From: Mytilus trossulus
Taxonomy: Eukaryota
Direction of reading: 5' to 3'
DNA: 64,000 nucleotides
Assembly (NCBI RefSeq): GCF_036588685.1
Contig: NC_086380.1
Location: 71,052,001-71,116,000, forward strand
In this document: positions 1-64,000 of the stretch, in pieces
Layout: the number at the start of each line of letters is the position of its first letter
Position numbering within the stretch: the first letter of the stretch is position 1
Notes under the pieces: model-generated
What the model was told of the DNA's origin: nothing
What the model saw: only the letters and a program-made list of their open reading frames with translations
Databases searched by the model: none
Program-made: the position numbers and the translations under genes

Positions 1-210
1 CTCGAGTTATAATAAAACAATAGGTTCTTACTGTGACGTAATAACAAAAGCCTATTGTGATACAGGAAATTTACGAGAGGTACACGAATTAAAATAGTTC
101 GTTAATTTCTTAAAATATATATCTTTTGGGGAGTTTCTAGCTCGTTAACGTACATCTTCAAGTTTAATTGTACATAGGTGTATTCATATTCTAGTAATAG
201 TAATTCTTAC

Positions 211-621
211 AACTGTTCTGAAGTAGTCTTTTCTCATTCTTGAATTTGGTCGACAACTTTTTGTCACCGTGGGTCTTTATATGAATGTTTTTCTCGTCGT
301 CACGTAACAAAATCTGATCACTTACAGAAGTAGACCGCCCCATTTCATTTTCGTTTTGTTCGTTGTTGTTCGGTATGTGAACATCGCAATCTCTCTCTTC
401 CAACAAGGTGTTAAGAATGTTCTTTATAGTTTGGGTTTCTTCAGATACTGCGTCAAACCTTTCCGTTAAATGAGCGTTTGTCTCTAAAACGACCTGCATT
501 ATCTCTGAATTATCTTTTGAAAGAACATCAACTCTCTCTTTAAGTAAAATGTTATCTTTAATAGTTGTATCTAGCTTCTGTTTCATTGTCCGTAATTCCT
601 GCTGCAAACTTTCAAATTGCT
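211..621 (-). CDS. C1qDC gene 1, exon 2 (coiled coil + linker ending EKRLLQNS); C1q exon lies left of the window
   Basis: Within ORF 191..667. Acceptor ttgcag|AG CAA TTT and donor AGT T|gtaag, both phase 1. Heptad-like EQFESLQQELRTMKQKLD. Homologous to exon 2 of genes 3, 4, 5, 7. Confidence 0.85.
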
Positions 622-711
622 CTGCAACTTGTAACAAAAAAGTAAAATATTTTACAAAAATCAACAATCAAATATATTTTATTGCTCTGTAGTATGACAA
701 ATGTTATTTAA

Positions 712-1269
712 GGTGGCTCGGGACTATTCGATTGCGCATAATTTCACGCATGAATTACAAAAGTATTTGTCGTTAATTTGATATATTTGTTTTTAAATAT
801 TTTGATTGATTAGAAATGTTAAATCATAGTAGTTATGTGACTAATAGAATATTTTTGTTATTATCCGTATCTGTTAAAGGGTCAAAATGACATTTCACCC
901 ATTTTCACCATTTACCCGCCAATATTTGGGTTGTAAGGCAAAGTATTTATTCTTCCTTATCGGTGACCTATGTTTTTTATTTGCTCATTCTTTGAAGCTA
1001 TATTTCAGCTTTTTATTTTGTAGTTTTGGACCAAGTGTCATAGAAGTTTTTTTTGATATTCCGATAAAAATATGTCAACACCTCTATTTTGCCTATCATT
1101 TCATTGAAAAATGGTCCCTTTTACATACCTGTTTAAAAGTAAAATTTTGAGGTTAAAAGGTCCGTGACCCCCTATTTGTTTTCGACCAATTTGGTTCACT
1201 TTCTGTAAAGAATAAAATAACAAAAAATACGACACTTCTGATAGATACTTTGAATAGGCCCGAGCCACC
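712..1269. mobile_element. Non-autonomous TIR element with TTAA target duplication (Kolobok-like MITE) in intron 1 of gene 1
   Basis: ttaa|GGTGGCTCGGGACTATTC ... GAATAGGCCCGAGCCACC|ttaa: 18-bp TIR with 1 mismatch, TTAA on both sides. Confidence 0.8.
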
Positions 1270-1678
1270 TTAATATCTAGTTTCTGTATATGTTGCATTG
1301 TCGTTTCATTTTGTTTCTCTTCAGTGTTCTAGATCTGTTGTTTCGTTGCTTTATTCTCAGATGTGTTTTCTTCGGAATTTTTTTTCTAACGATCCTTTTA
1401 TAGCTTGACATGGGATATGTTTTTTTCTTATTGTTGAATGCCGCACGATGACCTGAAATTGCTAATTTCTTCGTCCTTTGATCTCTGATGAGTAGTTTTT
1501 CATTAGTTTCCATACCATTTTTCTTAATTTATATTGTGCTGATAGCCTGTTTTATCTTTTTACACAAAACCTTTCTGGCTTCATAAGTTAATGTTTAGCA
1601 AATTAGACGTATTTACCTTAAGTAGGGTATCTTATAATAAAAGACCAAACTAAAGAATAACATATATGTACAACAAAC

Positions 1679-1775
1679 CTGTCAGAATATGATTGGTGTC
1701 ATCTTTTTCTGGCAAAATTGTCGATGCATAAAGGAAAGGTAGTTCCAGTAAAACGATATATATCCACAACAGCAT
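1679..1775 (-). CDS. C1qDC gene 1, exon 1 (signal peptide MLLWIYIVLLELPFLYASTILPEKDDTNHILT)
   Basis: ATG at 1775, hydrophobic N-terminus, donor ACA G|gtttgt (phase 1) splices in frame to exon 2. Homologues at 16582-16678, 22446-22531, 26989-27094 and ~37725-37795. Confidence 0.8.
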
Positions 1776-1789
1776 GATGTTAGTATATC

Positions 1790-1880
1790 ACAGTTGAGGC
1801 CTACGTCTTATCGTAATGTTTATATACGTGTAGGTCAATATAAATATCATGAAGATCATTATAACATTAGATAATACTTG
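1790..1880 (-). promoter_or_regulatory. Putative core promoter of gene 1 (TATATAAA at 1826-1819, Inr-like TCAACT near 1797), conserved upstream of related paralogues
   Basis: TATA lies ~30 nt upstream of the Inr-like site. The motif block AGGTCAAT...GAAGATCA...ACATTAGATAA recurs, with substitutions, upstream of genes 3, 4, 5 and 7. Confidence 0.5.
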
Positions 1881-2039
1881 ACATTTATTGTCTGGTCTTC
1901 AAATCTGTAATTCTAATAACGAACATAAGCTACTTCATGCAAAACAAAAAATAATTACTGAACAGTTATACTTTTACATGATTAATAGAAGGTCAAGACA
2001 TTGTTTATGTATCTTTTACAAGTGAAGAAAGAAAACAAA

Positions 2040-5000
2040 AAAATGTTGATCTTATTTCCTCATTTTGACATCACCGAATGAAAACTATCAACTGTAAAGA
2101 TATCAACAACTTTGTATACTATAAGTGGAGCAGAAACCATTCCGAAGAAGTGGTGTCATTAAGTAGTACTTTTACGTTTATTTTCATGTATTGAATATGT
2201 TGAATCAATGATTTTTCAAGTTTTAGAATTATGTTTTTAACTATGTAGCTATGTTGGTCCTCCTGGGAGAAGTGACGGAAAATAAAACTTTTGTTTTCTT
2301 TTGTTTTCAGTTTTTCTTTGATGAATTAAAAGTGATTGCATCATAATTTATATTTTATACTGTTGTTGATTTCTTTTCAGCTATATAAATAATAATTTTT
2401 TAAAAGTTGTGTTACCTCTTGAATCTTTCTTATGATGTTATTTAATCTCTATGCATATTACAATAATATATTCATTCTCAAACCTGTCAATAATGTAAAA
2501 ATTGTAGAGAGGAATGAGTATGTACTCTTGTGACGTGCATGTCTTATTATATCATGACAATTATGTAATTTGATATTCTAGAGCAATTTAAAAAGGTAAA
2601 GTTAGAAAAAAGAAAAAGTATCTCAATTTCGTACCTTATTTCTTCTTTTATGACATAACTAAATGTGTGCTTTCAACAGAGGATTACTTGTAAAGAGTGA
2701 CATGAACTTCTTACAATTCTGGAGCAGATGTGTCTACAGCTAGTAGTATTGCGTTGCCTATTTTTTTTTAAATGATTGTGGACTATATTTTTTTTTTTTA
2801 TTATTGTCTTTTTATTTGCACTAAAGTTGGCATTGATTATATCAACAATAAGAAGCATGGTTTACTTTGTTCAATCTGTTGGTTGCACTTTGTAAATACA
2901 GCTGTTTTCCAAACCACGCCTTTTTTTGGGCAGTTTTATAGTATTCATAGATATGCTAATTTGTTAAGGTACTAGTTCCCAAATATGATCTCTGTTTTTC
3001 ATCTCATAGAGGCATCACTTGGGAGTGTAACCAATATAGAAAATCATGGAAGCGCCTACATTCTAATTCTTAGGAAGTCCAAAAATGGAGGTAAGGGTAC
3101 TATAAAATTGTAGTAAAAATTTGTAAACTTTTAGTAGTTCAGGGAATATAAATGTTGAAAATATGCCGCACAGCCCTATAGTTTCACCTTTGAATAAATT
3201 GGTCGTGCATATAACGTTCTGTTGTGAGATAAAAAAAATTCACGAAACTTCATATTAAAAGTGTCACAGTTTTAGCCGCAAAGAGAGTTCCTTTGGAAAA
3301 TTGCAATGTCTCCTTTTACAGAATTGCAACCTATATATGTTTAACAAAATAGAGCATACAAAATTTTACAAAATCTAGTTCATCTCAGAGATTTAAAAAA
3401 AATAAACTCAAACATGAAGTTTTATAAATATTTTATGAAGACTGAGAAAATCCTGGGCCTCAACTATGATGACTCAGCATAAATTGACAGTTAACAATAT
3501 TTATGATTTACTGAAAGCCCTGAATACAAAATACATTCATAATAAATGTATATTTGTAATCGAAAAGAAGTGCTTATATATACTCTTCGCCGTCATTTAA
3601 ACTCATTGATCCCTTCTGAATATTTTTAGTTGGGTGTTTTTGAACTGTTGATAACTCAAAAGCAAGCCGTAGTGACCGCAGCATAAAAACTACTAGCTAG
3701 AATTATAAAAAAGACATAAAAAACTTACAATAATGTGTTCTATCCAAAATATGTACCTTATATTCCACATTGCTACAAACAGGGAATTTTGAGGAAATGT
3801 GAGGACCCAGGGGCAAAAAACAGTGAAAAATGCCTACCCCTAAATCATAAAACATATAGTTTAACTTGTAAATGGTATGATTTTATTGTTTAAACGGTCT
3901 TTCGAAAACAATAACTGTGGAAGGAAATTATGCAAAAATCAGAAGAACACAGTCATTTCTATCAAACTTTCAGTGGGATATTATTTTTACACGAAGCATC
4001 ATACTAGTAAAAGTGTCAAAGTTTTAGCCGTAAAGAGAGTATCTATGGGAAATAGACTTATTACATTTTTAATCTTAATTATAAGATATTCGCATCTCTC
4101 TGCATAACAGAATAATATATTGACACTAAAACTGTACAGTTACAATTAAAACTAAAGTAATGAATCAGACAAGTATGTGATGAACTTTTGTATCTTTGAA
4201 GTTAAGATAAGAATGCATGCATTTTAAGTCCATTTCTTTATTATATCATAACAGTTATGTAATTTGTCACATTAGAGTAGATTTAAAAATTAGGTAACAT
4301 AAATAAGCGCCGAGAACTGTTTCTCAAGTTCCACTTTATGACATTACCATCAGATGTTTCCTGATGAAGAGCAATACCAACTTTAGGTATCAGTGGAGCA
4401 GAAACTACATACTCTTCCGAAACAACTGTGTTTACAATTAGTAATTTAAATTTTGTTTATTTTTCTTTTTAATTATTGCGGACTATTGTTTGGTCTTTAC
4501 GTTATTTTAATCCCTCTAGATCTGTAGTTGTGATTATTTATCTCAAAACTAACAATTATCTTGTACTTTGTTTAATCTATTATCATTTGGTTTAGGAAAA
4601 TTATTATTCTAATTATTTTGCTCCTTCTCGGAACTGTAGTAATTGGCATATAAAATGTGTTTATTTTTTGTTTTCCTTAAACAAATTGTTTGTATTTGCA
4701 CCCTTTAAATATCTTAAATTGTGTTTTATATTTGAATAAAAAGATAAAATCTTTAGATAGTTCTATTTCATCTTAAATCTTAATTATAAGATAATTGCAC
4801 ATTTCTCTGCATATCAAAATAATATATTGATACAAAAACCGTTGGATAGAATTAAAATTGAAGACAGAAATAAGACAAGCCTGGGATAGGGTTTTGTACC
4901 TTTGAAGTTATGATGAGTATGCATGCTTGTTTCTTGCATTTGTATATTACATCATGGCAGTTATGTAATTTGTCCAACTAGAGTAGTTTTAAAACGTTTA
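2040..5000 (+). repeat. Degenerate ~0.6-0.7 kb tandem unit (about 3 copies) interrupted by an interspersed repeat
   Basis: Blocks such as ctgcat..aataatatatt..ttatgtaatttg..tagag recur at ~2440-2595, 4070-4290 and 4775-4995. A tggagcaga core recurs at ~2125, 2720 and 4393. Confidence 0.5.
2885..4050 (+). mobile_element. Interspersed repeat (probable non-autonomous DNA element); boundaries approximate
   Basis: 2890-3350 aligns by eye with the reverse complement of ~8640-9090 (tgtaaatacagctgttt..., atgccgcacagccctata). Confidence 0.5.
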
Positions 5001-5468
5001 GTATGAAAACAGAAACACTGCCCTTAGAACGTTTAGTATTATGTAATATTTTGAGAGGAATGATACCTTTGTTTCGTTTGGCCTGATACTATGTTGTAAG
5101 AATAAATATGAAAAGAAGATACATAATTTGTAGATTGATACATGGTAATAATTCAACATTGGAAACTTTCCATAGATGAATAATTTAAAGGATACAATTT
5201 AATAGTAGATAACCGATCTTGATCAAGTTCCAAATGACGCTGAAAAGTGTCAAATGGCGTTAAATGACGAACAGAATACACAAGGGTCTGGAAATTGGGG
5301 TTCTTATGGTCAATTTTTCTCTATTCCATATTTTTTGTACACATCTGCGCTAGTCTTTATAATAAGGCTGTGACCAAATATTTTCTAGCCTTGACATCAT
5401 ATAGGACAATATTAGTCGCCTTAACTAGTTGTTTGTCCAAATATTCTCTGTTCTTCATATCCTTACAC

Positions 5469-6885
5469 CTACAGTAATGTCAAACTTTCTTTTTGTCCAC
5501 TCACGCCAGCCAGACTCTAAAACACATCCGACTCGTCGTTTCAGAATCTAATGCATACTGTGTAATATTTCCAAGAGCGTACACCAACACGTTGTGATAT
5601 GTTTAAAACTTGATAAACAATAGAAATTCAACTGTTGACGTAACGCTGTTTTCAATTTGGTGTACAACAATGAGATTACCCAGAGTCATCTAGATTCTGG
5701 AAAGACGAATTGTGAAAATGTCAATCTAAGGAGATCTCTAATTAAAAGTATGATGTCAACGAGCAATCAGGGAAGCGTCAATCGAGCTTCAACAATATAA
5801 TCAAGGAATAAACTTGGAAACATTAATTTCACTCTTCATTTGGGAACATGAAAAAAGGACAAAAAGAACATCCAGGAAACCCTGCTTCAGACGGTTAAAA
5901 CGAAGCAACCGTCATTAGGAAAAGAAACTATGGCTCGTCATCAACAATAGAAAACATAATACGAATACCATGTTCTTTTACTAAACACAAAGACTAAAGA
6001 ATCACTAACAAGAACGAATTTTATTAAACATATCCAACGATATAAAATAGGGGAGAAAGATATCAGAAGAACGTTCAAATTCATAAATCGAAAATAAACT
6101 GACAACACCATGGCTAAAATAAAAATAGAAAACAACCATCAGATATAGATCAGTTCAAAAGACACGACAAACAAAACTTAAGACTACAGTAATTTCAAAC
6201 TTTCTTTTTGTTCATCCACGCCAGCCAGACCCTAAAACACATCCGATTCGTTGTTTCAGAATCTTATGCATTCTCTGTAATATTTCCAAGAGCGTACACC
6301 AACACGTTGTGATTTGTTTAAAACGTGATAAACAATAGAAATTGAACTGTTGACGTAACGCTATTTTAATTTTGGTATACGAACAATGAGATCTAGATTC
6401 TGGAAAGACGAATTTGGAAATGTAAATCTAAGGAGATCTCATTAAAAGTATGATATTCACAAGCAATCAGGAAAGCGTCAATCGAGCTTCAAAAATATAA
6501 TCAATAAATAAACTTGGAAACATTAGTTTCACTCTTCATTTCGGAACATGAAAAAGTATCAAAAAGAACATCCAGGAAACCCTGCTTAAAACGATTAAAA
6601 CGAAGCAACCATTATTTGGAAGAGAAAACTATGGCTCGTCATCAACAATAGAAAATATAATACGAATACCATGTTATTTAACACAAAGACTTAAGAATCA
6701 CTAACAAACGGTACGAATTTTATTTAACATATTCAACGATATAACATAGGAGTGAAAGATACCAGAAGGTATTCAAAGTCATAAATCGAAAATAAACTGA
6801 CAACACCATGGCTAAAAAAGAAAAGAAAAAACCAAACAGATATAGATTAGTTCAAAAGACACGACATACACAACTTAAGACTACG
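5469..6885. repeat. Tandem duplication, two ~0.7 kb units (5469-6183 and 6184-~6885)
   Basis: Both units begin ctacagtaat(g/t)tcaaactttctttttgt and align along their length with scattered substitutions and small indels. Confidence 0.85.
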
Positions 6886-7180
6886 CAACGAGAACCCCAT
6901 CAAAAACTAGTGATGAACTCAGGTGCTCCGGATGGTAAGTAGATCTTGCACTACATGTGACACCCGTATTTATGCTCATGTTATTACAAACCAGGTAAAT
7001 AGTTCGGTAAGTCAAATTCTTAAAAAGGGAACGAGATTGTAGTTACGTCAAAAAGAACATATCTGATATTATTTGTGAAACGGATATTCCATAACGATCA
7101 ACCAACTCGTGATGCCGTCTGTAAAATGTACGAAGAGATGATTTCAACTTTACCATTTGGAACTCTTGGTTTAATAGCTT
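6745..7180 (-). mobile_element. 5'-truncated retroelement remnant (Penelope-like RT C-terminus plus 3' tail)
   Basis: Minus strand reads KLLNQEFQMVKLKSSLRTFYRRHHELVDRYGISVSQIISDMF, then a tail also seen at ~7345-7600, 27430-27920, 30410-30665, 33660-33760 and 44690-44790. Family assignment is from recall of the motif. Confidence 0.6.
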
Positions 7181-7826
7181 CTCTTCCTATACTCACCTTA
7201 TTAGACTTTAGACTGTAACGTTAACATATTAGTGTTGAGAATAATATTCAGCAAAGTCATTATAAGTCTTCCTGTACTGTTTAGTATCTGGTTGTACTGA
7301 TGATTACTGTACTGGTTATTTCTACAATGCTGCGAAGGACGCCACATGTGGAGCAGGATCTGTGTATCCTTACGCAGTTCTTGATATCACCACCTGGTTT
7401 GTGGTGGGATTCGTGTTGCTTATTTTTTAATTTTTTTTGTTGTGTTTTGTGTGCTATTTGTTCTTTCATCGTTTTCGTTTTTGTTTTATTTTGTCTTTTC
7501 ATCGTTTTTAGTTTATGATTTATTTTGTTTTTATTCATAGTTTTTCGTTTTAGATTTTAGAGTTTGAAAATCTGTTGGGTATCATTTGCATCTTTTCGTA
7601 TTGACAATCCCTATGTTGTTTAATTATTTTTTATAAATAGTTTTTCCTCTTTAATGCGCATATTTAAAGTAAAAGTGGCTACGCAGTGATTTCAATTTGA
7701 TTTTGACGAATATGACCATGACCCTCTGCTTTCGTCGTTATCAAAACTATTCTTATCTTTGTACCTCGGATATATATAGATATATATATTCAATAAGTGT
7801 ATATGCTTGACCTCCTTTCAAAAGCA

Positions 7827-7980
7827 ATGGATTGTAGACTTATTACCTTTTTAGTCTTGTGTTTTGGATTATGTGCTGCAAATGATAAAGGAAATGTAAT
7901 TGAAGAGCTTAAAAGTTTGAAGGAACGCGTGAATAAATTGGAAACATTGACAGAAAATTTGCTTAATGGACATGTTAAAA
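7827..7980 (+). CDS. C1qDC gene 2, exon 1 (signal peptide + short coiled coil MDCRLITFLVLCFGLCAANDKGNVIEELKSLKERVNKLETLTENLLNGHVK)
   Basis: ATG 7827 (in-frame alternative at 7803), hydrophobic leader, donor AAA A|gtaag (phase 1). TA-rich box at ~7770-7790. Confidence 0.85.
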
Positions 7981-8473
7981 GTAAGACATTCATCTATTAT
8001 TTAATGATTAAATATTTGACCTAAAGAAATATTACCAGGAAAAAAAGAATATGCCAATCAATATCAATCTATTATTTAATGAGTATTGGTTGTATACTAA
8101 ATATTTGTCCTAAAGAAAATATACCAATCAATATCAATCGTACTTTATATGAAAATTTCTTCTTACAGTGTCATAATCCGACGTTTATTAGATATATACT
8201 ATCATTAATAGATTACATGCATAACCAACACGCATTAATAAATAACTGAAACACACAAACAAGCGCGAATACACGCAAACCTGTGTGTACTTGTTTGCCT
8301 GGTTCAAAGATAACATCTGTTTGTGTTAAAAGTGTTCTTAGTATAAAGATAAGAAGATTTGAAGATGTTCTATTTATACATTTATATATTTTATAAGGTT
8401 GAACGATTTTCAGAACTACGTTGTAATATCGATGTACAACATCAAAATACACACATGAAGGAGGATATCTGGC

Positions 8474-8541
8474 AATCTCCCATGTAAAGTTATCGGTCCG
8501 TGCTCCCTCTAGCAAGGACCGATAACTCTGTATGGGAGATT
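8474..8541. repeat. 68-nt hairpin in the gene 2 intron
   Basis: aatctcccatgtaaagttatcggtccgtgct / ccctct / agcaaggaccgataactctgtatgggagatt: 31-bp arms with 4 mismatches. Confidence 0.8.
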
Positions 8542-8559
8542 AAATTACTGTTATTGTAA

Positions 8560-9100
8560 TCTGAAAATGTTTTTTTCTAAATAATCCTCGTTAGAAATAT
8601 GAATTTACATATGATTTGGGCAAACTAAACCTACCCGTTGAACAAGGCTATATAGGTTGCATTTCTGTAAATATTAACATTGCAATTTTCCATAGGACCT
8701 CCTTTAACGGCTAAAATTGTACCACTTTTACTATGAATTTTTGAAAAAAATCTTATCCTAGAATTAAGTTCATATGCACCACAAATTTTTTCAAAGGTCA
8801 AGATATAGGGCTGTGCGGCATATTTTTTACGTTTATATGCCCTGAACTTATCAGAGTTTAAACTAACACTAATTTTCTTTCTACAGCTACCTCGAATGAA
8901 AGGTTACCACAGATTTCAATGTAAACAATATGCACGTGTTTATTAACTTGTTACATTCCCACGTTCTGTCTCTCTGATATGGAACACAGAGAGCATAACT
9001 GGGAACCAGTATGTAAACAAAATTAATTTTCTATGAATATTCAAGATTTCCCCAAAAGAGCCGTGTTTTGAGAAACAGCTGTATTTACAAAGTGAAACCT
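8560..9100 (-). mobile_element. Interspersed repeat copy in the gene 2 intron (same family as 2885-4050)
   Basis: Reverse-complement similarity to 2890-3350. Boundaries approximate. Confidence 0.5.
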
Positions 9101-9149
9101 ATAGATTTCCTTATTCGAGTGGCTGTGTATATTTTTCACATATTTTTAG

Positions 9150-9583
9150 GGCTAGATCCATCCTATCCCAATGTTGCCTTCGATGCTGTTCTGTCCAAGA
9201 ACTACGTTCATGGTGAGCAAGATTTTGTTTTGAAATTTGATCAAGTACTGACAAATGTTGGAAATGCATACAATTCTGCGACCGGAACTTTCACGGCTCC
9301 TTTTCCCGGAACTTACTTATTTAGCTGGAACATCCGGTCTGGGTATGTTTCCTCTATCGTAGCCAAATTAATGGTAAATGGTACTCCAGTGCAGGCAACT
9401 CATACTGACAGCAGTCTCAACCAATCCAATGGCTTTGAAGCCCATTCTTCTAAAACTGCTATCCTCAATCTTCAACAAAATGACAGAGTTTATATCGAAA
9501 ACTTTCCCCAGCGCGGACAAATACATAGTGATGCTAATGGACATACAGGATTTGTTGGAACCCTTCTTTTTCAAAGTGAATAA
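9150..9583 (+). CDS. C1qDC gene 2, exon 2 (globular C1q domain); spliced product 195 aa
   Basis: Acceptor tttttag|GG. C1q motifs VAFDAVL, LKFDQVLTNVGNAYN..TGTFTAPFPGTYLFSW, LNLQQNDRVYI, FVGTLL. TAA at 9583 and AATAAA at ~9634. Confidence 0.93.
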
Positions 9584-10217
9584 AATTCTATTTAAAAGTT
9601 TTGTAAGATTCTTTCAACTTTTTTCGCCGTTAAAATAAATAAAAACAAATAGAAAGTGAAGTTTGTGTCAAAATGTTGCTAGTTGAGACTATAATATATA
9701 TACCTCGGAGTTTAGTATGACGTTAATTATCACTGAACTCGTACATTTTTGTTTAAGGGACAGTTGAAACACGCCTTCGGGTGCGGATTTTCTCGCTGCA
9801 TTGAAGACCCATTGGTGGTCTTTGGCTGTTATCTGCTCCTTTGTCAGGTTATTAGATATAGAAAGATGTGGTGTAAGTGCCAATGAGACAAATTTCCATC
9901 CAAACAATAATTTAAGAAAGGTAAACCATTATAGGTGTTGTCTATTTGACACATTCCTAATTTCATTCTCAATTTTAATGCATAACACTTTGTATTTCAA
10001 GAGAAATACATACACATGTACACAGCACCGGCATACACACTAAAATAAACATTAGTGCTGAATTTCAGATCAGTATAATTCTTTTCATGAATAAAAAAGA
10101 ATTGTAATGATACAACAGGAGCACTGACAAATATAATGCAAATATATTTCCAACCGATTGCATTGCCTGTGTACTTAATGGTAATATTTATCATTAATGG
10201 TTAGCTTGTTTGCTAAA

Positions 10218-10364
10218 TGAACCGTGAAGTCATTATTTGAAGGCATGCTTTCCTCCTTTCGAAGTAGCCTAGTCCAACAGACAGATATATTCGTTATCTG
10301 TTGGACTATAGTCTACTCTTAAAGGAGGATAGTTTACCTAACCTTATAATGACTTCACGATTCA
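10218..10364. repeat. Imperfect fold-back inverted repeat (probable MITE)
   Basis: tgaaccgtgaagtcattat..tcctccttt..tagtccaacaga pairs with tctgttggacta..aaaggagga..ataatgacttcacgattca. Confidence 0.65.
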
Positions 10365-11694
10365 GCTATCAAGCAAACTTACAAAAGCTATAACCTTTAC
10401 CTACACACTCAATCGGCTGTAATCATGTGCTGTTGATATAACTTACGTTTAAGATGTTGTGTACATATCACACAATTTCGGAACTTCATCTTGACCGATT
10501 ACCCTTGACGAACCTACATATTAGAATTGAACTTACTGTTTATTTGTTTTCTTTCTCAATATGTTTGAAATATTTCACCATATAAGTTTAGCATAACTGA
10601 TCAATTTTTCAGAACAGCTTACCATTCTTGGAATCACGCCCAGTGTTTTGTGGGGTTATTGAGACTCAGTCTTTAGCTTAGTTTTGTTTATGTTTTGTTT
10701 ACTGATGTATGTATGCTTTTTTATTTCGTTTAAGCCATTGAGTTGTTAGTTTGTTTACAACTTATAGGAGTTTGAATGTCCCTTTGGTATCTTTCACCTC
10801 TCATCTCCACAACACCCTTTTACAATGTTACTTGGGAAATAAAGAAAATTTTCTATTCAAAACCACTGTACACCTTTATATATCTAAAAATAAGAAGATG
10901 TGGTATGATTGTATTGAAAAAAATCTCAAGAGAACAAATGATATAAACAACTATTTGTTGCCGTACGGCCTTCGTTAATGAGCAAACCCAAACTGCATAG
11001 CAAGCTTTAAAATTCCCTGAAATGTAAAATAATTTAAACGAGAAAAACTTGTACGAACCAATATTGTCTGATTTATAGAATGAATTTTGCTGCCGAATTC
11101 AATGCAAATAAGGGTCGAAAACAAATCGAAATTTGACTCCACATGAAGGTTCATTAAAGTAGATAGACTGTGATGTAGGACTGGGAATTATGACTTTCAC
11201 ATGAAAAAGAATTTCCATAATATGTTACAAAGGTAAACATAGTTCAAGTTGAAAAGTCATCCCTTTTTAGAGTTGAAGCAAAGTTTTTTAACGTGCACCG
11301 TGCGTGATACATGTTTTACCCAGCACATTGGAGTTTAAGTCCCTGTCCGACCAGAAGTGACTGCATATCCAACAGAGTAAAACGAACACACGCAATGTCT
11401 TAACTATCGAGTAGAAGAAGCTCATGGAAGTCAATTATATTCACATCGAATCGTGTTATTGATATAAGGTTTAAATGGGCCATTGTACAAGGTGAAACAC
11501 GAATACTATATATATCTCCTTCGATTTTTCAGTACGTATGATAGTGTTTAGAAATGTCGAAAATAATATGTAATCATTTTGTTGTTACATGAATAATCCT
11601 TCCCAATAAACGTCAAACAGTAAATTTAAAGTATCTTATATAATGTCAGTGTAATTATCTCGACATTTTTGTTTCAACAAATCCACTTCACCTT

Positions 11695-11930
11695 TTTGTA
11701 TGCGTCACCTAGGGGCATTATGTTGCCAGGTCTGTGCGTTCGTCCATCCGTCTGGATCCGTCTGTCCCGATTCAGGTCATATTTTTTTGGCCGAAAATGT
11801 TTTTGATGAAGTTGAAGATCAATCCATATGAAACTGAGTACACATGTTCCCTATGATATGATCATTCTCATTTTATTGATAACAATTTCACAGCCCTCTA
11901 ACTGAACATAAAAAATGATAGTGCGTTCTA
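11695..11930 (+). mobile_element. Non-autonomous repeat with tetranucleotide (ccgt/ctgt) microsatellite, resembling Helentron-associated (HINE/pearl-like) elements
   Basis: ggggcattatgtt..ggtctgtgcgttcgtccatccgtctg. A related copy lies in the opposite orientation at ~19943-20215. Confidence 0.45.
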
Positions 11931-14519
11931 AAGTCATTTCGTGTTTTAAAGTGTTTTTGTATCTTTTCATTTTGTTTCCGTCCCAAAAAACAATCCCCTT
12001 AAGAACCAGACGAATCAGTAAAATATGTATTTTTCAGTTGATAACTTCCGTCGACAGATAATTCTTGTCCATGATATGTATATTTTTGATTGTGTACGCG
12101 TACGGCTTTAACAATGAGGAAAACCCATACCGCATTGTCAGCTTTGAAAGGCCCCGAAATTACAATGTAAAACAACTCAAACAGAAAACTAACAGCCTAA
12201 TTTATGTACAAAACATGAATGAAAAACAAATATGTAACAAATAAAAAAAACGACAACCATAAACGAACTATAAAAAGCAGTTGAAAAAGCTCGACAAGGC
12301 CGTGTTTATATGTATTACATTTTGGGAGGGATGGTCTAATATGCGTACCAAACAATGGCAGTATAAATAATTCGTTGCTTGTGGTCACTATCTGGCAGAA
12401 ACTGGCAATGGCAACGTACTTGTACATATTCTTCTCGAAACTTTTGAGTAAAATAAAACCAATCCAGTTGAACGGGTATATGGAAATGTATAATACATGT
12501 ACTTTCATTGATTTCGGAAAATTCAAATGCACAAAAATAGATGATCTTTTGATCTGTTTTGTATGGTTCTAATACAACAAAATTATAAATAGTTACAGAA
12601 TTTGTAAACAGGCAATGGTTTACAGATGTATTGGTATTAATTTGCATGAGGTAGATTTCTATCCGGTCATGTTCTAATATGTTGTCCTGTTACATCACTG
12701 GACAAGTTTATGTAAGGGTTAAACCGGTTCACGCATATGATGTTCATCCCCACCACATCATGTGTGCGCGTGGTTTTCGTTGGTTCATGCCTGTCATGTT
12801 TATTTTCCATTAATTGTTTTGTTCATAAATCAGGCAGCTCCGTGGTGAAGGCCGTACATTGACCTAAAATGGTTTACTTTTTTAAAATTGTTATTAGGAT
12901 GGAGAGTTGTCTCATAGGCACTTACACCACATCTGCCTATATCTAGTTAAGTTTTATTATTTGCATTGTTAAACATTTTGTCATTTACATTTTTATATAG
13001 CTTACTATGTGATATTGGTTTTGATCATTGTCTAAGACTATATAGTGACCTATAGTTGTTTACTTCTACGACATCTTGCATATTGTGGAGACTTGTTTCA
13101 TTGGCATTCACACCATATCTTCTCTTTGTTATATGTGACTGATGGCGTTGTGACTATTTGACCACATGATAAAGGCCTAATTTAGATACCTTACTTTACT
13201 TAGTATACGTTTTTATTCCCCTGAAGTTGACACGAGATGGTTTGTAATGGTTCCAAATTATGTAATATCAAATTAATGTCACAATGATATAGATCTAGGC
13301 ATGTTTATTACAGAATGCATTAGTTAGACAAATCATGCGATGTAACACTATTGAGTTATCAGAAAAAAGTCATAAAGCAAGCTTATGTGTTATTTATTAC
13401 ACACACATGTTGTTGCATTGCTTCGACAACCACCAGTTAGTCATAAAAATATCGTGTATGAGTCATACTTGTATATAAAAAGACTACTCTCGGTCTAATT
13501 AGTTTTGGTTAATTATGATAGAAAACATATATAACCAGAAAAATGCATGCTTAAGAATTATACCTAATACCATGTCATTTTACCTGACGCTGTGTGGAAC
13601 ACTACATTCTTGAAATGCATTATGCATTACTGAATTTATATTGCATTGTAGATCATTTCAATATGTCCATGATGGTGCTTATAGCAATGTATGGAATTTA
13701 CATTTTGTAGGTAACCAATACAACTAATCAAATCTATCCCTACATCTAGAAGAATTTGACCATAGTAAAAAGTTCAACCACTAACCTACATTCATATATG
13801 ACGTATTAAAAGACTACAATCAGTAAATGAAAATAACACACATTTATAAATCCTACTATGTATCTGATCTGAAAATGAAAAGACTTGACGTTTTTTTCTA
13901 TTCATTAGAGTATAATAGAATTGAAATTTATATGTATTCTTCATAAGGAGCTTGGACTTGATTTTCACGCACCAGGAACGTTCAATCCCAAATGTTTGGA
14001 AACCAAGAATGTACAAGACCAAACCATACGAAGAGCTAAAGATCTAATGCAGATCGTCAGTATAAACCAAAATGTTCTGTTGCAAATAGGTAAATACTAT
14101 TTTTGCCATTATCATCTCTCTTTAGATTTAAAACAAATGCAATTAAGCAAAAGTGTTTCAATCCATAGATCTCGCCCCACTGCTAAATCGCCCGAAACCA
14201 AATGGTCCTATTATTTTATTTTCAAAAAAATACAATATTTTTTGGAGTTATTTGTCTCAATCGTTACTATCAAAATAGTGAAAATAGAGGACATATTTGT
14301 GAATGCAACAATTGTAACATATCTGTACATGCAGTTATCTGTGACAAAGATATTCTATAGTATTCAACTTAATCATGATGCCATCCGTTACTCTTTCAAA
14401 GTGAATACATCAATTTTACAAATAAATATTCTTGGCTCAATAGTATCAAGTATTAATTTTGAATACTAGTACGTACATATATTAAAAAAAGATAATAAGG
14501 TATTGTACCATCTTTTATC

Positions 14520-14772
14520 AACGCTTTTACAACCCTATGAAGTTACAAAAAGAAGCATTGTTTTTTTCAATACTTATAATAACATTGTTAAGCTACGAAC
14601 ATGAATACACGAATTTTATAGCTTGTATATTTGTTTCACCTGTGCACTTTATTGTGGGACCACGTGTTATCATGAATGAAAAGTTGTATAGAGTGATGCA
14701 ATTGCTTAATGAATAACATATGATCTGAGTTAGCCAATCAGAATAAAGTATTATAACGAAACCTACATCTAG
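14520..14772 (-). mobile_element. Interspersed repeat abutting the truncated 3' end of the gene 3 C1q exon
   Basis: Reverse complement resembles ~57700-57975 (cta.atgta.gtttc..ataatac..tagggttgtaaaagcgtt). Confidence 0.5.
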
Positions 14773-14790
14773 TTTATGTTTTAATTGAAA

Positions 14791-16678
14791 TATGCATCAT
14801 TTCCATTGCCTGAAGCAGGATTGCCGTATTCGTGCCTTACCTACACCATGTCACCTTTCTCAAGGACTTCTACTACTCTCTGACCTCCCATACTATATCT
14901 TTTAGAACTGCAATATACAACTGCAATCTGGTTTTCATTTTTTACTAACTTTAGGGGCAGTTCTTGGACACTTAGTTTAAATCCAGTAAACGATTAGAGA
15001 TAGACACCCTTTGTGGGGACAATAAAATTGTTATGTCTAGAATCATAAGCATTTCAAATATTAGGGACCACTGTACTGTATCACATAGGTTACTCTGTTG
15101 TAACTAAAACAATTACAAAAGTAGACAACGAAAAGTATGTATTTCACTAAATGCGCATGTAAATTTAATCGATTATTTAGAGATCAACAAATGTTAAGAG
15201 ATTTACATAAAGTAGTGCCTACAATGACGATAACCGGATGTAAGAAATAAAAATGCAGCGTGAAATCAATATCCTTGATGAATTTGGTAATGAGAGTGGT
15301 ACACAGACAACACAATTTCTATGTTAATGACAACGATAGTGTCTTTTCGTGTAATGAAAAATGTGTGAACAATACGACGTTGTGTAATTTTCATTTTAAT
15401 ACACTCGAGTTGTCATTGAACAATAGGTTCTTACTTTGACGTTATTACAAACGCCTATTGTGATACACGAATTGAAACAATTCGTCAACTTCCTAGCAGT
15501 TGTATATTTTGGTGAGTTTCTAGCTCATTTTCGTACACCTTTAAGTTTAATTGTTTAGATGTGCATTCCTGTTCTAGTAATACTCATTCAGACAACTATT
15601 CAGAAGTAGTCTTTTCTCCTTCTGGAATTTGGTCGACACCATTTTGTCACCTTGGCGCTTTTGATTAATGTCTTTCTCGTCGTCACTTAACAAAACGTGA
15701 TGACTTACAGAAGTAGACACTCCCATTTCATCTTCATTGTGATCGTTGTTATTCGATATGTTTCTATGGCAATCGCCCTCTTCCAGTATTGTGTAAAGAA
15801 TGTTCTTTCTAGTTTTGTTTTCTTCAGATACTGCATCAAACCTTTCGGTGAAATGTACCTTTGTCTCTAAAACTACCTGCATTATCTCTGATTTGTCTTT
15901 AAAAAAACATCTACTCCCTCTTTAAGTAAATTGTTTCATTAATAGTGGTATCTAGCTTTTGTTTCATTGTCCGCAGTTCTTTGTGCAAACTTTCAGTTTG
16001 CTCTGCAACTAGCCTAACAAAAGTAAAATATTTTACAAAAAAAAAAAACCCACCAAAAACAATCAAATATGTAAGTTTATTGATCTATGTTATTTTTTTA
16101 TTTCTTGATTTGTAGTTCAGGCATTTTGTATTGTCGTTTGTTTTTGATGCACTTCAGTGTGTCTATTGTTTCGTTGTTTTCATCTTATAGTTGCTGTGTT
16201 TCCCTCCGGTTTAGTTTGTAACTCGGATTAGTTTCCTCTCAATCGATTTATGACTTTTGAACAGCGGCATACTACTGTTGTCTTTATTTTTTATTTGAAT
16301 TGGTTTGAATATTTTTTCTGTTAGGACCTTTTACATCTTGACATGAGGTATGGGTTTTCCAAATTGTTCAATACCGCACGAAGACCTACAGTTGCTAATT
16401 TGATCTGTAATTGTATTTTTTTGCATTGCAAATCATTCTTACTATATGTTGTAGTTTTTCGGCTGTTGTATCTTATAGCATTTTACTCCAAATCTATTCG
16501 GTTCATTAGAAAATGTTTGGCAAATTAGACGTATCTCATAGAAAAGACATAACTAACGAATAACATATATTTACAGCAAACATGTCAGCTTATGATTGAC
16601 GTCATCATAATCTTGCAAAGTTGTCAATGCATAAAGGAAAGGTAATTCTAATAAAATGACATATATCCACAACAGCAT
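14791..16678 (-). pseudogene. C1qDC gene 3, pseudogene (sister of gene 1)
   Basis: Exon 1 is 16582-16678; the junction T|AG would create TAG. Exon 2 (15594-16002) has two 1-nt deletions and a TAG at ~15912. The C1q exon (~14791-15103) has at least 5 in-frame stops, lacks the AFSA..LGQHQ segment, and is truncated at its 3' end next to a repeat. Confidence 0.88.
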
Positions 16679-17079
16679 GATTTAAATGTAAGTCAACGAT
16701 TGAGACCTACATCTTATCATAATATTTGAATACATGCAGGTCAATATAAATGCAATGAAGATCATAGAGCAATAGATAACTTTTGCGATAGATTGCAATG
16801 ACTCTCAATCTTTCTGGTCTTCAAATCAGAATTTAAAATGACGAGCACAAGCTTCCATGAACAAGACACAATTTGATATAAAATAAAGATTTAAATCTCG
16901 GTCTATTTCTTACATACTTTTGATTTTTTTTAACTTTGTATGCTGACAGTGCCCCATCTGAAAATTTTAAATTGTTTGTTTATACATTGAACGACAAATA
17001 TATGTTAAGTTTAAAATTTTGTTTGTAGATAGATCATTTTGTGTTCTGTTAAATTGTTCCTTTTAAAATTGTTACACGA

Positions 17080-17375
17080 TGACGAATGCCGTACCCATAT
17101 TTCAACTATGTTATTCATTATGTTTATTTAGTTCACGTTTCATTGTAAATACAACGGAATTTGATGAGACTGTCATCAAAGTGAGAGGTTTAGCGCTATA
17201 AAACCGGATTTATTAACCATTTTCTACATTAGAAAATGCCTGCACTAAGTCAGGATAATGACAATTCTTGTTCATTCGTTTTTTATGTGTTTTGTCACTT
17301 GATTTTGCCATGTGATTATGGACTTCCCGATTAGATTTTCCTCTGAGTTCAGTATCTTTTGTGATTTTACTCTTT
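17080..17375 (+). mobile_element. Abundant ~300-bp interspersed repeat
   Basis: gtacccatattt..gtgagaggtttagcgctataaaacc..aagtcagga..gagttcagtat. Further copies at ~29130-29425, 40090-40380 and 47145-47460. Confidence 0.65.
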
Positions 17376-19410
17376 ATGGACCACAATTTCTTAAGTCACA
17401 CGAATTAAGCTGAAAAAAACAAAAGCCAAAAAACATACATCGCTTTTGGTGTACTGTATATAGTAAACAATTATACATTTTGAAGAATGATATTGGATAC
17501 ATTTGCCCATTATATATATGATATTGTGGGGAAGACTGCATTCTTGAATTTCAATATACTAGAACATTATTCTTGATAGATAATTTCCATGTGTCGATGA
17601 CGTTTTGAAAAGCAATCTATGGAATCACATGTTGAAGGTAACCAATACAACCAATCGAATGTATTCTATTAGTTAGTAAAATTTGACCTTCATGAAACCA
17701 CGAGAGTACTGCAATACAGTAAATGAAAACAGCAGATGATAAATTTCGTCCTCCGATATTCTTCTCTGAAAACCCCTACAGCAGTACACAAGAACCTAAA
17801 AATTTAAAAAATAATGATGTATAAGATTAAATCACTCGTTAAAAAAAGCTAGTTAGGTACGTCAGTATTCATGACGCTCTACTGCAAAATGATTAAAACT
17901 ATTCTTTCCAACCAATTTCCTATTTTAAACATTGAATTGTACATTTAAGTTATGATCATTTGAACGAGCTTTTAAAAAATGGAGTGACACCAATAAATAA
18001 AGACAAATATACCATGGTCGAAAGTAAACAGACACTCATCCTCACTAACCCTTACAGAAAGGGGAAACAACAAAACCTGCAATGAAATCAAATTATCTGG
18101 AAGGGCAAGATGTTCCTGTCCGCTTCGTAATGAGTATTTCAAATAAAATGTATAGAGACAATCATTGCCAATGGTTAACTTCTCCTTTTACTGATTTTGT
18201 TTAGTTTTTAGGAGAACGTTTTCATTGTCGTATCGTAGTTTTTTATTTTTGAAATAGAAAAGTCTTGTATCCTGCCTCATTGTTTTGTGTATATACTATA
18301 TTTCGAAACAAATGATAGCAACACAATACAAAACAATACAATTCAACTGAATGAGTAGTAAACGGAGATAGCTACATATTAGATATAAAACACAGTTTAG
18401 CACTACAAGCATGTTCGTTGATTATCTTGTCAGTGGTTGTCTTGTAATATTTCTGCACATTTTCTTCTTTGATTGTTTTTGGAATTTATTGTTGATGGTA
18501 AATTTTTGATAGTTACTGTTTGATTTCAACAAGGTTAGTATTCTTAAATTGAGACGATTTTGACCTATTCATCTTGTGTAAGCACTCAACCATTTGTGAC
18601 AATTGTATGTTGCCCTGGATTTATCGTTTTGCCTCTAGGGTCGTTAGATTGCTGTTTTGTCGAAGCATATCCCACTGCTTTTTATTTCATATCAGTCAAC
18701 TTAACAAAAAATTAATATTAGTAAATCAATGAACACTTTGTAAAATAATATTACCTTTTTGATCATTGTTGATTTATTTTTATGTAAAATGAAGTCGAGG
18801 AAAATGACAATTCCATGGAAAACGCAAATCATCGAACAGATAAACAGCAGTCAATTAAACAATTCACAGTTAAATAAAGACTGAGCAGCTAGACCAATAA
18901 AACTCGGCTGTGATATTAAAGGAATCCCCCTTACAGTTCCCTTTCCTCTGCTTCCAACTCCCTACTTCTTTACTACAAGACGAAAATATTTAAATATTTT
19001 CATGATTTGCCCCCCCCCCCCCCCAGGCATATTCCTTTTTTGATCAGTCCCCTCGACTCACGTCCCCCGTCTGACTCACGCTTGTATAATACGCATTCCA
19101 CTGTGCCCATACCATTGTTCATGCTTTCGTTTATGGCAAGTACTCAATCGGTTATAATTCTCGGCGATATCAAATTGAGAAATAAACGAATTGAGACTGC
19201 GAAAGTTGTAGCATATTTGTGGTTATCTGTGAGACATATATTCGATAAGTTACCATGTCATGATACCATCTGGAACACTTAACAAGTGAACACATATCAA
19301 ATTTACCACTATGAATAATTGGTTCAAAAACTAAAAGTATCAGTTTGAAATACAAGTACATCTATGAAAGAAAAAATAGAAGATACTTTTACAGTTTTTA
19401 TTTAATATGT

Positions 19411-19826
19411 TTATATTGCAAACAACAGTACCCCTGTAAAAGTATTATATGGACCGCTTCCATTAAGCTGAACAGGTCCGCCGAATATATGATGCCTAAC
19501 CCAAACTACATCACCTTTCTCAAGGACTTCTACTATCATCTGACTACCCATATTGCTGGTCATATGACTGCAAAAAAACAGTGCAATCTGGTTTCCGTTT
19601 TTTACCATTTCTAGGTAAACATCTTGGCTACCACTGTTCATTCCAGTGAACGATAAGAGATATATACCCTTTTTCGGGACGATGAAATGGTTATGTCTAG
19701 GATCATAAGCATTTCCAATATTAGTGATCACTGTATTGTAACCAACAGTCTGATGCTGACCGAGTTGAACGTGTCCCCCTGTCAATTGTGCGGAAAAAGC
19801 AATGTCCGTAGGTAACTGTGTTAAGA
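19411..19826 (-). CDS. C1qDC gene 4, exon 3 (intact C1q domain)
   Basis: Within ORF 19411..19875: IAFSAQLTGG, VITNIGNAYD..FIVPKKGIYLLSF, LEKGDVVWVR, NTFTGVLLF. Acceptor ttttag|TC and AATAAA at 19402-19397. Confidence 0.8.
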
Positions 19827-22531
19827 CTAAAACAGAAAAAAATATAAAGAAGTCAAAGGTACATATTACAATCAATGTAAGGCAAGTAAGTCAATATTTC
19901 ATTATTGTGTCACAATTTAAAATACATCATTATACAAAAAATAAAAACAAGAATGTGTCCATAGTACACGGATGCCCCAATAGCACTATCATTTTCTATG
20001 TTCAATTGACCGCTAAATAGGGGTATAATCTCAAATGTGGCATAACAATTAAAAGATCATAGGGAACATTTTATTAAGTTTCAAGTGGAATGAAATTCAA
20101 CTTCACCAACTTGACCACAATTTATTCTGACGTGGAACAGACGAACTGACGAACGGACGAATTCACAGTCTGGCACACAGACCAGAAAACATAATGCTCA
20201 TAAATGGAACATTAATACCTTTAAAACTATATAACAACATCCCTGCCTTTAAGACAAATGAGACACGTTAATCCTTTTCAAAATTAAATTATATATACTC
20301 AAATCACTTATCAAAACATAAACCAAATGGCGCATGCAGGATGAAAGAAATAACATTGAAGCATTTCATCAATTTATTCTTGTTAAAATAGGTAACAATA
20401 GTGGTGCTGTTAAAATTTACCGCAGTTCTTCTGTTAAAAACACCTACTGTGGATTATTTTTTTCCTGAGTATAATCGTTTGCGGTCTAAGACAACAAAAA
20501 TGTTCGTGGTTTTCCAAAGTTAGATACAAGCCAAAAGATATGTGTACTTCGTCGAACACTACAATTCGTGGTTAGTAAGTAATCACGTGTCAACGAACAT
20601 TGGTATCCAACGAATATAAATGAATCCCTAATATATCATGTTTTCATTTGGTTTTGGACAATTTGGTAACGATACGACTCGCTTACTAAACCATCATCAA
20701 CCAAGCCTAGATAATATATAATTTATTTTTCAATGACCTGATTTTTAAACAAATAAATCGAATACTCGACAACCAAATACATCAAACCGATATCACTTTT
20801 TTGTTTGTTTAAAAGTACTTTATAATTATCTTTAGAACTGAAATAAATGTATAAACACAATAACTTACTGAATATAAAGTAAAGCAGAAATATATGTTTA
20901 AAGTTTGTATTTATTCTTTATTCAATCCTTTGTGCATTCAAAAGAATTTTCAGTTATGTTGGTAACTTCTTGAGTCACCTACACTGTCCGCAAATTTTTA
21001 GCTGACGAAAGGATCAAAACTGAATTTAAAAATATTTTTACCATTTTTGGCATATGCAGAAAACACATGATATTGGTGTTATTGTGATTTTGATGTAATC
21101 TGACACATTGACCCCGCTGAATTCAACCTTGTTTCAAATTCGTTTAACAAACGTAACCAATCTTGGACGAGCCATTTATTTTATAACCCAATTTTTCTCA
21201 ATGTTTACTACGTTTTCTTTTTTAGTAGATTCAACGTCCAGGAAAGCTGTTTTTTTCTTTGTGATCGTTTAGAGAGTTTTCGTGTAAGAGATAAGTTGTA
21301 AAATAGGTACCCTCATTAATCTCAAATACTATTTAGTAAAGTGTGTAGCAAAATTTCTTTGAGTATAGTATATTAACTATTGGTAACAATTCTGTCCGTA
21401 TTTAGACACTCATTCAATTCACAATCTGAAGTTTTTATATGGATGAGTAATACCTATTGAACCGAGGTTAATCGACGGTAACGACGTAACCAAACAATCG
21501 TATTGTGACATAGGAGTTTTAGGGGAAAGTGCATGTCGAAAAATCCTCAAAAGTTGTATATTTTGAAGAGTTTTCAGCTCATTGACGTATACATTTGAAC
21601 TATGTTGCGATTTTTCTCAGATCCTTATACATAGCATTTCTTACAGTTATCCTGAATAGTAGTCTTTTCTCTTGCTGGAATTCGATCGGCAATACTTTGC
21701 CATTCTGTGTCTTTGCTTGCCTACTCTTTGTGTCGTCACTAAACAAAACCGGTCCACTTACAGAAGTAGATGCTCCCATTTCGTTTTCGTTTTGTTCGTT
21801 GTTATTCGGCACGTTCCCGTCGGTATCTCTATCTTCCAACAATGTGAATAGAATGTTCTTCATATATCTGTTTTCTTCAAATACTGTATCTAACCGTTCT
21901 TCTAAATGTGCATTTGTTTCTAAAGTCGTGTCTAACTTCTGTTTCATGGTCTGTAATTCCTGATTCAAACGTTCAAACTGCTCTGAAACCAGAAGAATAA
22001 CAGTAAATCTTTTAACAGACCAACCAAATATGTAATTTGCAATATCTGTATTATTTGGTCTTTCTTTGTTTAATTGTACTATGTATATTTGTTGCTGTTG
22101 ATCACATTTGTTTTTACATTCATTGCTTTGTACAAAAGTCAAGCCATTATTTTTCTCGTTTAAGTTGTTTTATATTTGTCGTGTCGGTTGTTTAAAGCTA
22201 CCCGTAAGGTATGGGTTTTGCTAATTATTGAATGCCGACGGTAAGTTATAGTGCTTGATTCGACGTCTTTAATTGATAAATGTCTCATTAGAAAACAAAC
22301 CATTTTTCTAACTTTGACTGACTCTTGTCGCCACAGATCTTTATCAATAAATGTACTAGCGAATGAGATTAAGATACCCTACGTAGAGTATATTATATAA
22401 AAAGAACCAAAGTAAAAATAAACCTAGATACTACATACTACAAACCTATAACGACTGTCAACTTGTGATTGGTGTCATCATTTCCTGGCAAAGATGTCGA
22501 TGCATAAAACGACATATATCCAAAACAACAT
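19411..22531 (-). pseudogene. C1qDC gene 4, disrupted (probable young pseudogene); exons 22446-22531, 21645-21982, 19411-19826
   Basis: A 20-nt deletion in exon 1 between TTTA microhomologies gives MLFWIYVVLCIDIFARK-stop. Two extra nt just before the exon 2 donor turn it to phase 0. Exon 2 and the C1q exon are otherwise open. Confidence 0.65.
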
Positions 22532-24654
22532 AGTGTATGTCTATTATGGATTGCGACCTACAATGTTCTTATCGTTAAGATAAATGCCATGCAGGTCAAT
22601 GCAAATGACACGAAGATCACTTGAACATTATATAATTCGTGAGTGTTCTGTCACCACAGAAAGTTTGTACCAGATTAGATCCAACAGAAGTCAATCAAAT
22701 AAGGCAGGTCTTCAAATATTGTCTTTATTGGACGAATAGCAAGTAAAAAGCTACAAAAAACAAGGGAAACGCATTCAAGCTCTTGTTTTAACAGAAAAAA
22801 ATCGAGTTTCACAAATTAAAGTTAACACAAGTTTAATTATGACACCTTTTGCGATCAATACACATCAAATCTAGCATAACCCTTGTACAAAAATTATATA
22901 AATTTCTCAAAAAGCTTGTAGATTTATAATATAGACAAAAGGAATATCAATTAAGATTAAAAACGGGCTTATTTCATACAAAAAATACGAATTTGTCACA
23001 TCTAAACAATTATCAAGAGCGATGGCTAAAATTATCACAAATTACTGAAATTATCAATCAAAACAACTGAACTATCTAAGGTAAGTGTTCTGCAACATAG
23101 TATTAATTAAAAAATAAAGTAACTAAGACATTCATACACTTTAGTTATCCAAAGGAACTTGCTTGCCATGTGTATACAAATATAAAAGGAGATACTCAGC
23201 AAAATGGTTCCTATGTAGCGCAGTCCAAATTTTCGGCTGAAAAAGTGCAAGAACTGTGAGACAGATTGCAATGAATTACTAAATTATAACTGATCTTCAA
23301 ATCTGAATTTGAAAAAAAAACGAAAACATTCTTCTGTAAATTTAAAAAAAATAAATATCGAATAATGATACTATTGCATAATATGGTTTATACGTCTATG
23401 AAAAACAATCCCTTCGTCCATCGAAAAAAGCAAGATAAAAATAAAACAACTAATGGAACGGCGATAGGTGTATTTCATTTTATCAACCACCATAAACTTG
23501 GGAATATAATATTGAATACACAGGTAATTAAATATGACGTTGTGTAGAAGACTGCTTTCTTGAATTGCTATATACAACACTGATTTTAGATTGCACGATA
23601 CATTAACTTCATGTGCCGAGGACGAATTTGAAAGCAATGTATGGAATTCACATTTTGTAGGTAACCAATACAACCATTCGAATGTATCCTTACATCATGA
23701 AGCATTTGACCGTAGTAAGATTATTAGAATACTGCAATACGGTAAATAAAACCATTAGATGACTAGTTTCGTGCTTTCGAAACGTTTTTCATGATTAATC
23801 TTGAACATTATCTCACAGCCAAACATTTAAAAGATAAATATGCATAAAACTAAACCAGATAAATAGCTGAAGATATCATACGGAACGCCAGTATAATATG
23901 CGATATGGGATTTGGTCATTGTTGAAGGCCATACAGTGACCTATAGTAGTTAATTTCTGTGTCATTTGGTGTCTGGCGGGGATTTGTCTCATTGACTAGC
24001 ATACCACATCTTCCTTTTTATATGACATACTCTTTTTCAAATGGATTGACACTGCTCTATGCCATCAACATCTTTTTGCTGGGGGATGGAATGTGTACAA
24101 TTCAGTGAAAATGCATGATTGCACATCAAATTGATAAGCTTTTAAAAAAGGGAGACATGAAGTCGAAGATAGATAAATTTACTATGGTCAAAATTAAACA
24201 TACAAAACGGCAGCCTTAATTCGCTCATGAGTCTTTGTGTCAAGGAAAAAATCATGGCAAAGAAAAATCAAAGTAAAGATAAACAATAGCCTACAAGACA
24301 ATCAAATAAGAACTTCAGACTTAGCAGCACATGCCATGAAATCGCTAATGACAATAAATCTTATTGAGGTGTAATCAGTTCCTACTTCAAACATGCCATC
24401 CATTGTGGTGTTTAAAGCAACTATGTATTCTTTAAAATCGAGAAAACGAGGATTGGATTGAGACTGAGATTGGTACATATCAGTGGTTATCTGTGACACA
24501 GATATTTTATAACTGTCAATAAAACCATGATGCTATTCGGAACACCTTCGAAGTTAAACTAGGAGTACTTGGTCCAATACTTAAATAAAATAGTGAAACG
24601 CTATTACATTTTTAAAACAAAAGATCATATTGTGATATAAGCTTTTATTTATGA

Positions 24655-25073
24655 TCATATTGAAAACAACAGTACCCCTGTAAAGGTGTTATATGGATCA
24701 TTTCCATTGATTTGAACAGCTCCGCTGTGTACGTGCCTAACCCACACGATATCACCTTTCTCAAGAACTTCTACTATTGTTTGGCTACCCATACTATTGG
24801 CCTTAGGACTACAATATACAATTGCAATCTCCTTTCCATTTTTCATCATTTCTAGGTATACATTTTGACCATCAACGTTCATTCCAGTGAATGACAAGAG
24901 ATAAACACCCTTTTCCGGGACGATAAAATTGTTATGGTTAGCATCATAAGCATTTCCAATATTAGTGTCCACTGTATTATATCCGACAGTTTGATGATGA
25001 CCAAGTTGGACATTCCCTCCAGTTAATTTTGCAGAGAAAGCAACCCTAGATACCGCAGGAGAATCAGTCGTTA
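24655..25073 (-). CDS. C1qDC gene 5, exon 3 (C1q domain); spliced product 313 aa
   Basis: Acceptor gttttag|TA. VAFSAKLTGG..TNIGNAYD..FIVPEKGVYLLSF..LEKGDIVWVR..NTFTGVLLF. Stop TGA is followed by AATAAA. Confidence 0.93.
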
Positions 25074-25587
25074 CTAAAACAAACAAAAAAAGGTACATTG
25101 ACATTTAATTTACTTCTTCTATTTAACAAACAAAATGAATTGTTTTATAAGACAGTAGTTTGTGGAATGACGGTTCACGGATATGTCAAGAAGATCGATA
25201 CACAAACGCCACCATTCGTATGTTAATGACAATCGTGTTGTCTCTTAGTTAATTAGTCGACCATAGAAAATAGTCAACAAAGGAATGTTTTGATACATTT
25301 GTTTAAAATTAAAAACGGATTTCCAAAATAAATACAAACCAAACCTGGAATGCTACAATTACAGAAAAAAGGCAATGCATTTCGTTCCGAAATTACTTTA
25401 AGTGTAATTTATACTCAATAGCTGTATGTTTGAAACCATATAATTTTCTTTTTCTTTTGTAAAAACGTTCGCAGTTTCGATTTTCTAGACATTCATAAAA
25501 TTTCTTTAAATTTATATATTTTGGTCAGTTTCTAGCGTGTTGACGTATACCTTTTAAACTTTTTGATATATATTATAATCCATTTAA

Positions 25588-26195
25588 GGTAGATGGGGTG
25601 TCTAAATTATAATCCATAGATTTTTTTAATAATTTGCCAAAATGAAGTTTAAATAATGCCTTTTAAAAAACATTGTAAAAAGAATGGGTCACCGGGCTTA
25701 TTTTCACGCTACGCAGTGTTCAAAATTGACAAATTTTGTATAGATAATACATGGAAAACCCAATTTTCTGCAATAAAGCGTAATATACACAATATAATTT
25801 TGAGATAACATATGAGAAGATGGCTTTAGTAATATGATTAAGTTAAGAAAAAGAAACAATAGGATCACCAGACCTGTTTTCTTGCTACATTATAAAATAG
25901 GTAAATTCCTAACACATTTGAGTGTAAAATAACCTTAACCTGAATTATCTTCCCTTGCATTTGAGTTGCCTCCCCTTATTTGACAAAGTTGGAAAAAAAT
26001 TGATCAAACAAAAGTTTTTCGTTTTTTGTAAAATACAACCATAAATATGATAAAACATGTAATTTTCTTTACCGAAGTGGAAGTTTTTACACATGAATTA
26101 ACTACTACTCTAAAAATTTGCACATTCTATTAAAGAACTAGACCTTGTTTTCTGGTATTTCCAAATCCAAAATGGAGAAAGACACCCTATCTACC
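25588..26195. mobile_element. TTAA-target TIR element (Kolobok-like MITE) in intron 2 of gene 5
   Basis: ttaa|GGTAGATGGGGTGTCT ... AGACACCCTATCTACC|tcaa. The paralogous site in gene 7 (~36958) is an empty tccacTTAAattgaaat. Confidence 0.82.
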
Positions 26196-26217
26196 TCAAA
26201 TTGAAATAAATTCTTAC

Positions 26218-26634
26218 TATTCAGAAGTAGTCTTTTCTCTTTCATATATTTAGTAGACAATATGTTACCAGCCTGTATCTTTTTGTGCCTAACCTTCTCG
26301 TCCCCTCTTAACAATACGGGTACATTTACAGACGAAAATGTTACTATTTCCTTTTCGTTTTGTCCGTTACCATTCGGTACGTGTACATCGGCTTCTCTAT
26401 TTTCCAACAACGTGTTAAGAATGTTCTTCATATCTCTGTTTTCCTCAGATACGGTATCTATCCTTTCTGTTAAATGTGTATTTGTCTCTAAAACTTCCTG
26501 CATTTTCCTTTTTAGGGATTTGATGTCTTTTGATTGAACATCTGTCCTCTCTTTAGATAATTGATTTTCTTCAATAGTCGTATCTAGCTTCTGTTTTACG
26601 GTCTGTAATTCCTGGTACAAACGTTCAAACTGCT
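26218..26634 (-). CDS. C1qDC gene 5, exon 2 (coiled coil + linker ending EKRLLLN)
   Basis: Acceptor tttcag|AG, donor AAT A|gtaag. 417 nt, phase 1-1, open. Confidence 0.88.
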
Positions 26635-26988
26635 CTGAAACCAGACGAACAAAAGGATTTGGTTTTTAAACATTACAATTTCTGAATTATTTGGTCTTTG
26701 ATTGTATTATTACAAAATATTTCTTAAATATATTTCAATGTTCAAGGCCAAGTGGTGAGCTATAGTCATAAACTCTATGTCACTAATGGATAGTTGTCTC
26801 AACGGCAATCATGTCATTCTTTTCATTTTTATGTTGTATTGTTCGACTGTAGTATCTTAAATAATTTATTTATCTATAAACCCATTCGCTTCAAAAGTAC
26901 ATATACTAGCAAATGATATTAAGATACAGTAGGTGGAGTTTCTTATAGAAAAAGGACCAAAATTACAATCAACTTATGTAAAACGAAC

Positions 26989-27094
26989 CTGTAACGACTG
27001 TAAACTTGTGATTGACGTCATCATTGCCTAGCACACTTGTCGATGTAGAATGGAAAGGTAGTGTTAGTAAAACGACAAATATCCACAACACCAT
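26989..27094 (-). CDS. C1qDC gene 5, exon 1 (signal peptide MVLWIFVVLLTLPFHSTSTSVLGNDDVNHKFTVVT)
   Basis: ATG at 27094, donor ACA G|gttcgt (phase 1), in frame with exon 2. Confidence 0.82.
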
Positions 27095-28669
27095 GATGTC
27101 TTTGTATTATAGATTGAGACCTAAGTTGTACATCTTATCGTCACGATTAAATATATACAGTTCAATGCAAATGTCAAGAAGATCACTATAACATTAGATA
27201 ATTCTCAAGATATATTGCAATGACCTTCATTCTCGCGTTTAAAAATTCCAGCATTGAAATTTAACGTGAAAAAGATTTCAACATTTAGATGAACAAATAA
27301 AGATAATGCAGATATTTAAGAACATAATCTCTTCATACACATTAAAAAAAGTCAACAACAAAATAGAATGTTTTAGCGCTTGAGATGTATTGCTTAAATA
27401 AAATATTATAAAGTTTATTATTGAGAAGAGAGGAAGCTATTAAACTAAGAGTTCTAAATGGTGAAGTTGAATGATTCCTTTTTTACAATCAAGAGTAGTT
27501 GTTTGACCACTAAAGAATAATTGTATCTATTTAACAGAATACGACGGATCTATTCCAATTGTTTCAACATGTGGAGCAGGATCTGTCTACCCTTCGAACT
27601 ACTGTGATCACTACTAGTTTTGTAAAATGGTATTCGTGTTGCTCTGGCTTTAGTTTTTAGTGTAATTATCTGCACTTTTTACTTGACGTGTACATATTTG
27701 ATAGGAGTTACATGAAGGATGGCATATGTGGGGCAAATATGTGTACCCGTACGTAGCACGTGAGGTTACCTTTGGTTTTGGTTGGGTCTGTCTTGCTCAG
27801 TCTTTAACGTTTCTATGTTGTGGTTTGTATATTGTACAAAGTTTTATCCTATAGACCTTTCTTTGCCATGACGTTTTCAGCTAATTTCCAACTTTTGAGT
27901 TTGAATGTCCCTCTAGTTTCCTTTGACTATTCTTTCAATGAATAATTTTTGGTATATTGAGGGTTTTTTTTATTCGCTTTTCTTTCTGTGAAATGCGCTT
28001 CATATAATGTTGATTTTTTTTTATACTTCTACTTTGTTTTGAATTTTCGCTTCTAACTGTTGCGCCACTGATCAGACTTTTCTGAACAAAACGAGTGGTC
28101 CACGTTTAAAGCTGTATGTATTCCTTCTTTCCCACAATTACTTTATACTTTTCACTTATTTCGATTAAATCAACCAATATTTTGCGTTGTCACTGATTTA
28201 ATGTACTAACGATCACGGAAATTCCTTAAACTTTAAAATGATGCTCTCAAATACCAAAACAATTGTCATAAAGAGCATCAGTTTGCTTCCTTTTCAACTA
28301 CCATTGTTTCAATCCTTCTAAATGCAGACATTGTTTATCCTCATAAGTTAAAATTGACATGTTGCTCGATAAAATAATTTGAATTTTGTTTGATTTATTT
28401 GTGTTTAGTAGTGTTGGCTAAAAGATGATTTTGTAGTAAAACTTTGCGTTGTCACATTTATGGGTAATTCTTTGTTCATGAAGCAAACAAAAACGTGTCA
28501 TGTCTTTTGTTTAATTTTCATTGTTTCGGACGTTATATGCTTATCCTAACATTTTGGTATAAGCATTTGAAAATATTATCTAGAATGCAATATATTCTGA
28601 AATGGAAAATTCAATTCGTTTCAAAAACAAAAGAAAACACAATAATAACAAGACAAGGACCTTAATGTT

Positions 28670-29088
28670 TTATACATCATAAAGAAATACACCAGTAAAT
28701 GTGTTGTAAGGACCACTTCCGTTCAAGGTAGGAGTTCCTCCATTTGCATGTCTAATCCAGACTATGTCGCCCCTCTGCAGTGAATGTACTGTTGTCTGGG
28801 TGTCCATGTCATTTCTATTATTTGAACTATACACTTGCGAAATCAGAACGCCGTTTTTTACCATTTCAATGTATGCTGTCACATCCGTTGCGGTCATAAT
28901 GGTAAACGATAACAGATAAATGCCGGTAGTAGGTACGATAAAATGACCATGTCTGACGTCATAAGAGTTCCCAATATTTGTATAGACTTTATTGTATTCA
29001 ATGACCTGATGCGTCCCAAGTAAGACGTGTCCTCCAGTTAAAGCAACACTAAATGCTACCCTAGTGATTGCTGGTGATGCTGTCGTAA
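28670..29088 (-). CDS. C1qDC gene 6, exon 3 (C1q domain); spliced product 320 aa
   Basis: Acceptor tttacag|TT. VAFSVALTGG..TNIGNSYD..FIVPTTGIYLLSF..LQRGDIVWIR..NTFTGVFLYDV-stop, open throughout. Confidence 0.93.
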
Positions 29089-31179
29089 CTGTAAATGAAT
29101 TTTAGTCTTAAAATCAAAGTTTCCACATGCATGACTGCTGTACCCATATTTTGACTATTTTATTTATTATGTCTGTTTTGTTGACGGATCGTTGTAAATA
29201 TAACGGAATTTGATGTGTCTGTCATACAAGTCAGAGGTTTATCGCTATAAAACCAGGTTCAATTCACCATTTTCTACATTCGAAAATGCCTGTATCAAGT
29301 CGATCAGGAATATGACAGTTGTTGTCTATTCGTTTGATGTGTTTGTCATTTAATTTTGTCATTTCATAAGAGACTTTCCGACTGAATTTACCTCGGAGTT
29401 CAGTTTTTTGAGATTTTAATTTTTATTAAAGTCTATGTACATAGGCAATAGATTTAAACATGATATACCGATGATTTAAAATTATAAAGTATAAGAGGGG
29501 ACTTGTTTCAACAAACGTAATACTTTTCATATTCGTTAATATGATTACTTATTCTATACCTTAACTTACGTCAGAATGTTTGCTTGTCATGTTTGGAATT
29601 GTTGTCAGATTTTCGAAATCCTCTCGTTTTATCCATTTAAATGAATTAAAAAAAATTTGCCCATGGACCCCCATTTTGCTTTTTATAAATCTTTTACATG
29701 TATAATTATAAGCCATTTGTTAAAGTCTTATAAAATCTTATGTATTTTTTAATAGATTTTGAGAACTTTAACTGGTCAAAGCTAAAGCTATGAAAAATCA
29801 AGAGAGGACATTTTCCCGCCCAAATTTCAATGGCTAATATCTCGAAAAGAAACACATTGACCCCTATATTTTTTTTTCTTTTTTCATTCTTCAATTAATC
29901 CCCTTTTAATATCAAGTATATTGAGCAGCGAACTTCCTTAAGCCACTGCTTATTGCAGTGTTTTCGGGTTATAAAAATGACAAAATTATAACAAAACATA
30001 ATTTATGTCGTGTTATTTCTAAATTATGATAACAAATTAAATAAAAAAATTTTGTTTAAAACTGTAGGATACACAATATTGATTCATTTGTCAGAAGTTT
30101 GTAGGAAAAAGCGTAACTTTGTTAAAAGAAAACAGACTTAGTTTGTTGTCTCCTGTCTACATTCCCATTTATATTCTCACAAGTGTATAAAGTTACATAA
30201 CTTTGAGAGATATGAGACATACCTTCATGAAGAATGACCAAACCAAAGCACTCGATAGCTAGTGATGTGCATGAAACGTAGTAAAATCATCAGCTTTATC
30301 ACAGTAAAGGACATGAAAGGAATAGCCAAATTCCATATTAGTTTCTCAGATCGTAATTTTTCAAAAGGAAATATAAGAAAGTGTGTTTAAAATCATGATA
30401 GTAGTGACCAACCGAATAAGCCTATTTACCGGTTTTGTACTAACCTGAGCAATAGAACGGTTGCCAAATTTACATTAACTTTCCGGAGCCTCTGAGATCC
30501 CCCCTAGTTTTTGGTGGGGTTCGTATTGCTTATTCTTTAGTTTTCGATGGTGTGTTTTGTATACTATCATTTGTCTGTTTGTCTTTTTCTTTTTTAGCCA
30601 TGGAGTTAGCAGTTTATTTTTGATCTATGAGTTTGGATATCCCTCTGGTATCTTTCGCCCCTTTTTGAAACACTAACAACCGAGATAAATATACTGGTTT
30701 GGGACCAACAGCTCACCAGCAGCAGTGCTAATTAAATACAACTGAAAGTCCATGCATCCGAACAATTTGTCTAGATTTACTTGCATCCAAATATTGATTA
30801 AATCCCAAAATTTGAAATCTAGGGTTGTAAACATACGAAGAACCGTTAGGAGCTATATGATTTTTAGAGAAATAGTCGTATTTAGCTATATTAGATTGAG
30901 AATTAAAAAAGGAAGTGTGTCAAAGAGAAAATATCCCACCCAAACCAAAGTCAACTTTGTCCAATAGAATCGAACCTTAACTTCTTGATAATTCATCAAC
31001 GAAAAATTGAAGAAAGGTAATAATTATGTTATAGTAGAAGCCTGTATTTCAGAAATAGTTTTCGGACCCTGACTTTCATTACTAAGTTAGAAAAAAATAT
31101 ATATGATAATGGAAGACCTCACATATAAAATATACTTCAAAAATAGCAAGCTAATTATGGAAATGCTAATGAGACTTAC

Positions 31180-31614
31180 ACGAATTCTGAAGGAGTCTTT
31201 TCTGTAAATGCTTATTTCTCGTCAGCATCTTGGGACTCTTTAACTTTTGGAACATCCTTATAGGTTCTTCGTTCTTACTATACAATTGTTCGTTAACGAG
31301 GGTATCATTTTCTGGTTGCAAAAAGGCCTTTTTGGTTGGTGTTTTGACTTTCCCACTTAAAGTGTCAAAGTTCCAATCTGGAAATTGAAAGTTATGTATA
31401 GTCTTTTTGATATCATAGTTCTCTTCTTCTAATGCGTTTACTCTATTTAAAAGTGCTGCATTTATCTTTGATATCGAATGTACTTTCACATGAAGTTTTG
31501 TATTATCCTTTTCTAAAGCATTTATCTTCTCCATCAATTTAACGTTCTGTTTAGTCGTCGAGTCTAGTTTGTGTTTAACCTCGTTGAGATCCTGATTCAA
31601 ATGACCAAACTGTC
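31180..31614 (-). CDS. C1qDC gene 6, exon 2 (coiled coil + linker ending QKRLLQNS)
   Basis: Acceptor ttatag|GA, donor TCG T|gtaagt. 435 nt, phase 1-1, within ORF 31166..31681. Confidence 0.88.
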
Positions 31615-31645
31615 CTATAATAAAAAGAATCAATTTTACTTTTAA

Positions 31646-32224
31646 AGGAGTAGGTCCGGTAATGGCCGAATTTGACCTCAAATTTCAGGTTCATCTTACG
31701 AAAGATTTTGAAATTTTTTTAAACACTTAAATGTCTATTTTATTTAAATAAATAAGTTAATGTGAAAGATTTTAACTGATCTAATCATAAAAAAAAACCG
31801 CACCGATTCAAGCTGATATATGAAAAATCTACCAAATATGCCTAAAAATGTAACTTTTTAGCTGTTTTTTGTCTGAAATGAAAGTGATCCGTGTTCATCC
31901 TCAACCTTTATATATGTTATGTAATATCGTCAAATACAACTTGCATTTCAATATTAAGGATTAACACGAATGCGGCCACTCTCGTTTCACACGAAAACCG
32001 TCTAGAATTTAACTAAAATGCTAGAATTGTGAAGTTTTCAGTAATTTAGCATGACTTAATGGTGCTAGTACCCGATATATGGGCATTGTATTGTCAAAAA
32101 CAGCCCATATTTATTTAGAAGAAGCATTTTACTGTGCAATAAATAACTAAAAGTTTACATTTTAGCAATTTTGTTAAACTGCTATATTTTGGGGCCAAAA
32201 AGTAGTCTTACTGGACCTACTCCT
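31646..32224. mobile_element. TIR element (Kolobok-like MITE) in intron 1 of gene 6
   Basis: ttaa|AGGAGTAGGTCCGGTAA ... TTACTGGACCTACTCCT. Absent at the paralogous site of gene 8 (~41745), which contains TTAA. Confidence 0.78.
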
Positions 32225-33179
32225 TTGTGAGTATATATCCCTCATGCTCAGCATTTTGCAATACTATTTGTCCATTTAATGTTAAAAAAAGGTTGAAGAT
32301 GCCAAATAGATTTTTCATCTTAATTCGAAGCAAAACTTAAAATCGTCATCGTAGAAAACTTAAAGACAACTAAAAGACCGCCAACTATGTACAGTTTGTA
32401 ACATAGGAAACTAAAGACTGAGCAAAACTAAGTCTTCTTTAAATGATAGTTTCCGGTAAATTATTTAAATGAAATCTATTATATGGAAAGTGAAAAACAT
32501 ACAATATATATATGTGTACGTGCAACTACATGTTTCAGTATTTATAAAGTTTAACATAACTTCCGTAACATAGATATCGGAAGATGGGGTATGAGTGCAA
32601 TAACAATAACGGTACCAATTTTTCTGCACCAAATGCGCATTTCGACAATACATGTCTCTTCAGTGATGCAATGAGACAACTCTCATTCCAAGTTACAATC
32701 TATAAAAGTAAACCACTATAGGTCAAGGTACAGCCTTGAACACAGAGCTTTGGCTCACATCGAATAGCAAGCTATAAAGGGTCTTAAAAATAACTAGGAG
32801 TAAAACCATTCAAATGGAAAAAACCAAATCTATACAAAAACAAGAAACGAGAAACATGTATGAACTACATAACCAGACGACAACTACTGTACATCAGATT
32901 CCTTACCTAGGACAGGTGCAACCATTTACAGCGGGATTAAAGGTTTTAATGGTACAAAACCTTCTTTTTTTTCTGAGACAATAATATAACATCACAACAT
33001 AAGAGAACGTTTTTAAATCCCTATTTAGACTTTTTTTAATCAGACGAGAATTTAAAGAGGGTATTTTTGTTTAATACTAACAAAACATTTTCACGCGTCA
33101 GGATTGATTAAACCCTGGTCTTTTCACTATAATAGACTGATCACATGTTATTACAAATACATAAATAAATAATATGTAC

Positions 33180-33288
33180 TCTGTAAGATACCCATTTGTT
33201 GAGTAATGTCACCAGCGTCCGAAGTTGGAGTCCCTATTGAATACTCAATATAAATTCCAAGGATCACAAGAGTAAAGTATGCAACCAT
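33180..33288 (-). CDS. C1qDC gene 6, exon 1 (signal peptide MVAYFTLVILGIYIEYSIGTPTSDAGDITQQMGILQ)
   Basis: ATG at 33288. Donor CAG A|gtacat is conserved in gene 8 (CGG A|gtacgt), phase 1. Confidence 0.78.
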
Positions 33289-36161
33289 TTTGTTTGGTCT
33301 GGTTTAAAATCAGAACGATCTGTCATGTCATATTTTATCTTGATAGGTATGTATAAGTTCATAACTAGTAGATAAGTACATGTCCATGTTTGTGTCAAAA
33401 CCTTATGTGTATGAGAGTTATATAGTAAGTGTGTAGAAACTTGTTAATTCGAGTTAGACGACAGTGGCTGTGCTGTCTGTTAACTTCGTATAGTATTAGC
33501 ACGTTTTAATTGTAGAGGTAGCAGAAAACTTGCTTTGTTTGATTTATTTGGAGAGAGAATATTCATGGAACCAAAAGGTTATCACGCACGAATACATCTC
33601 AGTGAAATCAGCATAGCTTTACATAGGCTACAAAAGTAGTTTTGAAAACATGGTATCTCGACAAAAGAGGGGGGAAGATACCAGAGGAACATTCAAACTC
33701 ATAGATCGAAAATAAACAGCCAACGTCATGGCCAAAAAAGAAAAAAGACAAACCGACCAATGTTTACCAATATCAATACTCTAACAGACTAAACATACAA
33801 ATGTATATAAATATTAGAAGATATAAAAATCATAAAGGAATACTAAATGAAAGGACTACAATTTACTAAGTTATATAGAACAACAGCCAGAACTTTGCGC
33901 AATAATGTCTAAATCGTTTTACTATTTCAATATAATGGCCGTTTAACAGTTCGACAATGTAACGTTGAACATTGGGTACAACTTCTACCCTTTCGATGGC
34001 TTTTATATGGCACCACTTACGGTAGTTACCTATTCGGCAAGAAAATTACGACAGGTAACATTTCATGGTCAACGCAGGTATAATGATAAACAGTAAATAT
34101 ATTTCTAGTATTTAAAGTTTCCTCGCTTCACAAAGTCATTATCACATTACAATTAGAAGATTAAGTTTATATCATGAACACTCCGCAAAGAGGACAGTTT
34201 GAGCAATCAATTTGTATATCATAGTAGATTTGCCGGAACTTTTCAATTTCAACTCTATTATTTCACTAACAATAAAATTAAAATGTATTTTTTGAGTTTC
34301 ATATTCAATTGCAATGAAAACCTCCTTAGTCAAGCTAGTTAAACCATGATCAGACTTTTTTTATTTCCGAAATTCCAGGGTTGTCTTCAAATAAAATTTT
34401 AAGCATTAAAACACATTTACTTATAATCCTGGTACCTTTGATTACTATTTACTTTCCTACAGGAAAAATTTTACCCAAAAGAGTCGGACTGTCTTTAAGA
34501 TCTCTTTAATTAATTTCGATATAGTTCAAGTTGTACTCCGGTTTTTGTTCATCATTGGCTTTCAAATGTTTGAATTTGAATATTTCTAATAAAGTTTAAT
34601 TTAACAATTTAACAGAACACAAAACATCTATCTACAAACACATTCATTGATTTGTGTGTCTGACGTCAGAAAATTTTATCAACACATAGATGTGTTGTTC
34701 AATGTGCATACAAACAATTTTAAAATTTACATACGGTATGTTAGCATACAGAATTAAAATCAACCAATATAATGTATACTAACCTTAGGAAGCATTTTAC
34801 CGTAGTAAGATTATGATAATACTGTAATTGAGTAAATAAAACCAGTAGATGATTAGTTTCGTGCTTTTGAAACGTTTATTTATGATTTATATTGATCATA
34901 ATCTCTCAAACAAACATTAAAAAGCCAATGATGCATAAAACTTAACCACATAAATAGCTGAAAATATAAAAAGGAACGCCAGTATACATGACATTTGTTA
35001 TCTTTTAATCATGTGTTTCTTTGTCTAACACGTTCTCCTATTTATTTGTGTTGTAGTCCTGTAATATTATGTTGTCATTTCAATCTTATATTTAATATTG
35101 CCATAAAATTGCGAGGTTTGGTATGCCACAAAACCAGGTTCAACCCACCATTTTTATCTTAAAAGTCAGGAAAATGGCCATTGTTATATCATAGTTCGTT
35201 TCTGTGTGTGTAACATTTTAACGTTGTGTTTCCGTTGTGTCGTCTTTTTATCTTATATTTGAGTGTGAATTCACATTACTATAAGACGTTTCACGGTACT
35301 TTTCTATCCCAAATTCATGAATTCGGTTTTGATTTTTTACTTGTTATTCTCATCGGATTTTGTCTAATGCTGAGTCCGTTTCTGTGTGTGTTACATTTTA
35401 ATGTTGTTTCATTGTTCTCTTCTTGTATTTAATGCGTTTCACTCAGTTTTAGTTTGTTACCCCAATTTTGTTTTTTGTTCATAGATTTACGAGTTTTAAC
35501 AGCGGTATACTACTGTTGCCTTTATTTATACTCTATTGCAAATGGGTTGACACTACTCTATGCCATCAATATATTGTTTGGGTGATGGAATATGCACTAT
35601 TCAGTGAATATCCACGTTTGCACATATCGTTAATTTAAAAAAGCTTTTTTTTTAAATTTAAGAGAGAAATGGATAAGAAACCAAGAGTCGAACAAAATAT
35701 TAATATACTATGTTCGAAATTAAAAATACAAAACGGCAGCCTTAATTCACTTACAAATTTATACGTCCAGGATAATATCATTGCAAGGAAAACAAAAATA
35801 AAGATAAACAACAGCTTACAAAACATTCCAATGAGAACTTCGGACTAAGCAGCACATGCCATGAAATTGCTAGTGATCTGAAATGTTATTGCAGTGTACT
35901 TAGTTCCAAAATGACATCCATTGTGGGAAAATATGCATTCGATGAAAATCCAGAAAACGAGGATGGTATTGTGACTGCGATTGTTACATATCAGAAGTTA
36001 TCTGTGACGCAGATATTTTATAACAGCCACTAAAACAATGATGCTAAAAAAACTTTGAAGTGAAACTAGGAGTACTAGGTCCAATACAAAAACTAAAAAT
36101 GTAAAACGCTAGAACGTCTTATATAAAAAAAAAGATAAAAGATATAAGGTTTTATTTATGT

Positions 36162-37795
36162 TTATATTGAAAACAATAGTACCCCTGTAAAGGTGTTATA
36201 TGCATCGTTTCAATTGATTTGAGCAGGTCCGCCGGGTCCGTGTCTAACCCATACGATATCACCTTTCTCAAAGACCTCTACTATTGTCTGGCTACCCATA
36301 CTATGGTCCTTAGGACTACAAAATACAATTGCAATCTCCTCACCATTTTTTACCATTTGTAGGTATACCATTTGGCCATCAACGTTCATTCCAGTGAATG
36401 ACAAGATATAGACAGTTTTTCCGGGACGATAAAATGGTTATGGGTAGCATCATAAGCATTTCCAATATTAGTGTATTATATCCAACTGTTTGGTGCTGGC
36501 CAAGTTGGACAAGCCCTCCTTTTAATTTTACAGAGAAAGCAACCCTAGATATCGCAAAAGAATCAGTCGTTACTATAAAACAATGAAACAATGAAAAAAT
36601 GTACATTGACATAAATATCACTTCGATCATTGAAAAATAATAATTTGTTTTATTAGAAATTAGTTTGTGGTACGACGGCCAATGGATGATGAGAGGTACA
36701 CCAGAAGCATCATATATATGTTAATTACAACCCTGGTGTCATTTAGATAATTTGTCGACCAAAGATAATTGTCAACAAACGAATGTTTTGATACAGTTGT
36801 TTAAAATTAAAATCGGATTTAAAAAAAAAAAAAACTTCAAAAGCTACAATTATAGAAAAACGCATTTCGTTTCGAATTTACTTAAGTGTAATTTTCTTCT
36901 AAATAGCTGTAGGTTTGAAACGTTATATATTTACTTTTTCGCTATATTATTATCCACTTAAATTGAAATAAATTCTTACAACTATTCAGAAATCTTTCCT
37001 CCTTCAGATATTCAGTTGACAATATTTTACCACCCTGTATCTTTTTGAGCTTAACCTTCTCGTCCCCTCCAAACAAAACGGGCTCATCTACAGACGAAAA
37101 TGTTACTATTTCATTTTCGTTTTGTCCGCTATCATTCGGTACGTGTACAACGGCTTCTTTATTTTCCAACAATGTGTTAATAGTGTTCTTCTTATCTCTG
37201 TTTTCCTCAGATACTGTATCTATCCTTTCTGTTAAATACGTATTTGTCTCTAAAACTTCTTGCATTTTCCCTTTTAGAGATTTGATGTCTTTTGATTGAA
37301 CATCTATCCTCTCTTTAAATAATTGATTTTCTTCAATAGTCGTATATAGATTCTGTTTGACGGTCTGACATTACTGGTGCAAACGTTCAAACTGCTCTGA
37401 AACCAGACGAACAAAAGGATTGTCTTTTAATAATTTCAACCAAAAATGTTATACGCATTCTCGGAATTGTTTGGTCTTTAATTGGATAATAACCAGATAT
37501 TTCTTAAACATAATTTAATTTTCAAGGATAAATGGTAAGCTATAGTAATAAACCTTATGTCACTGAAGGAAAGTTTCTTTTTCTATGTTGTATTGATCGA
37601 CTGTTGTATCTTATACTATATTTTTTCTATAAACCCATTCGCCTCAAAAGTAAATATACTAACAAATGATATAAGGGTTCTGGTGAGTTTTTTTTATAGA
37701 AAATGGACCAAAGTAAAAATCAACATCCCTGGTACAATTGTCAATGCGTAATGGAAAGGTATTGTTAATAAAACGATATATATCCATAACAACAT
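36162..37795 (-). pseudogene. C1qDC gene 7, pseudogene (duplicate of gene 5)
   Basis: Exon 1 lost its 3' part and donor (~55-nt deletion near 37725). Exon 2 (36980-37396) has GAA>TAA at 37371-37373 and KRLL changed to ERFL. The C1q exon (36162-36572) has a 7-nt deletion at ~36474, a further 1-nt loss and TGA at 36210-36212. Confidence 0.9.
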
Positions 37796-39620
37796 GTTGT
37801 CTGTCTATTATAGATTGAGACCTACAATGTAAATCTTTTCGATATGATTTAATCTATTTAGGCCAATGCACATGTCATGAAGTTCACTATAACATTAGAT
37901 CATTCTTAAGATTGATTTCATTGACTTACCTTCTTGCGTTTAAAAATTCAGGCATTGCACTTTTAATTTAAAAAGAATATCATTAAGATGAAAAAATAAA
38001 GATACAATGCAGGTATTTTTGACAAATAGCCTTTTCATATAAAAGAGAAGCTGTGGTATGTTTGCCAATGAGGCAACTATCAACAAGAGACCAAAATAAT
38101 ACAGACATTAACAACTAGTTTACCGTACGGCCTTCAACATTGAGCAAAGTCCATACCAAATAGTCAGCTATAAAAGGCCCCGAAATGACAATGTAAAACA
38201 ATTCAAACAAGAAAACTAACGGCCTCATTTATATAAAACAATGAACGAAAAACCAATATCTAATACATGAAAAAACGACAACCACTGAACTACAGTCTCC
38301 TGACTTGGGAGAGTACATACATACAAAATGTGGTAGGTTATAAAAAGTCAACAATACTCTCGAATTTTATGTATAGCGCTTATAAGACGATATAAGACAA
38401 AACGATCTATGTGATGAAGTTGAATAAATCGCCTTTAGATTTTTACTACTATAGAATACTTGTATATATTTCACAGAGGACGAGACGGATCTGCTCAAAT
38501 TGTTTCAACGTGTGGTGTAGGGTATGCCTACCCTTCGAACTACTGTAATCACTACTAGTTTTGTAAAATAAAAGGGTTTTCGCATTGCTCTTGCTTTGGT
38601 TTTTTTTTGTTTTTGGTAGGAGTTACTTGAAGGATGCCATATGTGGAGCAAATATGTGTACCCTTACGGGGAACGTGAGATTATTTTTGGTTTTGGTTGG
38701 GTTCGTGTTGCTCAGTCCTGAACGTTTCTATGTTGTATTTTATAGATTGTACAAAGGTGTATCCTATAGACCTTTCTTTGCCATGACGTTTTCAGTTAAT
38801 TTCCGACTTATGAATTTGCCTATTCTTTCAATGAACAATTTTACTTTTGGTATTTTGAGGGTTTTTTATTGGCTTTTTTCCCTGTGAAATGCGCGTATTG
38901 CTTTATAGATTGTTGATTTGTGTTATACTTCTACCTTGTTTTGAATTTTCGCTTTTAACTGCTGCGCCACTGATCAGACTGAACAAAATGAGTGGTCCAC
39001 GTTTAAAGCTTTGTTTATTTTCAAGACAGGTTTTACGACATGAGTTGCTTCATCTTTTCTAACAATTTTATCGCAGTAGGCAGAAATCACTGCATTGTAA
39101 GAAGTCGTGCTTAATATGTTAAATATCTGACTTAACATGTTTAGCTAATTCTGATTACATCAACCAGTATTTGCTGTGTCACTGATTGAATGTATTAACG
39201 ATCACAGAAACTTTAAAATGATTTGCTTATAATAGAATACCAAAAAGGAATGTCCTAAAGGGCATTAGTTTGCTTCCTTTGAAATTACGATTGTTTCAAT
39301 CCTTGTAAAAGCAGACATGAAGTTTTTCTTCATAGGTTAAAATTAACATGTTGCTCGATAAAATCATTTAAACATTTGTGATTTATTTGTGTTTAGTAGT
39401 GTTGGCTAATAATTGGGTAATTCTTTGTGCATAATGCAAACATAAACGTGTCATGTCTTTTGTTTAATTTTCATTGTTTCGGACGTTATATGCTAATCCT
39501 AAAATTTTGATGTAAGCATTGGTAAATATTGCCCAGAATGCAATATATTCTGCAAATTCATTTCATTTCAATTACAAAAGAAATCAAAATTATAATAAGA
39601 AAAGGACTTTTATTAATGTT

Positions 39621-40045
39621 TTATGCATCATAAAGAAATACACCAGTGAAAGTGTTGTAAGGATCATTTCCGTTCAAAGTCGGTGTTCCTAGGCCTCCAT
39701 CTGCATTCCTTATCCAGACTACGTCGCCCCTCTGCAGTAAATGTACTGTTGTCTGGCTGTCCATGTCCTTTTTATTAGATGTACAATACACTATGGAAAT
39801 TCTAACACCGTTTTTGACCATTTCAATGTAAACTGCCACATCTGTTGCGGTCATAATGGTAAACGATAACAGATAAATGCCGGTAGTAGGTACGATAAAA
39901 TGACCATGCCTAACGTCATAAGAGTTCCCAATATTTGTAAACACTTTATTGTATTCAATGACCTGATGCGTCCCAAGTAAAACTGGTCTTCCTGTTAAAG
40001 CAACACTGAATGCTACCTTAGTGATGGCTGGTGATGCTGTCGTAA
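39621..40045 (-). CDS. C1qDC gene 8, exon 3 (C1q domain); spliced product 322 aa
   Basis: Acceptor tttacag|TT. Open frame KVAFSVALTGR..TNIGNSYD..LQRGDVVWIR..NTFTGVFLYDA-stop, then AATAAA. Confidence 0.93.
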
Positions 40046-41233
40046 CTGTAAATGAATTTTAGTCTTAAAATCAAAGTTTCCATATGCATGACATATGTAC
40101 CCATATTTTGACTATTTTGTTTATTATGTCTGTTTTTGTTGATGCATTGTTTTAAATATAACGGAATTGGATGCGATTGTCATACAAATGAGAGGTTTAG
40201 CGCTATAAACCAGGTCCAATCCACCATTTCTACATTTGAAAATGCTAGTACCAAGTCAGGAATATGACAGTTGTTGTCCATTTGTTTGATTTCTTTTGTC
40301 ATTTGATTTTGCCATTTGATTATGTACTTTCCGATTGAATTTTCCTCGGAGTTCAGTATTATTGAGATTTTACTTTTTTAATAGTTATGTACACATGCAA
40401 AAGGTTTTAACAAAATATACCGATGATTTAAAATTATAAAGTATAAAAAGGGACTTGTTTCATCCAGCGTTATACTTTTCATATTCGTTAATATGATTAC
40501 TTATTATATACATTAACTTACGTCGGGAAGATATTTTGGTTAAGCCACTGCTTTCCTGCAGTGTTCGGGTTATAAAAATGACAAATTATAACAAAACTTA
40601 ATTTATGTCGCGCTATTTAGGAAACGAAGTAAATTTAGCAGCATTATCACAATAAAGGACACAACAGGAATAGCCAAATTCAGTTTCATAGTTTCTCAGT
40701 AATATCGTTATCTTTCAAAAGGAAATATATTAAGAACAATATGTTTAAAATCATTATTGAAGCACTTGCAACTGAAATAATGATACTGTTTTGTGACCAA
40801 CAACCAACCGGCAGTAAGTGGATCCAATGCTAGTAAATGGAAAAAAGAATAGTCGTGCGCCCAAACCCCTAAATGTGAATAGGGATGCGAATATACGATG
40901 AAACGCTATGAGCTATATGTCACTTAGGGTCACAAACAAATAGAAGAATTTGGTTAAATAAAATTGAGAATTGGTAAAAGGAATGTGTAAAAGAGACAAC
41001 AACCTTACCAAAGCAAAGTAAACTTTGTCTAATGGAATCGAATTTTAATTTCTTTTAAATAATTAATCAACGGTATATTGAAGAAAGAGGCTGCATTTCA
41101 GAAATAGTCTTTGGACCCTGACTTTGATTGCCAAATTTGAAAAAATATGTTTTGAAGGAAGTTCTCACATATAAAATATGATATTATATAATAGCAACCT
41201 AATTAAAAACGGGCTAATAAGATCTGAACTTAC

Positions 41234-41668
41234 AAGTATCCTGAAGGAGTCTTTTTTGTAAATGAGTACTTTCCTCCGGCATCGTGGACCCATTTAACAT
41301 TTGGACCATCCTTATATGTTCTTCGTCCTTACTATACATTTTTTGGTAAAAGAGAGTATCATTTTCATGTTTCAAAAAGACCTCTTTGGTTGATGCTTTG
41401 GCTTTCCCAGTTAAAGTATCAAAGTTCCAATCTGAATGTTTAAAGTTATGTATAGTCTGTTTTATAACATGGCTCTCCTCTTCTAATGCGTTTACTCTGT
41501 CTAATAGTGCTGCATTTGTCTTTGATGTCGAATGTACAACCAGTCGAAGGTTTGTATCATCCTTTTCTAATGCATTCATCTTCTCCACCAATTTAATGTT
41601 CTGTTCAGTCGTCGAATCTAGTTTTAGCTTAACCTGGATGAGATCCTGATTCAAATGTTCAAACTGTC
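41234..41668 (-). CDS. C1qDC gene 8, exon 2 (coiled coil + linker ending QKRLLQDT)
   Basis: Acceptor attacag|GA, donor ACT T|gtaagt. 435 nt, phase 1-1. Confidence 0.87.
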
Positions 41669-42208
41669 CTGTAATAGTTATCAAAGATACCAGGCTTATG
41701 ATTTAATACGCCAGACGCGCGTTTCAAAAGAATCAATTTTACTTTTTAAATTCGTAAGTATATATCCATCATGCTAATCTCTTAGTCATTGCCAGCTTTG
41801 GCAATACTTTTTGTCCCTTTCATATAAATTATTAAGCTCTTTGATCATTTGAATAAGTTTAGTATTTTCAAATATTGTGGCCTCGAACATGTTTAAACTA
41901 TCATATAATGAAACTAATCAAGTTAATCAATTAAGTTATATATCTTCCTCATGCAAAGCCATGATTCTTTGCCCTTATTTTATGTCAATATGTTTTGTCC
42001 AGTAACAATGTCTGAATTGTTAAGGAACATGAAGAGTTGTCAATTATAGAATTGTGAAGCTGTTGAAAAAACAATGTTATTAATGTAACGGAAAATTACT
42101 CCGCATCCAAATACTCTTATCACAGACTAAATTTTGAAACATATTTTCCTATTTATTTGTTTGGTCGAAATTTCCATTGTTTGAATTGTTAATATGTATG
42201 AATAAGTA

Positions 42209-42657
42209 GGTCCGAGAACACAATTAATTCGTAGTGCATTTCTTTTAGAACATAAATGAAAATAAAAAAAATCCCACCTGCGCTTTCTCATAGAAACTTT
42301 TACAGTGTGTTGTACTACTTTTGGGACAAATTATATCAAATTTATAGAAAACTTCATCGTCTCTAACTCAAAATATGGACAATTTTATGTTTAGGGCGTC
42401 TTGAAATCTTTTGACAGCTTCCGAAGTGTTCATTTTCAACCTTTTTCAGCTGGACCAATCATACTTTCCTTTAAAATTCTGGACCCAAATTTTTTTACAG
42501 TGTAATTTCATCCCCCTACTTGCAATTTGAGGCATTGAACATGGAGAAATAAATTTGGAAGGGGTTTAAAAATTAATGGCAAGTAACCCATTGTCAACAC
42601 TAGGGACTATATTTGTGAACAACGAAAATCAAGGGACGACAATGGTGGTCTCGGACC
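42209..42657. mobile_element. 449-bp TIR element with 4-bp TSD (AGTA); superfamily uncertain
   Basis: agta|GGTCCGAGAACAC ... GTGGTCTCGGACC|agta: 13-bp TIR with 1 mismatch. Confidence 0.7.
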
Positions 42658-43263
42658 AGTAGCAGGAATACATAAATACGACATAACTTCTACACGAATG
42701 TATAAAGTAGGAATTCAGTATCCTATAGGGAAGGACAGTGATTACAACTGGAAGGATCAGATAGGTACATGCACCACCCCATCCAAAAAGGTTGAAGATG
42801 CCAACTCTCATTTCAAGTAAAAATCTATAAAAGTTTACCACTATAGGTCGAGGTACAGCATTCAACACGGAGCTTTGGCTCACATCGAACAGTAAGCTAT
42901 AAAGGGCCCTAAAATTACTAGTGTAAACCCATTAAAATGGGAAAACCAACGGTCTAATCTATACAAAAACGAGAAACGAGAAACATTGATGAACTACATA
43001 TTAAACAGACGACAACTACTGTACATCAGATTCCTGATCTAGGACAGGTGCAAACAATTGCAGCAAGATTAAACGTTTAAATAATAACAAGCCTTCTCTT
43101 TTTCTGAATCAATAGTATAACATCACAACATAAATGCACGTTTTGAATCCTTACATAGATTGTTTTTTTAAATAGTCAAGAATTTAAAGAGGGTATTAAT
43201 GTTTTGTTTTAATACTAACAAAACATTTTCAAGCATCAGGATTGATTTAACTATGGTCTTATC

Positions 43264-43388
43264 CAGGGTTTCCCCTGGGTCAATTATTTTTTTCGCCACC
43301 TCTTTTGCCAAAACAATATATTTTTCGCCACTTTATTATTTTTTTCGCCAAATATATTTTTCCTTTAAAATTTTCTTTTTTTTCAGCA

Positions 43389-43419
<31 letters not shown>

Positions 43420-44139
43420 AATAAGAAGTGTTTTTTTACAACAAAACGAAGAATCTTATTACTTGGAATTGATCCCTCGTGTAAGGTGTAGTCATTACAT
43501 TGAAGGCTTATAACTCTCATGCCAACCTTTTAAATATATTTCTTCATAACGACAGTTTTCTTTTCTAGACCATTGTAAATAAGTAAAACTATATGCTTGA
43601 AACACCTGTGTTACTGAAACGACTTTGAAGTATCCACTCAAATCAATGATCTATATGAAAGTTAAATGATAAAGTTTAAAATCAGAGACCTTTCTAGCTT
43701 TTGAACATTTTTCGTCATAACAATAATTTTCTTTTCAAAAGAAGGAGAGGAAGCGTAAATTTTGCTTCAAACACGTGCGTCGCAACGCGGTAAATAAATC
43801 CCTTTTGAGACATGTGACAGAAGCCATTTAACCATATCATTTTGTCATATCATACAATCAACACCTTTATTAATTAGTCCTTTGATGTCGATAGCTATAA
43901 ACGCAATCAGCTGATTATTGATTTTCTGTCGAAATCTTAACGAGTTCAAGGTGAATTCCGAGTATTGTCTGATCGGTAAAGTCAGAGAAACCCTAAAAAA
44001 GTAAACAAACAAGATGGCTGAAAATAAATCGTTATATATATTTCTTTCGCCAAATTCTTTCGCCAATGACGAATTTTAATCGCCACAATTATTATTTTTT
44101 CGTAAATTGCGAAAATGGCGACCGCCAGCGGAAACCCTG
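43264..44139. mobile_element. Non-autonomous hAT-type element, 876 bp, 8-bp TSD, in intron 1 of gene 8
   Basis: gtcttatc|CAGGGTTTCC ... GGAAACCCTG|gtcttatc, with subterminal TTCGCCA repeats. Single empty site in gene 6 (~33118, gtcttttc). Confidence 0.88.
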
Positions 44140-44201
44140 GTCTTATCACTATAATAGAGTGATCACGGGTTATTTCAAATACAGAAAAAAATAATACGTA
44201 C

Positions 44202-44310
44202 TCCGTAAGATAACCAGTTGTTGAGTAATGTCATCAGGGTCCGAAGTTGGAGTCCCTATTGAATTCTGAATATAAACTCCAAGGATCACAAGAGTAATGC
44301 ATGCAACCAT
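44202..44310 (-). CDS. C1qDC gene 8, exon 1 (signal peptide MVACITLVILGVYIQNSIGTPTSDPDDITQQLVILR)
   Basis: ATG at 44310, donor CGG A|gtacgt. Same length (109 nt) as gene 6 exon 1. Confidence 0.8.
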
Positions 44311-47300
44311 TTTGTTGGGTCTGGTTTAAAATCAGAACGATCTGTAATGTCATATTTTATCTTGATAGGTATGTATAAGTTCATAACTAGTAGATAAGTT
44401 TATGTGTGTGTCAAAACCTTATATCTATGAGAGTTATATAGTAATTATGCAGAAACTTGTTAATTCGAGTTAGACGACAGTAGCTGCGCTGTCTGTTAAC
44501 TTCGTATCGTATTAACGTGTGTCAACTGTATAGGTAGTAGAAAATTTGCTTTGTTTGATTTATTTTGAGAGAGAATTTTCATAGAATCAAAGGATTACTT
44601 TCGTGGTAATCACGCACGAATATATCTCAGTGAAATCAGCATAGTTTTGCATAGGCTACAGACGCAGTTTCGAAAACATGGTATCTCGGCAAAAGAGGGG
44701 CGAAAGATACCAGAGGAAAATTCAAACTCAAAGATCGGAAATAAACTGCCAACGCCATGGCCAAAAAAGAAAAAGACAAATCGACAAATGTTAACCAATG
44801 AAAATACTCTAACGGACTAAGCATATAAATGTATACAAATATTAGAAGATATGAAATCATAAAGGAATACTAAAAATGAAATGACTACAATTTACTAAGT
44901 GATATAGAACAACAGCCAGAATCTTACGCAATAATGTCTAAATCGTTTTACTATTTCAATATAATGGCCGTTTAACAGCTCGACAATGTAACGTTGAACA
45001 TTGGATATAACTACTACCCTTTCGATGACTTTTAGTGCGAGGTTTGGCATGCCTTAAAACCAGGTTCAACCCACCACTTTAATTACCCTTTAAAAGTGTC
45101 CTGTACCAAGTCAGGAAGATGGCCATATTTATAATATTGTTCGTTTCTGTTTTCTCTTATTTTTTAGATAAGACGTGGCACGGTACTTGTCTATCCCATA
45201 TTCATGTATTTGGTTTTGATGTTATATTTGTTATTCTCGTGGTGTATTGTTTGTTGCTTGGTCCGTTTCTGTGTGCTGTTGCGTTTCGGTGTTGTGTCGT
45301 TGTTCTCCTCTTATATTTAATGCGTTTCCCTCAGTTTTGGTTTGTTGCCCCGATTTTGTTTTTTGTCCATGGATTTATGAGTTTTGAACAGCGGTATACT
45401 ACTGTTGCCTTTATTTATACGGCACCAGTTTACGGTAGTCACCTATCCAGCAAGAAAATTATGAAATGTAACATTTCATGGTCAACACAGGTATAATGGT
45501 AAAGAGTAAACAGATTGCTAGTTTTTAAAGTTTCCTCGCTTAACATAGTCATTATCACATTACAATTAGAAGATTAAGTTTATATCATGAACACTCCGCA
45601 AAGAGGACAGTTTGAGCAATCAATTTGTAGATCATAGTGGATTTGCCGGAATTTTTTAATTTCAACTCTATTTTTCAAATAAAAATAAAATAAAATGTAT
45701 TTTTTGAGCTTCATATTCAATTGCAATTAAAACCTCCTTAGTCAGGCTAGTTAAGCCATGATCAGACTTTTTTTATTTCCAAAATTCCAGGTTTGTCTTC
45801 AATTAAAATTTTTAGCAATAAAACACATTAACTTTTCCACAGGAAAAAAATTACTTCAAAGAGTCAGACTTTCTTTAATGGCTCTTTGACTCATTTCGAA
45901 ATAGTTCAAGTTGTACTCCGGTATTTGTTCATCCTTGGCTTTCAAATGTTTGGATTTCAATATTTCTAATAAATTTTTAATCAGAAACGAAATTTGACAC
46001 AGCAATCTCATTTTTTAGATGAATTGTATAAACTGTATCTTCATTCAGAAATAAATCTGTTCTCACAAGGTCATTTGTTTAAAACGCAAATATTACTACT
46101 TAATGTTATCGAGTTCATTTTGTAGGAGCTCTGTACAGCTTGGTCGGCATGCGATTTTATATAATTCCAGTTTTGTTGGTTATTTCGATACACTTACGAC
46201 ATGTACGAGTTACAGATCGAAGCATTAACAGATTACAGACTTATCTCTTCTTTTAATGTTTATTTCAAATTTTTATATTGCTGTTATTTCTAGTCTTATT
46301 CCCCTAACATCGTTATATAGGTCATTTGTTTATTGACCTACGATCCTTACGTATTCAGTTTGTTCTGTATTTTGTAAAATGCGTTCTAAATACGTCTCCT
46401 ACACAACGCTACGTTTTGACAAAACAAACCAAAAATTAAATAAACCAACTTGTTCAGAGTTGATAACAATGTAAAAGACAAACTACTGTTTTTTTATAAA
46501 TATTATGCACGTGCATAACTGCATTGCCCGGTTATTCGTTTTAAGTACAGTGTATATTATCTGTTCACTATGACGAGTTTATTGGTTTTTGGGGAATCAG
46601 AGTTATGTATAATACACGTTATATAGAACACGTAAGCAGACAATTGATTTACACGTCCTTCCGTGTTTTCATTTTATGACCATGCCAGCCTAGTTACGTA
46701 CTCTTAATGTCTCTGGTAATGTTGTTATATTTGTAAATCAATGAGAACATAGCAGGGATTTCTACATGATAAATATAGACTTTATATATTCTTAAGTAGG
46801 TCAACACCAGCAAGTTCTGATGTTTGAGATTTTGGACATGATAATTCAATCTTGTCTGATTAGGTGAAAAATGCGTTGTAGCGACATGATTGTTAAATAT
46901 TATTATTAATTCGAACTGAGTAAGTTCTGATGCTGTAGATTCTTGACGTGAACATTCACACTTGTTTGATTAGGCGAATGTCCGTAATAAAATGTGTGTC
47001 AGCGACACGGTTGTTGATATTACTATTAATTCGAACTGAGATATTGACAAAGCATGTGTATACAGGCATTTACTTGCATTTCAGTTATTTCTATTTTAGT
47101 AAAGGGAGAATTAAACTAGTGACGAAGAATATAACTTAATGTTGACTACTGCACCCCTATCTGTACCATTTTTACCAATTAGTTATGTTTGCTTTGTTCA
47201 AACATCGTTGTCAATATAATGGAATTTAAAGCTACTGTCACACAAGTGGGTGGTTTACCTAGCTTAAAGACCAGGCTTGATTTACAATTTTCTACATAAG

Positions 47301-47654
47301 AAATGCATGTACCAAGTCAGGAATACGACAGTTGTTATCTATTCGTTTGATGTGTTTGATGTGTTTGATGCGATTGAGCTTCTGATTTTCGCATTTGATT
47401 AGAGACTTTCCGTTATGAAGTTTCCACGGCGTCCAGTATTATTTTGTGATTTTACTATTTTCCATGTTCTGTGAGGATATGATGAAATAAAATACTAAAA
47501 TAAAAGAACTAATTTGATATACACAATTCAAAACTGTTTTTATTTCGAAATATGATGAAACTTGTATTAACGTGAATAATATTGATATCACCCCAGTATG
47601 CTAATACAAAACAATCGTCATAAGTTGTATTACACATACAAATTGTTTTAATTA

Positions 47655-47881
47655 GAGCATTTGCATTAATCAAGTATTTGCTGGCGTATCCGTATCGACG
47701 TATCGTATAACACGTATATGAGGAAAGGATAAATTAAGGCTAGCTGGTCCCGATGAAAATATTTCATAATGCCTTTAAATTTTATTGAGATCGGGGTAAA
47801 ATCATTATTGTAAGCAAATCTACCCGATCCGTATACGTCGATCCGTGCACGTATCCTGATACGTGAATAATGCAAATGCTC
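47655..47881 (+). mobile_element. 227-bp TA-flanked MITE (TIR GAGCATTTGCATTA)
   Basis: ta|GAGCATTTGCATTA ... TAATGCAAATGCTC|ta. Near-identical inverted copy at 48479-48705. Confidence 0.85.
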
Positions 47882-47951
47882 TATTAGAGCATTTGCATTA
47901 TTCACGTATCAGGATACGGACACGGATCGACGTATACGTATGATGTGTTTT

Positions 47952-48473
47952 TTAAAATGAAATTGATTGTACATGCTTTACTCAACCTGGTATTATGAAA
48001 TCAAGCTGTTCTGTACTGCAAAATCGGTGGCAGACAGAACCGCATAGAAATACAAAAAGGTGTAATAATGTTTGTTTATCAAAACAACTTTGGAGAAAAA
48101 AATACACTTCGTTTTTTGTACTTATCTTTTGTGAACGGTTAAAGTAAATTTTAAGTCAAAATATACCAAGTAGCATTCAAATTTCTTCATTAAAAGTAAT
48201 TTGCAACGCACTGGCAAAATCCAAATGACGACAAAAAAAACAACACTAAATTCCGAAAAAATGAGATAGAAAAGTAAAGACTGATTAACACGAATCATAC
48301 ATAAACATTAAAGGAGCCAGCTGGTTCTGTTTACGGCTGTCAACTTTTGTGTCACAAAAATGTTCATTGTTTTTGCCACGGTGCCGTCCTATCTTCAAAC
48401 AAAACAATTAATTTTAGAATGACTTGAAAAAGTATGGAGAAAAAAATACATCATTTAAATGTATTTGCAGGCC
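47952..48473 (+). repeat. 522-bp direct copy of 50825-51346
   Basis: Same length and sequence (ttaaaatgaaattgattg ... gtatttgcaggcc). One substitution noticed. Confidence 0.92.
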
Positions 48474-48478
48474 TATTA

Positions 48479-48705
48479 GAGCATTTGCATTATTCACGTA
48501 TCAGGATACGGACACGGATCGACGTATACGTATCGGGTAGATTTGCTTACAATAATGATTTTACCCCGATCTCAATAAAATTTTAAGGCATTATGAAATA
48601 TTTTCATCGGGACCAGCTAGCCTTAATTTATCCTTTCCTCATATACGTGTTATACGATACGTCGATACGGATACGCCAGCAAATACTTGATTAATGCAAA
48701 TGCTC
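48479..48705 (-). mobile_element. Second, inverted copy of the 227-bp MITE
   Basis: Reverse complement of 47655-47881 with about 4 substitutions seen. Confidence 0.85.
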
Positions 48706-51184
48706 TACTACTAAGTATGACACATTGACAAATAAAGTAGCGTATATCCACGTCATTGTAAAGTTGTCTCATTGCCAATTATGCTAAATCTTCTAGAAGA
48801 TGTTATATAGGGAAGCATTTGAGTTAATGCATTTGACTGTATTTCATTCTTTTAGAAAATATTGCATAGTGTTTCAGGTATGCTTAGATCTTTGCAGCTT
48901 TTGAATGAGATTTAAAACCGTTATTTTTAAAACCAAATATATAAAATGGAAGCATAGTTAACTGTAAACTTTACTAGAAATGAAATCCTTATAAGCACGC
49001 GACAACTATAGGCGATATACAATCAATTAAACAGTTTCGTCACCAAAATATGATCTAGCATAATTCAGAATGATCATATAACCGTTTGCAAAGCGTGTTT
49101 ACAATACTTAGTAAGAACACACAAAGAAACGAATTGTGATATAACAACTGCCATTTTCCTGACTTGGTACAGGACATTTTAAGAAAGCTAAAATGGTGTG
49201 TTGAACCTAGTTCTGTAGCTTTATGTAGAATATGGAATATTTCTGTTTCTGTGGAATGTATTCGGTGCGGTGGCAATTACGCAAAACTCCGAAGCATATA
49301 AATGAACAAAAAATTAAAGACTTATAGTTGCCAGAGGTTTCTGACTTGGAACAGGAGCATAAATGCGGCGCAGTTAATCTTGTTCTGTGAGAGTTCAACC
49401 CGCCCAAATACCTCTAGCCAATTTGATATTAAAAATGACAACCGCACTCAATTTAATAAAAGATCGAGTCAGGCGTTAAATTTGTAACATAAGAAACCTA
49501 GCAAAATGACAATGATGTTTACTCAATTACTTACACTAAAATCAAAATGTCACAATCGGTTATGCAACACGATCGGCAGAAATTACATACTAAACGCAGA
49601 GAGATACAAAACAGCATCAATGATCAATTTGACCAAATGAAAAAGCATTACACATATTTAATGCATCTTTCTCTTTCGAAATTATCATTTTCTCATAGCT
49701 TGTTTTTTTTCCCCATTTTTTTTCAGAAATTGCTATCTTGGTATAAATGGACAACAATTGGTTAAGGTGTCTTGGTTATCTGCTTAATGTCCAACATCGA
49801 GATTTCTATCGTAGTGGTCGGTCTCCTGAATTTTGCTTTTAAAATCTTTTGTTGATGTTAAATAGAGATAATTCATTAATTAATTTGACGCTATTGGTAT
49901 AGACATTCAGATCGGATTTCGATTCCAACAGAGAGATATTTTGATATTGCATATTGTATAATCGCATCAAATATACCATCTGTATTTATTGTTTTTCTTA
50001 GATTACCGAACTTAAAGTAAAAAGTCAATTTTCAAATGGCAATATCAAGGGCACAAACACATCAAACAATTGGTAAACAACATTCATATTCCTGACTTTG
50101 TATAGACATGACAAGGAATTAATTCAGAGAAAGGTAGATTAAATAATTATGCTGCAAAAAGTATTCAATGCAAATACAAGTCTTGATTCAAATTTATCAG
50201 ACGCATTGAATAACCATTTTACCTTCTATCAATCATACATTGTCAATTAAATTGTATTCAAATGATTTTGTTATGCCACTGTTTCTTATATTTACAGATA
50301 TTTGCAAAAGACAAAAAGTATTTTGTAACTTCTAAGTCTTATAATCAACTGTCGTTATTAAATGTTTCCTAATTATTATTTCTCTAATGTTTTTTCTTTG
50401 TTTTTGTTTGTAAGACGGTTATGACAAGAAAGGCGGGTGGTGAAGTTGCAATGAATTAGTCCATTTGTTTTAGGTATTTTTGTTATATAGCTCTTCAAAT
50501 GTTTCGGTACTTATACATCCCTCGGATTTCAAATGTTTTGCTTTGAGCATTCATGATGAAGGTAAATCCAAAAAAGCGTTTCCGACGGAACAAATTATCA
50601 AACGTGTTGTTTTTATTTCCTTTTAGAAAAGGTGTGTTGATTGTAAAATCGTGCAAATAACATAATATGGTTTTTATCATACCAAAACAAAGAATACTAC
50701 CAACAATTGAAATGAACTCATAGCACTCAACCTCCTGATATGAAATCATGTTGTTCTGCACTGCAAATATCTGGTTGTTTTTCAAGGAAGTAGTAAATAA
50801 AGACATTTTAAATGTACAAAATAATTAAAATGAAATTGATTGTACATGCTTTACTCAACCTGGTATTATGAAATCAAGCTGTTCTGTACTGCAAAATCGG
50901 TGGCAGACAGAACCGCATAGAAATACAAAAAGGTGTAATAATGTTTGTTTATCAAAACAACTTTGGAGAAAAAAATACACTTCGTTTTTTGTAATTATCT
51001 TTTGTGAACGGTTAAAGTAAATTTTAAGTCAAAATATACCAAGTAGCATTCAAATTTCTTCATTAAAAGTAATTTGCAACGCACTGGCAAAATCCAAATG
51101 ACGACAAAAAAAACAACACTAAATTCCGAAAAAATGAGATAGAAAAGTAAAGACTGATTAACACGAATCATACATAAACATTAA

Positions 51185-51866
51185 AGGAGCCAGCTGGTTC
51201 TGTTTACGGCTGTCAACTTTTGTGTCACAAAAATGTTCATTGTTTTTGCCACGGTGCCGTCCTATCTTCAAACAAAACAATTAATTTTAGAATGACTTGA
51301 AAAAGTATGGAGAAAAAAATACATCATTTAAATGTATTTGCAGGCCCCTTTGAAGGTTTTTATGACTATGACAGCCATCTGGCACGCAAAACCCCATGTG
51401 CATGGTATAAATTATTGTATGTGTAAAAAAAGGGTTTATTTTTAAAGAAGAACATTGTCAACGTTGAAAGTTAAACGAAGGTAGATAATTCATTTGATTG
51501 ACTGATTCAATCCACAAAACAAACTTTCTTCTACAGGTTAAAACGATGATAAACATTAATTTTCCTCTATAATATGAAATTAAATAGACCTAGAAAATCA
51601 AACAGCATGAGTTTGCTTCAGCTATTTATATCTATATTTATGTTTACATCGCTTATATGGTCATCGGATGACTTTAGAGGTTGACTCGATAGTTAATTAG
51701 ATGCCCTCTAGACTAAAACACATACGAAACGTTCTTTCGTGCCTGTGTTGTATTAATTGTTTATTTTATACTTTTAATAGATAAAATATATGTTTTATAT
51801 TGTTATAAGTCAGTTATGAGAATTTGATTAAAATCGGTGAACATGAATTTGACAGCTAGTGCTCCT
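51185..51866. mobile_element. Degenerate TTAA-flanked TIR element (Kolobok-like)
   Basis: ttaa|AGGAGCCAGCTG ... CAGCTAGTGCTCCT|ttaa. Confidence 0.55.
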
Positions 51867-54800
51867 TTAACACGGAAACACAAACAGTCATTTTCAATTG
51901 CAAATTAATTACTTGTATAAGGTAAGATCATATTTGAAAATGAAAATTTTGAAAGTTTATTTCTGACAGCAGAAGCTTTAAGGCTTACATAATTTTCATT
52001 TCAAATACAAGGTATAATAAGTTTCAATGATATTTGATATAGATGTGCAGTTTAGTTTTCTGTTTTAATATTGGAAACAAATACGTTTTCATTTTTTTTT
52101 TAAATCCTGTAGTTCAGACTCTTATAAAATTCGGTCATTATCATGTTACCAAAATACTCTGCCATATTTTCAAAGATTGTTATCATAATATTATTGAAAA
52201 TAGATTAATAAAACGCAAGCCAATGCATTTATGAATTTTTGTTCAATATATTTTGAGAGAATACAAATTCAATGGGAATTACTGTCAAAAGATGCCAAAT
52301 GTCATTCTGTGAAAATATTTGTGATGCTATCAAAACAAATTACGGTTGCAAGGCAATAATGAGACAATTCTTCACCAGAGACCAAATAACGTTGACGTTG
52401 ACAACTATAAGTCACCAGGTACTTGCTAGTATTGCAAATATTTTTATGCAGAAATTTATGAAATTTCGTCATTGACTTTCACGTATAATTAAATAACCGA
52501 AAACATCAACATTATGTAATTAGGCAGGAACTGTCATAAAAGTGGCACACAGAAGGGAGCCTAAATCACAGGTCTGCTTTCTATAATAAATGTATACATC
52601 ACTATGAATCAAGAATAATATGACTTACTTTGCATACTACAAATAACTGTTCAATACATGCAAGCATGTGCAAATGTATCATAAACGGTAAAATTTTTCT
52701 GCATCAGAAGTGTATTTTCATATGATGAAATCATAATCTTTCAATCAGTGTAATTGAAGCCTGGAGCTGGCATGTCAGTTTACTGCTAGGAGTCTGTTGT
52801 TATTTATGTATAATTGTCATTTTGTTTATTTTCTTTGGTTACATCTTCTGACATCAGACTCGGACTTCTCTTGAATTGATTTTTAAATGTACGTATTGTT
52901 ATGCGTTTACTTTTCTACATTGACTAAAGGTATAGGGGGAGGGTTGAGATCTCATAAACATGTTTAACCCCGACGCATGTTTGCGCCTGTCCCAAGTCAG
53001 GAGCCTTGTTTCCTTGGTCGTTTTTCTTAACCGATTTATTGGATTGAACATCGGAAAGCTACTGATTGAACAAATAAATCAAAGTTATATGGACCATTAT
53101 GTGTTATGCCACAAGGATTTTTTGCAAATTATAACGAAATAGTGACGAACAAATGATAAAAGATGAAAACCAAAAATCAAACACTTATTTGAAAATCATC
53201 GCAAACCGATCAATCAAATTATATGCTACAAATACGACTAATGTCTTCTACAAATGTATCAATAGGGTGGACAAGATTGGCGATTCAAACTGTTGAAAAT
53301 TACAAAAAATGACTGTATCAATATTGAATTTATACACAATATCCTGACCGCTGGGTTGGTAATGTCTTCATCCACGAGACGTCAAATATCCGGTGGTTGA
53401 AATCTTTATTATAAGTATATCTCGTATACAAAATAAATAAAATTTAAGCATAAGGAACATATTCGCTGTCATATCTGAAACGGATATTCCATTATAAGTT
53501 GTATGAAACATTTTTTTACAGATATTTGTAGCTTCACAAAATACGTTTCTCTCAAATTGAAATAAAACTGTTTGTTCACAATATATTCAAAATTAAAAAT
53601 GAAACGAACGTGATATCAATCAACGAACTCATATCCTGACTATATTTGTGCTGTTATCAGCAACACGAATTATGCAACTGCTTACCTAGTCATGAGTTAA
53701 TGGGGCAGAAAGACTGAAATTGACACCACATAGTTTTTGCAGTTCACATCGTGAGTTGGTTGACCACTACGATATCACTGTGTTTCAACTTGCTAGCGAA
53801 ATGAAGATTTATTATTATGGATACAAGCGAAAGTCGTATGATCTATAGTGTTAACAATTATGTTTTATTACCGTTTGTGACATTTTGGGTGACTTGTTAG
53901 TTCAAATGGCGAGAGGTGCATGTGTAGCAGACTTGTTTTATTTTGGAGTTCGTGCGATTCCCTCATTTGAGTATGTTATCTTAAATAATAGATTTTGAGA
54001 GATTTGAATATTGGTATACTCCTGTTGTCTAAAAGAGAAGTTATGCTAAATCTAAAATTATTCTATATCTACTTACTAACATCCTTGAGATGTGTAGATG
54101 TTAATAAGGTGTAACACCACTAGTTCAGGCCCGGCTAGAAAGCACATATCAGAAAGTTGTACAAATTTAACCCAAAATAGTTCCTACGCATGAGTGTAAC
54201 TTTCAAAATATGTAGGATATTTAGGTATTTTTGGCATCAAAAGAAAGCTGAAGGACTGGTGATCATTGTAGAATACTTTTGGACTTTAAATTTTAAATAT
54301 TAAAAAAACTACACCAAATTTTAAAAAGAGGGTACATTTGGTCTGTTTGTCAGATCTGAAGTACCTGTTTTAGTACATCCGAAGTTCCGGGAACCAGTTC
54401 TTTCTTATATGCCATGTAAGGTATGCTGATTTTTTCAGTAGAAGACAACATGAAGTGTTGCTTTGACATGCAATGATTGCCACTTTATTTGAACTTAAAA
54501 TGAAAGAAGTGTGCCTGGTTGAAAAGGAGGAATTTAACATAGAAAGTAATGGGACCATGAATTAGTGGTGTACTTCCATAAGATCAACAGCTAAACTTAA
54601 AAAAAACTCCTTTAGAATTAATTTACGTGGAAGTTAAGCATCGTGTAAATATCTTTCCAAATTAAACTGTTGCTAATATATATTCACACCAAAATTATGG
54701 GTGAAATAGACATTTTAGTTCAAGTAAGTAAATGTTGACAAGATAAAAATGATCGCGACAAGGTTACTCCGCAAGTGACCTTTGTGTACTAAGATTTTAT

Positions 54801-57800
54801 ATTAACGTGTTCAGTTATCAATAAAATAAGCATGTATTTGGAAATAGTGAATAAACTTACCATTTTGAAATTTTTAAAGGGGAAATAATGGTTTTTATTT
54901 TACATCTATTTTCATATATGTAATGTAATAAAACTATTATTATTAGAACCTTGACCTGTGACAAAGTTTGTTATGCTATTTACCCTCAGGCTGTTAAAAC
55001 ACCCTTTTTCAAATAAAACTGAAATACACAAATACAAATCCAATGTTTTCTCATTGCCGTGTCAATGTTAAACATACTAAACAAGCAAACATCTTTAACC
55101 TGCAGTAGGTTACTGAACTTATTTCAATAAAAGTTATAAATATTGAATTTGTTGAAATATACTTGTTTTCGTGGTTTGATAATATAGATTCTGAATCAAA
55201 AGTTTTAAATTCTGAAGAAAGAAAGATAAGATCACAAAATATTCGAGTGCAATAGTCATGTACATGTTTATTAAATATATGTCAATTTTGAGAAGTTTAC
55301 AACTCTAATTTCCGTTTTATCAAATTTAATTTGTATGACATTTTTTTCATTTTTATTTATTTATTTTGCCCATCATTCGCTTTTGTTGTTCTTCTGTCAT
55401 TCTAAGTTTTTTTTTTTTTTTTTTGCCTTTTACTTTCTTTTCGTTTCCTTTTTATATCATCGGGAAATTTTTGTTTTTAAGTTTAAAACAAAAATAAGCA
55501 TGGTTATAGTTTATGGAATAGTTTTATGAAATTCAGAGTATTTTCAAGGAAATTCATCAACTTTAAGTATTGCATGCACATGAACATGTACGAATTATTC
55601 CCTGAGCTTTAGAGGTGCAGTATAGACCCACCGGGCAATCAGAAAAGAAAGGATAGGTATTTGTATATTGTATATTATCATATGTATTATAATATTATCG
55701 AGTTTTCATTATGTTTTTTTTTTGTTTATGTATTTGCCATGACCAAAATTGGTTTTTTTTTGTTTTGCAAATAAAGAATTATATTAATATTTTAATAGTC
55801 TCTGGTAATTCATCATAGAATGGCGCTTGTTTAAGTATTCCAGCTTAAAATAATATGATATTTTACTGTAAGTTTTAATATACTAGTATATGTTTTATAT
55901 ATGTTTTTCCAATATTGTATGTCATACGCAATGTTTTATATATATATTTTAATGTATAACTTTATAAAAGTAGTGAGACTTTTATAAAATAGTGCATCTT
56001 GAATCTATTTGATTTAAAAAAAATTACTTCAAATTATCTTTTTATTTGTGGTAGGTATACGGTGATTAGGAACCATAAAAAGACTTTAATGTCTTTGAAT
56101 CATTTTAAAGTATTGCATAAGATATACATGATATAGAGTAACAGCTTCGTTATTCCAATTTGTTTCCTACGATAAAATAGCAGATGTTCTTTCATGTGCG
56201 GGGGCTGACAGTGTCACGCTTTCGGGATGTAGTATTTGGGAAGTAAAAAAGGTAGAGATAAGGTTATAGGGGAATAAAAAAGTGTGGATGTGGAATAGAG
56301 GGGTAACTGACAAGTTGGATTTTGAAAAAAAGAAGGAAAAAAGGTGGAAGAAAAATTATTACAAAAAGAAGGATTTGGAAAATGAGCTACCCCATGTCCC
56401 CCTCTTGCTATGTTCGAAGGCTTATTAGTTATGTTTGGAAATAGTTTTAAATCACAAGTTAATCACAGCTATTCCGAATCATTTAAAGCGAGTGGTGATA
56501 ATAAAATATATATATGCATCATATTTTGCAGCTGCTATTTACCCATGCATATACATCATACTAATTATAGCTGCAAGTATTTACATTATTATCACAACTC
56601 GCTTATAAGCTACAGATGATAGTCATAAAATCATTCTTTGAATCACTAGGATCGGCTTTGGATTTTGGAAATAATCAAACTTCATAAAAGGCTTTGCTTG
56701 AATTAAAAATTATGAATTATCACGGAGCTACAGAATATCAAAGTGATTAAAAGAGAATGTTAACATTCTTTAGTGGGAAATACTGGCCTGTCAATTCAGT
56801 GAAATCCTTAATTATGATACCCTCTGTCCAGATATTCATATTACCGATTTTTGTCTTAAAAAAATATAAAAGTTTTCGACAGGTTACCTACTCTATGGTA
56901 ACATAATATAGTATTCGATTGAGTATGAATAGCTGAAAGAAGTCAAATTGAAGCTTAGAGTAAGAGAGGTCAAATCTTGGGAAAGAATTATTTGTTTTTC
57001 GATTCGTGAAAAGAAATATGGTATTTGAACTTGAGGAAATACATTAAAAAAAGCAATTTCAAACATCACGTTTTCAAATTCGTCTCGGCTTTTTAATGCG
57101 ATACGGAACATTCCTACTTATTTCATATATCAATACAAAATTCAATAGAAGATGTCATCTTGTATTTGAAAATAATAGAATGTCATATTTTGAATAGGTG
57201 TCATCTATGTTTCTGTGTTTTTTTTAAAAGAATGTTTTGCAATACTTGACGTATCAATGCATTAAGAAATCTGTGATTTTACAACTGATAGAAATAACAT
57301 TCACATAAATGGGTTTGCTTCTAGGGGAGATAAAATTAAAGTAATATTGATGTTACGGCAAATAAATCACATTTGGCGCCGTTTTGAGAAATATGGAGAA
57401 AACAAGAGTATTATTTTGTGTTTTTAAGTTCATTTTGTTTATAACCGCGATAGGTGTGAATAATGTTTGGCCAGTGAAATACATACAGGATAGCATTGAA
57501 TTATAGGACGAATATTCACAGTACAGTTTTACGACCCAGATGAAATGTAAAATAATAAAAGTAAAAATCGCTTTTCTGACTGCATATAATTTCATTCCTT
57601 TTCGTTTTATAGATAACTCTTCTTTAAAGCAATTGAAATATTGTTGATGCCTCCGATTCGTATTCTGCTAAACACACATTTAATTTATTATATAACAACA
57701 CTACATGTATGTTTCATATAATACGTTATTTTTTGGTCGAATCGGTTAGAAGCAATATCAAGTCATTCTGATATTAACCTTCATTTCAAAATGAAATGTA

Positions 57801-60800
57801 ACATTCATGGTGACACGAGCTTTCACAATCAAGTGCACAGGTATTTAAAAGAAAAACATGAAAGAAATTATGTTTTCGTGATCATAGCAACATGTAAATA
57901 TTGGTATTGAATGCTTCTTTCTAGTAGTTTTATAGGGTTGTAAAAGCGTTTACTGTGCGTACATTTTTAGAATATTTTTTTTCAAAGTTTTTACATTCCA
58001 ATAAATTTACAAAATATGTACAATCCAGTACAACCGATATTTTTCTCCAAAATGCCTCACTCTGGATGTATTTGCATTTTTCAAAGCAGAATGCTGACAC
58101 AAAAATTGCAACATAAAAACAAGAATTGCCATATTGAAAAGCATGCACAGTCACATGGCCCACTAGGAAGACAGCCAGACTAAGATTAGGAATGCCTTGT
58201 ATACCAATTGGCATTCTCTTGATTTTTCGATTCCAAATTCATTTTTATTTTCGGTCTGTTATAATGAAAAGTAATTTCATCGATTCAAAGACTGTGTTAG
58301 TTTTCTAACTGAGAACAGCTGAGTGCTTAGTAAAAGAGAATACAAGATAATTATTGGGTGTTTGACTTGCAATCTCCACTTGTTATACTACTTAACCTGT
58401 CTAAGAGAATCTATAACTTATGATATATTGTAATTGAAATAATGTTATAAACATCAAACCAACATAATGTTGTAATTTTCACTGTTGAGAGGATATCAAA
58501 ATATTACGATAGCATTGAAACAATATTGCTAACATTTGTATGTTCTTGACAAGGTGAAAGTTACCTGAAGGTAAATGAACTCATAGTTTCTGGTAAATTC
58601 ATCCATCACTTTTTTTTTCATTTTCGAGACTATTTCAGGGATGAAAAATTGAGTTTCTGATCTTTCTGGGGGAACGGGCTTATTATGAGGATTGAAAATT
58701 TATAATGTGTTCATCTTGTTCTGATACGGCTTATCTATCCCCACTCTGTACATTATGTCTTTCATTGTCCTGTATGATGCGTAAGACTGTTAATATGCAT
58801 CTAGTCTTGGGCAAAATAATGTTCCCGTTATTGCCAGAATATTCGTCTCTAAAATAATCCTGTACCCTGCAAGAATTTCAAATGCTCATCCCTAAGAGCT
58901 AAACATATTCAAGACAGCTGTCTACTGTTGTAGCTGTATGTTGCTTCTCGCTAAAGGTCCAACAAAACATTTCTTAAATTCCTATACACATATAAAAGTC
59001 GATTATTTTATTTTCAAGATATAAGATTTGTTATAGAAACAAAGAAATTCTCTAGGTTTGATTGTTTAAAGGTCAGTAGCAAATATTTTGTGCAAATACA
59101 TTGTACATGACAGAAAGATCATTTTCGACACCGGAATGAGTTCATCAGAGTTCAGATAAACCCAGAACAAATCAAACAAAATTACAGGTCCCTGAATTTG
59201 GATAGGTACGTTTACAACATTTTTTCCAGAGTATACAAATGCCAATTTTAAAATACTCAACCAAATTGACCAATAAACAAAAGGATTTCAAACAAATGAA
59301 ACCAAAACTCAAAGTTATCAGTATTAACACACAAAAAAGAACACAAAAGATACAATACTGAATTAAAGAAAATTGTCGAATTTTAGCAGAGCAAACACAA
59401 TGTTCTTTACAACAGACATTGAAATCTTGTTTTCACACTTCAAATAATATCGGCTGATGTTCTCCTAAATATGCTTCATCATGCCATTTTTGCCAATGAA
59501 CAAAAAACCTGTTACCCGTCTGAAGGGCGAAATGCTCAATGCTTTTTAGAAGCACGCGTTGCAAATTTCGCCGCAATTCGACCATCAGTAGAAATTAAGG
59601 AAAAAAACCTATTCACAATCAAAATATTACAGTGAATTATTAACCTCGAAGACAATCATGTTTACAAATATCTGATTCATTCTTTCTGTATAATCCTGTT
59701 AATTCGTGTTCTATCCGAGTTTTTAACCACGGATTAATATACAATCAGATCTAGACAGATGCATGTCATCAAAAGATATCCTAGTTAAGGATGGATTTGA
59801 GATATATACGTGTAAAGAATGCCTGTACCATATTTACTACAACAAACTTTAGAATGTTCTTTATAAACTGCTTTTATCTGTTTTGATTCAGACTCTACCA
59901 AACTAATTATTGTAGGGAAAACGGTAGTATTAAATTTCCCAGTATAATAGGCCTTTTGTGTACCCGAGGCAGATGAAGGAAGTCAAATTATGAGCTCTCT
60001 GATTGGATGTTAGGGTACAATATATTTTTATTTATCTATCATGAATAACTGCAGTGTTTATATTTTTAATATAAATTTTGAAACCTATTTTGTAGAGAAT
60101 TATTCGAAAGACTTCCAAAATTTCATAAATTTGGTGTAAAATGACGGTAGGCCTTGATAACATAAACAAACTCCGTTGGAAGTTGGTCGTGATACTATTT
60201 GGCTTTAATTTTTAAAACAGAATAATAAAGTACTAACACAACATATATCTGTTTTATCCAGGTTTTTTATCTTAAAAAGTGGTAAATTAAGAAAATGTTA
60301 GTATTGTAGCCTATGGCAGAACAAATAGTACCATTTTCCTATAAATAGAAAATAATCTTTCGTATATTATAAAATTAAGAACAATGTCGGAGGTATTTTA
60401 CCATTCGGATTAATAAATGCAAATTATAGTAGAAAAAGAACTTAGACATTGATTTTTTTTTAGGTTTAGAGAAATTACAGAAAGACCAGTCTTATTTACA
60501 GACTCCAAGTTGACCTTTCGATGTTTTTTTTTACCTATATTGTTTAATTCCTGCCACCTAAACGTTTTCATTATGCATATCATATCAAATCTCAGAGCAT
60601 TTATATACCGTAAACCAAAAACAAATTTAAGTAAATAAAATTGAGTATGGAAATAGGGAAATGCCGGAATGCGTGAAAGACAACCAACACAACCAAACAG
60701 CAAAACAACCGAAGCCCACCAATATGGGTCTTCAACACAGCGAGAAAATCCCTGCGCAACCGAAAGCGAGCTTCAGTCGGCCCCTAAATGTGTACTAGTT

Positions 60801-61924
60801 CAGGGAAAATTGAGGACATACTTAACTCTAAACTGTATAAATAAACTAAAATTAAAAATCATTTAAGACTAACAAAGATCATAAGCTCCTGACTTGGGAC
60901 AGTATTTTTGTATCTGGTTTCAGTTGCTTCTTTCCAAAACTATTTGGATAGAATTCACATCGATACCACGTAATTATTACATGCTTTGCAACTAACAGGT
61001 GAAGTTGTACATCCTGAACGCGTTTGTATTCTGTACTTATCATAACTGTGTGTATTTATCATTACCTAAGTTTCCGGTGAGCCATCGTCTTGTATTTTTA
61101 ATGTATAAATTTTACTTATCTTTATCGGTGAGCCATAAGATCGTCTTGCTTTATATATTAAAAGAAGCGAGATTATCTTGTGTTTGCAATTCTTAATTGA
61201 AATTCTCTTCGAAGACAAAAACAAATAATGACATCCTTCAATTAAAGTGTCAAAATATCACGATTCGATTTAATCGTTATTTTATCTGTAAACGTCTTGG
61301 AATGCTAGCGATAACGAAGTATCGGTATAGTTTAATGAGTTCTACGCATGCTCAAGTCATTAAATTGCATGACTAGACGTGAAGACAATTCACATGTTTT
61401 AATAAGCAACATGCTTTTTGAAATTCTGCTGCAGACCTCATCCTCGTTTTAACCTGTGCACATGTAAAGGTGCGATAATTACATCACTTTGTAGATAATT
61501 AGACAGTAATTTGTATGAGTAATGTTACTGTTGCCTGCTTGTACTAATAGCAGTAGGTATTAATTTCCGAGGTTTCTGTTAATTCAATCTAATCAATTTA
61601 AGCAGCTTAAGTTTAATGAAATAAAACAGTCAAACAAGTTTAGGATAAGTAACTTTCTATAAAGAAAACCAAAACAATTACGCATCCAAGTTAAAAATCA
61701 TATCCAGTACAAGCATAAAGAAAAAAGTAAGCACCAAGTTAGATTCATCTTCGCAGAGTGAAACATCAGAATCCTAGTCTTCTGATCTGAAAATCTGCCG
61801 ATTGTGTGATATTTCGTTGTCGTGGCATTTTGGGGTCGGTTTGCAGTCGTTTTACATGTGATGCATGCATAGCAGGAAACGCTTATTTTGCAGGACTTCA
61901 AATTTTGTACTGTTATACCACTGT

Positions 61925-62275
61925 CCCATGTTAGGAGGATGGTTGGGATACCGCTTACATGTTTAACCCCGCCACATTACTTATGTATGTGCCTGTCCCA
62001 AGTCAGGATCCTGTAAATTCAGTGGTTGTCGTTTGTTTATGTGTTACATATTTGTTTTCCGTTCATTTTTTTTTACATAAATAAGGCCGTTAGTTTTCTC
62101 GTTTGAATTGTTTTATGATTGTCTTATCGATGCCTTTTATAGCTGACTATAAGGTATGGGCTTTGCTCATTGTTGAAGGCCGTACGGTGACCTATAGTTG
62201 TCAATATCTGTGTCATTTTGGTCTTTTGTGGATAGTTGTCTCATTGGCAATCATACCACATCTTCTTTTTTATAT
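61925..62275 (+). mobile_element. Near-complete copy of the most abundant short interspersed repeat in the window
   Basis: cctgtcccaagtcagga..ttgaaggccgtacggtgacctatagttg..gttgtctcattggcaatcataccacatcttc. Fragments in both orientations at ~10890, 12100, 12840, 13020, 23900, 38045 and 63845. Confidence 0.7.
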
Positions 62276-63284
62276 ATTCAAGTCGTGTTAGCTAATTTGG
62301 AATTAATGCGATTTTTCTATATTTACTGTTTTTATAGGTAACTTAAATATATTTCTCATCTGAAACAACTAAGCAAATTAAAGCTAATAACTAATTCTTT
62401 ATTTCATATTGTCTACAGTCATGTACAATGTTTTTAACATGCTTTAAATGTGTTCATTTTAAGATAGGCTGTTTGGATGGACTTTTTATTTGTAAAACAA
62501 AACAATTGAGGTAGAACCGTTTAAAAAAAAAAAACTTTGAAGAAGCCATAAAACAATACATTTCTGCACTCGTTATCATTGAAATAAGTACTTAGGTAGC
62601 GTTGATACATCCCTTGTTATTGCTCGTAAAACCCCGTGACGCCTCGTAAAACTCCACGACTTTTTGTAAAATGTTCAGGACAATAGCAAGTTATGTAATT
62701 CGTTGAGTATCCTTTAATTGACATATTACCTTCACTTAAGCTAGTGCAGCTGGCTAAAAGAATAAACAGGTTCTTAATGAGTTTTGTAATGAAGTCAACA
62801 TTTAGTTTTTGTTGGTTTTTTTTCTTTTGTTGTTCTGTTGTTTGATTTAAAATATAAATACAAGGAGATGAGGCTGTATGAGTCAATGACACATTAACTC
62901 GTATACAGAAACAATTCGGCACTGCTCGGCATATTGAACATTTAGATGTATGGTAACGTAACCTTCCGAGGTTTGTCGATTACGACACAAACAACCAATA
63001 AACACATGGTAGGCAAATTACCGTCTTCGAGGATACTTCTAAGTTCTTGTATGACATGAATGACGATTATTGTTTTGATTGAAATTGACCGTCTCATAAC
63101 ATTTTCGATTTAAGGAATATATATATCCCTCACGCAAAACTCTAAATCATTGTCCGGATGTGGCTATTCTTTAGGTCATTTTGCTTGACCACCTTCATCG
63201 TTTATACAGGCTTTGGATTTTCAAATATTTTGGTCTCTAGCAGAGACATTAGTTGTCGAAATGCGTATCAAGTACCGTAGCATT

Positions 63285-63610
63285 CCCAGACAACATGAGT
63301 ATGTTGGCCCAACATTGGCACAATGTATATCATTGCATTGGCCCATCGTTGTATTTTAACGTTGGCCCAACGTATAAGTGCAAAGTGGGCCTACGTTGGC
63401 CCAACATGATGGCTTCATGTTGGCCCAACGTTGTACTGTTATATGCAATACATAGAGCCAACGTTGGCCCATTGTATGAAAAACGAAATCCATGTTGGCA
63501 CAACGTTGGACCAACGTAGAAATATCTTCTCTTATGTTGGCACTATGTTGGTCCAAGGTAGGTATTTCTCATTTTTATGTTGGCAATACGTTGGTCAATT
63601 GTTTCAACCA
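63285..63610. repeat. Array of palindromic (A)CGTTGGCCCAACGT-like motifs behind a CCCAG terminus; probable subterminal repeats of a DNA transposon end (EnSpm/CMC-like)
   Basis: At least 8 degenerate gttggcccaac motifs with irregular spacing, starting cccagacaac. Confidence 0.6.
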
Positions 63611-64000
63611 AATTACAATGGATGCTGCATGAGGGGCTGTATATGATAAATACTCTGGAGAACTTTGATCTTTTTTTATTGTGTTCCAAACTGCCAAAGT
63701 TTAAGGTAGCAACTCTGTATTTTTGTATTACCCATTGTTGTTACTGTCCTTGTTTTTTTCATGAACTCTGCCTCTTTAATTTTATTTATTGTGTGACGCC
63801 AAGATATTTCTTTGACAATGTTTGATGGATCGACCAGATAAACTCTGTGTCATTTGCTGTTTTGTAAAGAGTTGTCTCATTAGCAAGCATACCACATCTT
63901 CTTTTTTCATATTAATTTCATTTATTTCTTTAACAGAACAAATGACGTATGGCTTATGGTTAGGCGATCATACAAATAGTTTTTTCGGAGATGTAATTTT

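Follow-up and report, generated by a model that had tools for sequence, protein, structure and literature searches.

A candidate processing site between the coiled coil and the gC1q head in C1q-domain proteins of a Mytilus trossulus gene cluster and other bivalves

During the analysis of a gene cluster from Mytilus trossulus, a short motif, KRLL, was recognized between the coiled-coil stalk and the C-terminal gC1q head of the encoded C1q-domain (C1qDC) proteins. Judged from protein sequences, the motif is real, reaches far beyond the M. trossulus cluster, and holds across bivalve orders. It is interpreted as a proprotein-convertase site that would be cut after Lys-Arg and would free the gC1q head from its stalk, and a probability of roughly one in two is given to this reading. 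KRLL is thus a candidate for a bivalve-wide processing site in a well-known and very large family of immune genes; the cleavage is predicted, and it would be a variant of a known mechanism.

The C1q gene cluster and the architecture of its proteins

The window, which is the whole stretch of 64,000 nucleotides analyzed here, includes eight C1q-domain genes in tandem, of which only gene 2 is on the plus strand and the other seven are on the minus strand (Table 1). Exon 2 of gene 5 shows a 100% match to the 313-aa M. trossulus protein P0001 (LOC134727949). The three joined exons of gene 5 correspond to P0001, and the join of gene 6 corresponds to P0007. A single contig from run X1, which is guessed to be RNA, covers 26989-27143, 26218-26634, and 24675-25073 of gene 5. 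On the minus strand, 26245-26218 reads M-K-E-K-R-L-L-L-N plus one nucleotide, followed by the GTAAG donor, and the X1 contig confirms the donor of gene 5 directly after KRLLLN, at 26218. No splice joints of the cluster genes are listed for the raw-read runs X21 and X24.

Table 1. Positions of the C1q-domain genes, the exons of gene 5, and the motif in the window.
Feature	Position	Strand	End of exon 2	Motif	Remarks
Gene 1 (P0003)	211..1775	-	EKRLLQN	KRLL, 232-221	exons 1-2 match P0003; C1q exon beyond window edge
Gene 2	7827..9583	+		VK/RLD, formed across splice junction	exons 7827-7980 and 9150-9583; 195 aa
Gene 3, pseudogene	14790..16678 (3' end approximate)	-	EKRLLLN	KRLL, 15615-15604	exon 2 frameshifted, exon 3 interrupted by stops
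Gene 4, broken in this assembly	19411..22531	-	EKRLLFR	KRLL, 21668-21657	
Gene 5 exon 1, coding part (predicted signal peptide)	26989..27094	-			P0001 join; contig joint 26634/26989
Gene 5 exon 2: coiled coil, linker, KRLLLN	26218..26634	-	EKRLLLN		P0001 join and contig
Gene 5 exon 3: Ser/Thr/Pro spacer and gC1q (PF00386)	24655..25073	-			contig, Pfam, Foldseek
Gene 5 motif, K169-R170-L171-L172 of P0001	26225..26236	-		KRLL, from K at 26236	predicted cut after R170
Gene 6 (P0007), intact, 320 aa	28670..33288	-	QKRLLQN	KRLL, 31201-31190	
Gene 7, pseudogene	36165..37795	-	EERFLN	decayed to ERFL, 36998-36987	exon 2 interrupted by a stop, exon 3 by a frameshift and a stop
Gene 8, intact, 322 aa	39621..44310	-	QKRLLQD	KRLL, 41255-41244	open frame

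The exon 2 endings quoted in a preliminary description of this DNA are all present in the sequence of the window. For the ending EKRLLFR of gene 4, the KRLL is there, but the letters FR are out-of-frame text and the gene is broken: exon 1 is frameshifted and meets stops at codons 18-19, while the 338 nt of exon 2 put its GTAAG donor out of phase with exon 3. A spliced relative, 92-94% alike, was found in contigs of runs X1 and X3, and P0006, the relative from M. edulis, stays in frame across the junction and has KRLFLQDN. The defect of gene 4 is either an error of the assembly or a loss confined to the haplotype or the species. Pseudogene 7 has lost the motif and pseudogene 3 keeps it, as first described, but what can be drawn from this is weak, since gene 4 is broken too and two of the three pseudogenes (genes 3 and 4) thus keep KRLL.

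In every one of the seven minus-strand genes, 19-24 nt separate the motif from the donor of exon 2, and the six that keep it all encode its Lys-Arg as AAA AGA. The 45-aa linker upstream of the motif aligns among genes 1, 3, 4, 5, and 7 (z 11-26) and between genes 6 and 8 (z 18). Between these two subfamilies, nine of the ten pairs show z values from -0.6 to 1.2, and the tenth reaches 2.6, a value attained by 12 of 500 shuffles; the earlier statement that the linker cannot be aligned between genes 1/3/4/5 and 6/8 is therefore borne out. The six copies in the window are paralogues with near-identical codons, and thus the significance of the motif rests on protein sets outside the window.

Gene 2 was described as building VKRLD across its splice junction. 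This is upheld by the joint 7980->9150 (GT..AG), found in contigs of X1 and X3 where it is marked 'between: not known', and by a loose end in run X3 that reads V-K-R-L across the junction. Two in-phase AG acceptors, 6 nt apart, are present at 9149-9155 (+), and the second would drop R-L of KRL. A contig of run X1 lists a joint 7981/9153 with two letters between, and use of the second acceptor was not seen.

Several other features were observed around the genes. Decayed fragments at 34111-34197 and 45524-45610 (+) resemble the end of the C1q domain of gene 2 (52% over 29 aa, with a stop), which suggests that the duplication of genes 6 and 8 carried gene 2-like relics with it. A non-coding tandem duplicate of ~650 bp was recognized by eye between genes 1 and 2, at ~5480-6100 and ~6200-6860. 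High-copy, RNA-covered repeats with inverted joints occupy introns and spacers at 11800-12950, 17000-17400, 19940-20630, and 23900-24030, and they are likely to be short transposon-derived elements.

The structure of P0001 was predicted with AlphaFold2 from an 80-row alignment, with a mean pLDDT of 83.5; a single-sequence model (mean pLDDT 39.9) was unusable. The model includes a continuous helix at residues 25-117, mostly with pLDDT above 90, which represents the coiled coil, and a gC1q fold at 186-312. PF00386 matches residues 186-310 with the e-value 1e-20, and the top ten Foldseek hits include C1QL3, C1QL1, caprin-2, and Cbln1, with target TM scores of 0.80-0.89. The N-terminus is hydrophobic (9-residue hydropathy 3.4) and is a putative signal peptide, and no Gly-X-Y run of the collagen type is present. 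The order of coiled coil, linker, and gC1q domain proposed at first is thereby supported. The pLDDT is below 50 at 124-152 and 154-179, the latter including K169-R170, and the site is predicted to lie in a disordered linker outside both coil and head; low pLDDT in a poorly aligned linker of a monomer model is weak evidence for disorder. An explanation of the motif by the heptads of the coil was rejected, as the motif lies ~50 residues beyond the helix end.

Conservation of the motif among bivalve C1q-domain proteins

Relatives were collected with phmmer from 50%-identity representatives, using a query that contained the motif (E <=0.001), and the best 150 of 2042 matches were taken. Kept were 45 proteins that have a single complete C1q domain preceded by more than 60 residues and that are free of collagen; the other 105 were fragments, multi-domain, or collagenous. 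The motif window was set at -30 to -4 before gC1q, with an equal window further upstream as the control and 2000 shuffles for each. Among these 45 proteins from the best 150 of 2042 matches, KR[LI][LMFI] is found in 17 in the motif window (shuffle mean 0.2, maximum 3) versus one in the control window (shuffle maximum 2). The simpler pattern [KR]R is found in 33 versus eight (shuffle means 9.4 and 12.2; maxima 20 and 21), so that 12 of the 45 have no dibasic pair. The set of 17, drawn from the same best 150 of 2042 matches, includes genes 1 and 6 of the window and the bowfin protein P0145, which is a coil match, beside 14 others. Because the motif is carried by 15 of the 36 proteins that pass a 62-bit cut on the C1q domain alone, among the matches listed, query bias does not explain the enrichment.

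A motif-blind set was obtained with a search using a C1q-only alignment. It comprises the best 120 of 149 matches, all of at least 288 aa, with P0001-3 left out. Among its 15 non-fish single-domain proteins, 11 have a dibasic pair, seven have R-X-[KR]-R, and two have KRLL, while none of its 64 fish single-domain proteins has a dibasic pair (best 120 of 149). Close paralogues are present in both sets, and they dominate the fish control.

The variants differ among bivalve lineages. Among 30 chosen proteins and the labels of the motif-blind set, KRLL-type sites were found in four species of Mytilus, Crassostrea virginica, Saccostrea, and Mercenaria; KRV and KRQ sites in three scallops, Mercenaria, and Mytilus; KRFV or RRFV in Mya and Dreissena; and RIRR in Mercenaria and Ruditapes. 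In a quick tree built from 65 C1q-domain rows, a single clade of 22 rows (SH-aLRT 91, weakly supported) takes in 16 of the 20 rows with KRLL, and thus the motif counts are not independent. The other four KRLL rows are on separate branches. Six of the 22 rows of the main clade are without KRLL, indicating that the site is dispensable in some members.

The preliminary description proposed that the motif would stand out from the linker, and in the alignment it forms a conserved island. At the 14 positions upstream of it in the KRLL clade, the commonest residue occurs in at most 5 of 20-22 rows. After KR, in rows chosen for the motif, L or I follows in 22 of 22, then L in 20 and L in 13 of 22, then mostly N or G. 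The distance from KRLL to the domain is 10-19 residues in the bivalve rows among the matches listed.

Could the motif persist merely by shared descent, or by a constraint on the DNA near the splice donor? The near-constant distance to the donor, the shared codons, and the retention in two of three pseudogenes are what such an explanation would predict. However, linker residues equally close to the donor are unconserved between the subfamilies, and in gene 2 the motif runs across the splice junction, whereas in P0096 it comes shortly after the predicted signal peptide. It also recurs in proteins of less than 50% identity from several bivalve orders. This explanation is already largely refuted at the protein level and is regarded as very improbable.

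Two further groups were observed in the survey. P0184-P0188, P0193, P0198, and P0105, from Mercenaria, Ruditapes, and others, have RIRR or RLRR with A, S, or T as the next residue, at a distance of 3-6 residues ahead of gC1q. This coiled-coil clade provides the strongest candidates for true furin processing. The Mytilus proteins P0096, P0272, and P0273 have KRLL(L/V)G ~4-6 residues past the predicted signal peptide, ahead of the coiled coil, where a cut would trim only a tiny propeptide.

Candidate proteases and the fate of the motif

Basic-residue convertases are described as cutting after (K/R)-Xn-(K/R), where n is 0, 2, 4, or 6 (PMC8310232). K169-R170 of gene 5 satisfies this pattern. Its K-E-K-R fails the canonical furin motif R-X-[K/R]-R, which is present in two of the 45 proteins from the best 150 of 2042 matches; most KRLL sites have no Arg at P4 and are thus not furin-optimal. 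An aliphatic P1' residue is disfavoured by furin, and in prorenin a dibasic site before Leu can be cut. The KR-L sites would be suited to enzymes of the PC1/PC2/PC5/PACE4/PC7 type, and the venerid R-X-R-R sites to furin. Ser is reported as the commonest P1' residue of furin sites, with Val or Ala at P2' (PMC3545927), and in the venerid sites the next residue is Ser, Ala, or Thr. A conserved KR in the mussel myticalins has been predicted as a convertase site (PMC5577615).

The enzyme brought forward at first was SKI-1/S1P (MBTPS1), which would cut after R-L-L-[L/Q], or after K-R-L-L with Lys at P4, in the early Golgi; the heads would still be freed. As its specificity is summarized in PMC8310232, the consensus is R-X-aliphatic-Z, with Leu best at Z, RRLL optimal, and V, P, C, and E not accepted at Z. 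R-L-L-L followed by a small residue matches this consensus as RRLL-type substrates do. The R-L-L-L/Q of genes 1, 5, 6, and 8 agrees with it, and KRLLL fits both enzymes. S1P also accounts more simply for the leucines, which are needless for a dibasic site, and the S1P-type pattern R-X-hydrophobic is enriched in the motif window as well (31 of the 45 proteins from the best 150 of 2042 matches; shuffle maximum 27). On the other hand, S1P substrates require an Arg at P4 but no Lys ahead of it (PMC8310232), and several equivalent bivalve sites fail the consensus. Of 27 R[LI][LIMF] cases, 24 have Lys in front and only one has Arg, the opposite of the RRLL optimum, and a Lys at P5 would be unneeded. 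P0068 and P0192 have Val at Z (P1), which the consensus excludes. KRLDP of gene 2, KRVG, KRVS, and KRQD of scallops, RIRR of venerids, and variants of Mya (soft-shell clam) at the same position miss the consensus; RIRR, KRVG, KRVS, KRQ, and KRLD fit basic-residue convertases only. The retention of Lys in 24 of 27 cases, together with the equivalent sites that miss the S1P consensus, makes a basic-residue convertase likelier than S1P. S1P is thus less supported than first proposed and is an unlikely enzyme here, but it is still the main rival, given that a P1' Leu is atypical.

It is doubtful, too, that the motif goes through secretion uncut, whether as a binding or sorting signal, as a hydrophobic neck on the head trimer, or as a stretch cut occasionally outside the cell by a trypsin-like protease of host or microbe. 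Three conserved leucines exceed the needs of a dibasic site, the absence of a dibasic pair from 12 of the 45 relatives (best 150 of 2042) fits such a role, and the distance to the domain is fairly narrow. Against it, other bivalve clades have textbook furin sites at the same place without leucines, and the segment is unstructured in the monomer model.

Cleavage after KR by a basic-residue convertase, in the secretory pathway or at the cell surface, is the reading preferred here. For gene 5, a cut after R170 would convert a 35.2 kDa precursor into a 143-residue, 15.5 kDa head starting with LLLN and a stalk of ~17.5 kDa. The stalk may be a pro-domain for trimerisation or folding, or it may allow a switch from a stalked form to a free-head form. 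In that case the conserved LL(L) would not belong to an S1P site but would form the N-terminus created by the cut. Two proteins of comparable layout, Saccostrea P0112 and Pinctada P0117, seem to start with LL directly past the signal peptide, whose ends were judged by eye, and their comparison with KRLLLG of P0096 weakly suggests LL as a retained N-terminus, not as a general rule. Indeed, a general rule of LL straight after the signal peptide was rejected: a rough pattern found it in 6 of 74 proteins with a hydrophobic N-terminus, some of them wrong, and missed P0117. In P0026, P0122, P0133, and P0144, Gln follows KR and could cyclise to pyroglutamate once cut. Pyroglutamate is a common mark of processed secreted peptides.

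The proposal that the stalk is cut off to release free heads therefore stands in part. The position of the motif and its conservation across bivalve orders fit a processing site, and the cleavage itself is predicted.

Related systems and the purpose of the stalk

By their sequence, the cluster proteins are ordinary sC1q-like type II C1qDCs, which in bivalves have a signal peptide, a coiled coil, and a single C-terminal gC1q domain, and form tandem clusters with pseudogenes (PMC6835236, Gerdol et al. 2019). The interpretation differs from that account, in whose available portion the coiled coil is a collagen-like oligomerisation tail and a processing site is unmentioned (PMC6835236). The words 'cleav', 'propeptide', 'proteoly', and 'precursor' are absent from the main text of a 2023 review (PMC10672478). 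No report of a KR or KRLL processing site in bivalve C1qDCs was found in the accessible portions of the literature; surveys of Mytilus and Crassostrea in subscription journals may note the motif.

The nearest parallel concerns CTRP12 (adipolin), which furin cuts at KKXR to produce a globular isoform with an altered oligomer state and signalling (PMC12913486). In both, a convertase would remove the N-terminal part of a secreted gC1q protein. CTRP12 is a vertebrate protein whose site lies in the N-terminal domain ahead of the collagen, and its cut was shown experimentally (PMC12913486), whereas the bivalve proteins have a coiled-coil stalk and a KR-LL site beside the head, with the cut only predicted. 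The TNF superfamily offers another likeness within the same jelly-roll superfamily. EDA, BAFF, and APRIL are shed by furin, the convertase freeing a trimeric head from its stalk; they are mostly type II membrane precursors with R-X-K/R-R sites. In searches of the ESM Atlas for non-C1q proteins with stalk and motif, one lead at 0.83 was obtained, and a second search gave none.

Two mussel proteins were considered for direct evidence. Natively purified MkC1qDC of Modiolus is described as keeping its N-terminal extension and has no KR before the head (PMC8706970); it is neutral on cleavage, as the site is absent there. The gel spot of MgC1q64 at 20.5 kDa versus a predicted 24.6 kDa (PMC5302490) was set aside as uninformative, since signal removal explains part of the gap.

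In the eastern oyster, coiled-coil C1qDCs make up 55% of 476 C1qDC genes, and oligomerisation through the stalk is assumed (PMC6835236). According to the 2023 review, roles of the coiled-coil and low-complexity regions are unestablished, and most such proteins have been studied only as recombinants (PMC10672478). More tentatively, and with the odds somewhat against it, a large share of the coiled-coil C1qDC lectins, of which a bivalve genome has hundreds, may be pro-proteins; removal of the stalk would leave a free gC1q trimer with a conserved LL N-terminus as the functional lectin. The convertase site would then have been kept or re-invented in mussels, oysters, scallops, and clams as KR-LL, KR-V/Q, RR-FV, and RIRR, and the stalk would be a pro-domain or a regulated switch, not the collagen-tail analogue of proto-complement models. 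A family-wide processing site would allow a direct test of the purpose of the stalk, as it predicts masses and N-termini in haemolymph and mucus. If it is true, assays with full-length recombinants may have used the precursor form.
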